Of a stretch of 41,442 nt of DNA, positions 1 to 41,442 are shown one piece after another. The position numbers were made by a program, and so were the translations under genes. The notes under the pieces are model-generated. The model made no database searches. It had not been told where the DNA came from and saw only the letters and a program-made list of their open reading frames with translations. The DNA lies in assembly GCA_964432055.1 (NCBI GenBank), contig CAYSMD010000003.1, positions 1 through 41,442 of the forward strand, read 5' to 3'. The stretch comes from an uncultured Candidatus Saccharibacteria bacterium (lineage in GTDB: Bacteria; Patescibacteriota; Saccharimonadia; CAILAD01; GCA-016700035). Each line of letters opens with the position of its first letter. Position 1 is the first letter of the stretch.

Positions 1-55
1 AGGATGCGACCTTCCCAAGGTTGAGACACGGGTTCGATTCCCGTTACCCGCTCCA
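1..55 (+). tRNA. tRNA-Gly (anticodon CCC), 3' portion only; the 5' end lies outside the window
   Basis: The anticodon stem is cgacc/ggttg around the loop ttCCCaa. The T-arm is acggg-ttcgatt-cccgt (28-44). The acceptor 3' strand is tacccgc, the discriminator is t52, and CCA is encoded at 53-55. Confidence 0.75.
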
Positions 56-62
56 ATTTTTT

Positions 63-139
63 GCCGATGTAGCTCAGTTGGCCAGAGCAATGCTTTCGTA
101 AAGCAGAGGTCGGCGGTTCGAATCCGCCCATCGGCTCCA
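63..139 (+). tRNA. tRNA-Thr (anticodon CGU)
   Basis: Hand-folded cloverleaf. Acceptor gccgatg/catcggc gives 7 perfect pairs. The D-arm is gctc-agttggcca-gagc. The anticodon loop is ttCGTaa, with U33 and A37. The T-arm is ggcgg-ttcgaat-ccgcc. The discriminator is t136 and CCA is encoded at 137-139. Confidence 0.9.
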
Positions 140-155
140 GTTGTTTTCCCATATC

Positions 156-164
156 TGGTATACT
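156..164 (+). promoter_or_regulatory. Extended -10 element TGgTATACT, 11 nt upstream of the ATG at 176
   Basis: The motif tggtatact lies at 156-164. No Shine-Dalgarno sequence sits between it and the start codon. No convincing -35 is present, because that position falls inside the tRNA. Confidence 0.35.
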
Positions 165-175
165 AGGTCCATACT

Positions 176-559
176 ATGGCTCCCGAAAAGCAACAACCGC
201 GCATTTTTAAAGCTGAAATGTGGCGAAACAACTGGATAGTTAGTCTCGTGGGACTTTTAGCTATTTTGAACGTAGGTCTCATCATATATATGGCAACCCA
301 ACTTCAACCCGTTCAATCATCTCTGCCTGTCAGATTTACGAGCTTCGCCAACTTTGATCGGCTGGGCTCCTGGTGGCAGCTCTTCTATTTGCCGCTTGCG
401 TCTGTGCTGATTTCTTCCTTTAACGTATTCTTGGCTCAAGGTATCTACCGACGCAGTCGGATCACGAGTGTGATGTTGATTGTGGCAAGCTTGGCCTTAA
501 CATTGCTAGCGGCACAAATTGCCGCCTTCTTTATAGGAGTAAGTTATGGCCCGCGTTAA
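176..559 (+). CDS. Small integral membrane protein, no recognised family
   Basis: 127-aa ORF with 3-4 hydrophobic segments (LVGLLAILNVGLIIYM, LASVLISSFNVFL, VMLIVASLALTLLAAQIAAFFIG). It overlaps the downstream GT2 gene by 14 nt. Confidence 0.6.
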   Translation: MAPEKQQPRIFKAEMWRNNWIVSLVGLLAILNVGLIIYMATQLQPVQSSLPVRFTSFANFDRLGSWWQLFYLPLASVLISSFNVFLAQGIYRRSRITSVMLIVASLALTLLAAQIAAFFIGVSYGPR

Positions 560-2240
560 CTCTCTCACTGGGTCAAATGTCCAGGCTCGACATCTCACGG
601 TGCGTTTTTATGAAATTCTTCCAGGACTGGCCACCTGGATGACGATCATCTTGCCAGTCGTGTTTGCGATCTATGCGCCGGTAGCAGTAGCGTATTTTAT
701 CATCGCTTTTGACTTGTTCTGGCTTATGAAGTCTTTTCGCATGAGCTTTGCCCTCCTTATGGGGCATCGTCGGCTGCGGATTGCATCCCATGTGGACTGG
801 CAGGCCAGGCTGAATCATCTGGAGCTACTTATGGATGGCGAGGGGACTCAGCAGCTTGAGCGTCATGTTGCTCAAGTGCGTCGTGAGCTTGGTAACACTT
901 GGTTTTTAAGTCGTTCAGGCCGGCGAGCCCATGAACAATACCATCAACTTACTCTCGAGCTTGATACTCTCCGAAATGTAGGTCAGTTTCGACACAAGGT
1001 GAAGCCCTCTGATGTCATACATGTAGTAATTCTTGCAACATATAACGAAACTTTAGAAACTTTGCGGCCTAGTATCAGGGCTCTGTCGCAAGCTCACTAT
1101 GATTTGAAGAAGCTTTGGTTTGTAGTCGCATATGAAGAGCGTGGTGGTGACAAGGATAGGGAGCGAGTTGCGACATTAAAGAGGGAATTCGAAGGGCAGT
1201 TTGGCAAATTCCTAACCTATGAGCACCCAGATGGAATAGCAGGTGAAGTCAAGGGGAAGGGTGCGAACATTAGTCATGCAGGCCGACAAGTGCTTGAGGT
1301 CATCTATAAAGAAAAAGTTCCTGTAAAGAATGTAATTGTCACAACACTCGATGCTGATCACCGCCCAGATCCGGCATATTTCCAGCATCTTACATACTCA
1401 TTTACGACCTCAGAGTCGCCGAAGCAGTATGCCTATCAGCCAATTCCAATGTTCTTTAATAATATTTGGGATGTTCCAGCTCCGATGCGAGTGATCGCTA
1501 CTGGTAACTCGTTCTGGGTGATTATTAACTCAGTGCGACCGCATTTACTCAGGAACTTTGCTGCCCATGCTCAGCCACTTGATGCACTCATCGCAACGGA
1601 TTTTTGGTCAACAACTACAATCGTAGAGGACGGCCATCAGTATTGGCGCAGCTTCTATCGGTTTGATGGGCAGTATCGAGTGGAACCGATATATGCACCG
1701 GTATATCAGGACGCTACACTGGCAACTGGTTACTTGAGAACCTTTAAGAATCAATACTTGCAGTTGCAGCGCTGGGCCTATGGAGTATCTGACGTGCCAT
1801 ATGTAGCTATTCAAAACTCGCGACACCCAAAAATTCCCGCTGGAAATCGCGCGATTCACTTCTGGCGACTCTTTGAGGGCCACTATTCATGGGCGACAGC
1901 ACCGCTGATTTTGACCTTCGTAGCGTGGTTGCCGCTATTCCTTAACCCCTCCTTTAAGTACAGCATGTTGGCACACCAGCTTCCAATTATCGCGAGTCAG
2001 ATTATGACGATCGCGATGGTGGGGCTCTTCATCACTATCTGGCTGTCGATAATTTCTCTACCACAGCGCCCCAAGAGTAAAAAGAAGATCCAGAATGTCT
2101 TCATGGTCCTGCAGTGGGCTCTACTTCCGCTTGTTGCCCTCGGCTTTGGTGCATTCGCTGCTATTGATGCACAGACGCGCCTCATGTTTGGAAAATACCT
2201 TGGTTTTCGAGTGACCGAAAAGGCGACCAAGCAGGAATGA
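546..2240 (+). CDS. Membrane-embedded processive family-2 glycosyltransferase (cellulose/chitin/PNAG-synthase-like)
   Basis: GT2 motifs occur in the expected order: VVILATYNE, TLDADH (DxD), VEDGHQY (ED) and LQLQRWAYG (QxxRW). Two N-terminal and about four C-terminal hydrophobic helices flank the catalytic domain. Confidence 0.8.
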   Translation: MARVNSLTGSNVQARHLTVRFYEILPGLATWMTIILPVVFAIYAPVAVAYFIIAFDLFWLMKSFRMSFALLMGHRRLRIASHVDWQARLNHLELLMDGEGTQQLERHVAQVRRELGNTWFLSRSGRRAHEQYHQLTLELDTLRNVGQFRHKVKPSDVIHVVILATYNETLETLRPSIRALSQAHYDLKKLWFVVAYEERGGDKDRERVATLKREFEGQFGKFLTYEHPDGIAGEVKGKGANISHAGRQVLEVIYKEKVPVKNVIVTTLDADHRPDPAYFQHLTYSFTTSESPKQYAYQPIPMFFNNIWDVPAPMRVIATGNSFWVIINSVRPHLLRNFAAHAQPLDALIATDFWSTTTIVEDGHQYWRSFYRFDGQYRVEPIYAPVYQDATLATGYLRTFKNQYLQLQRWAYGVSDVPYVAIQNSRHPKIPAGNRAIHFWRLFEGHYSWATAPLILTFVAWLPLFLNPSFKYSMLAHQLPIIASQIMTIAMVGLFITIWLSIISLPQRPKSKKKIQNVFMVLQWALLPLVALGFGAFAAIDAQTRLMFGKYLGFRVTEKATKQE

Positions 2241-3298
2241 TCGCGACGTATGCCATAGCACTGCTCGGGAGCTTGGCACTATCGCTGCTGCTCACCCCAT
2301 TTGTTATTAAGTTGGCACCGCGAATTGGTGCGGTGGATAATCCGTCTGAGGCTGTACGAAAGCTTCATCAGAAGATTATGCCCCGGGCTGGCGGGATAGT
2401 TATTGCGCTGATTTTTGTATTTTTGAGCTTCAGCCTCTTTCCTGGAGTCCCAACTCAGGCCTACTGGGGGGCGCTGATTGCGAGCTCGATCGTGTTTCTC
2501 ATTGGCCTGCTCGATGATATTTATCGGCTTAGTCCATGGCTGAAGCTTGCAGGACAATTGGTTGCAGCGAGCATCGCGGTATTTGGATTTGGTATTGGGG
2601 TAGAGGTGATCTCAAACCCACTCGGACAGAGCTTTGATCTGACGAAATCTGTAGTGCAAATTGCATCATTCCAGGTGCCGGTCTTTGGGGTTGCATTCAG
2701 TCTGATATGGCTTATCGGCATGACGAATACCATAAATTTCTTAGACGGTCTCGATGGGCTGGCGACTGGTGTGAGTGGTATTGCAGCCCTCATCCTTTTT
2801 CTTGTCTCAGTAAGCCCCAAGATCGACCAGCCGGCCACAGCGGTGTTGGCGCTTATCCTCCTCGGTGCTTGCCTTGGCTTTCTTCGCTATAATTTTTTTC
2901 CGGCAAAGATATTCCTTGGAGATAGTGGAGCCTATTTCCTCGGAATGATGCTGGGGAGCTTGGCAATCATTTCCGGCGCCAAGCTAGCTACTGCGCTACT
3001 CGTGCTGGGTGTGCCAGTCCTAGACGCAATCTGGTCGGTGGTTCGTCGTCTGGCAACTGGCCGATCGCCATTTTCGGCAGATCGTGGACATTTTCACTAC
3101 ATTCTTGTAGATGCAGGACTTTCGCAGCGCAAGACAGTACTGCTTATTTACTTGCTAGCCCTAGCATTTGGCGCCGTTGCGCTGCTTGGAGATAGTCTGC
3201 AGAAACTGATTGCCCTCGGGGTGCTAGCAGTCTTGATTGCGGTACTCATGGTGCTCTTCACGGCCCGGCGTCGTCGGAAGGACACTGCTTCGAAGTAA
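2237..3298 (+). CDS. Polyprenyl-phosphate N-acetylhexosamine-1-phosphate transferase (MraY/WecA/TagO family, GT4 fold class)
   Basis: Carries the signature NTINFLDGLDGLA plus FLGDSGAYFLG. It is polytopic with about 10 TM helices. At 353 aa it fits WecA/TagO better than MraY. An ATGA start/stop overlap couples it to the upstream GT2 gene. Confidence 0.85.
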   Translation: MIATYAIALLGSLALSLLLTPFVIKLAPRIGAVDNPSEAVRKLHQKIMPRAGGIVIALIFVFLSFSLFPGVPTQAYWGALIASSIVFLIGLLDDIYRLSPWLKLAGQLVAASIAVFGFGIGVEVISNPLGQSFDLTKSVVQIASFQVPVFGVAFSLIWLIGMTNTINFLDGLDGLATGVSGIAALILFLVSVSPKIDQPATAVLALILLGACLGFLRYNFFPAKIFLGDSGAYFLGMMLGSLAIISGAKLATALLVLGVPVLDAIWSVVRRLATGRSPFSADRGHFHYILVDAGLSQRKTVLLIYLLALAFGAVALLGDSLQKLIALGVLAVLIAVLMVLFTARRRRKDTASK

Positions 3299-3325
3299 AT
3301 TTGTATTGCCGCCATGGTAATATGA

Positions 3326-3355
3326 TTGACGATTCCAGATAGAACTTGGTACAAT
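3326..3355 (+). promoter_or_regulatory. Sigma-70-type promoter: -35 TTGACG, 18-nt spacer, extended -10 TGgTACAAT
   Basis: ttgacg lies at 3326-3331 and tggtacaat at 3347-3355, about 22 nt upstream of the TTG start at 3378. That start is preceded by the SD-like sequence gaggga. Confidence 0.55.
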
Positions 3356-3377
3356 ATGGCCCAAGAGGGAGTACCGT

Positions 3378-3737
3378 TTGAATCCTAAAGCCTTACAGGA
3401 ACTCATAAATAATCTTCGCGTCTTCTACCGCTGTCCTTCGTGTAGCGCAGAATACAAGACTGATGACATTAGGTTCCTGGGGAAGGTGGAGCAGCATTGC
3501 TTTATGCAGCTGAATTGCCAGGAGTGCTCATTGCCAGTATTGGCTACGGTGCTCTTGAGCTATGAGGCGGGTAAGCCGCTCGGTGAGAAGGGTAAGCACA
3601 CAAATCGCCGTAAGCGATCACGTTCTCAGCTTGGTGCTGACGCATCGAGGCGAGAGCGGGCTGCATTTAATCGCCGAGGGGCTATTACTGCCTCTGAGAT
3701 AGCTGAATTCTACACATTCTTGCAGTCTCAGCGATAG
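3378..3737 (+). CDS. Hypothetical zinc-ribbon protein with a basic C-terminal half
   Basis: 119-aa ORF with a TTG start and an SD-like gaggga 8 nt upstream. It has two CxxC pairs (CPSC and CQEC). No family recognised. Confidence 0.5.
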   Translation: MNPKALQELINNLRVFYRCPSCSAEYKTDDIRFLGKVEQHCFMQLNCQECSLPVLATVLLSYEAGKPLGEKGKHTNRRKRSRSQLGADASRRERAAFNRRGAITASEIAEFYTFLQSQR

Positions 3738-3798
3738 CGACCTCCATAACAAGATTCTACGGACTATATTTCTTTCTCAATTTCTTAAGGAGTAACAC

Positions 3799-4464
3799 AT
3801 GGAAAAACTACAATTAAAAGTTCAGGCTCGCACTGTCTCTGGCAAACAGCTAGCAGATTTGCGTGCACAGGGTCTCGTGCCTGGCATCGTGTATGGTAAG
3901 GGTGCCGAATCTCACCTGATCAGCGTGGAAGATCTGCCACTGGAGCGGATGTATCACAAGGCCGGTTCTTCAGGCCTCATTGAGCTCGCAATCGAAGATG
4001 CACAGCCAGTGCATGTCTTGATTCAGGATGTGCAGAAGACACACCTAGGGAAGCTGAGTCACGTCGACTTCCTGCAGGTTAAGATGGACGAAGCAATTCG
4101 TACCGAAGTACCACTGCGGCTTGTTGGTGATGCTCCAGGTGTATTTAACCTCGGTGGTTCACTCGTGCAAAACCTCGAAGAGATCGAGGTGGAGGCCTTG
4201 CCAACTGATCTGCCAAGCAGTATTGAGATCGATGTAACCGGTCTGGAAGAGCTCGAAGCGAGCTTGAGCGTTGCCGACCTGAAGATACCTAAGGGCGTGA
4301 CTGTCTTAACTGACGAACACGAGCTTGTGTGTCGCGTTGAAGCTCCTCGCAGCGAAGAAGAGATGGCTGAGCTTGATGCGGAGATGGGCGAGGCTGTTGC
4401 TCCAGGTGAAGAGTCTGTAGATGGCGAAGCCACCGAAGACGCACCTCAGGCTGATACCAACTAG
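3799..4464 (+). CDS. rplY: 50S ribosomal protein L25 / general stress protein Ctc (long form)
   Basis: The N-terminus KVQARTVSGKQLADLRAQGLVPGIVYGKG is typical of L25/Ctc. The C-terminal tail is acidic. A strong SD (aaggag) sits 8 nt upstream of the ATG. Confidence 0.9.
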   Translation: MEKLQLKVQARTVSGKQLADLRAQGLVPGIVYGKGAESHLISVEDLPLERMYHKAGSSGLIELAIEDAQPVHVLIQDVQKTHLGKLSHVDFLQVKMDEAIRTEVPLRLVGDAPGVFNLGGSLVQNLEEIEVEALPTDLPSSIEIDVTGLEELEASLSVADLKIPKGVTVLTDEHELVCRVEAPRSEEEMAELDAEMGEAVAPGEESVDGEATEDAPQADTN

Positions 4465-4483
4465 CACTCCTAAATAAGAAGCT

Positions 4484-4511
4484 AAAGGACCCATAGAGTT
4501 GGGTCCTTTTT
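4484..4511 (+). terminator. Rho-independent terminator after rplY
   Basis: Stem aggaccca/tgggtcct (8 bp), loop tagagt, followed by ttttt. Confidence 0.75.
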
Positions 4512-4575
4512 AGTTATCAGATTGAATGTGTTAATTATCTACATGCACTATGTGCTCAAGCATAACAAATATGTA

Positions 4576-5016
4576 TTAATAATTCTTCATTTCAGCTTTG
4601 AGTTCAGACTTTGTCCTGAACTGCATGTGCGTTGCCATGTAGCGCATGAAGGCATTCATATCGACGGCCTTGAGCGTCTCGAGTGAGAGTCTACGGATGA
4701 GATCGGCTGGGATCTCATCCTGTCCCCGTAGAATGATCTTCTGTTCAATAGTATCCACCAGGTTATCGATATCGACATCATCGAGATTAACACTGTCGAT
4801 TGCTCTCATAAGAGACATAAATAAAAACGAGCGGCGATAGGAGGAGGTTTTGCTGCTGCCCACCACCTGGAGAAAAGATAAATCTTGCCGCTCGTAAGTC
4901 GTAATGACCTTGCCACAGTCCGCGCACCGACGACGACGCCATATCTGGCTTCCACCTCGGGTCGAGCGCGTATTGACCACCTCACTGTGGGGTGATCTGC
5001 ATTTCATGCAAATCAT
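4576..5016 (-). CDS. nrdR: Transcriptional repressor NrdR (zinc ribbon plus ATP-cone)
   Basis: The N-terminus CMKCRSPHSEVVNTRSTRGGSQIWRRRRCADCGKVITTYER matches the NrdR pattern CxxC-x(n)-V-x-(D/N)-(S/T)-R-x(n)-RRRR-x-C-x2-C-x(n)-TTYE. Total length is about 146 aa. The ATP-cone half looks diverged. Confidence 0.75.
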   Translation of the reverse strand: MICMKCRSPHSEVVNTRSTRGGSQIWRRRRCADCGKVITTYERQDLSFLQVVGSSKTSSYRRSFLFMSLMRAIDSVNLDDVDIDNLVDTIEQKIILRGQDEIPADLIRRLSLETLKAVDMNAFMRYMATHMQFRTKSELKAEMKNY

Positions 5017-5186
5017 GTCTATATATTGTCATACCCCTGGTAGTAAGCACAAGTGGATAACTAAAAAATGTTGTGGATAAGTCTAATGGTCCTCTGTGCA
5101 AAGACCTTACGCTTCCAGGTGTAATCAGGTAGAATATTCATAAGCGCTTTTCGAAGTGCGCCACTAACTTCGACACCACCAATCAG

Positions 5187-8100
5187 ATGTTTCACAAAGT
5201 TACAAAACCAACCAAGAAAATCATTACCGATACCAGAAGCCTCACGAAGAAGGGGGTAGCTGGGCTTGGGGTGATTCGTAGTCGCACAACAACGGCAGCC
5301 CATATGCATGTGGCTGAGCGGGTGGGTTGGTATCATCGTTGGCACAATTATCGGCATCACAAAAAAATCCATGTTGGAGTGCTCGCGGTCTATCTGATCG
5401 CGATTGCGATAAGTTTGAGCATATTCCAGTCTGCAAAGGCAGGAGACCTAAACGATAACTGGGATTTCTCGACTGGTACTGGATATACGCTGTCAGATTC
5501 AAGCTTGGTAGAGGTAAGCAATGGAACAGTGAGACTCAAGGCACTTAATTACACGAGTGATGCAAACACTATGGGGCTGTGGCATTTTGATGAGAACACC
5601 GGCAGTACGGTTGCCGATGATTCGAGTAGTGATACTCTCACTGCAGTTGGTTCGCCAAGTTGGGCGGTGGGGAATTTAGTAAATGCCTTAACGCTGAATG
5701 GATCGACGCAGTATTTGACTGCCAATGATAGCTCAGCGCTGTCATTAACGGGGCAGCACACCATTGAGAGTTGGGTGAAATTCTCATCACCCTTTGCTTC
5801 TGGCGGAAATCAGAATCAAGCGATTGTCGATAAGGGTTCATATAGACTTTATTACAACAATGATACCGGCAAGATCACCTATGAGCTCGCCAACAACTCG
5901 GCTTCTACATGGACTCAACGAGCCGGTAACGATGTGAATCGCTCCTGGGACCTCAATGGTAAGCAAGATGTACGTGCGAGCGTCACGATCGGTACGGATG
6001 TATATACTGGGCTTGGCTCGAATGGTGGAACAGGTGATGCGGAAGTGTGGAAGTACGATGGTTCGACCTGGTCGCAAGTTGGTGGTGACGCTCGCAATAG
6101 TAGTTGGCCAGACGGAACCTATGAAGCCGTACGGTCTCTTGCTGTAGATGGTACAACACTTTTTGCTGGAATAGGTGAATCCAATGGTGATGCGGAAGTG
6201 TGGAGCTGTGATACTTCAACTGGCTGTGCGGCGTGGACAAAGCGCGGTGGCGATACGCTCAATAGCTCATGGGCGAATAGCACCTATGAAACTGTTTCGA
6301 GCATGGCAGTATTGGGCGGTAACTTGTATGCGGGTCTAGGAAATAATGCAGGTGGTGATGCTGAAATATGGCGATGTTCGGCGGCAAACTGCACGAGCTG
6401 GACAAAAGTTGGTGGAGACGCGCTCAACCTTGGGGGCGGTGCCTCACCCGACGCCACGTATGAAGAGGTTTACTCAATGACGACAAATGGTACTCTTTTG
6501 TTTATTGGTCTTGGTGCAACCGCCGGCGACGCGGATGTTTGGTCTTATAACCCCACGGGCAATGTTTGGACAAAGATTGGTGGTGACGCACTGAACCCTG
6601 GCGGTGGCGCAAGTTGGGCGGCATCTACTTTTGAATATGTGCTTTCTATGAGTGTGATGGGTACGGATCTCTATATAGGTCTCGGAACTACTGTTCTTGA
6701 CGCCGAGGTGTGGCGGTATAATATATCGTCTCCTGGGTGGACAAAAGTTGGTGGTGATGGAGTAAATCCTGGCGGTGGCGCTAGCTGGAATACAAATTAT
6801 GAGGCAGTGTATTCACTCACCAATGACGGCACAAATCTGTACGCCGGACTAGGGAACTCAACTGGTGACTCCGAGGTTTGGCGACTCAATGGTACGACCT
6901 GGACAAAAGTGGGCGGCGATAGCGTGAACCCAGGCGGCGGCGCCTCTTGGGCAACTGGTTCGATAGCTTACACTATGACCACTGTCGGCTCGACAGTCTA
7001 TGTTGGGCAAACCAATAACAGCTCTGGAAATGGTGAGGTGTGGCGGCTCAACGGTACTGCTTGGACTCGGATTGGTGGGGCGTATGTAAATAAATCTTGG
7101 GGTTACTTTGGAACCGAAAACGTAACTTCTATGACGCAATATAACGGGAAGCTCTATGCCTCGCTTGGAAACAACTCGCCGGGTGATGCTGTGATATGGG
7201 AGTATGACGGCTCGACCTGGCAGGTGGTTGGTGGACAGGGGATTAGTGGCTCGTGGACAGTTAACACAATAGAGACTGTGAATACAATGATTGCCTATAA
7301 AGGGAATCTCTATGTTGGGCTAGGTTTTAGTGCTGGTGATGGTGATTTGTGGCGGTATAACGGCTCGACTTGGACACAAGTGGGTGGTGATGCAATTAAT
7401 CTTGGCGGCGGCGCGTCCTGGGTGGGCGCTGCGTATGAAAACGTACATTCGCTCGCAGTCTTTAATGACAAATTGTACGCCGGTCTTGGCGCGAGTGCGC
7501 AGGATGCTGAAGTGTGGCAGTATGATGGCGCAACGACTTGGACAAAAATTGGTGGCGACGGCGTAGGTAGTTCTTGGGCTGCTGCTGGAAATATTGAAAG
7601 CGTTCTATCTATGGTCGGTTATCAGGGGCAACTCTATGCTGGTCTGGGAAGTTCCGCAGGTGATGGTGATGTATGGCGCTATAACCCAGGCTCAAACACC
7701 TGGCTCCAGATAGGTGGGGACGGCTTAAACTCTGGCTGGGCTGGTGGCGCCATAGAGAATGTCTGGGCACTAGCGGTGTATGACAATCAGCTGGTGGCTG
7801 GCATGGGTGACACCACCGGTGACGCTGACGTGTGGTCATACAACGGTACGATATGGGCGCAACTTGGTGGTGACGGCGTGAACTCTGGATGGGGCGGTGC
7901 CAGTGGATTCGATCGCGAGCGAATTCGAAGCCTTGTGGTATACAATGGTGAGCTCTACGCCGCCATGGGTACTGATACGGGTGATGGTGAAGTCTGGAAG
8001 CATGATGGAACGAGCTGGACGCGAGTTGGTGGTTCTGGCTTGAACGACTCCTGGGCCATTAATACTGTCGAAGAAGCTTTAACGCTGGCCACGTATAAGG

Positions 8101-11100
8101 GTAAGCTCTACGCCGGTTTGGGTAACTCGACCAATATCGACGCTGCCATCTACAGTTGGGGAAATAACGCCTATGTAGAATCTTCGACAACCACCCAAGA
8201 TACAAATTGGCACCACATTGCAGCTACCTATGATGGCGCTACAGTGAAGCTCTATCGGGATGGATCGGAAATAGCTTCAAGTAGCATTGGAGTGAGTATT
8301 CCTGATTCGACGCGATCACTGCTGGTAGGGAATGACTATGGATCTTCGAATGTTGGCTTTACGGGTGGCAATCTGGGGGCGACAATAGATGAAACAAGAA
8401 TAAGTAACTCAGTTCGATCGAGTTTTCAGACCAAACCTTACACTACGAGTGCGGTCACAGTTGAACTTACCGATGCGATTCGTACAGCGGGCGTGTGGAC
8501 CTGGGATACGTTTATTGCAACCGAAGCTCCGGCTGGTGGAACGATTGCGTATCGGCTGAGTGATGACGGCGGTACGAGCTGGAAGTACTGGGATGGCTCT
8601 GCTTGGGCGAGCTCTGGGTCGCTGACTGAAGTGAATAGCTACAGTGTGATCGATACCAATATTGATTCATTCCCCGTGACCTTTTCAGGTATTAAATGGC
8701 AGGCGGTTCTGCAGGGGAACGGTGATCAGCAGGTTGCCATTGATGATGTAGCCCTGTCGTCCAACTCAGATAGCACCGATCCTTCTGCGAATGCTTCGGC
8801 AATTGCCATGCAACGCTCAAACGGTGGGGCGAGTGTTGCGAGCAACGGCTGGACGAACGGCGCAACCCCATTCTTTAGTTGGAATGCGGCTGTCGATGCG
8901 GAGTCCGGCGTGAAGGGATACTGTTTGAGCCTGAGTCAGACGGGCTCCGACAATCCAATTACTACAAAAGGTATTCTCGGCACAAGTCCTGTCACAACAG
9001 GTGGGAATTGTCAGTTTGTTGTATCCACTACATCAATTGACTTGGCAACATCCGGCTACTTAGGTACGCCGCTCGCGAGCTCCGGCTCAGCGTATTACTT
9101 AAATATTCGCGCCATTGATAACGCCGGTAATATCTCTGATACGAACGAACAATTCCAATTCCGATTTGATAATACGAATCCGACTAATCCTGGCTTTATC
9201 ACTGCTCCCTCAGGTTTCATCAATACGAAATCGGCGACGCTCACCTGGCCAACAGCTGGTGGTACCGCCGCTCAAGACGCGCATTCGCAGGTGGCTGGGC
9301 TGCAATATCGTGTGAACGGTGGTAATTGGTATGGTGACGTGCATAGTGGATTGCAGGATGCAAGTGACTTACTCGCCAATGATGGATCCTATGCTACTAC
9401 CGATCCTCCAGATTATTCGGATATTACCGAGGGGGTAAACACCTTTGAATTCCGCACTTGGGATGCAGCAGGGAATTACAGCACGAGCTATGTGACTGCT
9501 CAGCTGAAGGTTAATACCAACGGCGCGCCTTCTGAGCCACAAAATGTAACAGCTGTTCCGGGCAGTAATACTGCGAATGCGTTTGCATTTACCTGGAATG
9601 CTCCGGCTAGCTACGTTGGAGACGCTAGCAATATTACGTACTGCTACACAATTAACGTTGCTCCGACGGTATCAAACTGTAGTTTTACCCCTGCCGGAGT
9701 GACTTCACTTGGGTCAGGACCTTACGCTACTCAGCCTGGTGCAAATACCATCTATCTAGTTGCTCGTGATGAATCAAGCAATATAAACTATTCAACCTAC
9801 GCAACCGCAGTATTTACCGCCAATACAACTGCCCCAGGCATCCCATTGAACATGGACATAGTCGACGTTTCGATTAAGTCGACCAGTAACTGGCGGTTAG
9901 CTTTAACTTGGGATCCGCCGGCTGCCGTAGGGTCTGGAGTTGCATCGTATAAGGTGTATCGTTCAACAGATAACTCTAACTTTAGTTTCGTAGGTGCCAG
10001 CACGAGTACAACCTATATCGATGCCGGCTTAAGTCAGCAGGATTACTACTATCGCGTGAGGGCGTGTGATTCGACGAATAACTGTGGTGTGGATAGCTCT
10101 GTTGCAACTCTGCAGCCTACAGGTAAGTTTACGAGTCCTGCGACTATCACTGCTGAGCCAGTTGTTGATGATATTACAACAAGAAAAGCGATGATTAGCT
10201 GGGCTACCGATCGTCCGAGCGACTCAAAGATTGCTATTGGTACCAAGTCAGGTGAGTATGGCTCTTCAGAGATCGCTAACTCTTCACAGGTAACGAATCA
10301 TAAAATAGAGCTCACAAATATGCAGGCAGGAACAACCTATTATTATGTGGCTAAGTGGACCGATGAGGATGGTAACACTGGAACTTCGAGCGAGCAGTCA
10401 TTTACAACGCTTCCGGCTCCAACCGTGAAAGAAGTGAGTGCCGTACGCGTAGGCCTTGCTTCGGCTACTATTCAGTTCACTACAAAGCAAGCGGTTCAAG
10501 CAAAAGTGTACTTTGGTCAGAGTGAAGGTTTCGGTGGGCTAAAAGTTGTAAATACTTCTGCTACTGAGTCTAGTTATTCGGCAGATCTGCCTGATTTGAG
10601 CGATGGAGCGAAGTATTTTTATAAAGTAAATAGCCTCGACGCTGAAGGAAATGAGTATGAAGGAAGTGTCTTGAGCTTCACGACTCCACAGCGGCCCCGC
10701 ATAGCTAATGTTGCCTTGCAGCCTGTTGAGGGTGAGCCGACCAGTACTCAGCAGGTCAGCTGGACGACTAACGTGCCTACTACTTCGCAGGTCGTATACG
10801 GTAAGGTTGGTCAGGGTGTAGCTGAAATCAGTGATTCGCAGTTCGTTACGGAGCATGTAGTTGTTCTCAGGAACCTGGAGGATGATAGTGAGTATTCGTT
10901 GGTCGCACAGTCACGTGATGGTGATGGCAATCTTGCCACCAGTGAGCGGCAAGTGTTTAAGACGGCTTTGGATACTCGACCGCCAAAAATTAGTGATATT
11001 CAGATTGAGACGACGATACGAGGTGTAGGTAGTGAGGCCCGTGGTCAGCTAGTCGTCACCTGGAAAACGGATGAACCTGCAACAAGTCAGGTGGCTTTTG

Positions 11101-11354
11101 GTGAAGGTGCTTCCTCGACCTCATTCTCTAGCCTCACAAGCGAAGATGCCGCACTGGTTACTGAACACATCGTAATCATTTCGGATCTTTCGACGGCAAA
11201 GGTATTTAATGTCCAGGCCGTTTCGAAGGATAGATCTGGTAACCAGGTAAAATCTGAGGGTCAATCCACGATTGTGGGTCGCGCTTCAGACTCAGTTCTT
11301 TCAATTATCTTCAATACGCTCCAGCAGATGTTTGGCTTTTTGGGGGAGAATTAA
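5187..11354 (+). CDS. Giant (2055 aa) predicted cell-surface protein: N-terminal membrane anchor or signal, LamG-type lectin fold, 13 Kelch-like propeller repeats, then a jelly-roll and FN3/PAP-N-type domain array
   Basis: A single uninterrupted ORF. The hydrophobic anchor is IHVGVLAVYLIAIAISLSIFQSAKA. LamG_3-like motifs are LNGSTQYLTANDSSALSLTGQHTIESWVKF and WHHIAATYDGATVKLYRDG...IDETRISN. The C-terminal half has repeated FN3-like units (e.g. PSEPQNVTAVPGS..., YKVYRSTDNSNF, ISWATDRPSDSKIAIG...TTYYYV). The start is uncertain: ATG 5187 or ATG 5304 (MHVAERV...), and neither has a clear SD. Confidence 0.85.
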   Translation: MFHKVTKPTKKIITDTRSLTKKGVAGLGVIRSRTTTAAHMHVAERVGWYHRWHNYRHHKKIHVGVLAVYLIAIAISLSIFQSAKAGDLNDNWDFSTGTGYTLSDSSLVEVSNGTVRLKALNYTSDANTMGLWHFDENTGSTVADDSSSDTLTAVGSPSWAVGNLVNALTLNGSTQYLTANDSSALSLTGQHTIESWVKFSSPFASGGNQNQAIVDKGSYRLYYNNDTGKITYELANNSASTWTQRAGNDVNRSWDLNGKQDVRASVTIGTDVYTGLGSNGGTGDAEVWKYDGSTWSQVGGDARNSSWPDGTYEAVRSLAVDGTTLFAGIGESNGDAEVWSCDTSTGCAAWTKRGGDTLNSSWANSTYETVSSMAVLGGNLYAGLGNNAGGDAEIWRCSAANCTSWTKVGGDALNLGGGASPDATYEEVYSMTTNGTLLFIGLGATAGDADVWSYNPTGNVWTKIGGDALNPGGGASWAASTFEYVLSMSVMGTDLYIGLGTTVLDAEVWRYNISSPGWTKVGGDGVNPGGGASWNTNYEAVYSLTNDGTNLYAGLGNSTGDSEVWRLNGTTWTKVGGDSVNPGGGASWATGSIAYTMTTVGSTVYVGQTNNSSGNGEVWRLNGTAWTRIGGAYVNKSWGYFGTENVTSMTQYNGKLYASLGNNSPGDAVIWEYDGSTWQVVGGQGISGSWTVNTIETVNTMIAYKGNLYVGLGFSAGDGDLWRYNGSTWTQVGGDAINLGGGASWVGAAYENVHSLAVFNDKLYAGLGASAQDAEVWQYDGATTWTKIGGDGVGSSWAAAGNIESVLSMVGYQGQLYAGLGSSAGDGDVWRYNPGSNTWLQIGGDGLNSGWAGGAIENVWALAVYDNQLVAGMGDTTGDADVWSYNGTIWAQLGGDGVNSGWGGASGFDRERIRSLVVYNGELYAAMGTDTGDGEVWKHDGTSWTRVGGSGLNDSWAINTVEEALTLATYKGKLYAGLGNSTNIDAAIYSWGNNAYVESSTTTQDTNWHHIAATYDGATVKLYRDGSEIASSSIGVSIPDSTRSLLVGNDYGSSNVGFTGGNLGATIDETRISNSVRSSFQTKPYTTSAVTVELTDAIRTAGVWTWDTFIATEAPAGGTIAYRLSDDGGTSWKYWDGSAWASSGSLTEVNSYSVIDTNIDSFPVTFSGIKWQAVLQGNGDQQVAIDDVALSSNSDSTDPSANASAIAMQRSNGGASVASNGWTNGATPFFSWNAAVDAESGVKGYCLSLSQTGSDNPITTKGILGTSPVTTGGNCQFVVSTTSIDLATSGYLGTPLASSGSAYYLNIRAIDNAGNISDTNEQFQFRFDNTNPTNPGFITAPSGFINTKSATLTWPTAGGTAAQDAHSQVAGLQYRVNGGNWYGDVHSGLQDASDLLANDGSYATTDPPDYSDITEGVNTFEFRTWDAAGNYSTSYVTAQLKVNTNGAPSEPQNVTAVPGSNTANAFAFTWNAPASYVGDASNITYCYTINVAPTVSNCSFTPAGVTSLGSGPYATQPGANTIYLVARDESSNINYSTYATAVFTANTTAPGIPLNMDIVDVSIKSTSNWRLALTWDPPAAVGSGVASYKVYRSTDNSNFSFVGASTSTTYIDAGLSQQDYYYRVRACDSTNNCGVDSSVATLQPTGKFTSPATITAEPVVDDITTRKAMISWATDRPSDSKIAIGTKSGEYGSSEIANSSQVTNHKIELTNMQAGTTYYYVAKWTDEDGNTGTSSEQSFTTLPAPTVKEVSAVRVGLASATIQFTTKQAVQAKVYFGQSEGFGGLKVVNTSATESSYSADLPDLSDGAKYFYKVNSLDAEGNEYEGSVLSFTTPQRPRIANVALQPVEGEPTSTQQVSWTTNVPTTSQVVYGKVGQGVAEISDSQFVTEHVVVLRNLEDDSEYSLVAQSRDGDGNLATSERQVFKTALDTRPPKISDIQIETTIRGVGSEARGQLVVTWKTDEPATSQVAFGEGASSTSFSSLTSEDAALVTEHIVIISDLSTAKVFNVQAVSKDRSGNQVKSEGQSTIVGRASDSVLSIIFNTLQQMFGFLGEN
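5919..8163 (+). repeat. Protein-level tandem array: 13 copies of a 51-58-aa Kelch-like unit inside the giant CDS
   Basis: The recurring unit is approximately LYaGLG-x3-GDaEVW-x-Y-x-G-x-W-t-k-v-GGD-x-v-N...sW...YE-x-V-x-S. The Val codons of the VW dipeptide fall at 6045, 6198 and 6366. The DNA copies are diverged. Confidence 0.8.
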
Positions 11355-11367
11355 GGTGAGTGAAGCC

Positions 11368-12291
11368 ATGCAATCTCAGTCCCTGATTAAGGTGGAAACG
11401 GTTGAGAAGAAATTTTATCTCGACTCGGAGACAGTTCATGCCTTGAAGAATGTGAGCTTTAGTATTCCTCAGAGATCCTTCTCCATAATTTATGGACCAT
11501 CAGGAAGTGGTAAATCAACAATGCTCAACACGCTAGTTGGTCTGGAGCCTCCTACGAGCGGTAAGGTAATTATTGATGGTCAAGATTTATATGCATTGTC
11601 TCCAGATAAGCGTGCAAACTTTCGTGCTAGAACGCTAGGAATGGTCTACCAGACTAACTATTGGGTAAACAGTTTGTCTGTTCTCGATAATGTATGTATG
11701 CCGCTCTATCTATCTGGCTACTCTAGGCGTCAAGCGGGATTAATTGCTATGGAAAGTTTGGAGACAGTCGGCATGCAGGATTATGCCAAGAAGCGTCCGA
11801 CAGTACTCTCGGGTGGACAGCAACAAAGAGTGTCGATGGCTCGGGCAATTATTGCCAATCCAGACCTGATTGTTGCAGACGAGCCAACCGGTAATCTCGA
11901 TACAAAAAATGGTGACATGATTATGAACCTGCTTTCAGATTTGAATCACAAGATGCGAAAAACAATAATTTTGGTTACCCATAACTTAGAATATCTGTCG
12001 CTCAGTTCTCATCGAGTGCAAATCAGAGACGGAGTGGCCACCGAAGATGATGGTAACTTCGGTCTCAGTGCTGAGGAGAAACAGGAGCGAATTAAGCGGC
12101 TCCATGCCGGGCTATCTAAGCAAGCGGGTGCAGCACACGGTGAGGGGCCCACTATCGCTGAACTCTCGAATCAGCTGGCACAGGCTGCCAGTAACGGCGA
12201 TAGCGATACACATAAACCCTCAGAGCACCTAGCGCCTTTGCAGAATAAGTCCCTAGACGCTCTTACAAAGAAAAAGAAAGGTCGCTCATGA
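11368..12291 (+). CDS. ABC transporter ATP-binding protein (MacB/LolD/FtsE-like) with a low-complexity C-terminal extension of about 100 aa
   Basis: Walker [11 protein letters not shown]-loop region MVYQ, signature LSGGQQQRV, Walker [14 protein letters not shown]-loop VTHN. The start is taken as ATG 11368 (or GTG 11356), because the track ORF start at 11272 overlaps the giant gene. Confidence 0.9.
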
Positions 12292-13547
12292 AGCCCAAAT
12301 CTACAGCCGGCGGAGTCGATAAGAGAAAATACGCAGCAAAATATATTCGTATGCGTATTCTTGTATCGATGGCTTACAAGAATTTAGCTTTTAAGCGTCT
12401 TCGCACTTTTCTCACAGTTCTAGGCGTAGTCATCGGTATTGGCGCGATTGTATTCTTGGTCTCATTAGGGCTAGGGCTTCAAAAAGTTGTTACCGAGCAA
12501 ATCGTGGGTTCAAAATCAGTTAAGGCGATCGATGTTTCTTCTCCGAAACCTCGAGTCATTCGATTGAATAATGATGCGATTAAGAAGTTTGCAGGCTATC
12601 AGAATGTGGATGCGGTTGCCCAGACATTTTCATTTGCAGGTAAAGTGATCTTTCAGAGCGCGAATACAGACAGTGTCATTAATGGCTCGGATCAAAATTA
12701 CTTAGATCTCAGTTCTTTTAAGCTTGAGGAGGGTAAGAATATTGCCCTGAGCTCTGACGATGAGGTTCTTGTGAATATGTCTCTCCTCAAGACGATTGGC
12801 ATATCTGATAAGACAAAGATCATGGGCCAAAAGGTTAAAGTCGTCATTCCTAAGGAAAAGAGAAAAGAAGCCGGAGCAAGCGAAAGCACAGAAGATTATA
12901 CGAAAGAGCTAAAGGTTGTGGGGGTACTTGAATCAGGATCGGGTGCTGAAGTTTTTACAACAGACACCTTGCTTCTGAATGCAGGATTTCAGGACTACAA
13001 TCAAGCAAAAGTGGTCGTGAAGACAAAAGAAGATGTTCCTGCAGTGCGCAAACAAATCGAGAGTCAGGGCTTCATTACGGCCTCACCCGTTGATACGCTT
13101 GATCAGATTAATCAAGTATTTACTATTCTGAATATTCTTCTTGCTGGTTTTGGTGGTATTGGTATGGTTATCGCGGTGCTGGGCATGTTTAATACGCTTA
13201 CTATTTCATTACTGGAAAGAACGAAAGAGATAGGCTTACTGATCTCGCTTGGAGCGCGTCGCAAAGATGTGCGTCGCTTATTCATTATCGAAGCGCTAGC
13301 TTTGTCGTTTATGGGTGCATTGTTTGGGCTGGTGATTGCTTGGTTGCTAGGTAAATCAATCAATTTGTTATTATTTAATCTGGCTCAGTCTAGAGGTGTT
13401 CAAGAAACCTTCTCTGTTTTCTTTATTCCGCTTTGGCTCATTGTGGGTATCATTATGTTCACCGCGTTGACGGGTATGATAGTCGTAGCTTACCCAGCGC
13501 GTCGTGCTTCGCGCATTAACCCAATAGATGCGTTGCGCCATGAGTAG
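12288..13547 (+). CDS. ABC transporter permease, FtsX/MacB family (1 TM, an extracytoplasmic domain of about 230 aa, then 3 TM)
   Basis: Topology: the LTVLGVVIGIGAIVFLVSLGLG helix, a long hydrophilic domain, then three C-terminal helices. The FtsX-type motif RTKEIGLLISLGARRKDV and the C-terminal YPARRASRINPIDALR are present. An ATGA overlap couples it to the ATPase gene. Confidence 0.85.
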   Translation: MKPKSTAGGVDKRKYAAKYIRMRILVSMAYKNLAFKRLRTFLTVLGVVIGIGAIVFLVSLGLGLQKVVTEQIVGSKSVKAIDVSSPKPRVIRLNNDAIKKFAGYQNVDAVAQTFSFAGKVIFQSANTDSVINGSDQNYLDLSSFKLEEGKNIALSSDDEVLVNMSLLKTIGISDKTKIMGQKVKVVIPKEKRKEAGASESTEDYTKELKVVGVLESGSGAEVFTTDTLLLNAGFQDYNQAKVVVKTKEDVPAVRKQIESQGFITASPVDTLDQINQVFTILNILLAGFGGIGMVIAVLGMFNTLTISLLERTKEIGLLISLGARRKDVRRLFIIEALALSFMGALFGLVIAWLLGKSINLLLFNLAQSRGVQETFSVFFIPLWLIVGIIMFTALTGMIVVAYPARRASRINPIDALRHE

Positions 13548-14709
13548 TAAAAGACATTTGTTTTCGCGTCTTCATGTGAAGGTTCTGCTTATTCTAGTTG
13601 TTATGGGAATCATTGCTATCTCAGTTGCGTTAGTGCGGCGCGCGAGTGTGAATGAAGAAATTAATTCAGTGACCAATGAATACCTGCAGTCTCGCCAGAA
13701 AAGCTTTGAGGTATCTCGTGGGACTACGAACGATCTTATTCGCGCATTAAGCTATGACTACTCTATATGGGATGAGATGGTCGATGCGGTCGAAAGTGAG
13801 GATGAGACTTGGTTTGATGAGCAGATACCGAATGCACTCAATACGTACAAAGTAGATGCTGCGTGGGTGCTGGACACAAAGTATAGGCAAGTATATAGCG
13901 CAAATACAGCGGGTAATACAGAAGTGAGTTTTCCAATCAGGAACTTTGACACGAATGCCAACCGTCTCTTTAAGGATGGGTATTTTGTTGAGTTTAATAC
14001 ATTAATCAATGGCGAAATTTATCAAATATTTGGAGCACCGATTCAGCCGGGTTCAGATATAGCTCGGGCAACTGCTCCTAGAGGTTATTTCTTTGTAGCT
14101 CGCAAATTAAGTAGGGAAGATATAGTAAACCGACTGTCGCTAGTAAATGACTCAGATGTAAAAATTACTTCAAATATCATAGACAGAGAGCCAGTTATTG
14201 TTCCGAGTGAAGGGTTATTGCAATTTGAAAGCCCTATCTTAAATGAGCAGGGTACGAAGATCGGGGCATATCAAGTCGAAAACTATTCCGAGTACATGAA
14301 GAGCACCTCTCAGGTTCTGTTATTGCAGTACCGCTTCTTTCTAGCGGCAATGATAATACTGCCTCTCTTTATGACTTTGGTGTTCTATTTTATTATTTCA
14401 ATACCCTTGAGAGGGCTTTCGGAGAGCATTGCTAACCGAGATAGTAAAAAGCTAAAGACTCTCGTCAGGCGAAAAGATGAGCTTGGGGAGGCAGCCCAGC
14501 TTGTTACTCGTGTTCAAGAGCAAGAAATTGCTTTGAAGCTGTCGGCTGAGGAGACAATGAAAGCTCGAGATGAGCTCGAGAAGCGTGCCAAAGAAGCTGA
14601 ACGCATGAATGATCTCATGGTCGGTCGCGAGCTCAGGATGGTTGAACTCAAGAAGCAGCTCCAAGAGCTGAAGGTTCAGTCATCACGCAAGAAAGGTGGC
14701 TCCGCATGA
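13528..14709 (+). CDS. Two-TM sensor-like protein: CHASE4-like extracytoplasmic domain, then a HAMP-like linker and coiled coil, with no output domain
   Basis: TM1 is VLLILVVMGIIAISVAL and TM2 is FLAAMIILPLFMTLVFYFIISIPL. The domain between them contains YDYSIWDEMVDAV...WFDEQIP...VDAAWVLD, which from memory resembles CHASE4 (Y-x-x-WDD-x-Y). The C-terminus (EEIALKLSAEETMKARDELEKRAKEAERMNDLMVGRELRMVELKKQLQELK) looks coiled-coil by residue pattern. It overlaps the permease gene by 20 nt. ATG 13540 is an alternative start. Confidence 0.5.
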   Translation: MRCAMSSKRHLFSRLHVKVLLILVVMGIIAISVALVRRASVNEEINSVTNEYLQSRQKSFEVSRGTTNDLIRALSYDYSIWDEMVDAVESEDETWFDEQIPNALNTYKVDAAWVLDTKYRQVYSANTAGNTEVSFPIRNFDTNANRLFKDGYFVEFNTLINGEIYQIFGAPIQPGSDIARATAPRGYFFVARKLSREDIVNRLSLVNDSDVKITSNIIDREPVIVPSEGLLQFESPILNEQGTKIGAYQVENYSEYMKSTSQVLLLQYRFFLAAMIILPLFMTLVFYFIISIPLRGLSESIANRDSKKLKTLVRRKDELGEAAQLVTRVQEQEIALKLSAEETMKARDELEKRAKEAERMNDLMVGRELRMVELKKQLQELKVQSSRKKGGSA

Positions 14710-16646
14710 CGAGCCTAGGTGCGCGTTTCGAGCATTTACTCAGCGCGGGGGTGGATTCTGCATCTGTAGATAGAGCTGAACTACGGCGAATGAAGTTTTT
14801 TTATGCCTATATCCTCATAGGAATTTTTGCTTGTGGCGGGTCAGCATTGGTCTTGCTCATATCTCAGCCGGCAGGATTGAGTTACGCCGCAGTTGCAATC
14901 ACACTAGGCATGCTGATCTTTTTGGGCATCGTGCTGCGTTTTTTGAAACGTACTGATGTTGTAGTGCAGCTACTGCTTGTCTTTTTCTTTGTGTTAGCTT
15001 GGTTCGTTTTAACACAGAGCCAGACCACGACAGGCATATTTTGGCTTTATGTATATGCACCAATCGCTGCACTCTTGTTAAAACGTAAAATCGCATTATT
15101 TTGGGTATTTGCATATGCCGCTTGGATTGCAGTTATTGCGAATGCTTCATGGCTTGGACCTATCGGCTATTCGGTATCTCAGGTCTATGCTTTCATTGCG
15201 TCTTTTCTGCCAATTTCGCTATTTATGATTGCGTATCAACGCATTACAGAGAGTGCAGAACGCGAAGTATATGAAAAAGATATTGAGCTTAAGGCTTTAA
15301 CTAAGAAACTTCAGGACGAGCTGATATTCGCCTCACACTCAAAAAAGCAGCTTGATGGGCTGAGTGTTGCCTTGGCTCGGCAGAATAAGAAGCTTACGCG
15401 TGGTCAGGCGGCTCTAGTTAATCTTCTGGAAGACGCTAAGGAGCTGGAGAACGAGCTGGTGCTCGCTAAGCAGCATGTTGAAGAAAAGGTGGAGCAGCGT
15501 ACGCAGGAGCTATCTATCGAGCGATCGCGTTTGGAGTCAACATTGCAGAGCCTACCTGTGGCGGTGCTATTACTGAACGAGAAGATGAAGGTTGTTGACG
15601 CGAATAATCAGGCGTACGAACTAGTTGGCGAGGAGCCCACAGGCGACGGTGCCGGGTTACCGACGGCTGTATCTCGGAAGCTCTATAAGTTTATGAGTAA
15701 CGAATTAGTTTTGGCTGATCATATTCAGCAATGTGTTGCCACTCAGGCCTGTGTTATGCTCGGTGAAGTCAGCTACAAAGAGGCTTATTATAAGGTGGCA
15801 CTTGGGCCAGTGCAGTCGGTCGGGAATGATCCTTCAGGTGGGGTTGTGGTAGTGGTTGAAAATATTACTGCCCAGAAGATGCTTGAGAGGTCCAAGGATG
15901 AGTTTCTTATGATCGCTTCTCATGAGTTGCGTACTCCCTTAACAGCCATTCGTGGAAATGCAGTTATTCTTGAAAAGATGTTTGCAAAAAAAGCACAAAG
16001 CCCGGAGTTTGATGAATTGACGACAGATATTCAAGACTCGAGCACGAGATTGCTGAGTATCGTGAATGACTACTTAGAGCTTTCGAGTATGGAGCAAGGC
16101 CGCCGTGTGTTTAATCAGGATGTGGTTGATTTAGCGGCTCTCGCACATACAATTATCTCGGAGAATCAGGGCCTTGCTCGCGAAAAAAAGCTTGACCTTA
16201 AGGTTAAGGGTAGTCGAGCTAAAAAAATACTCGTTCGTGCCGATGCACGCAGAGTGCAGCAGGTCATTGAGAATCTTATCGCTAACGCAATTCACTATAC
16301 GAATCGCGGTAGTGTAACGCTAGAATTTGCCCAGGCTGGTGACTTGGTAACGTGTCGCATTCGAGACACAGGCATTGGAATTGCTAAGTCTAGTCAGCAA
16401 AATATTTTTACGAAGTTTCATCAAGCGCAAGAAAACCTACTAACTCGAGATCCTGAGCGTAGTACAGGATTAGGTCTGTATATTACAAAGCTTATGGTTG
16501 AGGGAATGGGTGGAAAAATCATACTTGAGCATTCTGCCTTAAGGAAGGGCTCAGTTTTCGCATTCTCGCTGCCTAGTGCTAAGTCGGTTCGTTCAGTCGG
16601 GCAGAATGCTCAGAAAAACGCTACAATGAAAAGCAAAGGAGATTAA
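14706..16646 (+). CDS. Sensor histidine kinase (about 6 N-terminal TM helices, coiled coil, PAS-like region, HisKA and HATPase_c)
   Basis: H-box ASHELRTPLTAIRGN, N-box ENLIANAIHYT, G1 DTGIGI, G2 GLGLYITKLMVEGMGG. An ATGA overlap couples it to the upstream gene. Confidence 0.9.
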   Translation: MTSLGARFEHLLSAGVDSASVDRAELRRMKFFYAYILIGIFACGGSALVLLISQPAGLSYAAVAITLGMLIFLGIVLRFLKRTDVVVQLLLVFFFVLAWFVLTQSQTTTGIFWLYVYAPIAALLLKRKIALFWVFAYAAWIAVIANASWLGPIGYSVSQVYAFIASFLPISLFMIAYQRITESAEREVYEKDIELKALTKKLQDELIFASHSKKQLDGLSVALARQNKKLTRGQAALVNLLEDAKELENELVLAKQHVEEKVEQRTQELSIERSRLESTLQSLPVAVLLLNEKMKVVDANNQAYELVGEEPTGDGAGLPTAVSRKLYKFMSNELVLADHIQQCVATQACVMLGEVSYKEAYYKVALGPVQSVGNDPSGGVVVVVENITAQKMLERSKDEFLMIASHELRTPLTAIRGNAVILEKMFAKKAQSPEFDELTTDIQDSSTRLLSIVNDYLELSSMEQGRRVFNQDVVDLAALAHTIISENQGLAREKKLDLKVKGSRAKKILVRADARRVQQVIENLIANAIHYTNRGSVTLEFAQAGDLVTCRIRDTGIGIAKSSQQNIFTKFHQAQENLLTRDPERSTGLGLYITKLMVEGMGGKIILEHSALRKGSVFAFSLPSAKSVRSVGQNAQKNATMKSKGD

Positions 16647-16647
16647 T

Positions 16648-17028
16648 ATGAAGAAAATACTACTGATTGAGGATGATCCGCTCTTATCTCGAATGTATAG
16701 TCGGTTGTTTACGATTCACGAGTACGAATTTCTTGAGGATCTTGATCCGCAGAGTGGACTGGCTCGAGCTAAAACAGAGAAGCCAGATCTTATACTGCTC
16801 GACATTATGATGCCTATAATGAATGGCTTAGAGGTGCTTGAGGCTCTCAAGAAAGACCCTGAGACGCAGAATATCCCAGTAATTATGATTACTAATGTTG
16901 AAGACGATGAAACCGAGAAAAGGTCGAAAGAGCTAGGAGCTGCTGGGTACCTCGTGAAAAGTCGGTATGACCCAGATGAAACAGTAAAGTATGTTGCAAA
17001 AGTGCTTAAGGGTACAACCAAGAACTAG
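16648..17028 (+). CDS. Single-domain (receiver-only, CheY-like) response regulator
   Basis: 126 aa. Acidic pocket IEDD, phospho-acceptor context DLILLDIMMPIMNG, then ITNV and YLVKS. No DNA-binding or enzymatic output domain. The start is 1 nt after the kinase stop codon. Confidence 0.9.
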   Translation: MKKILLIEDDPLLSRMYSRLFTIHEYEFLEDLDPQSGLARAKTEKPDLILLDIMMPIMNGLEVLEALKKDPETQNIPVIMITNVEDDETEKRSKELGAAGYLVKSRYDPDETVKYVAKVLKGTTKN

Positions 17029-17044
17029 TCTGTTCGTAATTTGT

Positions 17045-17073
17045 TTGCTTTTTAAGATGAATATTCATATACT
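17045..17073 (+). promoter_or_regulatory. Candidate promoter: -35 TTGCTT, 17-nt spacer, -10 TATACT, ending 6 nt before the GTG start of the polymerase gene
   Basis: ttgctt lies at 17045-17050 and tatact at 17068-17073. No SD is present before 17080. Confidence 0.35.
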
Positions 17074-17079
17074 GAAGAT

Positions 17080-18327
17080 GTGTTACGATCACTTCTTCAG
17101 GGGCTTGAGCCATATAAGGTTATCTATCTAGATTTTGATTCGTTCTTTGCATCCGCAGAGCAGCAGCGTCGACCCGAGTTGCGAGGTATTCCAGTAGGGG
17201 TTTGCCCATTCGTATCTGATACTAGCTGTATTGTGGCTGCTTCTCGTGAGGCTAAACAGCGAGGCATCCGAACGGGGATGCGCGTCTGGGAGGCCCGTAA
17301 GCTGGCAGCGGATCTGGTGTGTGTGCGAGACACACCTTCGTATTATCGAGCGATCCATAGCGAGACATTGCAAGTCTTGGAAGATACGCCGTGTCGAGTC
17401 TATGTACGCGGTATTGATGAGATGGGGCTTGTGGTCCCGAGTTACTTACGTAGCGTGGCGGACGTTACGAGTCTGGCCCAAAACCTCAAGCGTGAGTTAG
17501 GGAGGCGCTTAGGCGATGTGGTGACAGTTTCGATTGGAGTGGGGCCAAATAGTTGGCTCGCAAAGTTGGCGGCAAGTTATCGAAAACCGGATGGCATGGT
17601 GATTCTCCAGCCCAGTCAATATAGTGATTTTTACAGCAATCTACGGTTGCTTGATCTGACAGGTATTAGTTATCGGATGCAGCGTCGACTCTACGACTTG
17701 GGTATTTATGCACCCATTGACCTCTATCGTGCTTCAGAGCCATATCTGCGTCAGCATTTAGGGGTGCATGGTAGTCGATGGTATCTCAGGATGCGAGGAG
17801 TGGAGGTGGATGAGCGTCCAGAGCAGCTCAAAAAATCTATCGGTCACCAGACGACGCTCGCGCCGCGCCCGGCTAGTAGCTTCGATGAGCTCATGAGTGT
17901 AGTCGTAAAAATGATGCTGAAAATTGGCTATCGTTTACGTGCCACGAAACGCCAGGCTCGATCGATGGCTGTCGCGGTTTCATTTGTTGGTCCAGGGGGC
18001 TGGCACAATATAGCGCGTCATCTTGAGCCTTTTGGGTCACAGGCCGATTTGGTTCGACAGGCGGGGAGACTTATTGAGCCCCTGCGCTCGCAGTATGAAT
18101 CGGTTCGGAGGATTACTGTCGTGACTTCGGATTTCGTGCCAGCCGGTCAACAGAGCTGGCTGACCGAGACAGACGTACGCTCAGAAGCCTTGTCTGGCGC
18201 TCTTGATACTCTGCGCCGTCGGTTTGGTACTCGGGCGGTGATGACGGCATCTGGCATGGAGACAGATATCTTCCCGGATCGGATTGGCTTTGGTGCGCCA
18301 GAAAAGTTGTTTTTGCCAGAAGCTTAG
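17080..18327 (+). CDS. dinB: Y-family DNA polymerase (DinB/Pol IV-like)
   Basis: The N-terminal catalytic motif is VIYLDFDSFFASAEQQRRPELRGIPVGV (compare DMDAFFASVEQ...PELRGKPVAV). GIDEMGL and VSIGVGPNSWLAKLAS follow. The start is GTG. Confidence 0.8.
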   Translation: MLRSLLQGLEPYKVIYLDFDSFFASAEQQRRPELRGIPVGVCPFVSDTSCIVAASREAKQRGIRTGMRVWEARKLAADLVCVRDTPSYYRAIHSETLQVLEDTPCRVYVRGIDEMGLVVPSYLRSVADVTSLAQNLKRELGRRLGDVVTVSIGVGPNSWLAKLAASYRKPDGMVILQPSQYSDFYSNLRLLDLTGISYRMQRRLYDLGIYAPIDLYRASEPYLRQHLGVHGSRWYLRMRGVEVDERPEQLKKSIGHQTTLAPRPASSFDELMSVVVKMMLKIGYRLRATKRQARSMAVAVSFVGPGGWHNIARHLEPFGSQADLVRQAGRLIEPLRSQYESVRRITVVTSDFVPAGQQSWLTETDVRSEALSGALDTLRRRFGTRAVMTASGMETDIFPDRIGFGAPEKLFLPEA

Positions 18328-18362
18328 CAATAGTGATCTCAGGAGTAAGGTGATGAGTAGTC

Positions 18363-18391
18363 TTGCAAAAATAGCCTTTTTCAGATATGAT
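18363..18391 (+). promoter_or_regulatory. Candidate promoter for tRNA-Val (and possibly thrS): -35 TTGCAA, 17-nt spacer, -10 TATGAT
   Basis: ttgcaa lies at 18363-18368 and tatgat at 18386-18391, about 40 nt upstream of the tRNA. Confidence 0.4.
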
Positions 18392-18431
18392 GGCCTGGTT
18401 TTCAAGCACTTTGTGAGGCGAGAAAATTGAC

Positions 18432-18508
18432 GGGTCCTTAGCTCAGTTGGCTAGAGCGCTTCCTTGACGTGGAAGAGGTCAGAGGTTCGAGTCCCCTAGG
18501 ACCCACCA
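18432..18508 (+). tRNA. tRNA-Val (anticodon GAC)
   Basis: Acceptor gggtcct/aggaccc. D-arm gctc-agttggcta-gagc. Anticodon stem cttcc/ggaag with loop ttGACgt. T-loop ttcgagt. Discriminator a, CCA encoded. Confidence 0.9.
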
Positions 18509-18615
18509 TCGAAATCATTTATACTAAGAGAGTATTTTTCATAGGGCATTTGAGGTAGATCTAACCAATTTACTAAGCCCCGTAGCTGCGGGCGCAACAC
18601 GTAGCAAGAAGAGTG

Positions 18616-18690
18616 ATTCGCTCACCGCGAATAAGCCTGGTGGAACCCCCCGAGAAATTGGGGCCAGGTGATTACGGTGGGCGTTTTTGT
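18616..18690 (+). promoter_or_regulatory. T-box-like riboswitch 3' module in the thrS leader: Stem III, an antiterminator with a UGGAACC bulge, and a downstream U-tract
   Basis: Stem III is attcgc-tcacc-gcgaat (18616-18632). Helix A1 pairs cctgg (18636-40) with ccagg (18664-68). The 7-nt bulge is tggaacc (18641-47). Helix A2 pairs cccc (18648-51) with gggg (18660-63). The sequence aataagcctggtggaacccccc resembles the T-box consensus AAnnnGGGUGGNACCnCG. An alternative 9-bp pairing, cgctcaccg (18619-27) with cggtgggcg (18675-83), is followed by ttttt. Confidence 0.5.
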
Positions 18691-18720
18691 TTGCCGCCAA
18701 ACGAGGTAAGGAGAAAAGAT

Positions 18721-20523
18721 ATGGACGATAAATTACATGCTATGAGACATAGTGCGGCCCACGTGCTGGCAGCTGCGCTACAGAAGCTGCATCCAGAAGT
18801 AAAGTTTGGTGTGGGGCCGGTTATTGAGCATGGTTTTTACTATGACGTTCTACTCAATGAGCCTCTTTCAGATAAGGATCTCAAAAAAATCGAAAAGGAA
18901 ATGCGCAAGATCATTGCTGCAAATCTTCCTATTGAGCGCGAAGAGTGGCCGATTCAAGAGGCAAAATCCTACTTTGAAAAGAATAATCAGCCGTATAAGG
19001 TGGAGTTATTGTCTGATTTACAACAAAGAGGTACGACAAGCATAAAAAATATCAATGTCGCAGAGCTTGGTGCAGAAGCTACTGATGATGAAATTACATC
19101 GGTAAGCATATATAAGATAGGAAATTTCGTTGATTTGTGCAGAGGTCCTCATCTAGAAGCAACCTCTGAAGTGGGTGCGTTTAAACTTGATCGATTAGCG
19201 GGGGCATATTGGCGCGGCGATGAGAGCCGGGATCAGCTGCAGCGGATCTATGGACTAGCTTTTGCAACGAGTGATGAACTCGAAAGCCATGAAGAAATGG
19301 TTCGCTTAGCGAAAGAGCGTGATCATCGCAAACTAGGGAAAGAGCTGGATCTATTTACGTTTTCAGAGCTTGTTGGTCCAGGTCTGCCACTCTGGACTCC
19401 ACGGGGGACTATTGTGCGTAGTGAGCTCGATCGATTCGTGCAAGAGTTGCGAGGTAAGTACGGCTTTGAAGAGGTGACGATTCCTCATATTACGAAAAAA
19501 GAGCTCTATATGGCGAGTGGTCACTGGGATAAGTTTGAAGATGAGCTCTTTAAGATTGTTTCAAGAGATGGGCATGAGTTTGCTCTCAAGCCGATGAACT
19601 GTCCGCATCATACGCAGATCTTTGATGCTCGACCCAGGAGCTATCGTGAGATGCCAGTTCGGTATCGTGAGACTACAATGGTGTATCGTGACGAGCAGAG
19701 TGGTGAGCTGCACGGCCTCTCGAGAGTTCGCTCAATCACTCAAGACGATGCTCATACATTCTGTCGGCCGAGCCAGGTGGAGACAGAAGTCATGAATGTT
19801 TGGGATGTTATTGAGCGGTACTGGGCGGCATTTGGCATTGAGCTAAGGGTACGACTCTCAACTCATGATCCAAAGGCGATGCAGGGCTATCTTGGCACCG
19901 AGGAGCAATGGGAAAATGCGGTTGCCCAACTTCAGTCAGTAATTGAGAAAAAGGGTGTGGAGTTTGTGCTTGGTGAAGGCGAGGCGGCTTTCTATGGTCC
20001 GAAAATTGATTTTATCGGCTCAGATGCGCTTGGTCGTGAGTTCCAGGCATCAACTGTTCAGCTAGATTTCAATATGCCTGAGCGCTTTAATCTTGCGTGT
20101 ATTGATGAGCAGGGTGACCGCGAGCGAGTTGTTATGATTCACTGCGCGATCGCTGGTTCTGTGGAGAGGAGCTTTGTTCTGCTTCTGGAGCACTATGGTG
20201 GTAACTTCCCTGTGTGGCTAGCTCCAGAGCAGGCCGTTGTGTTGCCGATATCGGAGAAATTTACAACCTATGCACAGAAAGTTGTTGATGGCTTATCGGC
20301 TAAGGGTGTTCGCGTACGCCTCAATGCCGAGAATGAGTCGCTCGGTAAGCGGATCCGCGCTTCTGAGATGAGTAAAATACCATATATCCTGATTGTAGGA
20401 GAGCGCGAAGAAGCAGATGCGCAGGTTGCGGTTCGGCGATATGGAGAGGGTGATCAAGGAGTGATGAATCAAGATGAGTTTACCCAAAAGATCACAGCAG
20501 AAATCTCATCACGCAGAGGCTAG
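18721..20523 (+). CDS. thrS: Threonyl-tRNA synthetase, lacking the N-terminal TGS domain
   Basis: The start is taken at ATG 18721, with SD aaggag at 18709-14. Editing-domain motif HSAAHVLAAA...GPVIEHGFYYD. Class II motifs FALKPMNCPHH and YRDEQSGELHGLSRVRSITQDDAH. The anticodon-binding C-terminus includes LAPEQAVVLPI. Confidence 0.92.
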   Translation: MDDKLHAMRHSAAHVLAAALQKLHPEVKFGVGPVIEHGFYYDVLLNEPLSDKDLKKIEKEMRKIIAANLPIEREEWPIQEAKSYFEKNNQPYKVELLSDLQQRGTTSIKNINVAELGAEATDDEITSVSIYKIGNFVDLCRGPHLEATSEVGAFKLDRLAGAYWRGDESRDQLQRIYGLAFATSDELESHEEMVRLAKERDHRKLGKELDLFTFSELVGPGLPLWTPRGTIVRSELDRFVQELRGKYGFEEVTIPHITKKELYMASGHWDKFEDELFKIVSRDGHEFALKPMNCPHHTQIFDARPRSYREMPVRYRETTMVYRDEQSGELHGLSRVRSITQDDAHTFCRPSQVETEVMNVWDVIERYWAAFGIELRVRLSTHDPKAMQGYLGTEEQWENAVAQLQSVIEKKGVEFVLGEGEAAFYGPKIDFIGSDALGREFQASTVQLDFNMPERFNLACIDEQGDRERVVMIHCAIAGSVERSFVLLLEHYGGNFPVWLAPEQAVVLPISEKFTTYAQKVVDGLSAKGVRVRLNAENESLGKRIRASEMSKIPYILIVGEREEADAQVAVRRYGEGDQGVMNQDEFTQKITAEISSRRG

Positions 20524-21415
20524 TGGATCTGGCTCACTACTCGCGATTGTAGGGCCGACGGCCTCCGGTAAGTCTGGATTAGCACATCGCATCGCGCTTG
20601 CGACTGGTGCGGATATTTTGTGCGCTGATTCTCGCACAATCTATCGAGGGATGGATATTGGGACTGCTAAGCCTACTGTGTATGAGCAGTCGGAGATTCG
20701 CTATTATGGCTTAGACCTGGTAGCTCCAGATGAGCGATATTCGGCCGCAGATTTTGTGAGTTACGCCAAGCAAGTGATGAGGGAAGTACAAAACCGAAAT
20801 AAGCCACTTATCTTAGTTGGGGGTAGCGGGATGTATATTGATGCACTTCTATTTGACTACTCGTTTCGGCAGAATCTTCATTGTGATGCTGGCGTGGTTG
20901 CTAATTTAGGCACTGATGAGCTTTTGGCACAAGCCAGGGCTTTGTATCCACAAGAGATTATTGGATTTGATGTGAAAAATACTCGCCGGTTACGCGAATT
21001 ATTAGTACGAGGGCCGGCAAGTACTGCTGATCGTGCTGAGCTAAAATACGATGTAAAAATACTAGGCATTACGGTGGATGCAGAGGGTTTACAGGGGAGA
21101 ATTATCATTCGCACGAAAGAAATGTTGAATCAGGGATTTGTTCAAGAGGTCGAGAGTTTGCTACGAGCCTATTCTGCGACGTCGCCGGGGCTAAAGTCGA
21201 CTGGCTACTCACAAGTTGTAAGTTGGCTAGAGGAAGGTGGCCACGATATGGCGGCATTGGAGTCGGATATTTCTATGGCAACACGTAGGCTCGCCAAGAA
21301 ACAGCGTACTTGGTTTGGACGGAATGCACATATTGCATGGGATGATGATATGTCTCGGCTCGAAAGCGCGGGGATTGGATATCTACATGGATTCAAAGGT
21401 ACAATGTCTGCATGA
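20474..21415 (+). CDS. miaA: tRNA dimethylallyltransferase
   Basis: P-loop GPTASGKSGLA and DSRTIYRGMDIGTAKP. It overlaps the thrS 3' end by 50 nt, and no alternative in-frame start lies before the P-loop. Confidence 0.88.
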   Translation: MSLPKRSQQKSHHAEASGSGSLLAIVGPTASGKSGLAHRIALATGADILCADSRTIYRGMDIGTAKPTVYEQSEIRYYGLDLVAPDERYSAADFVSYAKQVMREVQNRNKPLILVGGSGMYIDALLFDYSFRQNLHCDAGVVANLGTDELLAQARALYPQEIIGFDVKNTRRLRELLVRGPASTADRAELKYDVKILGITVDAEGLQGRIIIRTKEMLNQGFVQEVESLLRAYSATSPGLKSTGYSQVVSWLEEGGHDMAALESDISMATRRLAKKQRTWFGRNAHIAWDDDMSRLESAGIGYLHGFKGTMSA

Positions 21416-22752
21416 AGAGGTTACGCGATAGGTTAGCGCTTACAGCTGGGAAGGTTACGTCCCAAGTGATGCATCTCGGTGGCCGTAGTTCTACGGCGCT
21501 TCCTGGGTACATCGCCGAAAGAATCTCTCGAGATCCGTTGAGTGCGCTTATGAAGCGGCGGACATACGCTGGTGTGATCTTAATTACCGGAACTAATGGC
21601 AAGACCACCACCACCTTGATGGTGAAGAATATTCTCGAGCAAGCCAACTATCAGGTCGTGAACAATGGTTCAGGATCGAATCTTTCGCGAGGGGTACTGA
21701 CCGCTTTACTGACTGATCATCGACAAGGCGATAGGACGATGTTGTTACTCGAAGTTGATGAAGCTAGTATGCCAGATGTCGTAAGGGCAACGTCGCCAAC
21801 TCACGTGGTTGTCACAAATATCTTTCGTGACCAGCTTGATCGGTACGGTGAAGTAGATTACACAAGGCGCTTGATAGAAAAATCTTTAGAGAGTAGTCCG
21901 GGGGCAGAACTAGTTCTGTGTGCTGATGATCCGCATGTTGCGCGACTTGGTTTGCAGGCAGAGCATGCTCACTATTTTGGCTTGGATGTTACGGGACTCA
22001 AGGCTTTGGCCCATGATCATGCATCAGATGTGCCAGTGAGTCCAAAGACAGGGTCGCCCCTTCATTACAGTAGAAGGTACTTTGGGCACTTTGGCCACTA
22101 TCAGGCTGACGACAAGTCATTTAGCCGTCCTCAGCCAGGGGTAGTTGTAACGAAGTATTCTTCTGATCGGGATGGCGCGCATATTGACCTAAAGCTATAT
22201 GCCAAAACGGTATCAATGCAACTCGGCTTACAAGGTATCTATAGTGCGTATAACGTGGCTGCAGCTGCGGCGGTCGGGGAAGTGTTGGGCTTGCCATCTG
22301 ATCAGATCATCCGAGGAATCACTACTACCAAAGCAGCCTTCGGGCGACAGGAGATTATACGATATCAAGCTAGTGACTGTGCTTTTCATCTGGTCAAAAA
22401 TCCAACTGGCTTTAATCAGGTTATCCAGTCTGTACTCGTAAAGGACGTGAATTGCCCTGTGCTTATCGTTATTAATGATAATTTCGCAGATGGACGAGAC
22501 GTATCTTGGCTGTGGGATGTCGCAATCGAGGATATTGCGTCAGATGCCGATGTAACTGTTGCGGGGTTGCGGGCCTATGATATGGCGCTCCGTCTCGAGT
22601 ATGCGGGTCTTCCGTGCCGAGTCATCGAAGACCCGATAGCAGCTTTAGATGAGCTTACGAAGGATGCAGAGCGTGTACTAGTGCTACCTACATACACTGC
22701 CTTGCTTGAGCTGCGTAAGAAGATGAATCTCAAACTGGAGCACCAGTCATGA
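21412..22752 (+). CDS. murT: Lipid II isoglutaminyl synthase subunit MurT (Mur-ligase family)
   Basis: The N-terminus is collinear with S. aureus MurT as I recall it (LPGYIAERI...ILITGTNGKTTTT). The central Mur-ligase domain has NIFRDQLDRYGE. The C-terminal domain is DUF1727-like. An ATGA overlap joins it to miaA upstream, and the downstream gene is gatD. Confidence 0.88.
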   Translation: MKRLRDRLALTAGKVTSQVMHLGGRSSTALPGYIAERISRDPLSALMKRRTYAGVILITGTNGKTTTTLMVKNILEQANYQVVNNGSGSNLSRGVLTALLTDHRQGDRTMLLLEVDEASMPDVVRATSPTHVVVTNIFRDQLDRYGEVDYTRRLIEKSLESSPGAELVLCADDPHVARLGLQAEHAHYFGLDVTGLKALAHDHASDVPVSPKTGSPLHYSRRYFGHFGHYQADDKSFSRPQPGVVVTKYSSDRDGAHIDLKLYAKTVSMQLGLQGIYSAYNVAAAAAVGEVLGLPSDQIIRGITTTKAAFGRQEIIRYQASDCAFHLVKNPTGFNQVIQSVLVKDVNCPVLIVINDNFADGRDVSWLWDVAIEDIASDADVTVAGLRAYDMALRLEYAGLPCRVIEDPIAALDELTKDAERVLVLPTYTALLELRKKMNLKLEHQS

Positions 22753-23471
22753 GCGACGCTCGAAAAACCATCAAGATCTTGTATCTGTATCCGTATGAGA
22801 TGAATACGTACGGTGACTGGGGGAATGTCCAGGTCTTACGGATGAGATTGCAGTGGCGCGGCTGGAACACAGAGGTTATCGAGCATCGCCCTGGAGATAG
22901 CTTACCGAGCGACCCTGACATCATCTTTTTTGGCGGTGGACAAGACAGTGGCCAGAGTCTAATTATCGATGACCTTCAGAAGAATTCAGATCGTTTGCAC
23001 GCGTGGATTGAAGCGGGCAAACCAATGCTCGCGATTTGTGGCGGATATCAGCTGCTGGGCCGTGAGTTCGTTACGCAGGAGGGCGATAGTATGCCAGGAC
23101 TCGGTGTGCTTGATCTCCGCACAGTCGCCCGCTCGGATCGGCTTATTGGAAACGTTGTCCTGAAGAGCCCTATCTTTGGTACGGTTGTCGGCTTCGAGAA
23201 TCATTCGGGCCGTACGTTTTTGGGTTCGGGGCTCACGCCGCTTGGCGCGGTCACTCAGGGTGCGGGAAATAATAACGAAGATAAAGGGGAGGGGGTTATC
23301 TATAAGTCGACGATTGGCACGTACCTGCATGGGCCTTTATTGCCAAAGAACCCACGTGTAGCAGACTGGCTGATAGAGCGAGCATTGCCTGAAATGAATA
23401 AGAATTTAATGCAACTGCCGGATACTTATGTAGCTCAAGCGCGAGCCATCGCTGAGCGCCGTCCGCGCTAG
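22749..23471 (+). CDS. gatD: Lipid II isoglutaminyl synthase glutaminase subunit GatD (CobQ-type amidotransferase)
   Basis: Catalytic Cys context LAICGGYQLLG. Also present are VVGFENHSGRT, GNNNEDKGEGVIYK and GTYLHGPLLPKNP, closely collinear with S. aureus GatD. An ATGA overlap couples it to murT. Confidence 0.88.
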   Translation: MSDARKTIKILYLYPYEMNTYGDWGNVQVLRMRLQWRGWNTEVIEHRPGDSLPSDPDIIFFGGGQDSGQSLIIDDLQKNSDRLHAWIEAGKPMLAICGGYQLLGREFVTQEGDSMPGLGVLDLRTVARSDRLIGNVVLKSPIFGTVVGFENHSGRTFLGSGLTPLGAVTQGAGNNNEDKGEGVIYKSTIGTYLHGPLLPKNPRVADWLIERALPEMNKNLMQLPDTYVAQARAIAERRPR

Positions 23472-23592
23472 TGTTCACGGTATTTATTCCTGTACTCAAC
23501 GGAAAATATGCATAATCTACAGGTAGAACTTGAGTTTCTGAACTCCGCTCGTGTACACTAATGAGTAATCAAAGTATTGAGGGTAACATAGT

Positions 23593-24309
23593 ATGCAGAT
23601 CGAATCGCTTTTTGGTTCAAAGACTCGCGTAAAATTATTGAGCCTTTTTTATAACAATCCCGAGCGCCCATTCTATGTTCGGGAGATTACTCGTAAGATT
23701 AATGAGCAAATCAACTCGGTGCGGCGTGAGCTGCAGAATCTTCTCAACATCGGTATTGTGAAATCCGTTAACCAATCAAATCGTTTGTATTATGAGGTTG
23801 ATCCTGACTTCAAGTTTCATAGTGAGCTGATGTCTATCTTTCAGCGCATTCCTGCGAAGTCCAAGGAAATAAAGGAAACCAAGGAAGAGGATCAGATCCT
23901 TAAGAAAATACAGCGTGCTGGAAACGTGAAAGTACTTTTCCTGTCAGGTGCATTCGTACGTGGCAGTATGCAGAACATTGATATTTTCGTGGTGGGAGAC
24001 ATGAATAAAGCCAAGCTTGCCCAGATTATCGGTGAGATGGAGACGGCCATGAACCGAGAGCTCAATTATGCTGCACTCCGCGTAGAGGACTTTGATTATC
24101 GTCGTAATCTTAATGATCGCTTTCTCATGGACATGATGGATGCGAGGAAGATTGTCTTGCGGGATGATCTGAAGCTTTTTGTAGGTAACAACTTGGCATC
24201 TGATGAAAAGAAATCCGATGCAAGTCCTTCGGTAGTTGCCGTAAATGTCTCTACCCCCAACCCCGGTATTACGACAGATGAGGCAATTCGGCTGGCTCAA
24301 CAAAACTAA
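23593..24309 (+). CDS. Winged-helix (ArsR-like) N-terminal domain fused to a minimal nucleotidyltransferase-fold domain
   Basis: The wHTH-like region is KTRVKLLSLFYNNPERPFYVREITRKINEQINSVRRELQNLLNIGIVK. The NTase-like G-x(n)-D-x-D pattern is LSGAFVRGSMQNIDIFVVGD. Confidence 0.55.
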   Translation: MQIESLFGSKTRVKLLSLFYNNPERPFYVREITRKINEQINSVRRELQNLLNIGIVKSVNQSNRLYYEVDPDFKFHSELMSIFQRIPAKSKEIKETKEEDQILKKIQRAGNVKVLFLSGAFVRGSMQNIDIFVVGDMNKAKLAQIIGEMETAMNRELNYAALRVEDFDYRRNLNDRFLMDMMDARKIVLRDDLKLFVGNNLASDEKKSDASPSVVAVNVSTPNPGITTDEAIRLAQQN

Positions 24310-24326
24310 CCACTTCGGAGGTCAGT

Positions 24327-25394
24327 ATGAATAAAAAAAGTGATAGGCCGCAGTCACCGATAGTTATTGAAATATCGTGGCGTACGCTTGTTGTTGCAGC
24401 TGGTATCTGCTTTGCAGCCTGGCTGGTCTACACCATCGCCGACTTCTTAGTGCTGCTATTCGCCTGTATTGTGTTTGCGGCTGCATTGGCTCCGTTCGCC
24501 CGGTCTCTTGAACAAAAGGGACTGCCACGCTGGGCCGCAGTCACTGTAATCTATGCAGTGCTTTTTTTGTTTATCGGTGCGGTGCTTGTCCTGATTGTGC
24601 CGACATTTTCTCAGCAGGTGAGCCAACTTGTTGCTACCTGGCCAGAGCGTAGCGCGGCATTTCGGGAATCCATCGGACAAAACCAATCGCTCAAGGGGGT
24701 CTTTGACAGTGTGGCCACATCTAGTACCTCAGGAGGTGATATTGTAAAAAATATTGTGAATATCACATCATTATTTGTGAATGGCTTTGCTACAACGATT
24801 ATCTTCTTGGTTCTGACGTTCTATCTCTTAATGAATGGTCGCAAGCTAGCCCGATTCTTGGTTGGCTTTGTGCCTGCGACCAATCGAGAGAGAATCGGTA
24901 CGCTTATCGCTCGAATGTCGAACCGTATGGGTTTTTGGTTCCGTGGACAGGTGATTATTGCAATCATGACGTTCCTGGTCACATGGTTGGTGCTCAGCTT
25001 GATGGGTGTAGAATTTGCGCTCACGCTCGCATTGATTGCTGGTATGGCGGAATTCATCCCGCTCATCGGATCTTGGATTGGTGCAGCACCGGCAGTGCTT
25101 GTCGCTGCTGGTCAGTCACCGATGCTAGCCGTCTTCACGGCGTTATACTTTCTGGTTTGGCAGAGTTTCCAAGGTTACATTATCAGCCCGCGAGTTATGC
25201 AACAGATGATTGGTGTTCCTTCGATCTTAATACTCATCAATGTGCTCCTGATGGCGAAGTTATTTGGCTTTGTAGGGGTGTTTCTTGCGGCGCCTGTTGC
25301 AGCCGCGATTGCCGTTTTCGTAGAGGAATACTCTGATCGGGTTCAGCATTCATTGCGACGAGGCCTGGCAAGAGCTGGTCAGCGCGACTCCTGA
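24327..25394 (+). CDS. AI-2E family transporter (PerM/UPF0118)
   Basis: About 8 TM helices. It has the characteristic C-terminal region EFIPLIGSWIGAAPAVLVA...ISPRVMQQ. Confidence 0.8.
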   Translation: MNKKSDRPQSPIVIEISWRTLVVAAGICFAAWLVYTIADFLVLLFACIVFAAALAPFARSLEQKGLPRWAAVTVIYAVLFLFIGAVLVLIVPTFSQQVSQLVATWPERSAAFRESIGQNQSLKGVFDSVATSSTSGGDIVKNIVNITSLFVNGFATTIIFLVLTFYLLMNGRKLARFLVGFVPATNRERIGTLIARMSNRMGFWFRGQVIIAIMTFLVTWLVLSLMGVEFALTLALIAGMAEFIPLIGSWIGAAPAVLVAAGQSPMLAVFTALYFLVWQSFQGYIISPRVMQQMIGVPSILILINVLLMAKLFGFVGVFLAAPVAAAIAVFVEEYSDRVQHSLRRGLARAGQRDS

Positions 25395-25396
25395 TC

Positions 25397-25405
25397 TGGT
25401 ATACT
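25397..25405 (+). promoter_or_regulatory. Extended -10 element TGgTATACT, 8 nt upstream of ATG 25414 (implies a leaderless mRNA)
   Basis: tggtatact lies at 25397-25405. No SD is present. Confidence 0.4.
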
Positions 25406-25413
25406 GCAATTAT

Positions 25414-25947
25414 ATGGAACTCACTCTAGGTAAAGATCATTCGATTTACATCGCTGCAAAGTCTGCGAATATTGCCGTTGGGCAGAAGAACGAAACTTCT
25501 ACTGATGTATTTTTCTCAACAGAATTAGGTATTAGTGCTGCTAAAGCTAAGAAGTATTTCTCAAGCCCAGGTGAATACGAGGTCCAAGGGGTGATGGTTG
25601 ATGGCCTTATGTCCGGCGAAAAGGTCGTCTCTTACCACATAATTGTAGATGGGGTTCGCTATGCCGCCGTGAGTTTACATGGAGTTGCTGATCTGACTGA
25701 TGCGATTGCCGAGAAGCTCCAGCCTGCAGATGTTCTGTTGTTGTGGCTCAAGGAAGGTAAGGCAGAAGATATTGTGAGCCTATTTGCTCGTCTTGAAGCC
25801 AATTACCTCATTCCTGTTCAGATTCCGATGCCAACTGAGGAGCTAGAAAAAGATTTGCAGCTAAAGGCGGAGATTGTGCCCAAGCTGAAGCTGACAACTA
25901 AGGATTTGGCCGAAGAGAAGCGAGCCCTGATCGTCTTAACCCAATAG
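25414..25947 (+). CDS. Hypothetical protein (177 aa)
   Basis: The ORF is followed by a strong terminator. There is a faint resemblance to truncated MBL-fold proteins, but no His motif is seen. Confidence 0.5.
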   Translation: MELTLGKDHSIYIAAKSANIAVGQKNETSTDVFFSTELGISAAKAKKYFSSPGEYEVQGVMVDGLMSGEKVVSYHIIVDGVRYAAVSLHGVADLTDAIAEKLQPADVLLLWLKEGKAEDIVSLFARLEANYLIPVQIPMPTEELEKDLQLKAEIVPKLKLTTKDLAEEKRALIVLTQ

Positions 25948-25965
25948 CGCTCGTACTGCAAAGAC

Positions 25966-25995
25966 TAAAAACCCCCTCGAACGAGGGGGTTTTTA
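25966..25995. terminator. Bidirectional rho-independent terminator between convergent genes
   Basis: aaaaa-ccccctc-gaac-gaggggg-ttttt: a 7-bp GC-rich stem flanked by an A-run and a T-run. Confidence 0.85.
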
Positions 25996-26010
25996 GTAGA
26001 GGCTCAAGAT

Positions 26011-26229
26011 TTATGAAGTCTTGAGTTCGCTTTCAGCGAGATCTCGCTGATGCTTTTTGAGCGTTCGGATGGTTGATGCTGCGAGCTTAACGCGAACCTT
26101 CTCACCGTTGATGATGAGAGTTTTCTTCTGGAGATTTGGCTTCCAGACTTTTGGAGTGGCGCGCATTGAGTGGCTCACATTGTGGCCGAATTGCTTGCCC
26201 TTACCGGTAATGTCACATTTGTATGCCAT
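26011..26229 (-). CDS. rpmB: 50S ribosomal protein L28
   Basis: MAYKCDITGKGKQFGHNVSHSMRATPKVWKPNLQKK is canonical L28. The start is set at the internal ATG (26229) rather than the 17-codon extension given in the ORF track. Confidence 0.9.
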   Translation of the reverse strand: MAYKCDITGKGKQFGHNVSHSMRATPKVWKPNLQKKTLIINGEKVRVKLAASTIRTLKKHQRDLAESELKTS

Positions 26230-26315
26230 AGAGTAATTTCCTAACCTCACAATCCTACCAGAAAAGCCCATTCTTGGCAACCCTACACCATCGCGCTAAA
26301 TGCTATACTACTAAC

Positions 26316-26945
26316 ATGAGTTTTAACCCGGTCGACATCATTAGTCTGATATTTATCTATGTCGTGGCTATCACGATCCACGAGTACAGTCATGCAGCTG
26401 CAAGCAACGCACTTGGTGATCCTACAGCTCGTCATGAGGGTAGACTCACCTTGAACCCTGTGGCACATATTGATCCTCTGACCACACTAGCTCTACCAAT
26501 TCTCCTCATACTCGCCGGAAGTCCGGTAATATTCGGCGCGGCGCGCCCAGTGCCATTTAATCCATATATGGTTCGCTACGGCAAGAAGGGTGCAGCGCTT
26601 GTGGCGTTGGCTGGTCCGGCGAGTAACATCTTGCTGGCTATCATCGTGGCTCTGATCATACGGCTTGCTCCAAGCCTACTCACGGCTGGAGGGGGCTTAC
26701 TGTTGAGTATGATTACGGTGAATCTAGCTCTGGCTCTTTTTAACCTAATCCCGATACCTCCACTAGATGGCTCTAGGGTGGTATATGCTTTTGTACCAGC
26801 AAAAGTCCAAGAGGTGATGGAGCGGTTTGAGCAGTCGGGGCCTTTAGTGATTTTCTTATTCCTCATACTGGCATTTCCCTTTATCTCGCCGTTTCTTGGT
26901 ACTGCAGTACGAGGCATTACCCGATTTTTGCTCATTGGTATCTAG
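26316..26945 (+). CDS. Site-2 protease family (M50) zinc metalloprotease
   Basis: HExxH motif ITIHEYSHAAA, followed by GDPTARHEGRLTLNPVAHIDP and LFNLIPIPPLDGSRV. Polytopic. The start is taken at ATG 26316, because the track start at 26274 is a TTG lying in the rpmB promoter region. Confidence 0.82.
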   Translation: MSFNPVDIISLIFIYVVAITIHEYSHAAASNALGDPTARHEGRLTLNPVAHIDPLTTLALPILLILAGSPVIFGAARPVPFNPYMVRYGKKGAALVALAGPASNILLAIIVALIIRLAPSLLTAGGGLLLSMITVNLALALFNLIPIPPLDGSRVVYAFVPAKVQEVMERFEQSGPLVIFLFLILAFPFISPFLGTAVRGITRFLLIGI

Positions 26946-26989
26946 TCACACAAGAGCTTCTACTCGGGTTGAAAAACCGCTATACTAGA

Positions 26990-27172
26990 TCTCATAACCC
27001 TTTCTAGGGTGTACGACGGAACGAATATCTTTTCTGCTTAATGATTTGTACGGGAGACCTAGATTGCGCAGTTGATCTCTGAATAGGAGACAGCTGGGGC
27101 TGCGGACACCCACCTGGTAGTTTGCCAGGGAAGATATTCAAGGATTCTGCCGGCACCCCGGATGGGGTTTTT
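26990..27172 (+). ncRNA. Candidate structured small RNA, or a structured 3' UTR of the M50 gene; family unknown
   Basis: The interval is gene-free. A 14-bp long-range helix pairs 27023-27036 (gaatatcttttctg) with 27126-27139 (cagggaagatattc). It includes two G-U pairs that exist only on the + strand. A competing local hairpin is cctgg-tagtttg-ccagg (27113-27129). A terminal hairpin acccc-ggat-ggggt plus ttttt lies at 27155-27172. A possible -10 TATACT lies at 26981-86. Confidence 0.3.
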
Positions 27173-27173
27173 G

Positions 27174-27728
27174 TTATAGGTGAAACTTGCGTTTCCAGAG
27201 GGTGGGACTCGATATACTGTCGGCCCGTAAGATATCGATGTGCTCGTCGATTTTTAGGTGGTGGGCGATTTTCTTGATCTCAACACTGACATCGAAGGGA
27301 TAGATCCAGAGTGCTGAACCGTAGCGCAGGAAGCCAATACGCTTGAGCTCAATGAGGAATTGATTGCGCGCAATCTTATGGCTTTCCGGTATCTGGTAGG
27401 TCACAAACATCCATCGGCCGTTCCAGGCTTGCTGAGCGCTGCTGACAGTGATGCTTTTGCGTAGTTGGGCCTTGGTCAGGCTGCTTTGGCCACGTGATGT
27501 GATCTTATAGATCTTTTCAGTATCGATTTGTCCTTGAGAGAGAGCGCCCTGACGGACCAGGATTGCCAGCGTATCTTTTATGCGGGCTTTCGGCGCTCGG
27601 GAAGTATGCCAGGAGAAAAGTTCCAGGAGGGGCTTGTCCTTAATAATCGATGCTTCAGAGGTTACCCCGTGCTTCGCCACGAAAGCGAGTAGTGCATTTG
27701 ATTTGGTGATAGGTTGCCGGGTATTCAT
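27174..27728 (-). CDS. PaaX-like regulator (winged-helix N-terminus plus a PaaX-type C-terminal domain)
   Basis: The pattern WNGRWMFVTYQIPESHKIARNQFLIELKRIGFLRYGSALWIYPFD resembles W-x-G-x-W...Y-x-(I/V)-P-E...R...L...GF...WI-x-P of PaaX-family proteins. This comparison is from memory. Confidence 0.45.
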   Translation of the reverse strand: MNTRQPITKSNALLAFVAKHGVTSEASIIKDKPLLELFSWHTSRAPKARIKDTLAILVRQGALSQGQIDTEKIYKITSRGQSSLTKAQLRKSITVSSAQQAWNGRWMFVTYQIPESHKIARNQFLIELKRIGFLRYGSALWIYPFDVSVEIKKIAHHLKIDEHIDILRADSISSPTLWKRKFHL

Positions 27729-27804
27729 GCTATAACATAAGTATTATGTAAAAATTGCAGAGCGTCAACTCACCGTGTAAAGATGCTACAATCGATAGGT
27801 AAAG

Positions 27805-27880
27805 CGGGGTGTGGCGCAGTTGGTAGCGCGTACGGCTGGGGGCCGTGAGGTCGCAGGTTCAAGTCCTGTCACCCCGACCA
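27805..27880 (+). tRNA. tRNA-Pro (anticodon GGG)
   Basis: Acceptor cggggtg/caccccg. D-arm gcgc-agttggta-gcgc. Anticodon stem tacgg/ccgtg with loop ctGGGgg. T-arm gcagg-ttcaagt-cctgt. Discriminator a, CCA encoded. Confidence 0.9.
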
Positions 27881-27904
27881 GTTTTATGGGACAATGGCAT
27901 TTAT

Positions 27905-28315
27905 ATGGTAGAACCATCAATATTTACGCAAATACGTCTTGGGAAGATTCCTGGAGAGATTCTCTACCAGGATGAATATGTATTTGTGATAATGACGATC
28001 GCTCCGCACAACCCGGGTCATTGTCTGGTTATCCCAGTAGATGAAATTCCTGACTTTGAAGCATTGCCAGATTCACTCTTTGATCGAGTAATGCACCTGG
28101 CAAAGATGATAGCCCAGGTACAGAAGCGTCTCTATGGTTGCCCTAAGGTCGCCTTGGCGGTCGCCGGTATGGAAGTAGATCATACTCATATTCATATCTA
28201 TCCGCTGTATGCCGAATCTGATATGAACCCGGCTGCCGCTCAGCACCCGCCAGTCTCTGAAATTCGCGCAGAGGCAAATAAGCTCAGAGCAGCGATCCAG
28301 GGGCACACAGTTTGA
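27905..28315 (+). CDS. HIT-family (histidine triad) nucleotide hydrolase/transferase
   Basis: Histidine triad VDHTHIHIYP, and HNPGHCLVIP in the N-terminal half. The start is moved to ATG 27905 because the track start at 27845 lies inside tRNA-Pro. Confidence 0.8.
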   Translation: MVEPSIFTQIRLGKIPGEILYQDEYVFVIMTIAPHNPGHCLVIPVDEIPDFEALPDSLFDRVMHLAKMIAQVQKRLYGCPKVALAVAGMEVDHTHIHIYPLYAESDMNPAAAQHPPVSEIRAEANKLRAAIQGHTV

Positions 28316-29097
28316 TGATGTGGGTTTGGGCTGCGGTATTGGGAATCATTCAAGCATTAACGGAGTTCTTGCCAATTTCTTCGAGTGCCCATCTACTGAT
28401 AGTGCCCTGGCTATTTGGGTTTCCCGCTCAGGGCCTCGCATTTGATGCGGCGTTGCACGTAGGAACCTCCTTGGCGCTCTTATTGTTTTTCTGGCGAGAT
28501 TTTTGGGGATATATACAGCGTCGTGATAAGTTCTTGTGGCTGATTGCACTGGCGTCTATTCCCGGCGGGGTAATCGGTTTTTTTGGAGATAGCCTTATTG
28601 AAAGCGTTTTTCATGAGAGTAGTTTTGCAATCCCAGTGGCGGCGATAGGTATGCTGCTCACTACGGGGGTCATTTGGTATATTGATACGAATGCGGCACT
28701 GCGTCGTGATATGGGTGAAATGACCAAGAAGCATGCTCTGATTATTGGCCTCGCGCAGGCACTTGCCCTCATTCCTGGCACGTCGCGCTCTGGTGCGACG
28801 ATTGCAGCAGGCTTGGCGACTGGCTATAAGCGCGAGGCGGCAGCCCGCTTTAGTTTTCTTTTGGGTACGCCGATAGCTCTTGGTGCCGGTCTCTACAAGT
28901 CACGGCAGATTGTAGCTAGTCAGCCCACAAGCTCAGAGCTCCTTGGCGTGCTGATTGGCGTTGCAGTTGCAGCGATTCTAGGTATGCTCGTCATCAAGTG
29001 GTTGCTTGGCTATGTTCAGAAGCACGATTTGCGAGTGTTTCTCATCTATCGGCTTGCCTTCGCGACATTAATTTTATTAGTTTGGCTAGGAAGGTAG
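28315..29097 (+). CDS. uppP: Undecaprenyl-diphosphate phosphatase (BacA/UppP)
   Basis: Motifs LTEFLPISSSAHL and PGTSRSGATI. About 8 TM helices. The start overlaps the HIT stop codon (tgatg); TTG 28312 is an alternative start. Confidence 0.9.
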   Translation: MMWVWAAVLGIIQALTEFLPISSSAHLLIVPWLFGFPAQGLAFDAALHVGTSLALLLFFWRDFWGYIQRRDKFLWLIALASIPGGVIGFFGDSLIESVFHESSFAIPVAAIGMLLTTGVIWYIDTNAALRRDMGEMTKKHALIIGLAQALALIPGTSRSGATIAAGLATGYKREAAARFSFLLGTPIALGAGLYKSRQIVASQPTSSELLGVLIGVAVAAILGMLVIKWLLGYVQKHDLRVFLIYRLAFATLILLVWLGR

Positions 29098-29505
29098 GTG
29101 GGTATGCGAATTCGGATTCATGGAGATGGCGGCTCTCGAGGTAATCCAGGGCCAGCTGCAGCTGCAGCTGTTTTGCTGGATAGTGATGGTGAGGTTATTG
29201 AGACGCGCACGGATTATCTGGGTGTCGCAACGAATAATGTAGCTGAATACCGGTCGGTGGAGCTTGGTCTTGAGGCTTTGCGAGACAAAGGACTAACTGC
29301 AGCTGATTTCTATTTAGACAGCCAGCTCGTTGTTCGTCAGCTGAATGGCGACTACAAGGTGAAGCATCCAGATATGCAGGCCGCCTTTAAGCGTATTCAA
29401 GAGCTCCTCGAGGGCCTAGACGTGGTCTTCGAGCATGTTCCGCGGGCTGAGAACCAAGTTGCCGACACCGCGGTCAATGAGTGTCTGGACGCCCATCTAG
29501 CCTAG
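29098..29505 (+). CDS. rnhA: RNase H (type 1 / RNase HI-like)
   Basis: DGGSRGNPGPAA, TNNVAEYRSVELGLE, LDSQLVVRQLNGDYKVK and NQVADTAVN supply the DEDD-type residues in the expected order. The start is GTG 29098 or ATG 29104. Confidence 0.8.
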   Translation: MGMRIRIHGDGGSRGNPGPAAAAAVLLDSDGEVIETRTDYLGVATNNVAEYRSVELGLEALRDKGLTAADFYLDSQLVVRQLNGDYKVKHPDMQAAFKRIQELLEGLDVVFEHVPRAENQVADTAVNECLDAHLA

Positions 29506-29531
29506 ACAAATTAACAATTGGCTTGTATAAT
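29503..29531 (+). promoter_or_regulatory. Near-consensus promoter for rnpB: -35 TAGACA, 17-nt spacer with TG, -10 TATAAT
   Basis: tagaca lies at 29503-08 and tgtataat at 29524-31. The -10 ends 7 nt before the first base of the P1 helix (29539). Confidence 0.6.
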
Positions 29532-29538
29532 ATTTTAT

Positions 29539-29929
29539 GCAAGTAAGCAGGCAATCGCTCTAGTCATTGACTGGAGAGGAAAGTCCGAACAGCTCGAGTA
29601 CAAGGTGGTTGCTAACGGCAACCCGGGGCAACCCGAGGGAAAGTGCCACAGAGACGATACCGCCGAGACTTTGTTTCGGTAAGGGTGAAAAGAGGGCGGT
29701 AAGAGCGCCCAGTTTACGCCGGCGACGGCGTAAGGCGGTAAACCCCACCTGCTGCAAGGCTTATGGATCCGAGCGCTTTGCGCTAGAGAGTACTCGCTCT
29801 TGGTTAAACCGGATACGTCGCATGATCGTGGGTGAACCACGACGCTGTCCCGAAAGGGGAAGAGAGAGATGATTGTCGGTCGGCTCGATAGGTGAGCTGG
29901 CAACAGAATTCGGCTTATCGCTTACTTGT
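29539..29929 (+). ncRNA. rnpB: RNase P RNA, bacterial type A
   Basis: P1 pairs gcaagtaagc (29539-48) with gcttacttgt (29920-29). Conserved blocks present: gaggaaagtccgaac (CR-I), agggaaagtgccacagaga, aagggtgaaaagagggcggtaagagcgc (CR-IV region) and acagaattcggcttat (CR-V). Confidence 0.95.
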
Positions 29930-29930
29930 C

Positions 29931-29973
29931 CGCACAAGCTACCTAAGTAAAGAGAAGCTAGGTAGCTTCTGCG
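29931..29973 (+). terminator. Long hairpin immediately 3' of rnpB (processing or termination element; no U-tract)
   Basis: cgca-c-aagctacct ... aggtagctt-c-tgcg: 13 paired bases around a 15-nt loop. Confidence 0.4.
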
Positions 29974-29988
29974 GATTACTCATAAACC

Positions 29989-29997
29989 TGATAGAAT
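29989..29997 (+). promoter_or_regulatory. Extended -10 element TGaTAGAAT, 10 nt upstream of ATG 30008
   Basis: tgatagaat lies at 29989-29997. No SD is present before the start codon. Confidence 0.35.
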
Positions 29998-30007
29998 AGG
30001 CATAGAT

Positions 30008-31420
30008 ATGCGCAAACGAAGCGAATTACTGTTTAATCTACTTCTTGTGCCACTTGATGTGCTGGCTGTGCTGGCGAGCTTTGTGCTGGCTTATATTATT
30101 CGAGTGGAGTACACGCTCAAGCCAACTGTCTACCAGGTGCCAGGAAGAGAGTACGTATGGGCATTACTAGCGTTGCTACCGATATTGATCGCCTTCTTTG
30201 CGCTCGTTGGGCTCTATAACTTTGAATCGACGAGAAGCCGATGGCGAGAGTATGGAAAAGTCGTGATAGCCGTTTCGGCAAGTACGATGTTTCTCATAAT
30301 CGTCGACTTTTTCTCAATAAAACCTCTCTTTCCTTCGAAGGCGGTGGTTTTTTATGGGTTTGTGATCTCGATTTTGTCAGTAATATTGATGCGCTTCCTA
30401 GTGAACGTATTCCAAAGATGGCTATTCAGGTTTGGCATTGGTATTCGGCAGGTTGTGATGATTGGATCGGGCCAAGTTGCCGATGACATAACGTATTTTC
30501 TACAACGAAATAGTGGGTTTAGGCTAGTGCGGACAGTTCCGCGAAGCGCAAAAACAATCGATCAGCTCACAAGGCTCGTCAAGCGAAGGCACATTGATGA
30601 GCTTTATGTGGCAGATAGTGCGCCAAGTGAGCGGGATCAGATAGAGTATCTGAGCTTTGCGCATGAGAACCATATAATCTATAAATTTGTTCCGACGCTT
30701 GCAGCTTTGTACCATACCCGTACTCAATCCACGCTTCTGGCGGACTACCCGTTACTCGAGATTGTGCGCACACCTCTCGATGGATGGTGGCGGATATATA
30801 AGGGCCTCTTTGACTACGTGGGTGCTTTAGTAGGGCTGATTATCCTATCTCCACTGTTCTTAATTGTTGGACTGATCGTAAAGCTGACGGATGGTGGCAG
30901 TGTATTTTATCGACACCGGCGAATTGGTCGCCATGGTCGGCCAATTCAGGTGTGGAAATTTCGATCGATGCATATGAAGTATTCAACGGGTTCTGGGTTT
31001 AGCGGAAAAAGTGATGCAGAAATACTTGCAGAAATTGGCGATAAGCAGCTCGTCGAAGAATTTAAGAAGGAACAGAAACTCAAGAATGATCCGAGAGTCA
31101 CACCCATTGGTAATTTTCTGCGGAAGACGAGTCTTGATGAGCTGCCGCAGTTGATCAATGTGGTACGTGGAGAGTTGAGTCTTATTGGCCCACGCCCGGT
31201 TACCGAAGATGAGCTGAAGCGCTACCAAGAACATACACCGACCTTTCTCCTGATTAAGCCTGGAATGACCGGTTTATGGCAAGTCTCCGGTCGAAATGAT
31301 GTGTCCTTTGAAGAACGAATCAAACTCGATGTCTATTATGTCGAAAATTGGAGCGCTGGCATGGATTTGAGGATTCTGTGGCGTACAGTTGGCGTCGTTC
31401 TGCGACGAAAAGGGTACTAA
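30008..31420 (+). CDS. Polyprenyl-phosphate hexose-1-phosphate transferase (WbaP/EpsL-type bacterial sugar transferase)
   Basis: Four to five N-terminal TM helices. The C-terminal sugar-transferase domain carries VFYRHRRIGRHGRPIQVWKFRSM, LDELPQLINVVRGELSLIGPRP and GMTGLWQVSGRN. Confidence 0.88.
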   Translation: MRKRSELLFNLLLVPLDVLAVLASFVLAYIIRVEYTLKPTVYQVPGREYVWALLALLPILIAFFALVGLYNFESTRSRWREYGKVVIAVSASTMFLIIVDFFSIKPLFPSKAVVFYGFVISILSVILMRFLVNVFQRWLFRFGIGIRQVVMIGSGQVADDITYFLQRNSGFRLVRTVPRSAKTIDQLTRLVKRRHIDELYVADSAPSERDQIEYLSFAHENHIIYKFVPTLAALYHTRTQSTLLADYPLLEIVRTPLDGWWRIYKGLFDYVGALVGLIILSPLFLIVGLIVKLTDGGSVFYRHRRIGRHGRPIQVWKFRSMHMKYSTGSGFSGKSDAEILAEIGDKQLVEEFKKEQKLKNDPRVTPIGNFLRKTSLDELPQLINVVRGELSLIGPRPVTEDELKRYQEHTPTFLLIKPGMTGLWQVSGRNDVSFEERIKLDVYYVENWSAGMDLRILWRTVGVVLRRKGY

Positions 31421-31424
31421 TTAA

Positions 31425-32573
31425 GTGGCTCGTGCGATTCAGGATCTGAGAGTAGCAATCGTTCATGATTGGCTCACAAATATGGGTGGAGCCGAAAAAG
31501 TCGTTCTAAGTATGCTGAGGGCGTTCCCACAGGCTGATTTATATACGAGCGTGTATCATCCTGGGCGCATGCCAGAATTCGCAAAATATGATGTAAAAAC
31601 CTCCTTTTTGCAGAAGCTTCCGCTTGCGAAACAAAAGCACCAGTTATTCCCGACACTGCGGCGTTATGCATTCGAGTCTTTCAACTTCAGCCAGTACGAC
31701 GTTGTAATCACCTCGTCAACAGCCGAAGCAAAGGGGGTGATTACATCTGAATCCACCCTACATATCAGCTATATTAATACGCCGACCCGTTATTTTTGGA
31801 GTCACTACCAAGATTATCTGAAAAATCCAGGCTTTGGTTGGCTCAACCCCTTGGCACGTTGGCAGCTGAAGGCAAACCTTAAGTCTTCGCGTCGGTGGGA
31901 TTTTGCCGCCGCTCAGCGGGCAGATTATCTTTTAGGGAATTCGATCACAGTTCAGAAGCGGATCGAGAAGTATTATCGTCGGCCGGCAGATGTGTTGTAT
32001 CCATCGGTCGAAACAGACCGTTTTCAGACTGAGCGTGAGCGTCCGGCAGACGCACCAGATAAATATTTTGTGGTAGTTTCTCGACTGATCCCGTATAAGC
32101 GCTTTGACATCGCGGTTGAGGCTGCGACGCGCAACGATCAATCACTCATCGTATTGGGAAATGGCAGTGAATTATCACGCTTAAAGGCTATAGCTGGACC
32201 GCGTGTGCGCTTTCTGGGGCAGGCAAGTGATGAGGAATTAGAGGCCTATGTTCAACACGCAGAGGCGCTGATTTTTCCTGGACTCGAGGACTTTGGTATC
32301 GTGCCAGTTGAAGCGATGGCAGCAGGGACACCGGTGATCGCATTTGATCAGGGTGGCGCATCGGAGACGGTTGTCGATGGCGTGACCGGTGTATTGGTCA
32401 AGCAGCAAACAGCTGCCGCTTTTGCTGCTGTCATGCGTGATTTCCGGGCAGATGACTATGTGCCGTCAAAGATGAAAGCTAGGGCTCAAGAATTCTCTGA
32501 GGAAATATTTCAGCAGAAGCTGACGGGCTTAGTGAGGGACTTAATTGCAGGGCGTGCTCGATCGGTACAATAG
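31425..32573 (+). CDS. Glycosyltransferase, GT4 family (GT-B fold)
   Basis: C-terminal motif FPGLEDFGIVPVEAMAAGTPVIA (E-x7-E type). GTG start. Confidence 0.82.
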   Translation: MARAIQDLRVAIVHDWLTNMGGAEKVVLSMLRAFPQADLYTSVYHPGRMPEFAKYDVKTSFLQKLPLAKQKHQLFPTLRRYAFESFNFSQYDVVITSSTAEAKGVITSESTLHISYINTPTRYFWSHYQDYLKNPGFGWLNPLARWQLKANLKSSRRWDFAAAQRADYLLGNSITVQKRIEKYYRRPADVLYPSVETDRFQTERERPADAPDKYFVVVSRLIPYKRFDIAVEAATRNDQSLIVLGNGSELSRLKAIAGPRVRFLGQASDEELEAYVQHAEALIFPGLEDFGIVPVEAMAAGTPVIAFDQGGASETVVDGVTGVLVKQQTAAAFAAVMRDFRADDYVPSKMKARAQEFSEEIFQQKLTGLVRDLIAGRARSVQ

Positions 32574-32606
32574 AGTTCTGAGATCATGCTACTGGATATA
32601 TCGTGC

Positions 32607-32635
32607 AAAAAAGCCGCTTCGAGAGCGGCTTTTTA
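32607..32635. terminator. Bidirectional rho-independent terminator between the GT4 gene (+) and rplT (-)
   Basis: aaaaa-agccgct-tcgag-agcggct-ttttt. Confidence 0.85.
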
Positions 32636-32652
32636 TATAGAACAAGATCTGG

Positions 32653-32994
32653 CTAGCGAGTTTTTTCGACGACTGCCTTGAAGGCAGCTGGTTCACGAGC
32701 TGCGAGTTCGGCAAGCATCTTGCGGTTGAGCGTGATATTTGCACTTGAGAGCGCAGCAATGAGTTGCGAATAGGTGGTACCTTCTTCTCGTGCTGCCGCA
32801 TTAATGCGCTGGATCCAAAGAGACCGGAAATCGCGCTTCTTATTGCGACGATCGCGGTAGGAGTAGCTGAGTGCCTTGAGGACTGCCTCGTGTGCTTTTC
32901 TGTAGGAAGCACGTCGAGTATGTCCCATGCCCTTGGTCATTTTGAGGATTTTTTTATGACGCCGTCGAGCGGTTACTGATCGTTTGACGCGCAT
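32653..32994 (-). CDS. rplT: 50S ribosomal protein L20
   Basis: MRVKRSVTARRRHKKILKMTKGMGHTRRASYRKA...RDRRNKKRDFRSLWIQRINAA is canonical L20. Confidence 0.95.
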   Translation of the reverse strand: MRVKRSVTARRRHKKILKMTKGMGHTRRASYRKAHEAVLKALSYSYRDRRNKKRDFRSLWIQRINAAAREEGTTYSQLIAALSSANITLNRKMLAELAAREPAAFKAVVEKTR

Positions 32995-33191
32995 TACTTC
33001 ACTCCCAACATTCGCTTAATTGTGCGAACATTCGTTGCATTGACGGCCTGCTCTTTCGTGTAGGCACGTTTTTGCGCCCCGCCTTTGCCGATGAGCTTGT
33101 GGGCTCGAGCAGCATTGCGACGGAGAAGGGTGCCGCGCGCTGTAATCTTGAAGCGCTTGGCGGCAGTTTTTCGAGTCTTAACTTTTGGCAT
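32994..33191 (-). CDS. rpmI: 50S ribosomal protein L35
   Basis: MPKVKTRKTAAKRFKITARGTLLRRNAARAHKL is canonical L35. Its stop overlaps the rplT start. Confidence 0.93.
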   Translation of the reverse strand: MPKVKTRKTAAKRFKITARGTLLRRNAARAHKLIGKGGAQKRAYTKEQAVNATNVRTIKRMLGVK

Positions 33192-33702
33192 CTTTTTTCC
33201 TTGCTAATACTACGGACAGTTCTCGACCGCTCATAGAAATTGGTTGTTCTATCGTAGCCTCGTCGGTGAGCTGGGCAGTGAATCTTTCGAGTACACCACG
33301 TCCCAATTCAGGGTGGGTAATCTCGCGTCCACGGAAGCGGAGGTTGATTCTTACCTTGTGGCCCTGATCAAGAAACTTACGTGCGGCCTTCGTCTTTACT
33401 TCGATATCATGTGTATCGGTCTTCAGGCCAACGCGGACTTGCTTGATGTCGACTTGCTTCTGATTGCGTCTGGCTTTTTGCAGGTGTTTATCCTGCTCGT
33501 AACGATACTTTCCCCAGTCGATGACGCGAACGACGGGGGGAGTAGCTTGAGGAGCAACTTCGACCAGGTCGAGGCCTGCGTCTTCAGCTGCTTGGCGGGC
33601 CTCTGCTAGAGAGACGACACCGAGCTGTTCTGAATTCGCACCAATTAGACGGACGGACGATGCCGTGATCTGGTGATTGATGCGTACGCGTTTCTGACTA
33701 AT
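33178..33702 (-). CDS. infC: Translation initiation factor IF-3, with a non-canonical ATT (AUU) start; not in the supplied ORF track
   Basis: Manual minus-strand translation gives 174 aa: ISQKRVRINHQITASSVRLIGANSEQLGVVSLAEARQAAEDAGLDLVEVAPQATPPVVRVIDWGKYRYEQDKHLQKARRNQKQVDIKQVRVGLKTDTHDIEVKTKAARKFLDQGHKVRINLRFRGREITHPELGRGVLERF... An in-frame TGA lies 33 nt upstream of the ATT, and no ATG, GTG or TTG lies in between. The position upstream of rpmI-rplT is the conserved one. Confidence 0.88.
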   Translation of the reverse strand: MSQKRVRINHQITASSVRLIGANSEQLGVVSLAEARQAAEDAGLDLVEVAPQATPPVVRVIDWGKYRYEQDKHLQKARRNQKQVDIKQVRVGLKTDTHDIEVKTKAARKFLDQGHKVRINLRFRGREITHPELGRGVLERFTAQLTDEATIEQPISMSGRELSVVLARKKDAKS

Positions 33703-33759
33703 GCTACCTGTACTCCCGTTCGTTTGTATTGCCCATCATACCACTGAATTCCAGATAAA

Positions 33760-34599
33760 TCAATATTTACCGACCAAGTTTTTCTCGGTTATCACTCGGA
33801 TGGCAAAATCGGCTGCTTCGATCGTGCAGTGGGCGGGGATTTCTCGGTTAAAGTGCGCGCTAAATAGGTGCTGAGGGGCATGAATTGAGGCTGTACTCAT
33901 TAAGACCTGAAACGACTTTGCAGGTTTATTGCTGCTTGATTGCTTGAGGCTTTCAACTTCTTTCTGAGTAAGTAAAGTATCCGTATTCTTCGTTACTTTA
34001 GAAGTGGAAATGCCCGCGATTGTCAGATTGGCAGACGATGTATCGCTCAGCTGGATGGAGTCATTAACAGTTATTTCTAACGATTCTATTGGTGCTCGTA
34101 AGGCGAAATTACTACCTCGTGGCGTCTGGATGAGGAGACGTGTGTTTTCGAGATGATGTGCATCATGTATCGAAAGGGAGAGTGAGTGCGTGAACCAGAT
34201 CTCTTTTGAGCAAGTAAATGCTGGCTTCTCGACGATCTTACGCTGGGCTATGAGGGCATAGGCACTCTTTAGGTGGCGGAGTGAGTAGGCTGCTGGAAGG
34301 CGCTGCGAGATAAGGGTAGGGAGTTTCGTGGGCTGGATATGGCCAAAGATCGGCGGCTTGTTGCCGTGCTGCACATATGACCTACACATTTCCGAGATTA
34401 CTCGATCGTACCAGTCGAAGCCACCATAGGCGATTACGGTTGTTGTATTTTGATTCAGGGCGGCTTGCACGCTAGTCTCTAGGCTTGAGGCAATAGAGAC
34501 GATTACTTCCAGGCGAGCCTCCTTAGCTGCACTATAGAGATCTCGTTCGATGTTCGGGAGGGATTCAGCTAGGGCAGGATCAACGATGACGCTATTCAT
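33760..34599 (-). CDS. Hypothetical protein, possibly a DAG-kinase/YegS-like fold with a degenerate catalytic motif
   Basis: VIVDPA...TTTVIAYGGFDWYDRVISEM sits where lipid kinases carry GGDGT. There is an 8-nt overlap with the upstream bactofilin gene. The family assignment is weak. Confidence 0.35.
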   Translation of the reverse strand: MNSVIVDPALAESLPNIERDLYSAAKEARLEVIVSIASSLETSVQAALNQNTTTVIAYGGFDWYDRVISEMCRSYVQHGNKPPIFGHIQPTKLPTLISQRLPAAYSLRHLKSAYALIAQRKIVEKPAFTCSKEIWFTHSLSLSIHDAHHLENTRLLIQTPRGSNFALRAPIESLEITVNDSIQLSDTSSANLTIAGISTSKVTKNTDTLLTQKEVESLKQSSSNKPAKSFQVLMSTASIHAPQHLFSAHFNREIPAHCTIEAADFAIRVITEKNLVGKY

Positions 34600-34972
34600 G
34601 TGCTGCTAAACCTGTTGATTGATGAGCTGGCTGTTTTATTCGTGCATTCACGATAGCACCACTTTCTATGCTGATTTTTGGGGTAATCACGTAGCCATGA
34701 ATATTTGATGATTTTTTTACAACAAGGTTTTCGTGAGTAGCTATCTCCCCATCTGTGGTTCCCAGTATCGTCGCATTGCGTGCTGTAAGGTTGCCCTTCA
34801 AAACTCCATTTTCGGTGATTTCGCAGAATCCGGTCGTAACGATATTGCCATCGAATCTGCCGTCAACTATGACGTCTTCGGTCTCATTGAGATTGCCTTT
34901 TACTTCTGTATTCGCGGAGAAGTAAAAGCCGGCCATCTGCCGATAGTCGAAGGGGGAGCGTTTAGCGGGCAT
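34592..34972 (-). CDS. Bactofilin-family cytoskeletal protein
   Basis: 126 aa of repetitive beta-helix-type sequence typical of DUF583: VKGNLNETEDVIVDGRFDGNIVTTGFCEITENGVLKGNLTARNATILGTTDGEI...IHGYVITPKISIESGAIVNARI. Confidence 0.75.
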   Translation of the reverse strand: MPAKRSPFDYRQMAGFYFSANTEVKGNLNETEDVIVDGRFDGNIVTTGFCEITENGVLKGNLTARNATILGTTDGEIATHENLVVKKSSNIHGYVITPKISIESGAIVNARIKQPAHQSTGLAAHE

Positions 34973-35441
34973 GGGTTTGTCGGGAGTCTGATTTCAGGGC
35001 TTTCGTGAGTGCGGCTGACTCTTCGTCCGAAAGGTTATGCGAGCTGTGGCCAGCTTGGATCTGCTTTGCGTAGACACGTGTACCGGTTCGGGCATGAATA
35101 CTCGATAGGATGTATCCACTGCCATGATCATCAATGATTGCTAGGCAGAAACTTTGATCGCCACCCGTGTCGTTGAAGGGATTGAAGCGCACAAAGCCAA
35201 TTCTTGTTCCGGCGTTTCGCGCAAGATCATTTGTGAGCCTTAAGTCATGCTCGAGCTTTTTGATTGAGCCCGACTGTTCTTTTACTGCCTGGGCATACTG
35301 ATTGAGGGCTCGCATAACGGGCTGGGGCTGCGTTCCTTGGAAGAATATTCCAAACTGGCGCTCGATGGTACGCACGCGATAGTATAGCCAGCCGCTGACA
35401 GCGACTAAGATAATTGCAATTACGATGAGAAAAACTTCCAT
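34962..35441 (-). CDS. DUF4446-family membrane-anchored protein
   Basis: N-terminal TM VFLIVIAIILVAVSGWLYY, then GFVRFNPFNDTGGDQSFCLAIIDDHGSGYILSSIHARTGTRVYAK, which is characteristic of DUF4446 (from memory). Confidence 0.65.
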   Translation of the reverse strand: MEVFLIVIAIILVAVSGWLYYRVRTIERQFGIFFQGTQPQPVMRALNQYAQAVKEQSGSIKKLEHDLRLTNDLARNAGTRIGFVRFNPFNDTGGDQSFCLAIIDDHGSGYILSSIHARTGTRVYAKQIQAGHSSHNLSDEESAALTKALKSDSRQTHAR

Positions 35442-35610
35442 GAACAGGCTACCCCTCTAATCTGTAGACATTATAGCTTCCAGAAGAAACTATTGGCAAG
35501 GATAGGGTCATCTGGCGGTATGCGGTAAGATAGACTATGTAATCAAGTTACTCGATAGGGTATTGTAGTGAATAGCCCAATCGACTTACATACATGAAGA
35601 GGAGACAGTC

Positions 35611-35934
35611 ATGGCACAAAAGCGCAAACGGCATCTGCGCTATCAGCAGAAGAAGGGCAAGACAGTAGCTACTGGTTCAGGAGCAGACTCTGAAGCGGTA
35701 GTAGATGAGTCTGTTTCGAGTCATCAGACTGACGCCCCACAGAAGCGTACGGCAGAGGCTAAAGTGTTCACGAAGTTACCAGAGAGCGAAACTCGGTTTA
35801 TTCGAAAAGAGTTAGTATATATTGCTTTAGTTGCGCTCGCGGTGATCGTTGTCTACGTCGGTATTTTTATAGTATTCCGGACTACTCAACTGGATGAGTG
35901 GCTGAACTCACTTATACAGCTTGGCTCAAAGTAG
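35611..35934 (+). CDS. Small tail-anchored membrane protein, hypothetical
   Basis: 107 aa. The N-terminal half is basic and disordered. There is a single TM, LVYIALVALAVIVVYVGIFIVF. SD gaggag lies upstream. The 3' end overlaps the convergent comM gene by 23 nt. Confidence 0.5.
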   Translation: MAQKRKRHLRYQQKKGKTVATGSGADSEAVVDESVSSHQTDAPQKRTAEAKVFTKLPESETRFIRKELVYIALVALAVIVVYVGIFIVFRTTQLDEWLNSLIQLGSK

Positions 35935-37453
35935 TTGTTTGTTCCGCCTCCCGGAACTGTAGGGCTTCAGCGATGTGCTCGACCTCGATGATGTCGCAAC
36001 CGTCGAGGTCGGCGATCGTGCGCGCGGTTTTTATTGCTCTGGTGATTGCGCGCTGTGTGAAGCGCTGCCTAGCCAGGGCGGTGTCTATCAGAGTTTTGGC
36101 TGCTGCCGATGCTCTACAGTATTCACGGAGCTTATCGGTAGGTATGGAACGGTTTGTTGAAAAATCTTCATTTGCAAATCTGTGGTTTTGACGATCTCTC
36201 GCGTCTTGAACCTGCTCGAGAAGCCGTTTTGAAGTGATCATATCTCCTTTGTGCTCATATGGGCTTAGCTGACTTGGCTCACGTATCACGCAGTGTAGGT
36301 CAAAGCGATCCAGCAGAGGTCCTGAAAGCTTGGCTTGATACCTATGAATTGATGCGGTTGAACAGTCACATCGGCCGTTAGTGCTACCTACGAAGCCACA
36401 TGGGCATGGGTTTGATGCTGCAATCAGCATGAATTGTGCCGGGAGCTCTACGGCAGCCTGTGACCGTGAAATGTGCACTGTTCCATCCTCGATAGGCTGG
36501 CGAAGTGATTCAAGTGTCGCTCGCTGAAACTCGGCTAGTTCGTCCAAAAAGAGGACGCCACGATGGGCGAGACTTATCTCGCCAGGCTTTGGGTGTGTTC
36601 CGCCGCCAATAATTGCTACAGCACTGGCGGTGTGATGCGGTGATCGAAAGGGCGGTATGAGATCGTTTATGTCTTGCGAAGAAGTATCTGCTCGTAAGCT
36701 GTGGAGATAGGCGACCTCACGTGCCTCATCGAGAGATAGTCTTGGTAGAATTCCTGGCATCGCCTGAGCTAAGAGCGTCTTCCCGCTGCCGGGTGGCCCG
36801 CTGAGAAGTAGATTGTGGCTCCCGGCAGCGGCAATCGAGCAGGCTCGCTTTGCTTTTTCTAGGCCCCGTATTGTAGAAAAGTCAACATAGCTTGGTGATT
36901 TTTCGGTGGGTTTATCGATATAGCGATATTTACTGAGGGGTGTGGCTCCCAAAAGCCAATCGTACGTCTCGCGCAAGGTTGAAGCGACATAGACATCGAG
37001 ATTTTGAATGAAGTCTTTCGGTGGGATCTTGCTTCCCTTAGGCACTATGATTGTCCGAAAGCCCGAATCTGCCGCAGCCAGGACTGACGCATACGTGTCA
37101 TTCGTCGGCATTAGCCGCCCGTTGAGAGAGAGTTCGCCGACGAAGCATGTGTCGGCTAGAGGTCCAGGTATTTGTTTGCTAGCGACGAGTATGCCAACCG
37201 CCATTCCAAGATCGAAGCTCGTCCCGTGTTTGGCGAGATCAGCAGGCGACAGGTTGATGACGATTTTTCGAGCAGGAAATGTGAGCCCGGAGTTTTTTAT
37301 GGCGCTACGAACGCGCTCACGTGCTTCCTCGATGCTTTTTGACGCTAGCCCTACGAGAGACATCCCGGGCAGGCCAGCAGACAAGTCAGTTTCGAGTGTT
37401 ACTTTGTAGGGCTTAGCCCCGATATGAGTGAGTGTGTGAATGTGGGATAGCAT
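35912..37453 (-). CDS. comM: YifB/ComM-family Mg-chelatase-like AAA+ ATPase
   Basis: The N-terminal Lon-like domain is VTLETDLSAGLPGMSLVGLASKSIEEARERVRSAIKNSG. Walker A is LLLSGPPGSGKT and Walker B is VLFLDELAEF. The zinc-cluster region CPCGFVGSTNGRCDCS is present. Confidence 0.9.
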   Translation of the reverse strand: MLSHIHTLTHIGAKPYKVTLETDLSAGLPGMSLVGLASKSIEEARERVRSAIKNSGLTFPARKIVINLSPADLAKHGTSFDLGMAVGILVASKQIPGPLADTCFVGELSLNGRLMPTNDTYASVLAAADSGFRTIIVPKGSKIPPKDFIQNLDVYVASTLRETYDWLLGATPLSKYRYIDKPTEKSPSYVDFSTIRGLEKAKRACSIAAAGSHNLLLSGPPGSGKTLLAQAMPGILPRLSLDEAREVAYLHSLRADTSSQDINDLIPPFRSPHHTASAVAIIGGGTHPKPGEISLAHRGVLFLDELAEFQRATLESLRQPIEDGTVHISRSQAAVELPAQFMLIAASNPCPCGFVGSTNGRCDCSTASIHRYQAKLSGPLLDRFDLHCVIREPSQLSPYEHKGDMITSKRLLEQVQDARDRQNHRFANEDFSTNRSIPTDKLREYCRASAAAKTLIDTALARQRFTQRAITRAIKTARTIADLDGCDIIEVEHIAEALQFREAEQTTTLSQAV

Positions 37454-37513
37454 GTCTGTAGTCAGTTATACGAACACAATACCGAACAAATTATGAGCGT
37501 GCAAGCATGGGAG

Positions 37514-38512
37514 TTATTGAGCGGAGCGATACCAACCGGCGGCTGATTCTGGCGGAATCGTATTGATAATCATTCCGGTTGTCACCTCGAGCCCTCCCCA
37601 GGGCGATACGACATTGCGACCACGAATCTTGAGACTAAGTCTCTGGTGATGGGATATACCCTCTTCAACTGAGAGGTTGAAGTTAATATCGTTTTCGTTT
37701 AGCCGACTTGTGAGCTGAGTAAGTAGGGGCGCAAGTAGCTTTATTTCATCTGGAGTTACGCTACTAAGGTCTTGCATGGAGCGCTTGGGGAGTACCCACG
37801 CCTCCATCTGCCATAGAGCAGCATAGGGTGCGAAAGAGATCCAGCTGTCATTTTCTGCAATGACTCGTAGCTTCTCTCGTTGTTCGAACTTGATAATGTC
37901 GTCGTAAGGGTCGCGACTATTCTCCGCGGCGAGTGCTTCAATAGTTACTGACTCTTGTCGCATGCGAGGGGGGATAATGGGGAGTGCGAAGATCTGAGAG
38001 TGGGCGTGCGCAAGCGAGGCGCCAGCTTCAAACCCGTCATTACGAAAGATACTCACATACTGAATATGTGGGAGCTCACGAAGGGCCTTAGATCTCGCCT
38101 GATAGGTGAGTAGTACTTTCTCGATCTGCTCAGGGGGTAATTCGCCAAAAGCCGTGTTTGCAAGCGGCGTATCGATCACGATCTCTTGCTTGCCATAGGC
38201 GTTAGGGTTCTCTAGGGTGAGCGCGGGAAATTTATTCTCGACCACTTTGACCGCCCAGCCATCACCGTCATCTTCAGGGTAGGTGTAGACTTCAGCTTGG
38301 AGGTCAAGTCTTGGTGAGCTCGCAGTCTCTATGAGCGGATGGTCGTTCAGGGCAGCATCATAAGGGCGATTTGCACGTTTTGGTGCAATCAGGACGTAAT
38401 AGTCGTGAATGTAGTCGCGTCTGATCTCGGTCTCAACCCCGGTGGTGTCTAACTGCAGTCGGTGGTGAGCAGAGTGGATCTCGGGAAGTGAATTTGGCAT
38501 ATCCATACTCAC
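37514..38512 (-). CDS. Galactose-1-phosphate uridylyltransferase-like (GalT / HIT-superfamily nucleotidyltransferase)
   Basis: The active-site-like motif is SLAHAHSQIFALP (H-x-H-x-Q, compare GalT HPHGQ). The N-terminal half-domain carries YYVLIAPKRANRPYD. Confidence 0.65.
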   Translation of the reverse strand: MSMDMPNSLPEIHSAHHRLQLDTTGVETEIRRDYIHDYYVLIAPKRANRPYDAALNDHPLIETASSPRLDLQAEVYTYPEDDGDGWAVKVVENKFPALTLENPNAYGKQEIVIDTPLANTAFGELPPEQIEKVLLTYQARSKALRELPHIQYVSIFRNDGFEAGASLAHAHSQIFALPIIPPRMRQESVTIEALAAENSRDPYDDIIKFEQREKLRVIAENDSWISFAPYAALWQMEAWVLPKRSMQDLSSVTPDEIKLLAPLLTQLTSRLNENDINFNLSVEEGISHHQRLSLKIRGRNVVSPWGGLEVTTGMIINTIPPESAAGWYRSAQ

Positions 38513-38547
38513 TCTATGATATCTGAATCAAGCCAAAAACGTAAGCG

Positions 38548-39687
38548 CTATGGATTCTGCAATTGTTCGGAGAGGTATTGAATAATTACTCGAGCAGCAT
38601 CTGGTCTCGCTAGTGAAAGCAGCCTTTTTTGGTAGTCGGCGTAGTTGCTGAAAATATCTTCCATCTCACGCAGGATATCAGTGCTTTTGCGGGCGACAGC
38701 CCCTAGCTGGTATTTTTCTACGAGCTCAGCGTTACCTTCTTCTTGGCCGGGAATGATCTTATTGATAATGAGTGGCTTACCGGCAGCGATACACTCCATG
38801 ACTGTCGAGCCTCCAGCCTTGGTAATGATCAGTTCGCTTGCCATAATGAGCTGCGGCATATCTTTCGTCCAGCCAAGCAATATGCTGTGCGGTGATTGCC
38901 AGGGGAAGTCGTTTTTCAGTGAATTATGTAGTGCTTCATCACGTCCGGTCACCACGACTAGTGAATAATCTGGATATTGGCTTGTGATTGCTCGCACTAC
39001 TCGCTTTACATAGCCGGTGCGGAGAGCTGATGCACTGAACAAAATTAGTTTTCTTTTTCTTGGAAGGCCCAATGTGTCTTTTACAGATGAAAAATCAAGG
39101 TTAGTGTGGCTAAATGATTCATGAACCGGGTATCCCAAAGCATGGATTTTTTTGCTCGCGACGCCGAGGGTGCTGAGACTTTCGGCGGTTGGCTCGTTAG
39201 CTACGATGTAATAATCACTGTCTGGAATGGTCCATGATGAGTGGACGGTAATTGAGTCGGTGACGAGCGTGACAAAATCAATGGTAGGAAAATATTTCTT
39301 CGCAAGCTGATAGGCAATGTACTGCCAGATCGGGTAGTTGGAAATAATGAGATCCGGCTTACTCTCTTCAAGGAGTTTCTTGAGATGGCTCCTTCTCAGT
39401 GGATAGCTGAGGAGATTCGCTAAACGGATTGGCGTATGGGTAATGTCGCTCGATACATACATCCATTTATAGAGTGCGGGCAGATGCTTTGTATTGATCT
39501 CATACATTCGCTTCGATGTCTTATTGAAGAGCTTACCAATTTCCTCTGAGAAATCGATGATCTTTACCTGAACACCAAGCTCGGGATGGCTTATGGCGGC
39601 TGACTCGAGAGCGCGTGCAGTTGCCATGTGGCCTTGGCCAAAGCTTGAAGACAAAATCAGGATAGTTTTTTTAGAAGGAGTTTTCAT
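38548..39687 (-). CDS. Diacylglycerol glycosyltransferase, MGDG-synthase / UgtP-like (GT28)
   Basis: N-terminal motif ILILSSSFGQGHMATARALE (MGDG_synth-type G-x-G-H). The C-terminal GT28 region is ITKAGGSTVMECIAAGKPLII...GQEEGNAE. Confidence 0.78.
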   Translation of the reverse strand: MKTPSKKTILILSSSFGQGHMATARALESAAISHPELGVQVKIIDFSEEIGKLFNKTSKRMYEINTKHLPALYKWMYVSSDITHTPIRLANLLSYPLRRSHLKKLLEESKPDLIISNYPIWQYIAYQLAKKYFPTIDFVTLVTDSITVHSSWTIPDSDYYIVANEPTAESLSTLGVASKKIHALGYPVHESFSHTNLDFSSVKDTLGLPRKRKLILFSASALRTGYVKRVVRAITSQYPDYSLVVVTGRDEALHNSLKNDFPWQSPHSILLGWTKDMPQLIMASELIITKAGGSTVMECIAAGKPLIINKIIPGQEEGNAELVEKYQLGAVARKSTDILREMEDIFSNYADYQKRLLSLARPDAARVIIQYLSEQLQNP

Positions 39688-40915
39688 AAGGGGTGTGTTG
39701 CTTGATGGTATTTTTATAGAGTTTTTCGAGAGCTTTTGCCTGGTTATCTATGGTGAGCTTCGAGGCCAAACTGTTGCCTTTTTTACCACACTCTTTAGCT
39801 TTTTGTGGATTCGCCATTAAGAATTCAATGGCATCCGCGTAGCTGGCACCAGTTGGCTTGGCGATTATGCCGGTTTCACCGTCTTTGGCGATTTGAGAAA
39901 TCTCTGGGTCCGAATACACGAGCGGCAGGCCGGCGTACGCTGCTTCGTTGAGTACTAGCGCTTGCGTGTCGGTCATCGAAGGAAAGAGAAAGGCATCAGC
40001 TTGCAGATATTGAGCAAGCGCTTTCTCGCGTGGCAGGCCGCCTGTCAGACTAACGAACTTCTCGAGCCCCTCGTTTTTTACTCGTTGCTTCACCTTAGTA
40101 AGGTAGTACGGTCCTGGACCAACGATCTTAAGGTGAAAATCAATTCCCTTATGAGCTAGTATCTTTGCGGCGTCAATAAGTACATCAATGTTCTTTTCTT
40201 TCGAGACCCGCCCAATATAGAGCAAAGAAAAGCCACCCTGTTTGCTCGGTTGCTCGAGTATTTGAAACTCCTCTGGGTTGAGGCCGGTTGGCAGAACAGC
40301 GATAGGGCGATTCACACCGTATGAGATCAGCTTATCCTTCATCTTTTGCGATGGCACGATAATTTGTCCGAAGTAAATGTAGGAGAGACGGATAAGATTG
40401 CGCACCATATTGTCATTCCACTCCTTGAAGGACTTTTTCGGACGAATGCCCTGCAAGGATTCCGGCCAGGCCTTTTGTTGGCCCACAAATAGTGGTCCAA
40501 ACAGGCTGGCGGTGAGTATGCCGGCCCACATTCCGCGATAAATCTTTGAATATTCTTCGTAGTCGGTGTGATAGTGAGCAACTGCCGGCATATCAAGTGA
40601 GAACATGAGTCGCATAGCACTGAGGCCGGTCACGCCATTTGTGTGAATGTGGTAAATATCGGCATCAAGGGCCTTGATTTTTGTGGCGTATTTAGGTGTC
40701 ATGATGCCATCGCGCATCTCCTTATACCAAACACCCGGTGTTGAAGGGAGGCGAATGACGTCTGGATGATCGTTGGGGGTTGGCTTGGCGGCTGCAGGCG
40801 CCACGATATACACGCGATGTCCAAGATCACGCAGGCCTTGCGCTGAAAGCTCTACAGCAGCCGAGACACCATTGAGATCAGGAAAGTAAAAATCAGTAAA
40901 GAAAACGATTTTCAT
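39671..40915 (-). CDS. Glycosyltransferase, GT4 family
   Basis: MKIVFFTDFYFPDLNGVSAAV at the N-terminus and FPSMTDTQALVLNEAAYAGLPLV in the C-terminal domain. It overlaps the downstream gene by 17 nt. Confidence 0.8.
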   Translation of the reverse strand: MKIVFFTDFYFPDLNGVSAAVELSAQGLRDLGHRVYIVAPAAAKPTPNDHPDVIRLPSTPGVWYKEMRDGIMTPKYATKIKALDADIYHIHTNGVTGLSAMRLMFSLDMPAVAHYHTDYEEYSKIYRGMWAGILTASLFGPLFVGQQKAWPESLQGIRPKKSFKEWNDNMVRNLIRLSYIYFGQIIVPSQKMKDKLISYGVNRPIAVLPTGLNPEEFQILEQPSKQGGFSLLYIGRVSKEKNIDVLIDAAKILAHKGIDFHLKIVGPGPYYLTKVKQRVKNEGLEKFVSLTGGLPREKALAQYLQADAFLFPSMTDTQALVLNEAAYAGLPLVYSDPEISQIAKDGETGIIAKPTGASYADAIEFLMANPQKAKECGKKGNSLASKLTIDNQAKALEKLYKNTIKQHTPYENSF

Positions 40916-41442
40916 GAGTAGTCACCTATCAGACTCTTATACAGTGTTTCATAATTATGTACGAGCGTCTTTGAGGCATAGCGGAGGGCTAGTCCATCTG
41001 ATAATTTCTGTTGTTTTTTATACATCTTGGGGTTTTCAATAAGTTTTTTTATAGACTTACTGAAGCCAGCATTTGTTGTTTCGGCTATATATGAGCCATC
41101 AAAGATATCGTGATAGACGGGGATGTTTCGTAGTACGATTGGCAATCGACAGGCTGCCGCTTCGACGACTACAAGACCAAATGTCTCCTGATAAGAGGGT
41201 AGCCAAAAGACGTCGGCTAGGTGGTAGAGCTTGCGCGCTACCGGTAGCTCAACAACGCCGGTAAACGTAACATTCTTGGGTGCTGATTTCATGAGTTGTT
41301 CCATGTTGGCAGTCTTATCTGCAAACTTCCCGAATGGGATACCGCCGATCCAGAGGAAATGATAATCGCTTAGCTCTTCCGCCACTAAGCGGAAGTCGGC
41401 GACGCCTTTGCGTGGCTGCACCTGTCCTGACGCCACGATGAC
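40912..41442 (-). CDS. Glycosyltransferase, GT4 family, C-terminal part only (the N-terminus lies beyond the window end)
   Basis: The reading frame stays open to the window edge. Motif LPSYQETFGLVVVEAAACRLPIV. A 4-nt overlap joins it to the downstream GT4 gene. Confidence 0.75.
   Translation of the reverse strand, partial: VIVASGQVQPRKGVADFRLVAEELSDYHFLWIGGIPFGKFADKTANMEQLMKSAPKNVTFTGVVELPVARKLYHLADVFWLPSYQETFGLVVVEAAACRLPIVLRNIPVYHDIFDGSYIAETTNAGFSKSIKKLIENPKMYKKQQKLSDGLALRYASKTLVHNYETLYKSLIGDYS

Follow-up and report, generated by a model that had tools for sequence, protein, structure and literature searches.

FtsEX is a type VII ABC mechanotransmission system by which no substrate is moved across the membrane, its partners being PcsB in Streptococcus pneumoniae, CwlO in Bacillus subtilis, RipC in mycobacteria, and EnvC in E. 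coli. The MacB family, represented by MacAB-TolC, the Aat dispersin system, LolCDE, HrtBA, and YbbAP-TesA, includes systems that handle proteins or lipoproteins at the outer membrane face. Giant repetitive surface proteins such as the RTX and LapA-like adhesins are encoded beside the ABC transporters of type I secretion systems and carry a conserved, uncleaved C-terminal element. In Bce modules (BceAB-BceRS), an FtsX-type ABC transporter is found beside a kinase without an outside sensing domain, and the receptor LuxQ senses via a protein partner, LuxP. Features of all of these systems recur in a six-gene block of an uncultured Candidatus Saccharibacteria bacterium, located in a 41,442-nt stretch of DNA (contig CAYSMD010000003.1) referred to below as the window. 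The first half of this block, a giant surface protein with a MacB/FtsX-type ABC pair, constitutes a cassette that is widespread in environmental Saccharibacteria and, as far as could be found, previously undescribed; the literature searched yielded no published description of it, in keeping with the remark of the initial annotation that it knew of no described system combining such a pump with such a protein, a separate CHASE4-type sensor, and a regulator without DNA-binding output.

All six open reading frames proposed in that annotation were recovered on the + strand, and the junctions between them proved to be as it had given them. The stop codon of the giant gene (5187-11354; 2055 aa) is followed after 13 nt by the ATG of an ABC ATPase gene (11368-12291; 307 aa; alternative start at 11272), upstream of which lies an AAGGTGA Shine-Dalgarno sequence. 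An ATGA overlap at 12288 leads into the gene of a MacB/FtsX-type permease (12288-13547; 419 aa), which in turn overlaps that of a CHASE4 protein (13528-14709; 393 aa) by 20 nt (13528/13547), or by 8 nt if the latter begins at Met5 (13540; 389 aa), as its homologues and a 389-aa database entry (P0001) suggest. A second ATGA overlap at 14706 connects the CHASE4 gene to a histidine kinase gene (14706-16646; 646 aa), and a single nucleotide separates this from the gene of a receiver-only regulator (16648-17028; 126 aa). The first three genes (5187-13547, + strand) are designated module 1, and the last three (13528-17028, + strand) module 2.

The block is probably co-transcribed, and a terminator scan revealed only weak hairpins and no strong intrinsic terminator within it, as had been claimed. 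The same scan detected no strong intrinsic terminator between the regulator gene and dinB either, and the absence of terminators therefore does not delimit an operon. As regards the flanks, Pfam supported both neighbours, nrdR (4576-5016, - strand) and, beyond the regulator gene, dinB, which encodes a Y-family polymerase (IMS/IMS_C), whereas the -10 element ascribed to the latter did not reappear, with no promoter-like site found by the scan in the 51-nt gap before dinB. In these compact genomes, the 51-nt spacing towards the unrelated dinB is equally tight, which makes spacing alone a weak guide to function.

The giant protein was characterised from its translation by Pfam together with scans for TM helices and repeats. 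Its N-region is basic (motif RSRT...WYHRWH...HHKK) and precedes a single TM/H-region (aa 61-79), behind which lies a signal-peptidase-type site (AKA↓GD, aa 83-86). Next come about 13 copies of a ~53-aa tandem repeat (aa ~230-985); the LamG domain spans aa ~971-1078, and aa ~1555-2030 form an FN3/PAP_N-like stalk. The profiles Laminin_G_3, fn3, and the FN3-like Pur_ac_phosph_N all scored above gathering level, as anticipated for the LamG and FN3 parts; the Kelch matches expected for the repeats fell below threshold (Kelch_1, Kelch_3, and Kelch_6, E 0.0025-0.007), a PDB sequence search with the repeat region returned no significant match, and a propeller fold for these ~53-aa units is only putative. 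Orthologues measure 1995-2141 aa and are 44-70% identical, the C-terminal half being the more conserved. Alignments and an AF2 model define a C-terminal module (10683-11351, + strand) in which an LDTRPPK linker connects two FN3-like beta-sandwiches; GRASDS comes after them, and at the end stands an amphipathic helix with a hydrophobic face, VLSIIFNTLQQMF (aa 2037-2049; nt 11295-11333). The model has a pLDDT of 88, the helix within it a low-confidence 56-63. This module is common to giants with differing ectodomains, namely LamG/repeat, RCC1-like, and DUF2341 types.

AxA-type sites are conserved after the single H-region across the giants, and the protein thus described appears to be a Sec-exported surface protein whose signal peptide would be cleaved; should the N-terminal helix remain membrane-embedded, the model developed below would take on a different topology. 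Neither an LPXTG sorting motif nor a C-terminal membrane helix was found in the giant sequence, and no hydrolase or coiled-coil domain was detected in it by Pfam. A cytoplasmic N-terminal motif is also conserved in most giants, an observation that the docking model leaves unexplained.

The ATPase, assessed by Pfam, NCBIfam, and alignment, matches ABC_tran (108.7 bits) with intact Walker A, Q-loop, signature, Walker B, and H-loop motifs; Walker A/B, signature, and H-loop are invariant in an alignment of 11 homologues, and the C-terminal ~80 aa are low-complexity and unconserved. Its best NCBIfam matches are LolD, FtsE, and MacB, all under their cut-offs (211.6 bits against 307.75 for LolD; 183.5 against 264.85 for FtsE). 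The permease exceeds the gathering scores of both MacB_PCD (75.6 bits) and FtsX (77.8 bits), as the initial annotation had led one to expect, and has four TM helices (aa 44-62, 280-310, 336-366, and 382-400), with a periplasmic core domain (PCD) between TM1 and TM2 (aa 63-279). More than 1755 homologues were retrieved at E<1e-30, and the nearest solved structures in a PDB search were YtrF (9o9x), 5xu1, MacB, and LolF/C/E. Identity across the family reaches 67-74% in TM1, TM2, and the coupling loop, as against 36% in the PCD. The NCBIfam scores of the permease stay low, at 70.9 bits against a cut-off of 362 for lolCE and at 29-30 bits against 225-255 for FtsX_Gneg, FtsX_actino, and FtsX_Gpos. 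With a four-TM MacB_PCD/FtsX permease and a LolD/FtsE/MacB-kind ATPase bearing intact motifs, the pair is by sequence a type VII (MacB/FtsX-fold) ABC system, for which mechanotransmission is putative.

With FtsEX the pair has in common a cytoplasmic ABC ATPase, a four-TM permease of FtsX fold with an outside domain, and a secreted partner lacking its own membrane anchor, which here would putatively be held and regulated by the permease. It departs from FtsEX in having a MacB_PCD instead of the FtsX extracellular domain (hence ~30 bits against the FtsX cut-offs), in a ~2000-aa LamG/repeat/FN3 partner with no detected hydrolase or coiled-coil domain, and in a partner gene placed immediately upstream of the pump in every locus, with paralogous sets able to coexist. 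An assignment to the FtsEX cell-division complex was rejected on the FtsX and FtsE scores, far under their cut-offs, and on the missing hydrolase domain. The permease fold and domain order and the LolD/MacB-like ATPase are likewise those of the MacB family; however, equivalog scores lie far below cut-offs, which disqualifies the LolCDE lipoprotein release system (lolCE and LolD), and the cassette contains neither a MacA/HlyD-type adaptor nor an outer-membrane duct gene, which disqualifies the tripartite MacAB-TolC pump. No Pfam hit to an adaptor or duct occurred among the remaining window ORFs scanned, which comprised all but a few. Moreover, the organism is presumably a monoderm, and instead of acting on a lipid, small peptide, or lipoprotein, the pair would presumably serve a giant that bears a conserved C-terminal module.

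A type I secretion system for giant adhesins was similarly dismissed. In place of a six-TM exporter with an ABC_membrane domain there is a type VII permease of four TM helices; Pfam detected none of ABC_membrane, HlyD, and RTX, neither a membrane-fusion nor an outer-membrane component accompanies the pair, and the giant, unlike RTX-type substrates, carries a Sec-type signal made up of an H-region and an AxA site. Export of the giant across the membrane by the pump, one of the functions originally proposed, is unlikely given the type VII ABC fold and the giant's own Sec-type signal with its conserved AxA site, while release or mechanical gating of the giant, proposed alongside it, is plausible.

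Module 1 is a self-contained three-gene cassette. Eighty metagenomic loci were fetched via motifs in the last two FN3-like domains of the giant, and the terminal helix region also aligns in 80/80. In all 79 of those with downstream sequence, the ATPase starts at most about 400 nt from the end of the giant gene or overlaps it, and the permease follows the ATPase wherever room remains, even though identity to the window falls to 44% (ATPase) and 39% (permease). When cassettes were reached from the permease side, a giant stood directly upstream in 10/10. The surroundings vary: nrdR lies upstream of 1/39 complete giants, dinB lies downstream in 0/52 cassette loci, and the gene after the permease is heterogeneous and mostly on the other strand, the cassette ending right after the permease in most loci. 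L003, L090, and one contig (L112/L120) each carry a pair of cassettes whose permeases are only 42-48% identical, which indicates long retention of a separate pump by every giant. The functional link between the giant and the MacB-type pair is real, and stronger than the initial annotation, which had proposed it from one locus, could have known. The annotation table of the cultivated oral species S. epibionticum contains no giant Pfam domain and no giant beside its MacB-type pairs; the cassette is thus not universal in the phylum.

Module 2 has the architecture of a separate three-gene signalling unit. Its first protein matches CHASE4 only (44.4 bits against a cut-off of 26.2), with TM helices at aa 17-35 and 272-290 flanking a periplasmic PAS/Cache-like CHASE4 domain, an arrangement on which Pfam, the TM scan, and AF2/Foldseek concur and which is that of a CHASE4 receptor. 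CHASE4 was accordingly upheld for this protein, whereas HAMP went undetected by Pfam, the AF2 model (pLDDT 84.7) displaying HAMP-like helices after TM2. The protein ends with a ~70-residue C-terminal helix bearing the motif NDLMVGRELRMVELKK, and the polypeptide has no output domain, be it GGDEF/EAL or kinase. Foldseek matched the model to LuxQ, the closest ectodomain, to KinD, and to the CHASE4 domains of IsmP/PA2072. Elsewhere the N-terminal CHASE4 module is usually fused to a kinase or other outputs, and fusions of a CHASE4-TM-HAMP-like module to HisKA/HATPase occur in many bacteria (P0022 and P0024). Among the best 150 representatives, about 116 exceed 430 aa and have further domains and about 34 are equally short, the output-less CHASE4 protein being a recurrent minority form.

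The kinase, analysed by Pfam, TM scan, and NCBIfam, spans the membrane with about six TM helices, lacks a sizeable outside loop, and continues with a coiled coil, PAS (PAS_8 weak), HisKA (59.4 bits; H405), and HATPase_c (75.6 bits), with no equivalog above its NCBIfam cut-off. The regulator matches Response_reg only (80.1 bits), has no output domain, and retains the acidic pocket D9/D10, the phospho-acceptor D52, T80, and K102, as read by eye from the translated DNA; homologues 46-64% identical follow the kinase in L001, L003, and L011. The profile assignments predicted for both proteins were borne out, and an H-box histidine (H405), HATPase_c, and a receiver with a conserved aspartate (D52) are the classical two-component features. 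The two-TM CHASE4 protein, devoid of output, may act as the outside sensor for the polytopic kinase, itself devoid of an outside domain; the kinase would phosphorylate the receiver-only regulator, which would then act by protein-protein contact and not on DNA. A related output-less CHASE4 gene was also noticed in L005, in a kinase/regulator island beside type IV pilus genes.

The block is a composite of these two separable modules, the triple probably being a clade-specific add-on. A triple follows the cassette in just 1/80 of the loci fetched via the giant; close CHASE4 relatives led to six further contigs, representing five distinct relatives, and there it follows the cassette every time. 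The six-gene order is kept in L001, L003, L091, L171, and L172, where the CHASE4 proteins are only 34-48% identical, and overlapping or nearly abutting ORFs are conserved there at all five junctions; these instances lie at one orthologous nrdR/dinB locus wherever the flanks are visible, and the shared order could hence be inherited rather than selected. In L087, the locus reads nrdR-giant-ABC-FtsX-dinB without the triple, and the L088 cassette likewise lacks it. Conversely, L011, from a distant Saccharibacterium, has a CHASE4 gene, an adjoining kinase gene (35% identical over the full length of the protein), and a regulator gene (46%) without the ABC/FtsX pair or a tail-bearing giant. The expected conservation of gene order was encountered in a handful of relatives, and the notion of six genes forming one conserved system did not survive the comparison. 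In the window's clade, module 2 occupies the interval from the permease gene to dinB and probably shares a transcript with the cassette.

On balance, the evidence slightly favours a model in which the type VII ABC pair docks the secreted giant via its C-terminal module and mechanically actuates or assembles it, with the sensor triple standing apart. Signal-peptidase cleavage at the conserved AxA site would free the N-terminus of the giant, the C-terminal module would dock on the permease dimer, and the FN3 stalk would project the LamG/repeat head off the cell. ATP hydrolysis in the cytoplasm would be relayed through the permease to the outside, where this mechanotransmission may hold, position, reshape, assemble, or release the giant, by analogy with FtsEX and PcsB, CwlO, or EnvC. 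The giant likely mediates host-cell or surface contact, or forms a surface coat. Its tail region is about 50-56% identical, compared with 36% for the outside domain, the least conserved part of the permease, so that a conserved tail-to-PCD interface is not evident; the putative docking could take place at the TM1/TM2 stalk, on the membrane, or on the cell wall.

The high conservation of TM1, TM2, and the coupling loop lends itself to a different interpretation, which is judged unlikely but retains an appreciable chance of being correct. In LolCDE and HrtBA structures, hydrophobic cargo binds at the TM1/TM2/coupling-loop region, and the pair could act like LolCDE, HrtBA, or YbbAP on a hydrophobic element of the giant in the outer leaflet, either an uncleaved N-terminal signal-anchor or the C-terminal amphipathic helix, releasing the giant to the wall or surface layer or shedding it. 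The pump would then be used once per molecule without a permanent dock. The models best matched by permease and ATPase are indeed those of LolD, LolCE, MacB, and ADOP, and the structures include those of LolF/C/E; the giant offers a single long H-region and a terminal helix with a hydrophobic face, and the linkage evidence fits extraction as well as docking. Yet the LolCE, LolD, and MacB equivalog scores are far under cut-offs, the conserved AxA site speaks for prior release of the N-terminus by ordinary signal peptidase, and the long retention of one pump per giant paralogue suggests a specific, lasting partnership more than generic extraction. A pump of the MacB/YtrEF kind, serving efflux or antimicrobial-peptide resistance and merely adjoining the giant gene, is very improbable: several homologues bear the JGI name 'ABC-type antimicrobial peptide transport system permease', and the nearest structures were deposited as YtrF permease and 'ABC transporter permease' (9o9x and 5xu1, both of which belong to Gram-positive MacB-like pumps), but adjacency holds in 79/79 and 10/10 loci despite varying flanks, old paralogous cassettes each keep their own pump, and most cassettes end directly after the permease.

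It is improbable, too, that the six components form a single Bce-like system, in which the CHASE4 protein and kinase would sense host contact through the giant/ABC machine, or the state of that machine, much as Bce-type kinases sense through their FtsX-type transporter, and the CheY-like regulator would feed back on it or act on a different apparatus, for instance type IV pili. The close junctions conserved in five relatives in spite of the CHASE4 divergence would suit such integration, as would a kinase that, like intramembrane-sensing kinases, has no outside domain, an ectodomain structurally nearest that of LuxQ, whose sensing through a protein partner offers the LuxPQ parallel, and the L005 gene near type IV pilus genes. 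Against this, 79/80 cassettes have no triple, L087 and L088 lack it, L011 has it without the cassette, the single orthologous locus allows for inheritance of the order, and the spacing to the unrelated dinB is equally tight. The features of a Bce-type transporter/two-component module, a 10-TM permease, a two-TM kinase, and an OmpR-type regulator, are all wanting: the permease has four TM helices, the kinase has about six plus PAS, the regulator lacks a DNA-binding domain, an output-less CHASE4 protein is added, and triple and transporter occur independently.

How ultrasmall Patescibacteria recognise, hold, and exploit their hosts is a central open question, to which the answers so far are mainly type IV pili and a few unnamed 'adhesins'. 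The cassette provides a concrete candidate, a large, unusually well conserved surface protein always beside its own MacB/FtsX-type ATPase machine in about 90 loci sampled. Less remarkable is the split CHASE4/kinase/receiver module, which nevertheless offers a natural case for studying how an output-less sensor would feed a polytopic kinase. A far-reaching version of the docking model, which we consider doubtful, is that the cassette represents an unrecognised class of ATP-powered machine, its type VII ABC motor anchoring and mechanically driving a stalked ~2000-aa protein by way of a dedicated FN3-FN3-helix docking module, as a core host-attachment or surface-coat organelle of environmental Saccharibacteria, wired in the window's clade to a CHASE4/kinase/CheY-like pathway that would tune it or report its state without transcription. 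The conserved FN3-FN3-helix module could serve as a sequence signature for finding such giants. If the pump does dock or actuate the giant, the known repertoire of type VII mechanotransmission, which covers cell division, lipoprotein release, and efflux, would come to include the operation of giant surface proteins in a monoderm-type envelope.

The six-gene block is made up of two modules, namely a cassette encoding the giant surface protein, an ABC ATPase and a MacB/FtsX-type permease, and a sensor triple comprising an output-less CHASE4 protein, a polytopic histidine kinase and a receiver-only regulator. The view of all six genes as one system, put forward in the initial annotation, is not borne out, as the cassette occurs without the triple in the homologous loci L087 and L088, the triple accompanies only one of 80 cassette loci, and a triple stands without an ABC/FtsX pair in L011. 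The gene and domain calls and the link between the giant and its pump (ATPase plus permease), on the other hand, have stood.

ORF calling recovered the six + strand genes where they had been placed (giant, 5187-11354; ATPase, 11368-12291; permease, 12288-13547; CHASE4 protein, 13528-14709; kinase, 14706-16646; regulator, 16648-17028), and the junctions read from the sequence are all as described. The giant's stop codon is separated by 13 nt from the ATPase ATG at 11368, which is preceded by an AAGGTGA ribosome-binding site; ATGA overlaps join ATPase to permease (12288) and CHASE4 gene to kinase gene (14706), and a 1-nt gap precedes the regulator gene at 16648. The permease and CHASE4 genes overlap by 20 nt (13528/13547), or by 8 nt if the CHASE4 protein starts at Met5, as its homologues suggest. 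A terminator scan agreed that no strong terminator lies within the block, and found the stretch from the regulator gene to dinB equally free of one. The sole strong terminator-like site in 4400-18700 separates the L25 gene from nrdR (4484-4509); its 10-bp hairpin is perfect and flanked on either side by T-runs, and it looks like a bidirectional terminator.

Pfam searches identified Laminin_G_3 and FN3-type domains (fn3, Pur_ac_phosph_N) in the giant, ABC_tran in the ATPase, MacB_PCD and FtsX in the permease, CHASE4 alone in the fourth gene product, HisKA and HATPase_c with a weak PAS match in the kinase, and a receiver domain alone in the regulator, together with nrdR and the Y-family polymerase DinB on the flanks, in agreement with the earlier assignments. 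The supposed propeller was traced to about 13 repeats of about 53 aa, but its fold remains unproven because the Kelch matches fell below threshold; similarly, HAMP gave no Pfam match in the CHASE4 protein, although HAMP-like helices are present in its model. None of the six proteins scored above the cut-off of an NCBIfam equivalog.

The giant is found beside its pump throughout the loci sampled. A metagenome scan with motifs from the giant's last two FN3-like domains returned 80 loci; the ATPase gene directly follows the giant in 79 of the 79 having any downstream sequence, and the permease comes next wherever the locus has room. The sensor triple was present in L091 alone, nrdR adjoins one of 39 complete giants and dinB none of 52. 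Permease homologues as such are numerous (>1755 at E<1e-30). The order in L087 is L25, nrdR, giant, ABC, FtsX and then directly dinB, L088 carries the same genes through FtsX followed by ThrRS, and in L089, L090, L173 and L174 giant, ABC and FtsX lie amid quite different neighbours. A recurrent fourth cassette gene was sought downstream of FtsX and none was found, the next gene being varied in kind and, in most loci, on the opposite strand.

Single genomes may also hold paired cassettes, either in tandem (L003, 13567-20281; L090, 1-11230) or with a few kb between them, and L112 and L120 are two cassettes on one contig (ERZ650304.2 NODE-2). Within a pair, one ectodomain is of the DUF2341 type and the other of LamG/repeats, and the paralogous pumps of one genome share just 42-48% identity; the duplications are therefore old, with every giant retaining a pump of its own. 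In one cassette lineage, L173 and L174 have a 185-aa PAS_3 protein ahead of the giant (428-985 and 438-995, respectively) and, after the permease on the same strand, a protein of about 334 aa with no Pfam match (9329-10330 and 9322-10329), both of which may be lineage-specific accessory genes. In another cassette locus, L102, a receiver gene (12922-13278, - strand) faces FtsX convergently, with a kinase gene (14942-16003) 2 kb beyond it; this locus is without a CHASE4 gene and its receiver/kinase layout is unlike that of the window.

Most giant homologues begin with a long basic N-region bearing HHH[VI]A.RPH...WY..WH ahead of a single H-region (aa 61-79 in the window). In full, this conserved cytoplasmic motif of about 30 residues reads HHH[VI]A.RPH...L....WY..WH...HHK.H, the window version being RSRT...HMHVAERVGWYHRWHNYRHHKK (5187-5441, giant aa 1-85). 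It recurs in L001, L003, L087-L090 and many of L091-L170; the RCC1-like giants show a plain signal peptide in place of the motif. In both length and conservation, the motif exceeds an ordinary signal-peptide n-region, which raises the question of whether it might serve in targeting or contact the ATPase. Past the H-region lie a conserved AxA-type site (AKA|GD in the window) and a conserved D-L-x-D-x-W-D-F motif, consistent with a Sec signal that would be cleaved by signal peptidase I.

The ectodomain differs between cassettes (LamG with the ~53-aa repeats, RCC1-like repeats, or DUF2341), whereas the FN3 stalk and C-terminal module are kept across giants, and the C-terminal half is the better conserved (57-70% identity versus 44-52% in the N-terminal half). 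Strong conservation marks the last 223 residues, consisting of two FN3-like domains and the tail IIGRASDSVLSIIFNTLQxxFGF, which were modelled by AF2 (pLDDT 88) as two beta-sandwiches followed by a 13-residue amphipathic helix. The low confidence of this terminal helix (pLDDT 56-63) is as would be expected of a partner- or membrane-binding element. A search by eye revealed no LPXTG motif in the giant, and a TM scan no C-terminal TM helix.

Every catalytic motif of the ATPase is intact. Its C-terminal extension (12060-12291, aa ~230-307) was considered as a docking site for the regulator and rejected because it is low-complexity and unconserved; the total ATPase length of 299-330 aa in loci with the sensor triple, against 260-278 aa in those without, may simply be phylogeny. 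The permease adopts the MacB fold with four TM helices, and among solved structures its nearest relatives are YtrF, permease 5xu1, MacB and LolF/C/E. TM1, TM2 and the coupling loop are its most conserved parts (67-74% identity). A conserved interface with the giant's tail was sought in the periplasmic core domain (PCD), which at 36% proved less conserved than any other part of the permease.

Type VII ABC systems (FtsEX, LolCDE, MacB, HrtBA, YbbAP) convey ATP-driven movement to partners outside the membrane or extract molecules from its outer leaflet. To our knowledge, they carry no substrates across the cytoplasmic membrane, and as the giant has a Sec signal of its own, its export by the pump, one of the roles initially suggested, is not likely. 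The most economical reading of the cassette is that the pump holds and actuates the giant: the mature protein, otherwise anchorless, would be docked on the pump via its conserved C-terminal module, with the FN3 stalk near the cell and the variable binding head outward, and the ATPase cycle would position, tension or switch it in the manner of FtsEX with PcsB, CwlO or EnvC. A simple tail-PCD interface is weakened by the poor conservation of the PCD. The main rival is an extraction or maturation step resembling that of LolCDE or HrtBA. On the defining features tested, the block matches none of the specific systems LolCDE, FtsEX, MacAB-TolC, Bce and type I secretion. A known defence system was also considered and rejected, PADLOC showing generic ABC ATPase similarity only.

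The close CHASE4 family is small (about 17 sequences), and its members led to six contigs (L001, L002, L003, L004, L171 and L172), with L091 added as a seventh by the scan with the giant's tail; together they represent five distinct relatives. The six-gene order is kept with tight junctions in all seven, and the CHASE4 proteins share just 34-48% identity with that of the window. Where flanks are visible, nrdR is common upstream and, where present, dinB downstream, so that the six-gene instances represent one orthologous locus in one clade. The matches listed in a genome-collection scan with the CHASE4 alignment were distant relatives (20-34% identity), among them fused CHASE4-kinases and the L011 triple, and included no close ones. 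All five relatives retain the overlapping ORFs, which makes co-transcription of cassette and triple plausible in this clade. Functional coupling of the two is possible but unsupported and must be rated improbable, because the unrelated dinB is spaced from the block as tightly as the block's own genes are from one another and all instances stem from the one locus.

The CHASE4 protein was modelled (pLDDT 84.7) as TM1, a PAS/Cache-like outside domain structurally nearest LuxQ, KinD and solved CHASE4 domains, TM2, the HAMP-like helices and a helix of about 70 residues, with no output domain. The N-terminal module recurs widely, with 1186 representative clusters at E<=1e-30, and elsewhere it usually runs on into a further domain, either a kinase or another output; of the best 150 representatives, about 34 are similarly short. 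The long helix ends in MVGRELRM[IV]ELK (14500-14700, aa ~355-380), which recurs behind CHASE4-TM modules in many phyla, is one of two patterns that jointly matched >600 genome-collection stretches, and corresponds to no named domain known to us. The kinase has about six TM helices and no outside loop. In L011, from the MAG of a distant Saccharibacterium, overlapping ORFs encode a CHASE4 protein, a kinase homologous to the window's polytopic kinase over its full length (35% identity) and a regulator consisting of a receiver only (46%); their neighbours are a dCache protein and a smaller protein of FN3/Ig/thioredoxin-like type.

The loop-less kinase beside a CHASE4 module, their ATGA overlap and the L011 pairing support a split sensor, in which the polytopic kinase would receive its outside input from the CHASE4 protein and phosphorylate the CheY-like receiver; having no DNA-binding domain, the regulator must act through protein contacts. 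The dCache_3 protein preceding the L011 triple (8346-9953; 535 aa, no further Pfam domain) may provide the triple's kinase with a second co-sensor lacking an output. L005 (1-21389 of the 1.14-Mb contig OZ246404.1) encodes a CHASE4 homologue of 462 aa (31% identity), likewise output-less, in an island that also holds genes for PAS-rich kinases and for four receiver proteins, single-domain or short. Immediately downstream of the island come type IV pilus genes, either PilB/PilC-like or encoding pilin-like proteins that carry LamG or beta-helix domains; this neighbourhood is best regarded as a lead rather than evidence.

Elsewhere, the window holds housekeeping and envelope genes, including L25, MraY-type and other glycosyltransferases, UppP and a class A RNase P RNA (29539-29933, 221 bits); genes for ThrRS, MiaA and MurT/GatD are inferred from the syntenic loci L001 and L087. 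Three complete tRNA genes (63-136, 18432-18505 and 27805-27877) accompany one cut by the window's 5' end (1-52), and two ORFs at the RNase P gene, one of 122 aa overlapping it (29535-29903, - strand) and one of 101 aa within it (29567-29872, + strand), are probably spurious. Two matches to the giant's C-terminus (P0180 and P0192) carry the name Candidatus Saccharibacteria, the distant sensor triple of L011 comes from a Saccharibacteria MAG, and contigs bearing related cassettes measure 0.7-0.8 Mb; the source organism is presumably an environmental, monoderm Saccharibacterium.

In the annotation and Tn-seq tables of the cultivated oral S. epibionticum, MacB-type pairs are listed at SEML1_0053/0054, disruption of which causes a growth defect, and SEML1_0385-0387; the tables show no giant adjoining these pairs and contain neither CHASE4 nor any Pfam domain of the giant. 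Searches of the literature on Saccharibacteria and other Patescibacteria (CPR) turned up only general remarks on large surface proteins, and no description of one obligatorily paired with a MacB/FtsX-type pump. The parts of the block all belong to known families, i.e., the type VII ABC superfamily, CHASE4 and the classical two-component system, and the cassette would represent a type VII ABC system with an outside protein partner. The linkage of giant and pump is unusually clean and points, in a phylum that is still poorly understood, to an envelope machine amenable to testing.
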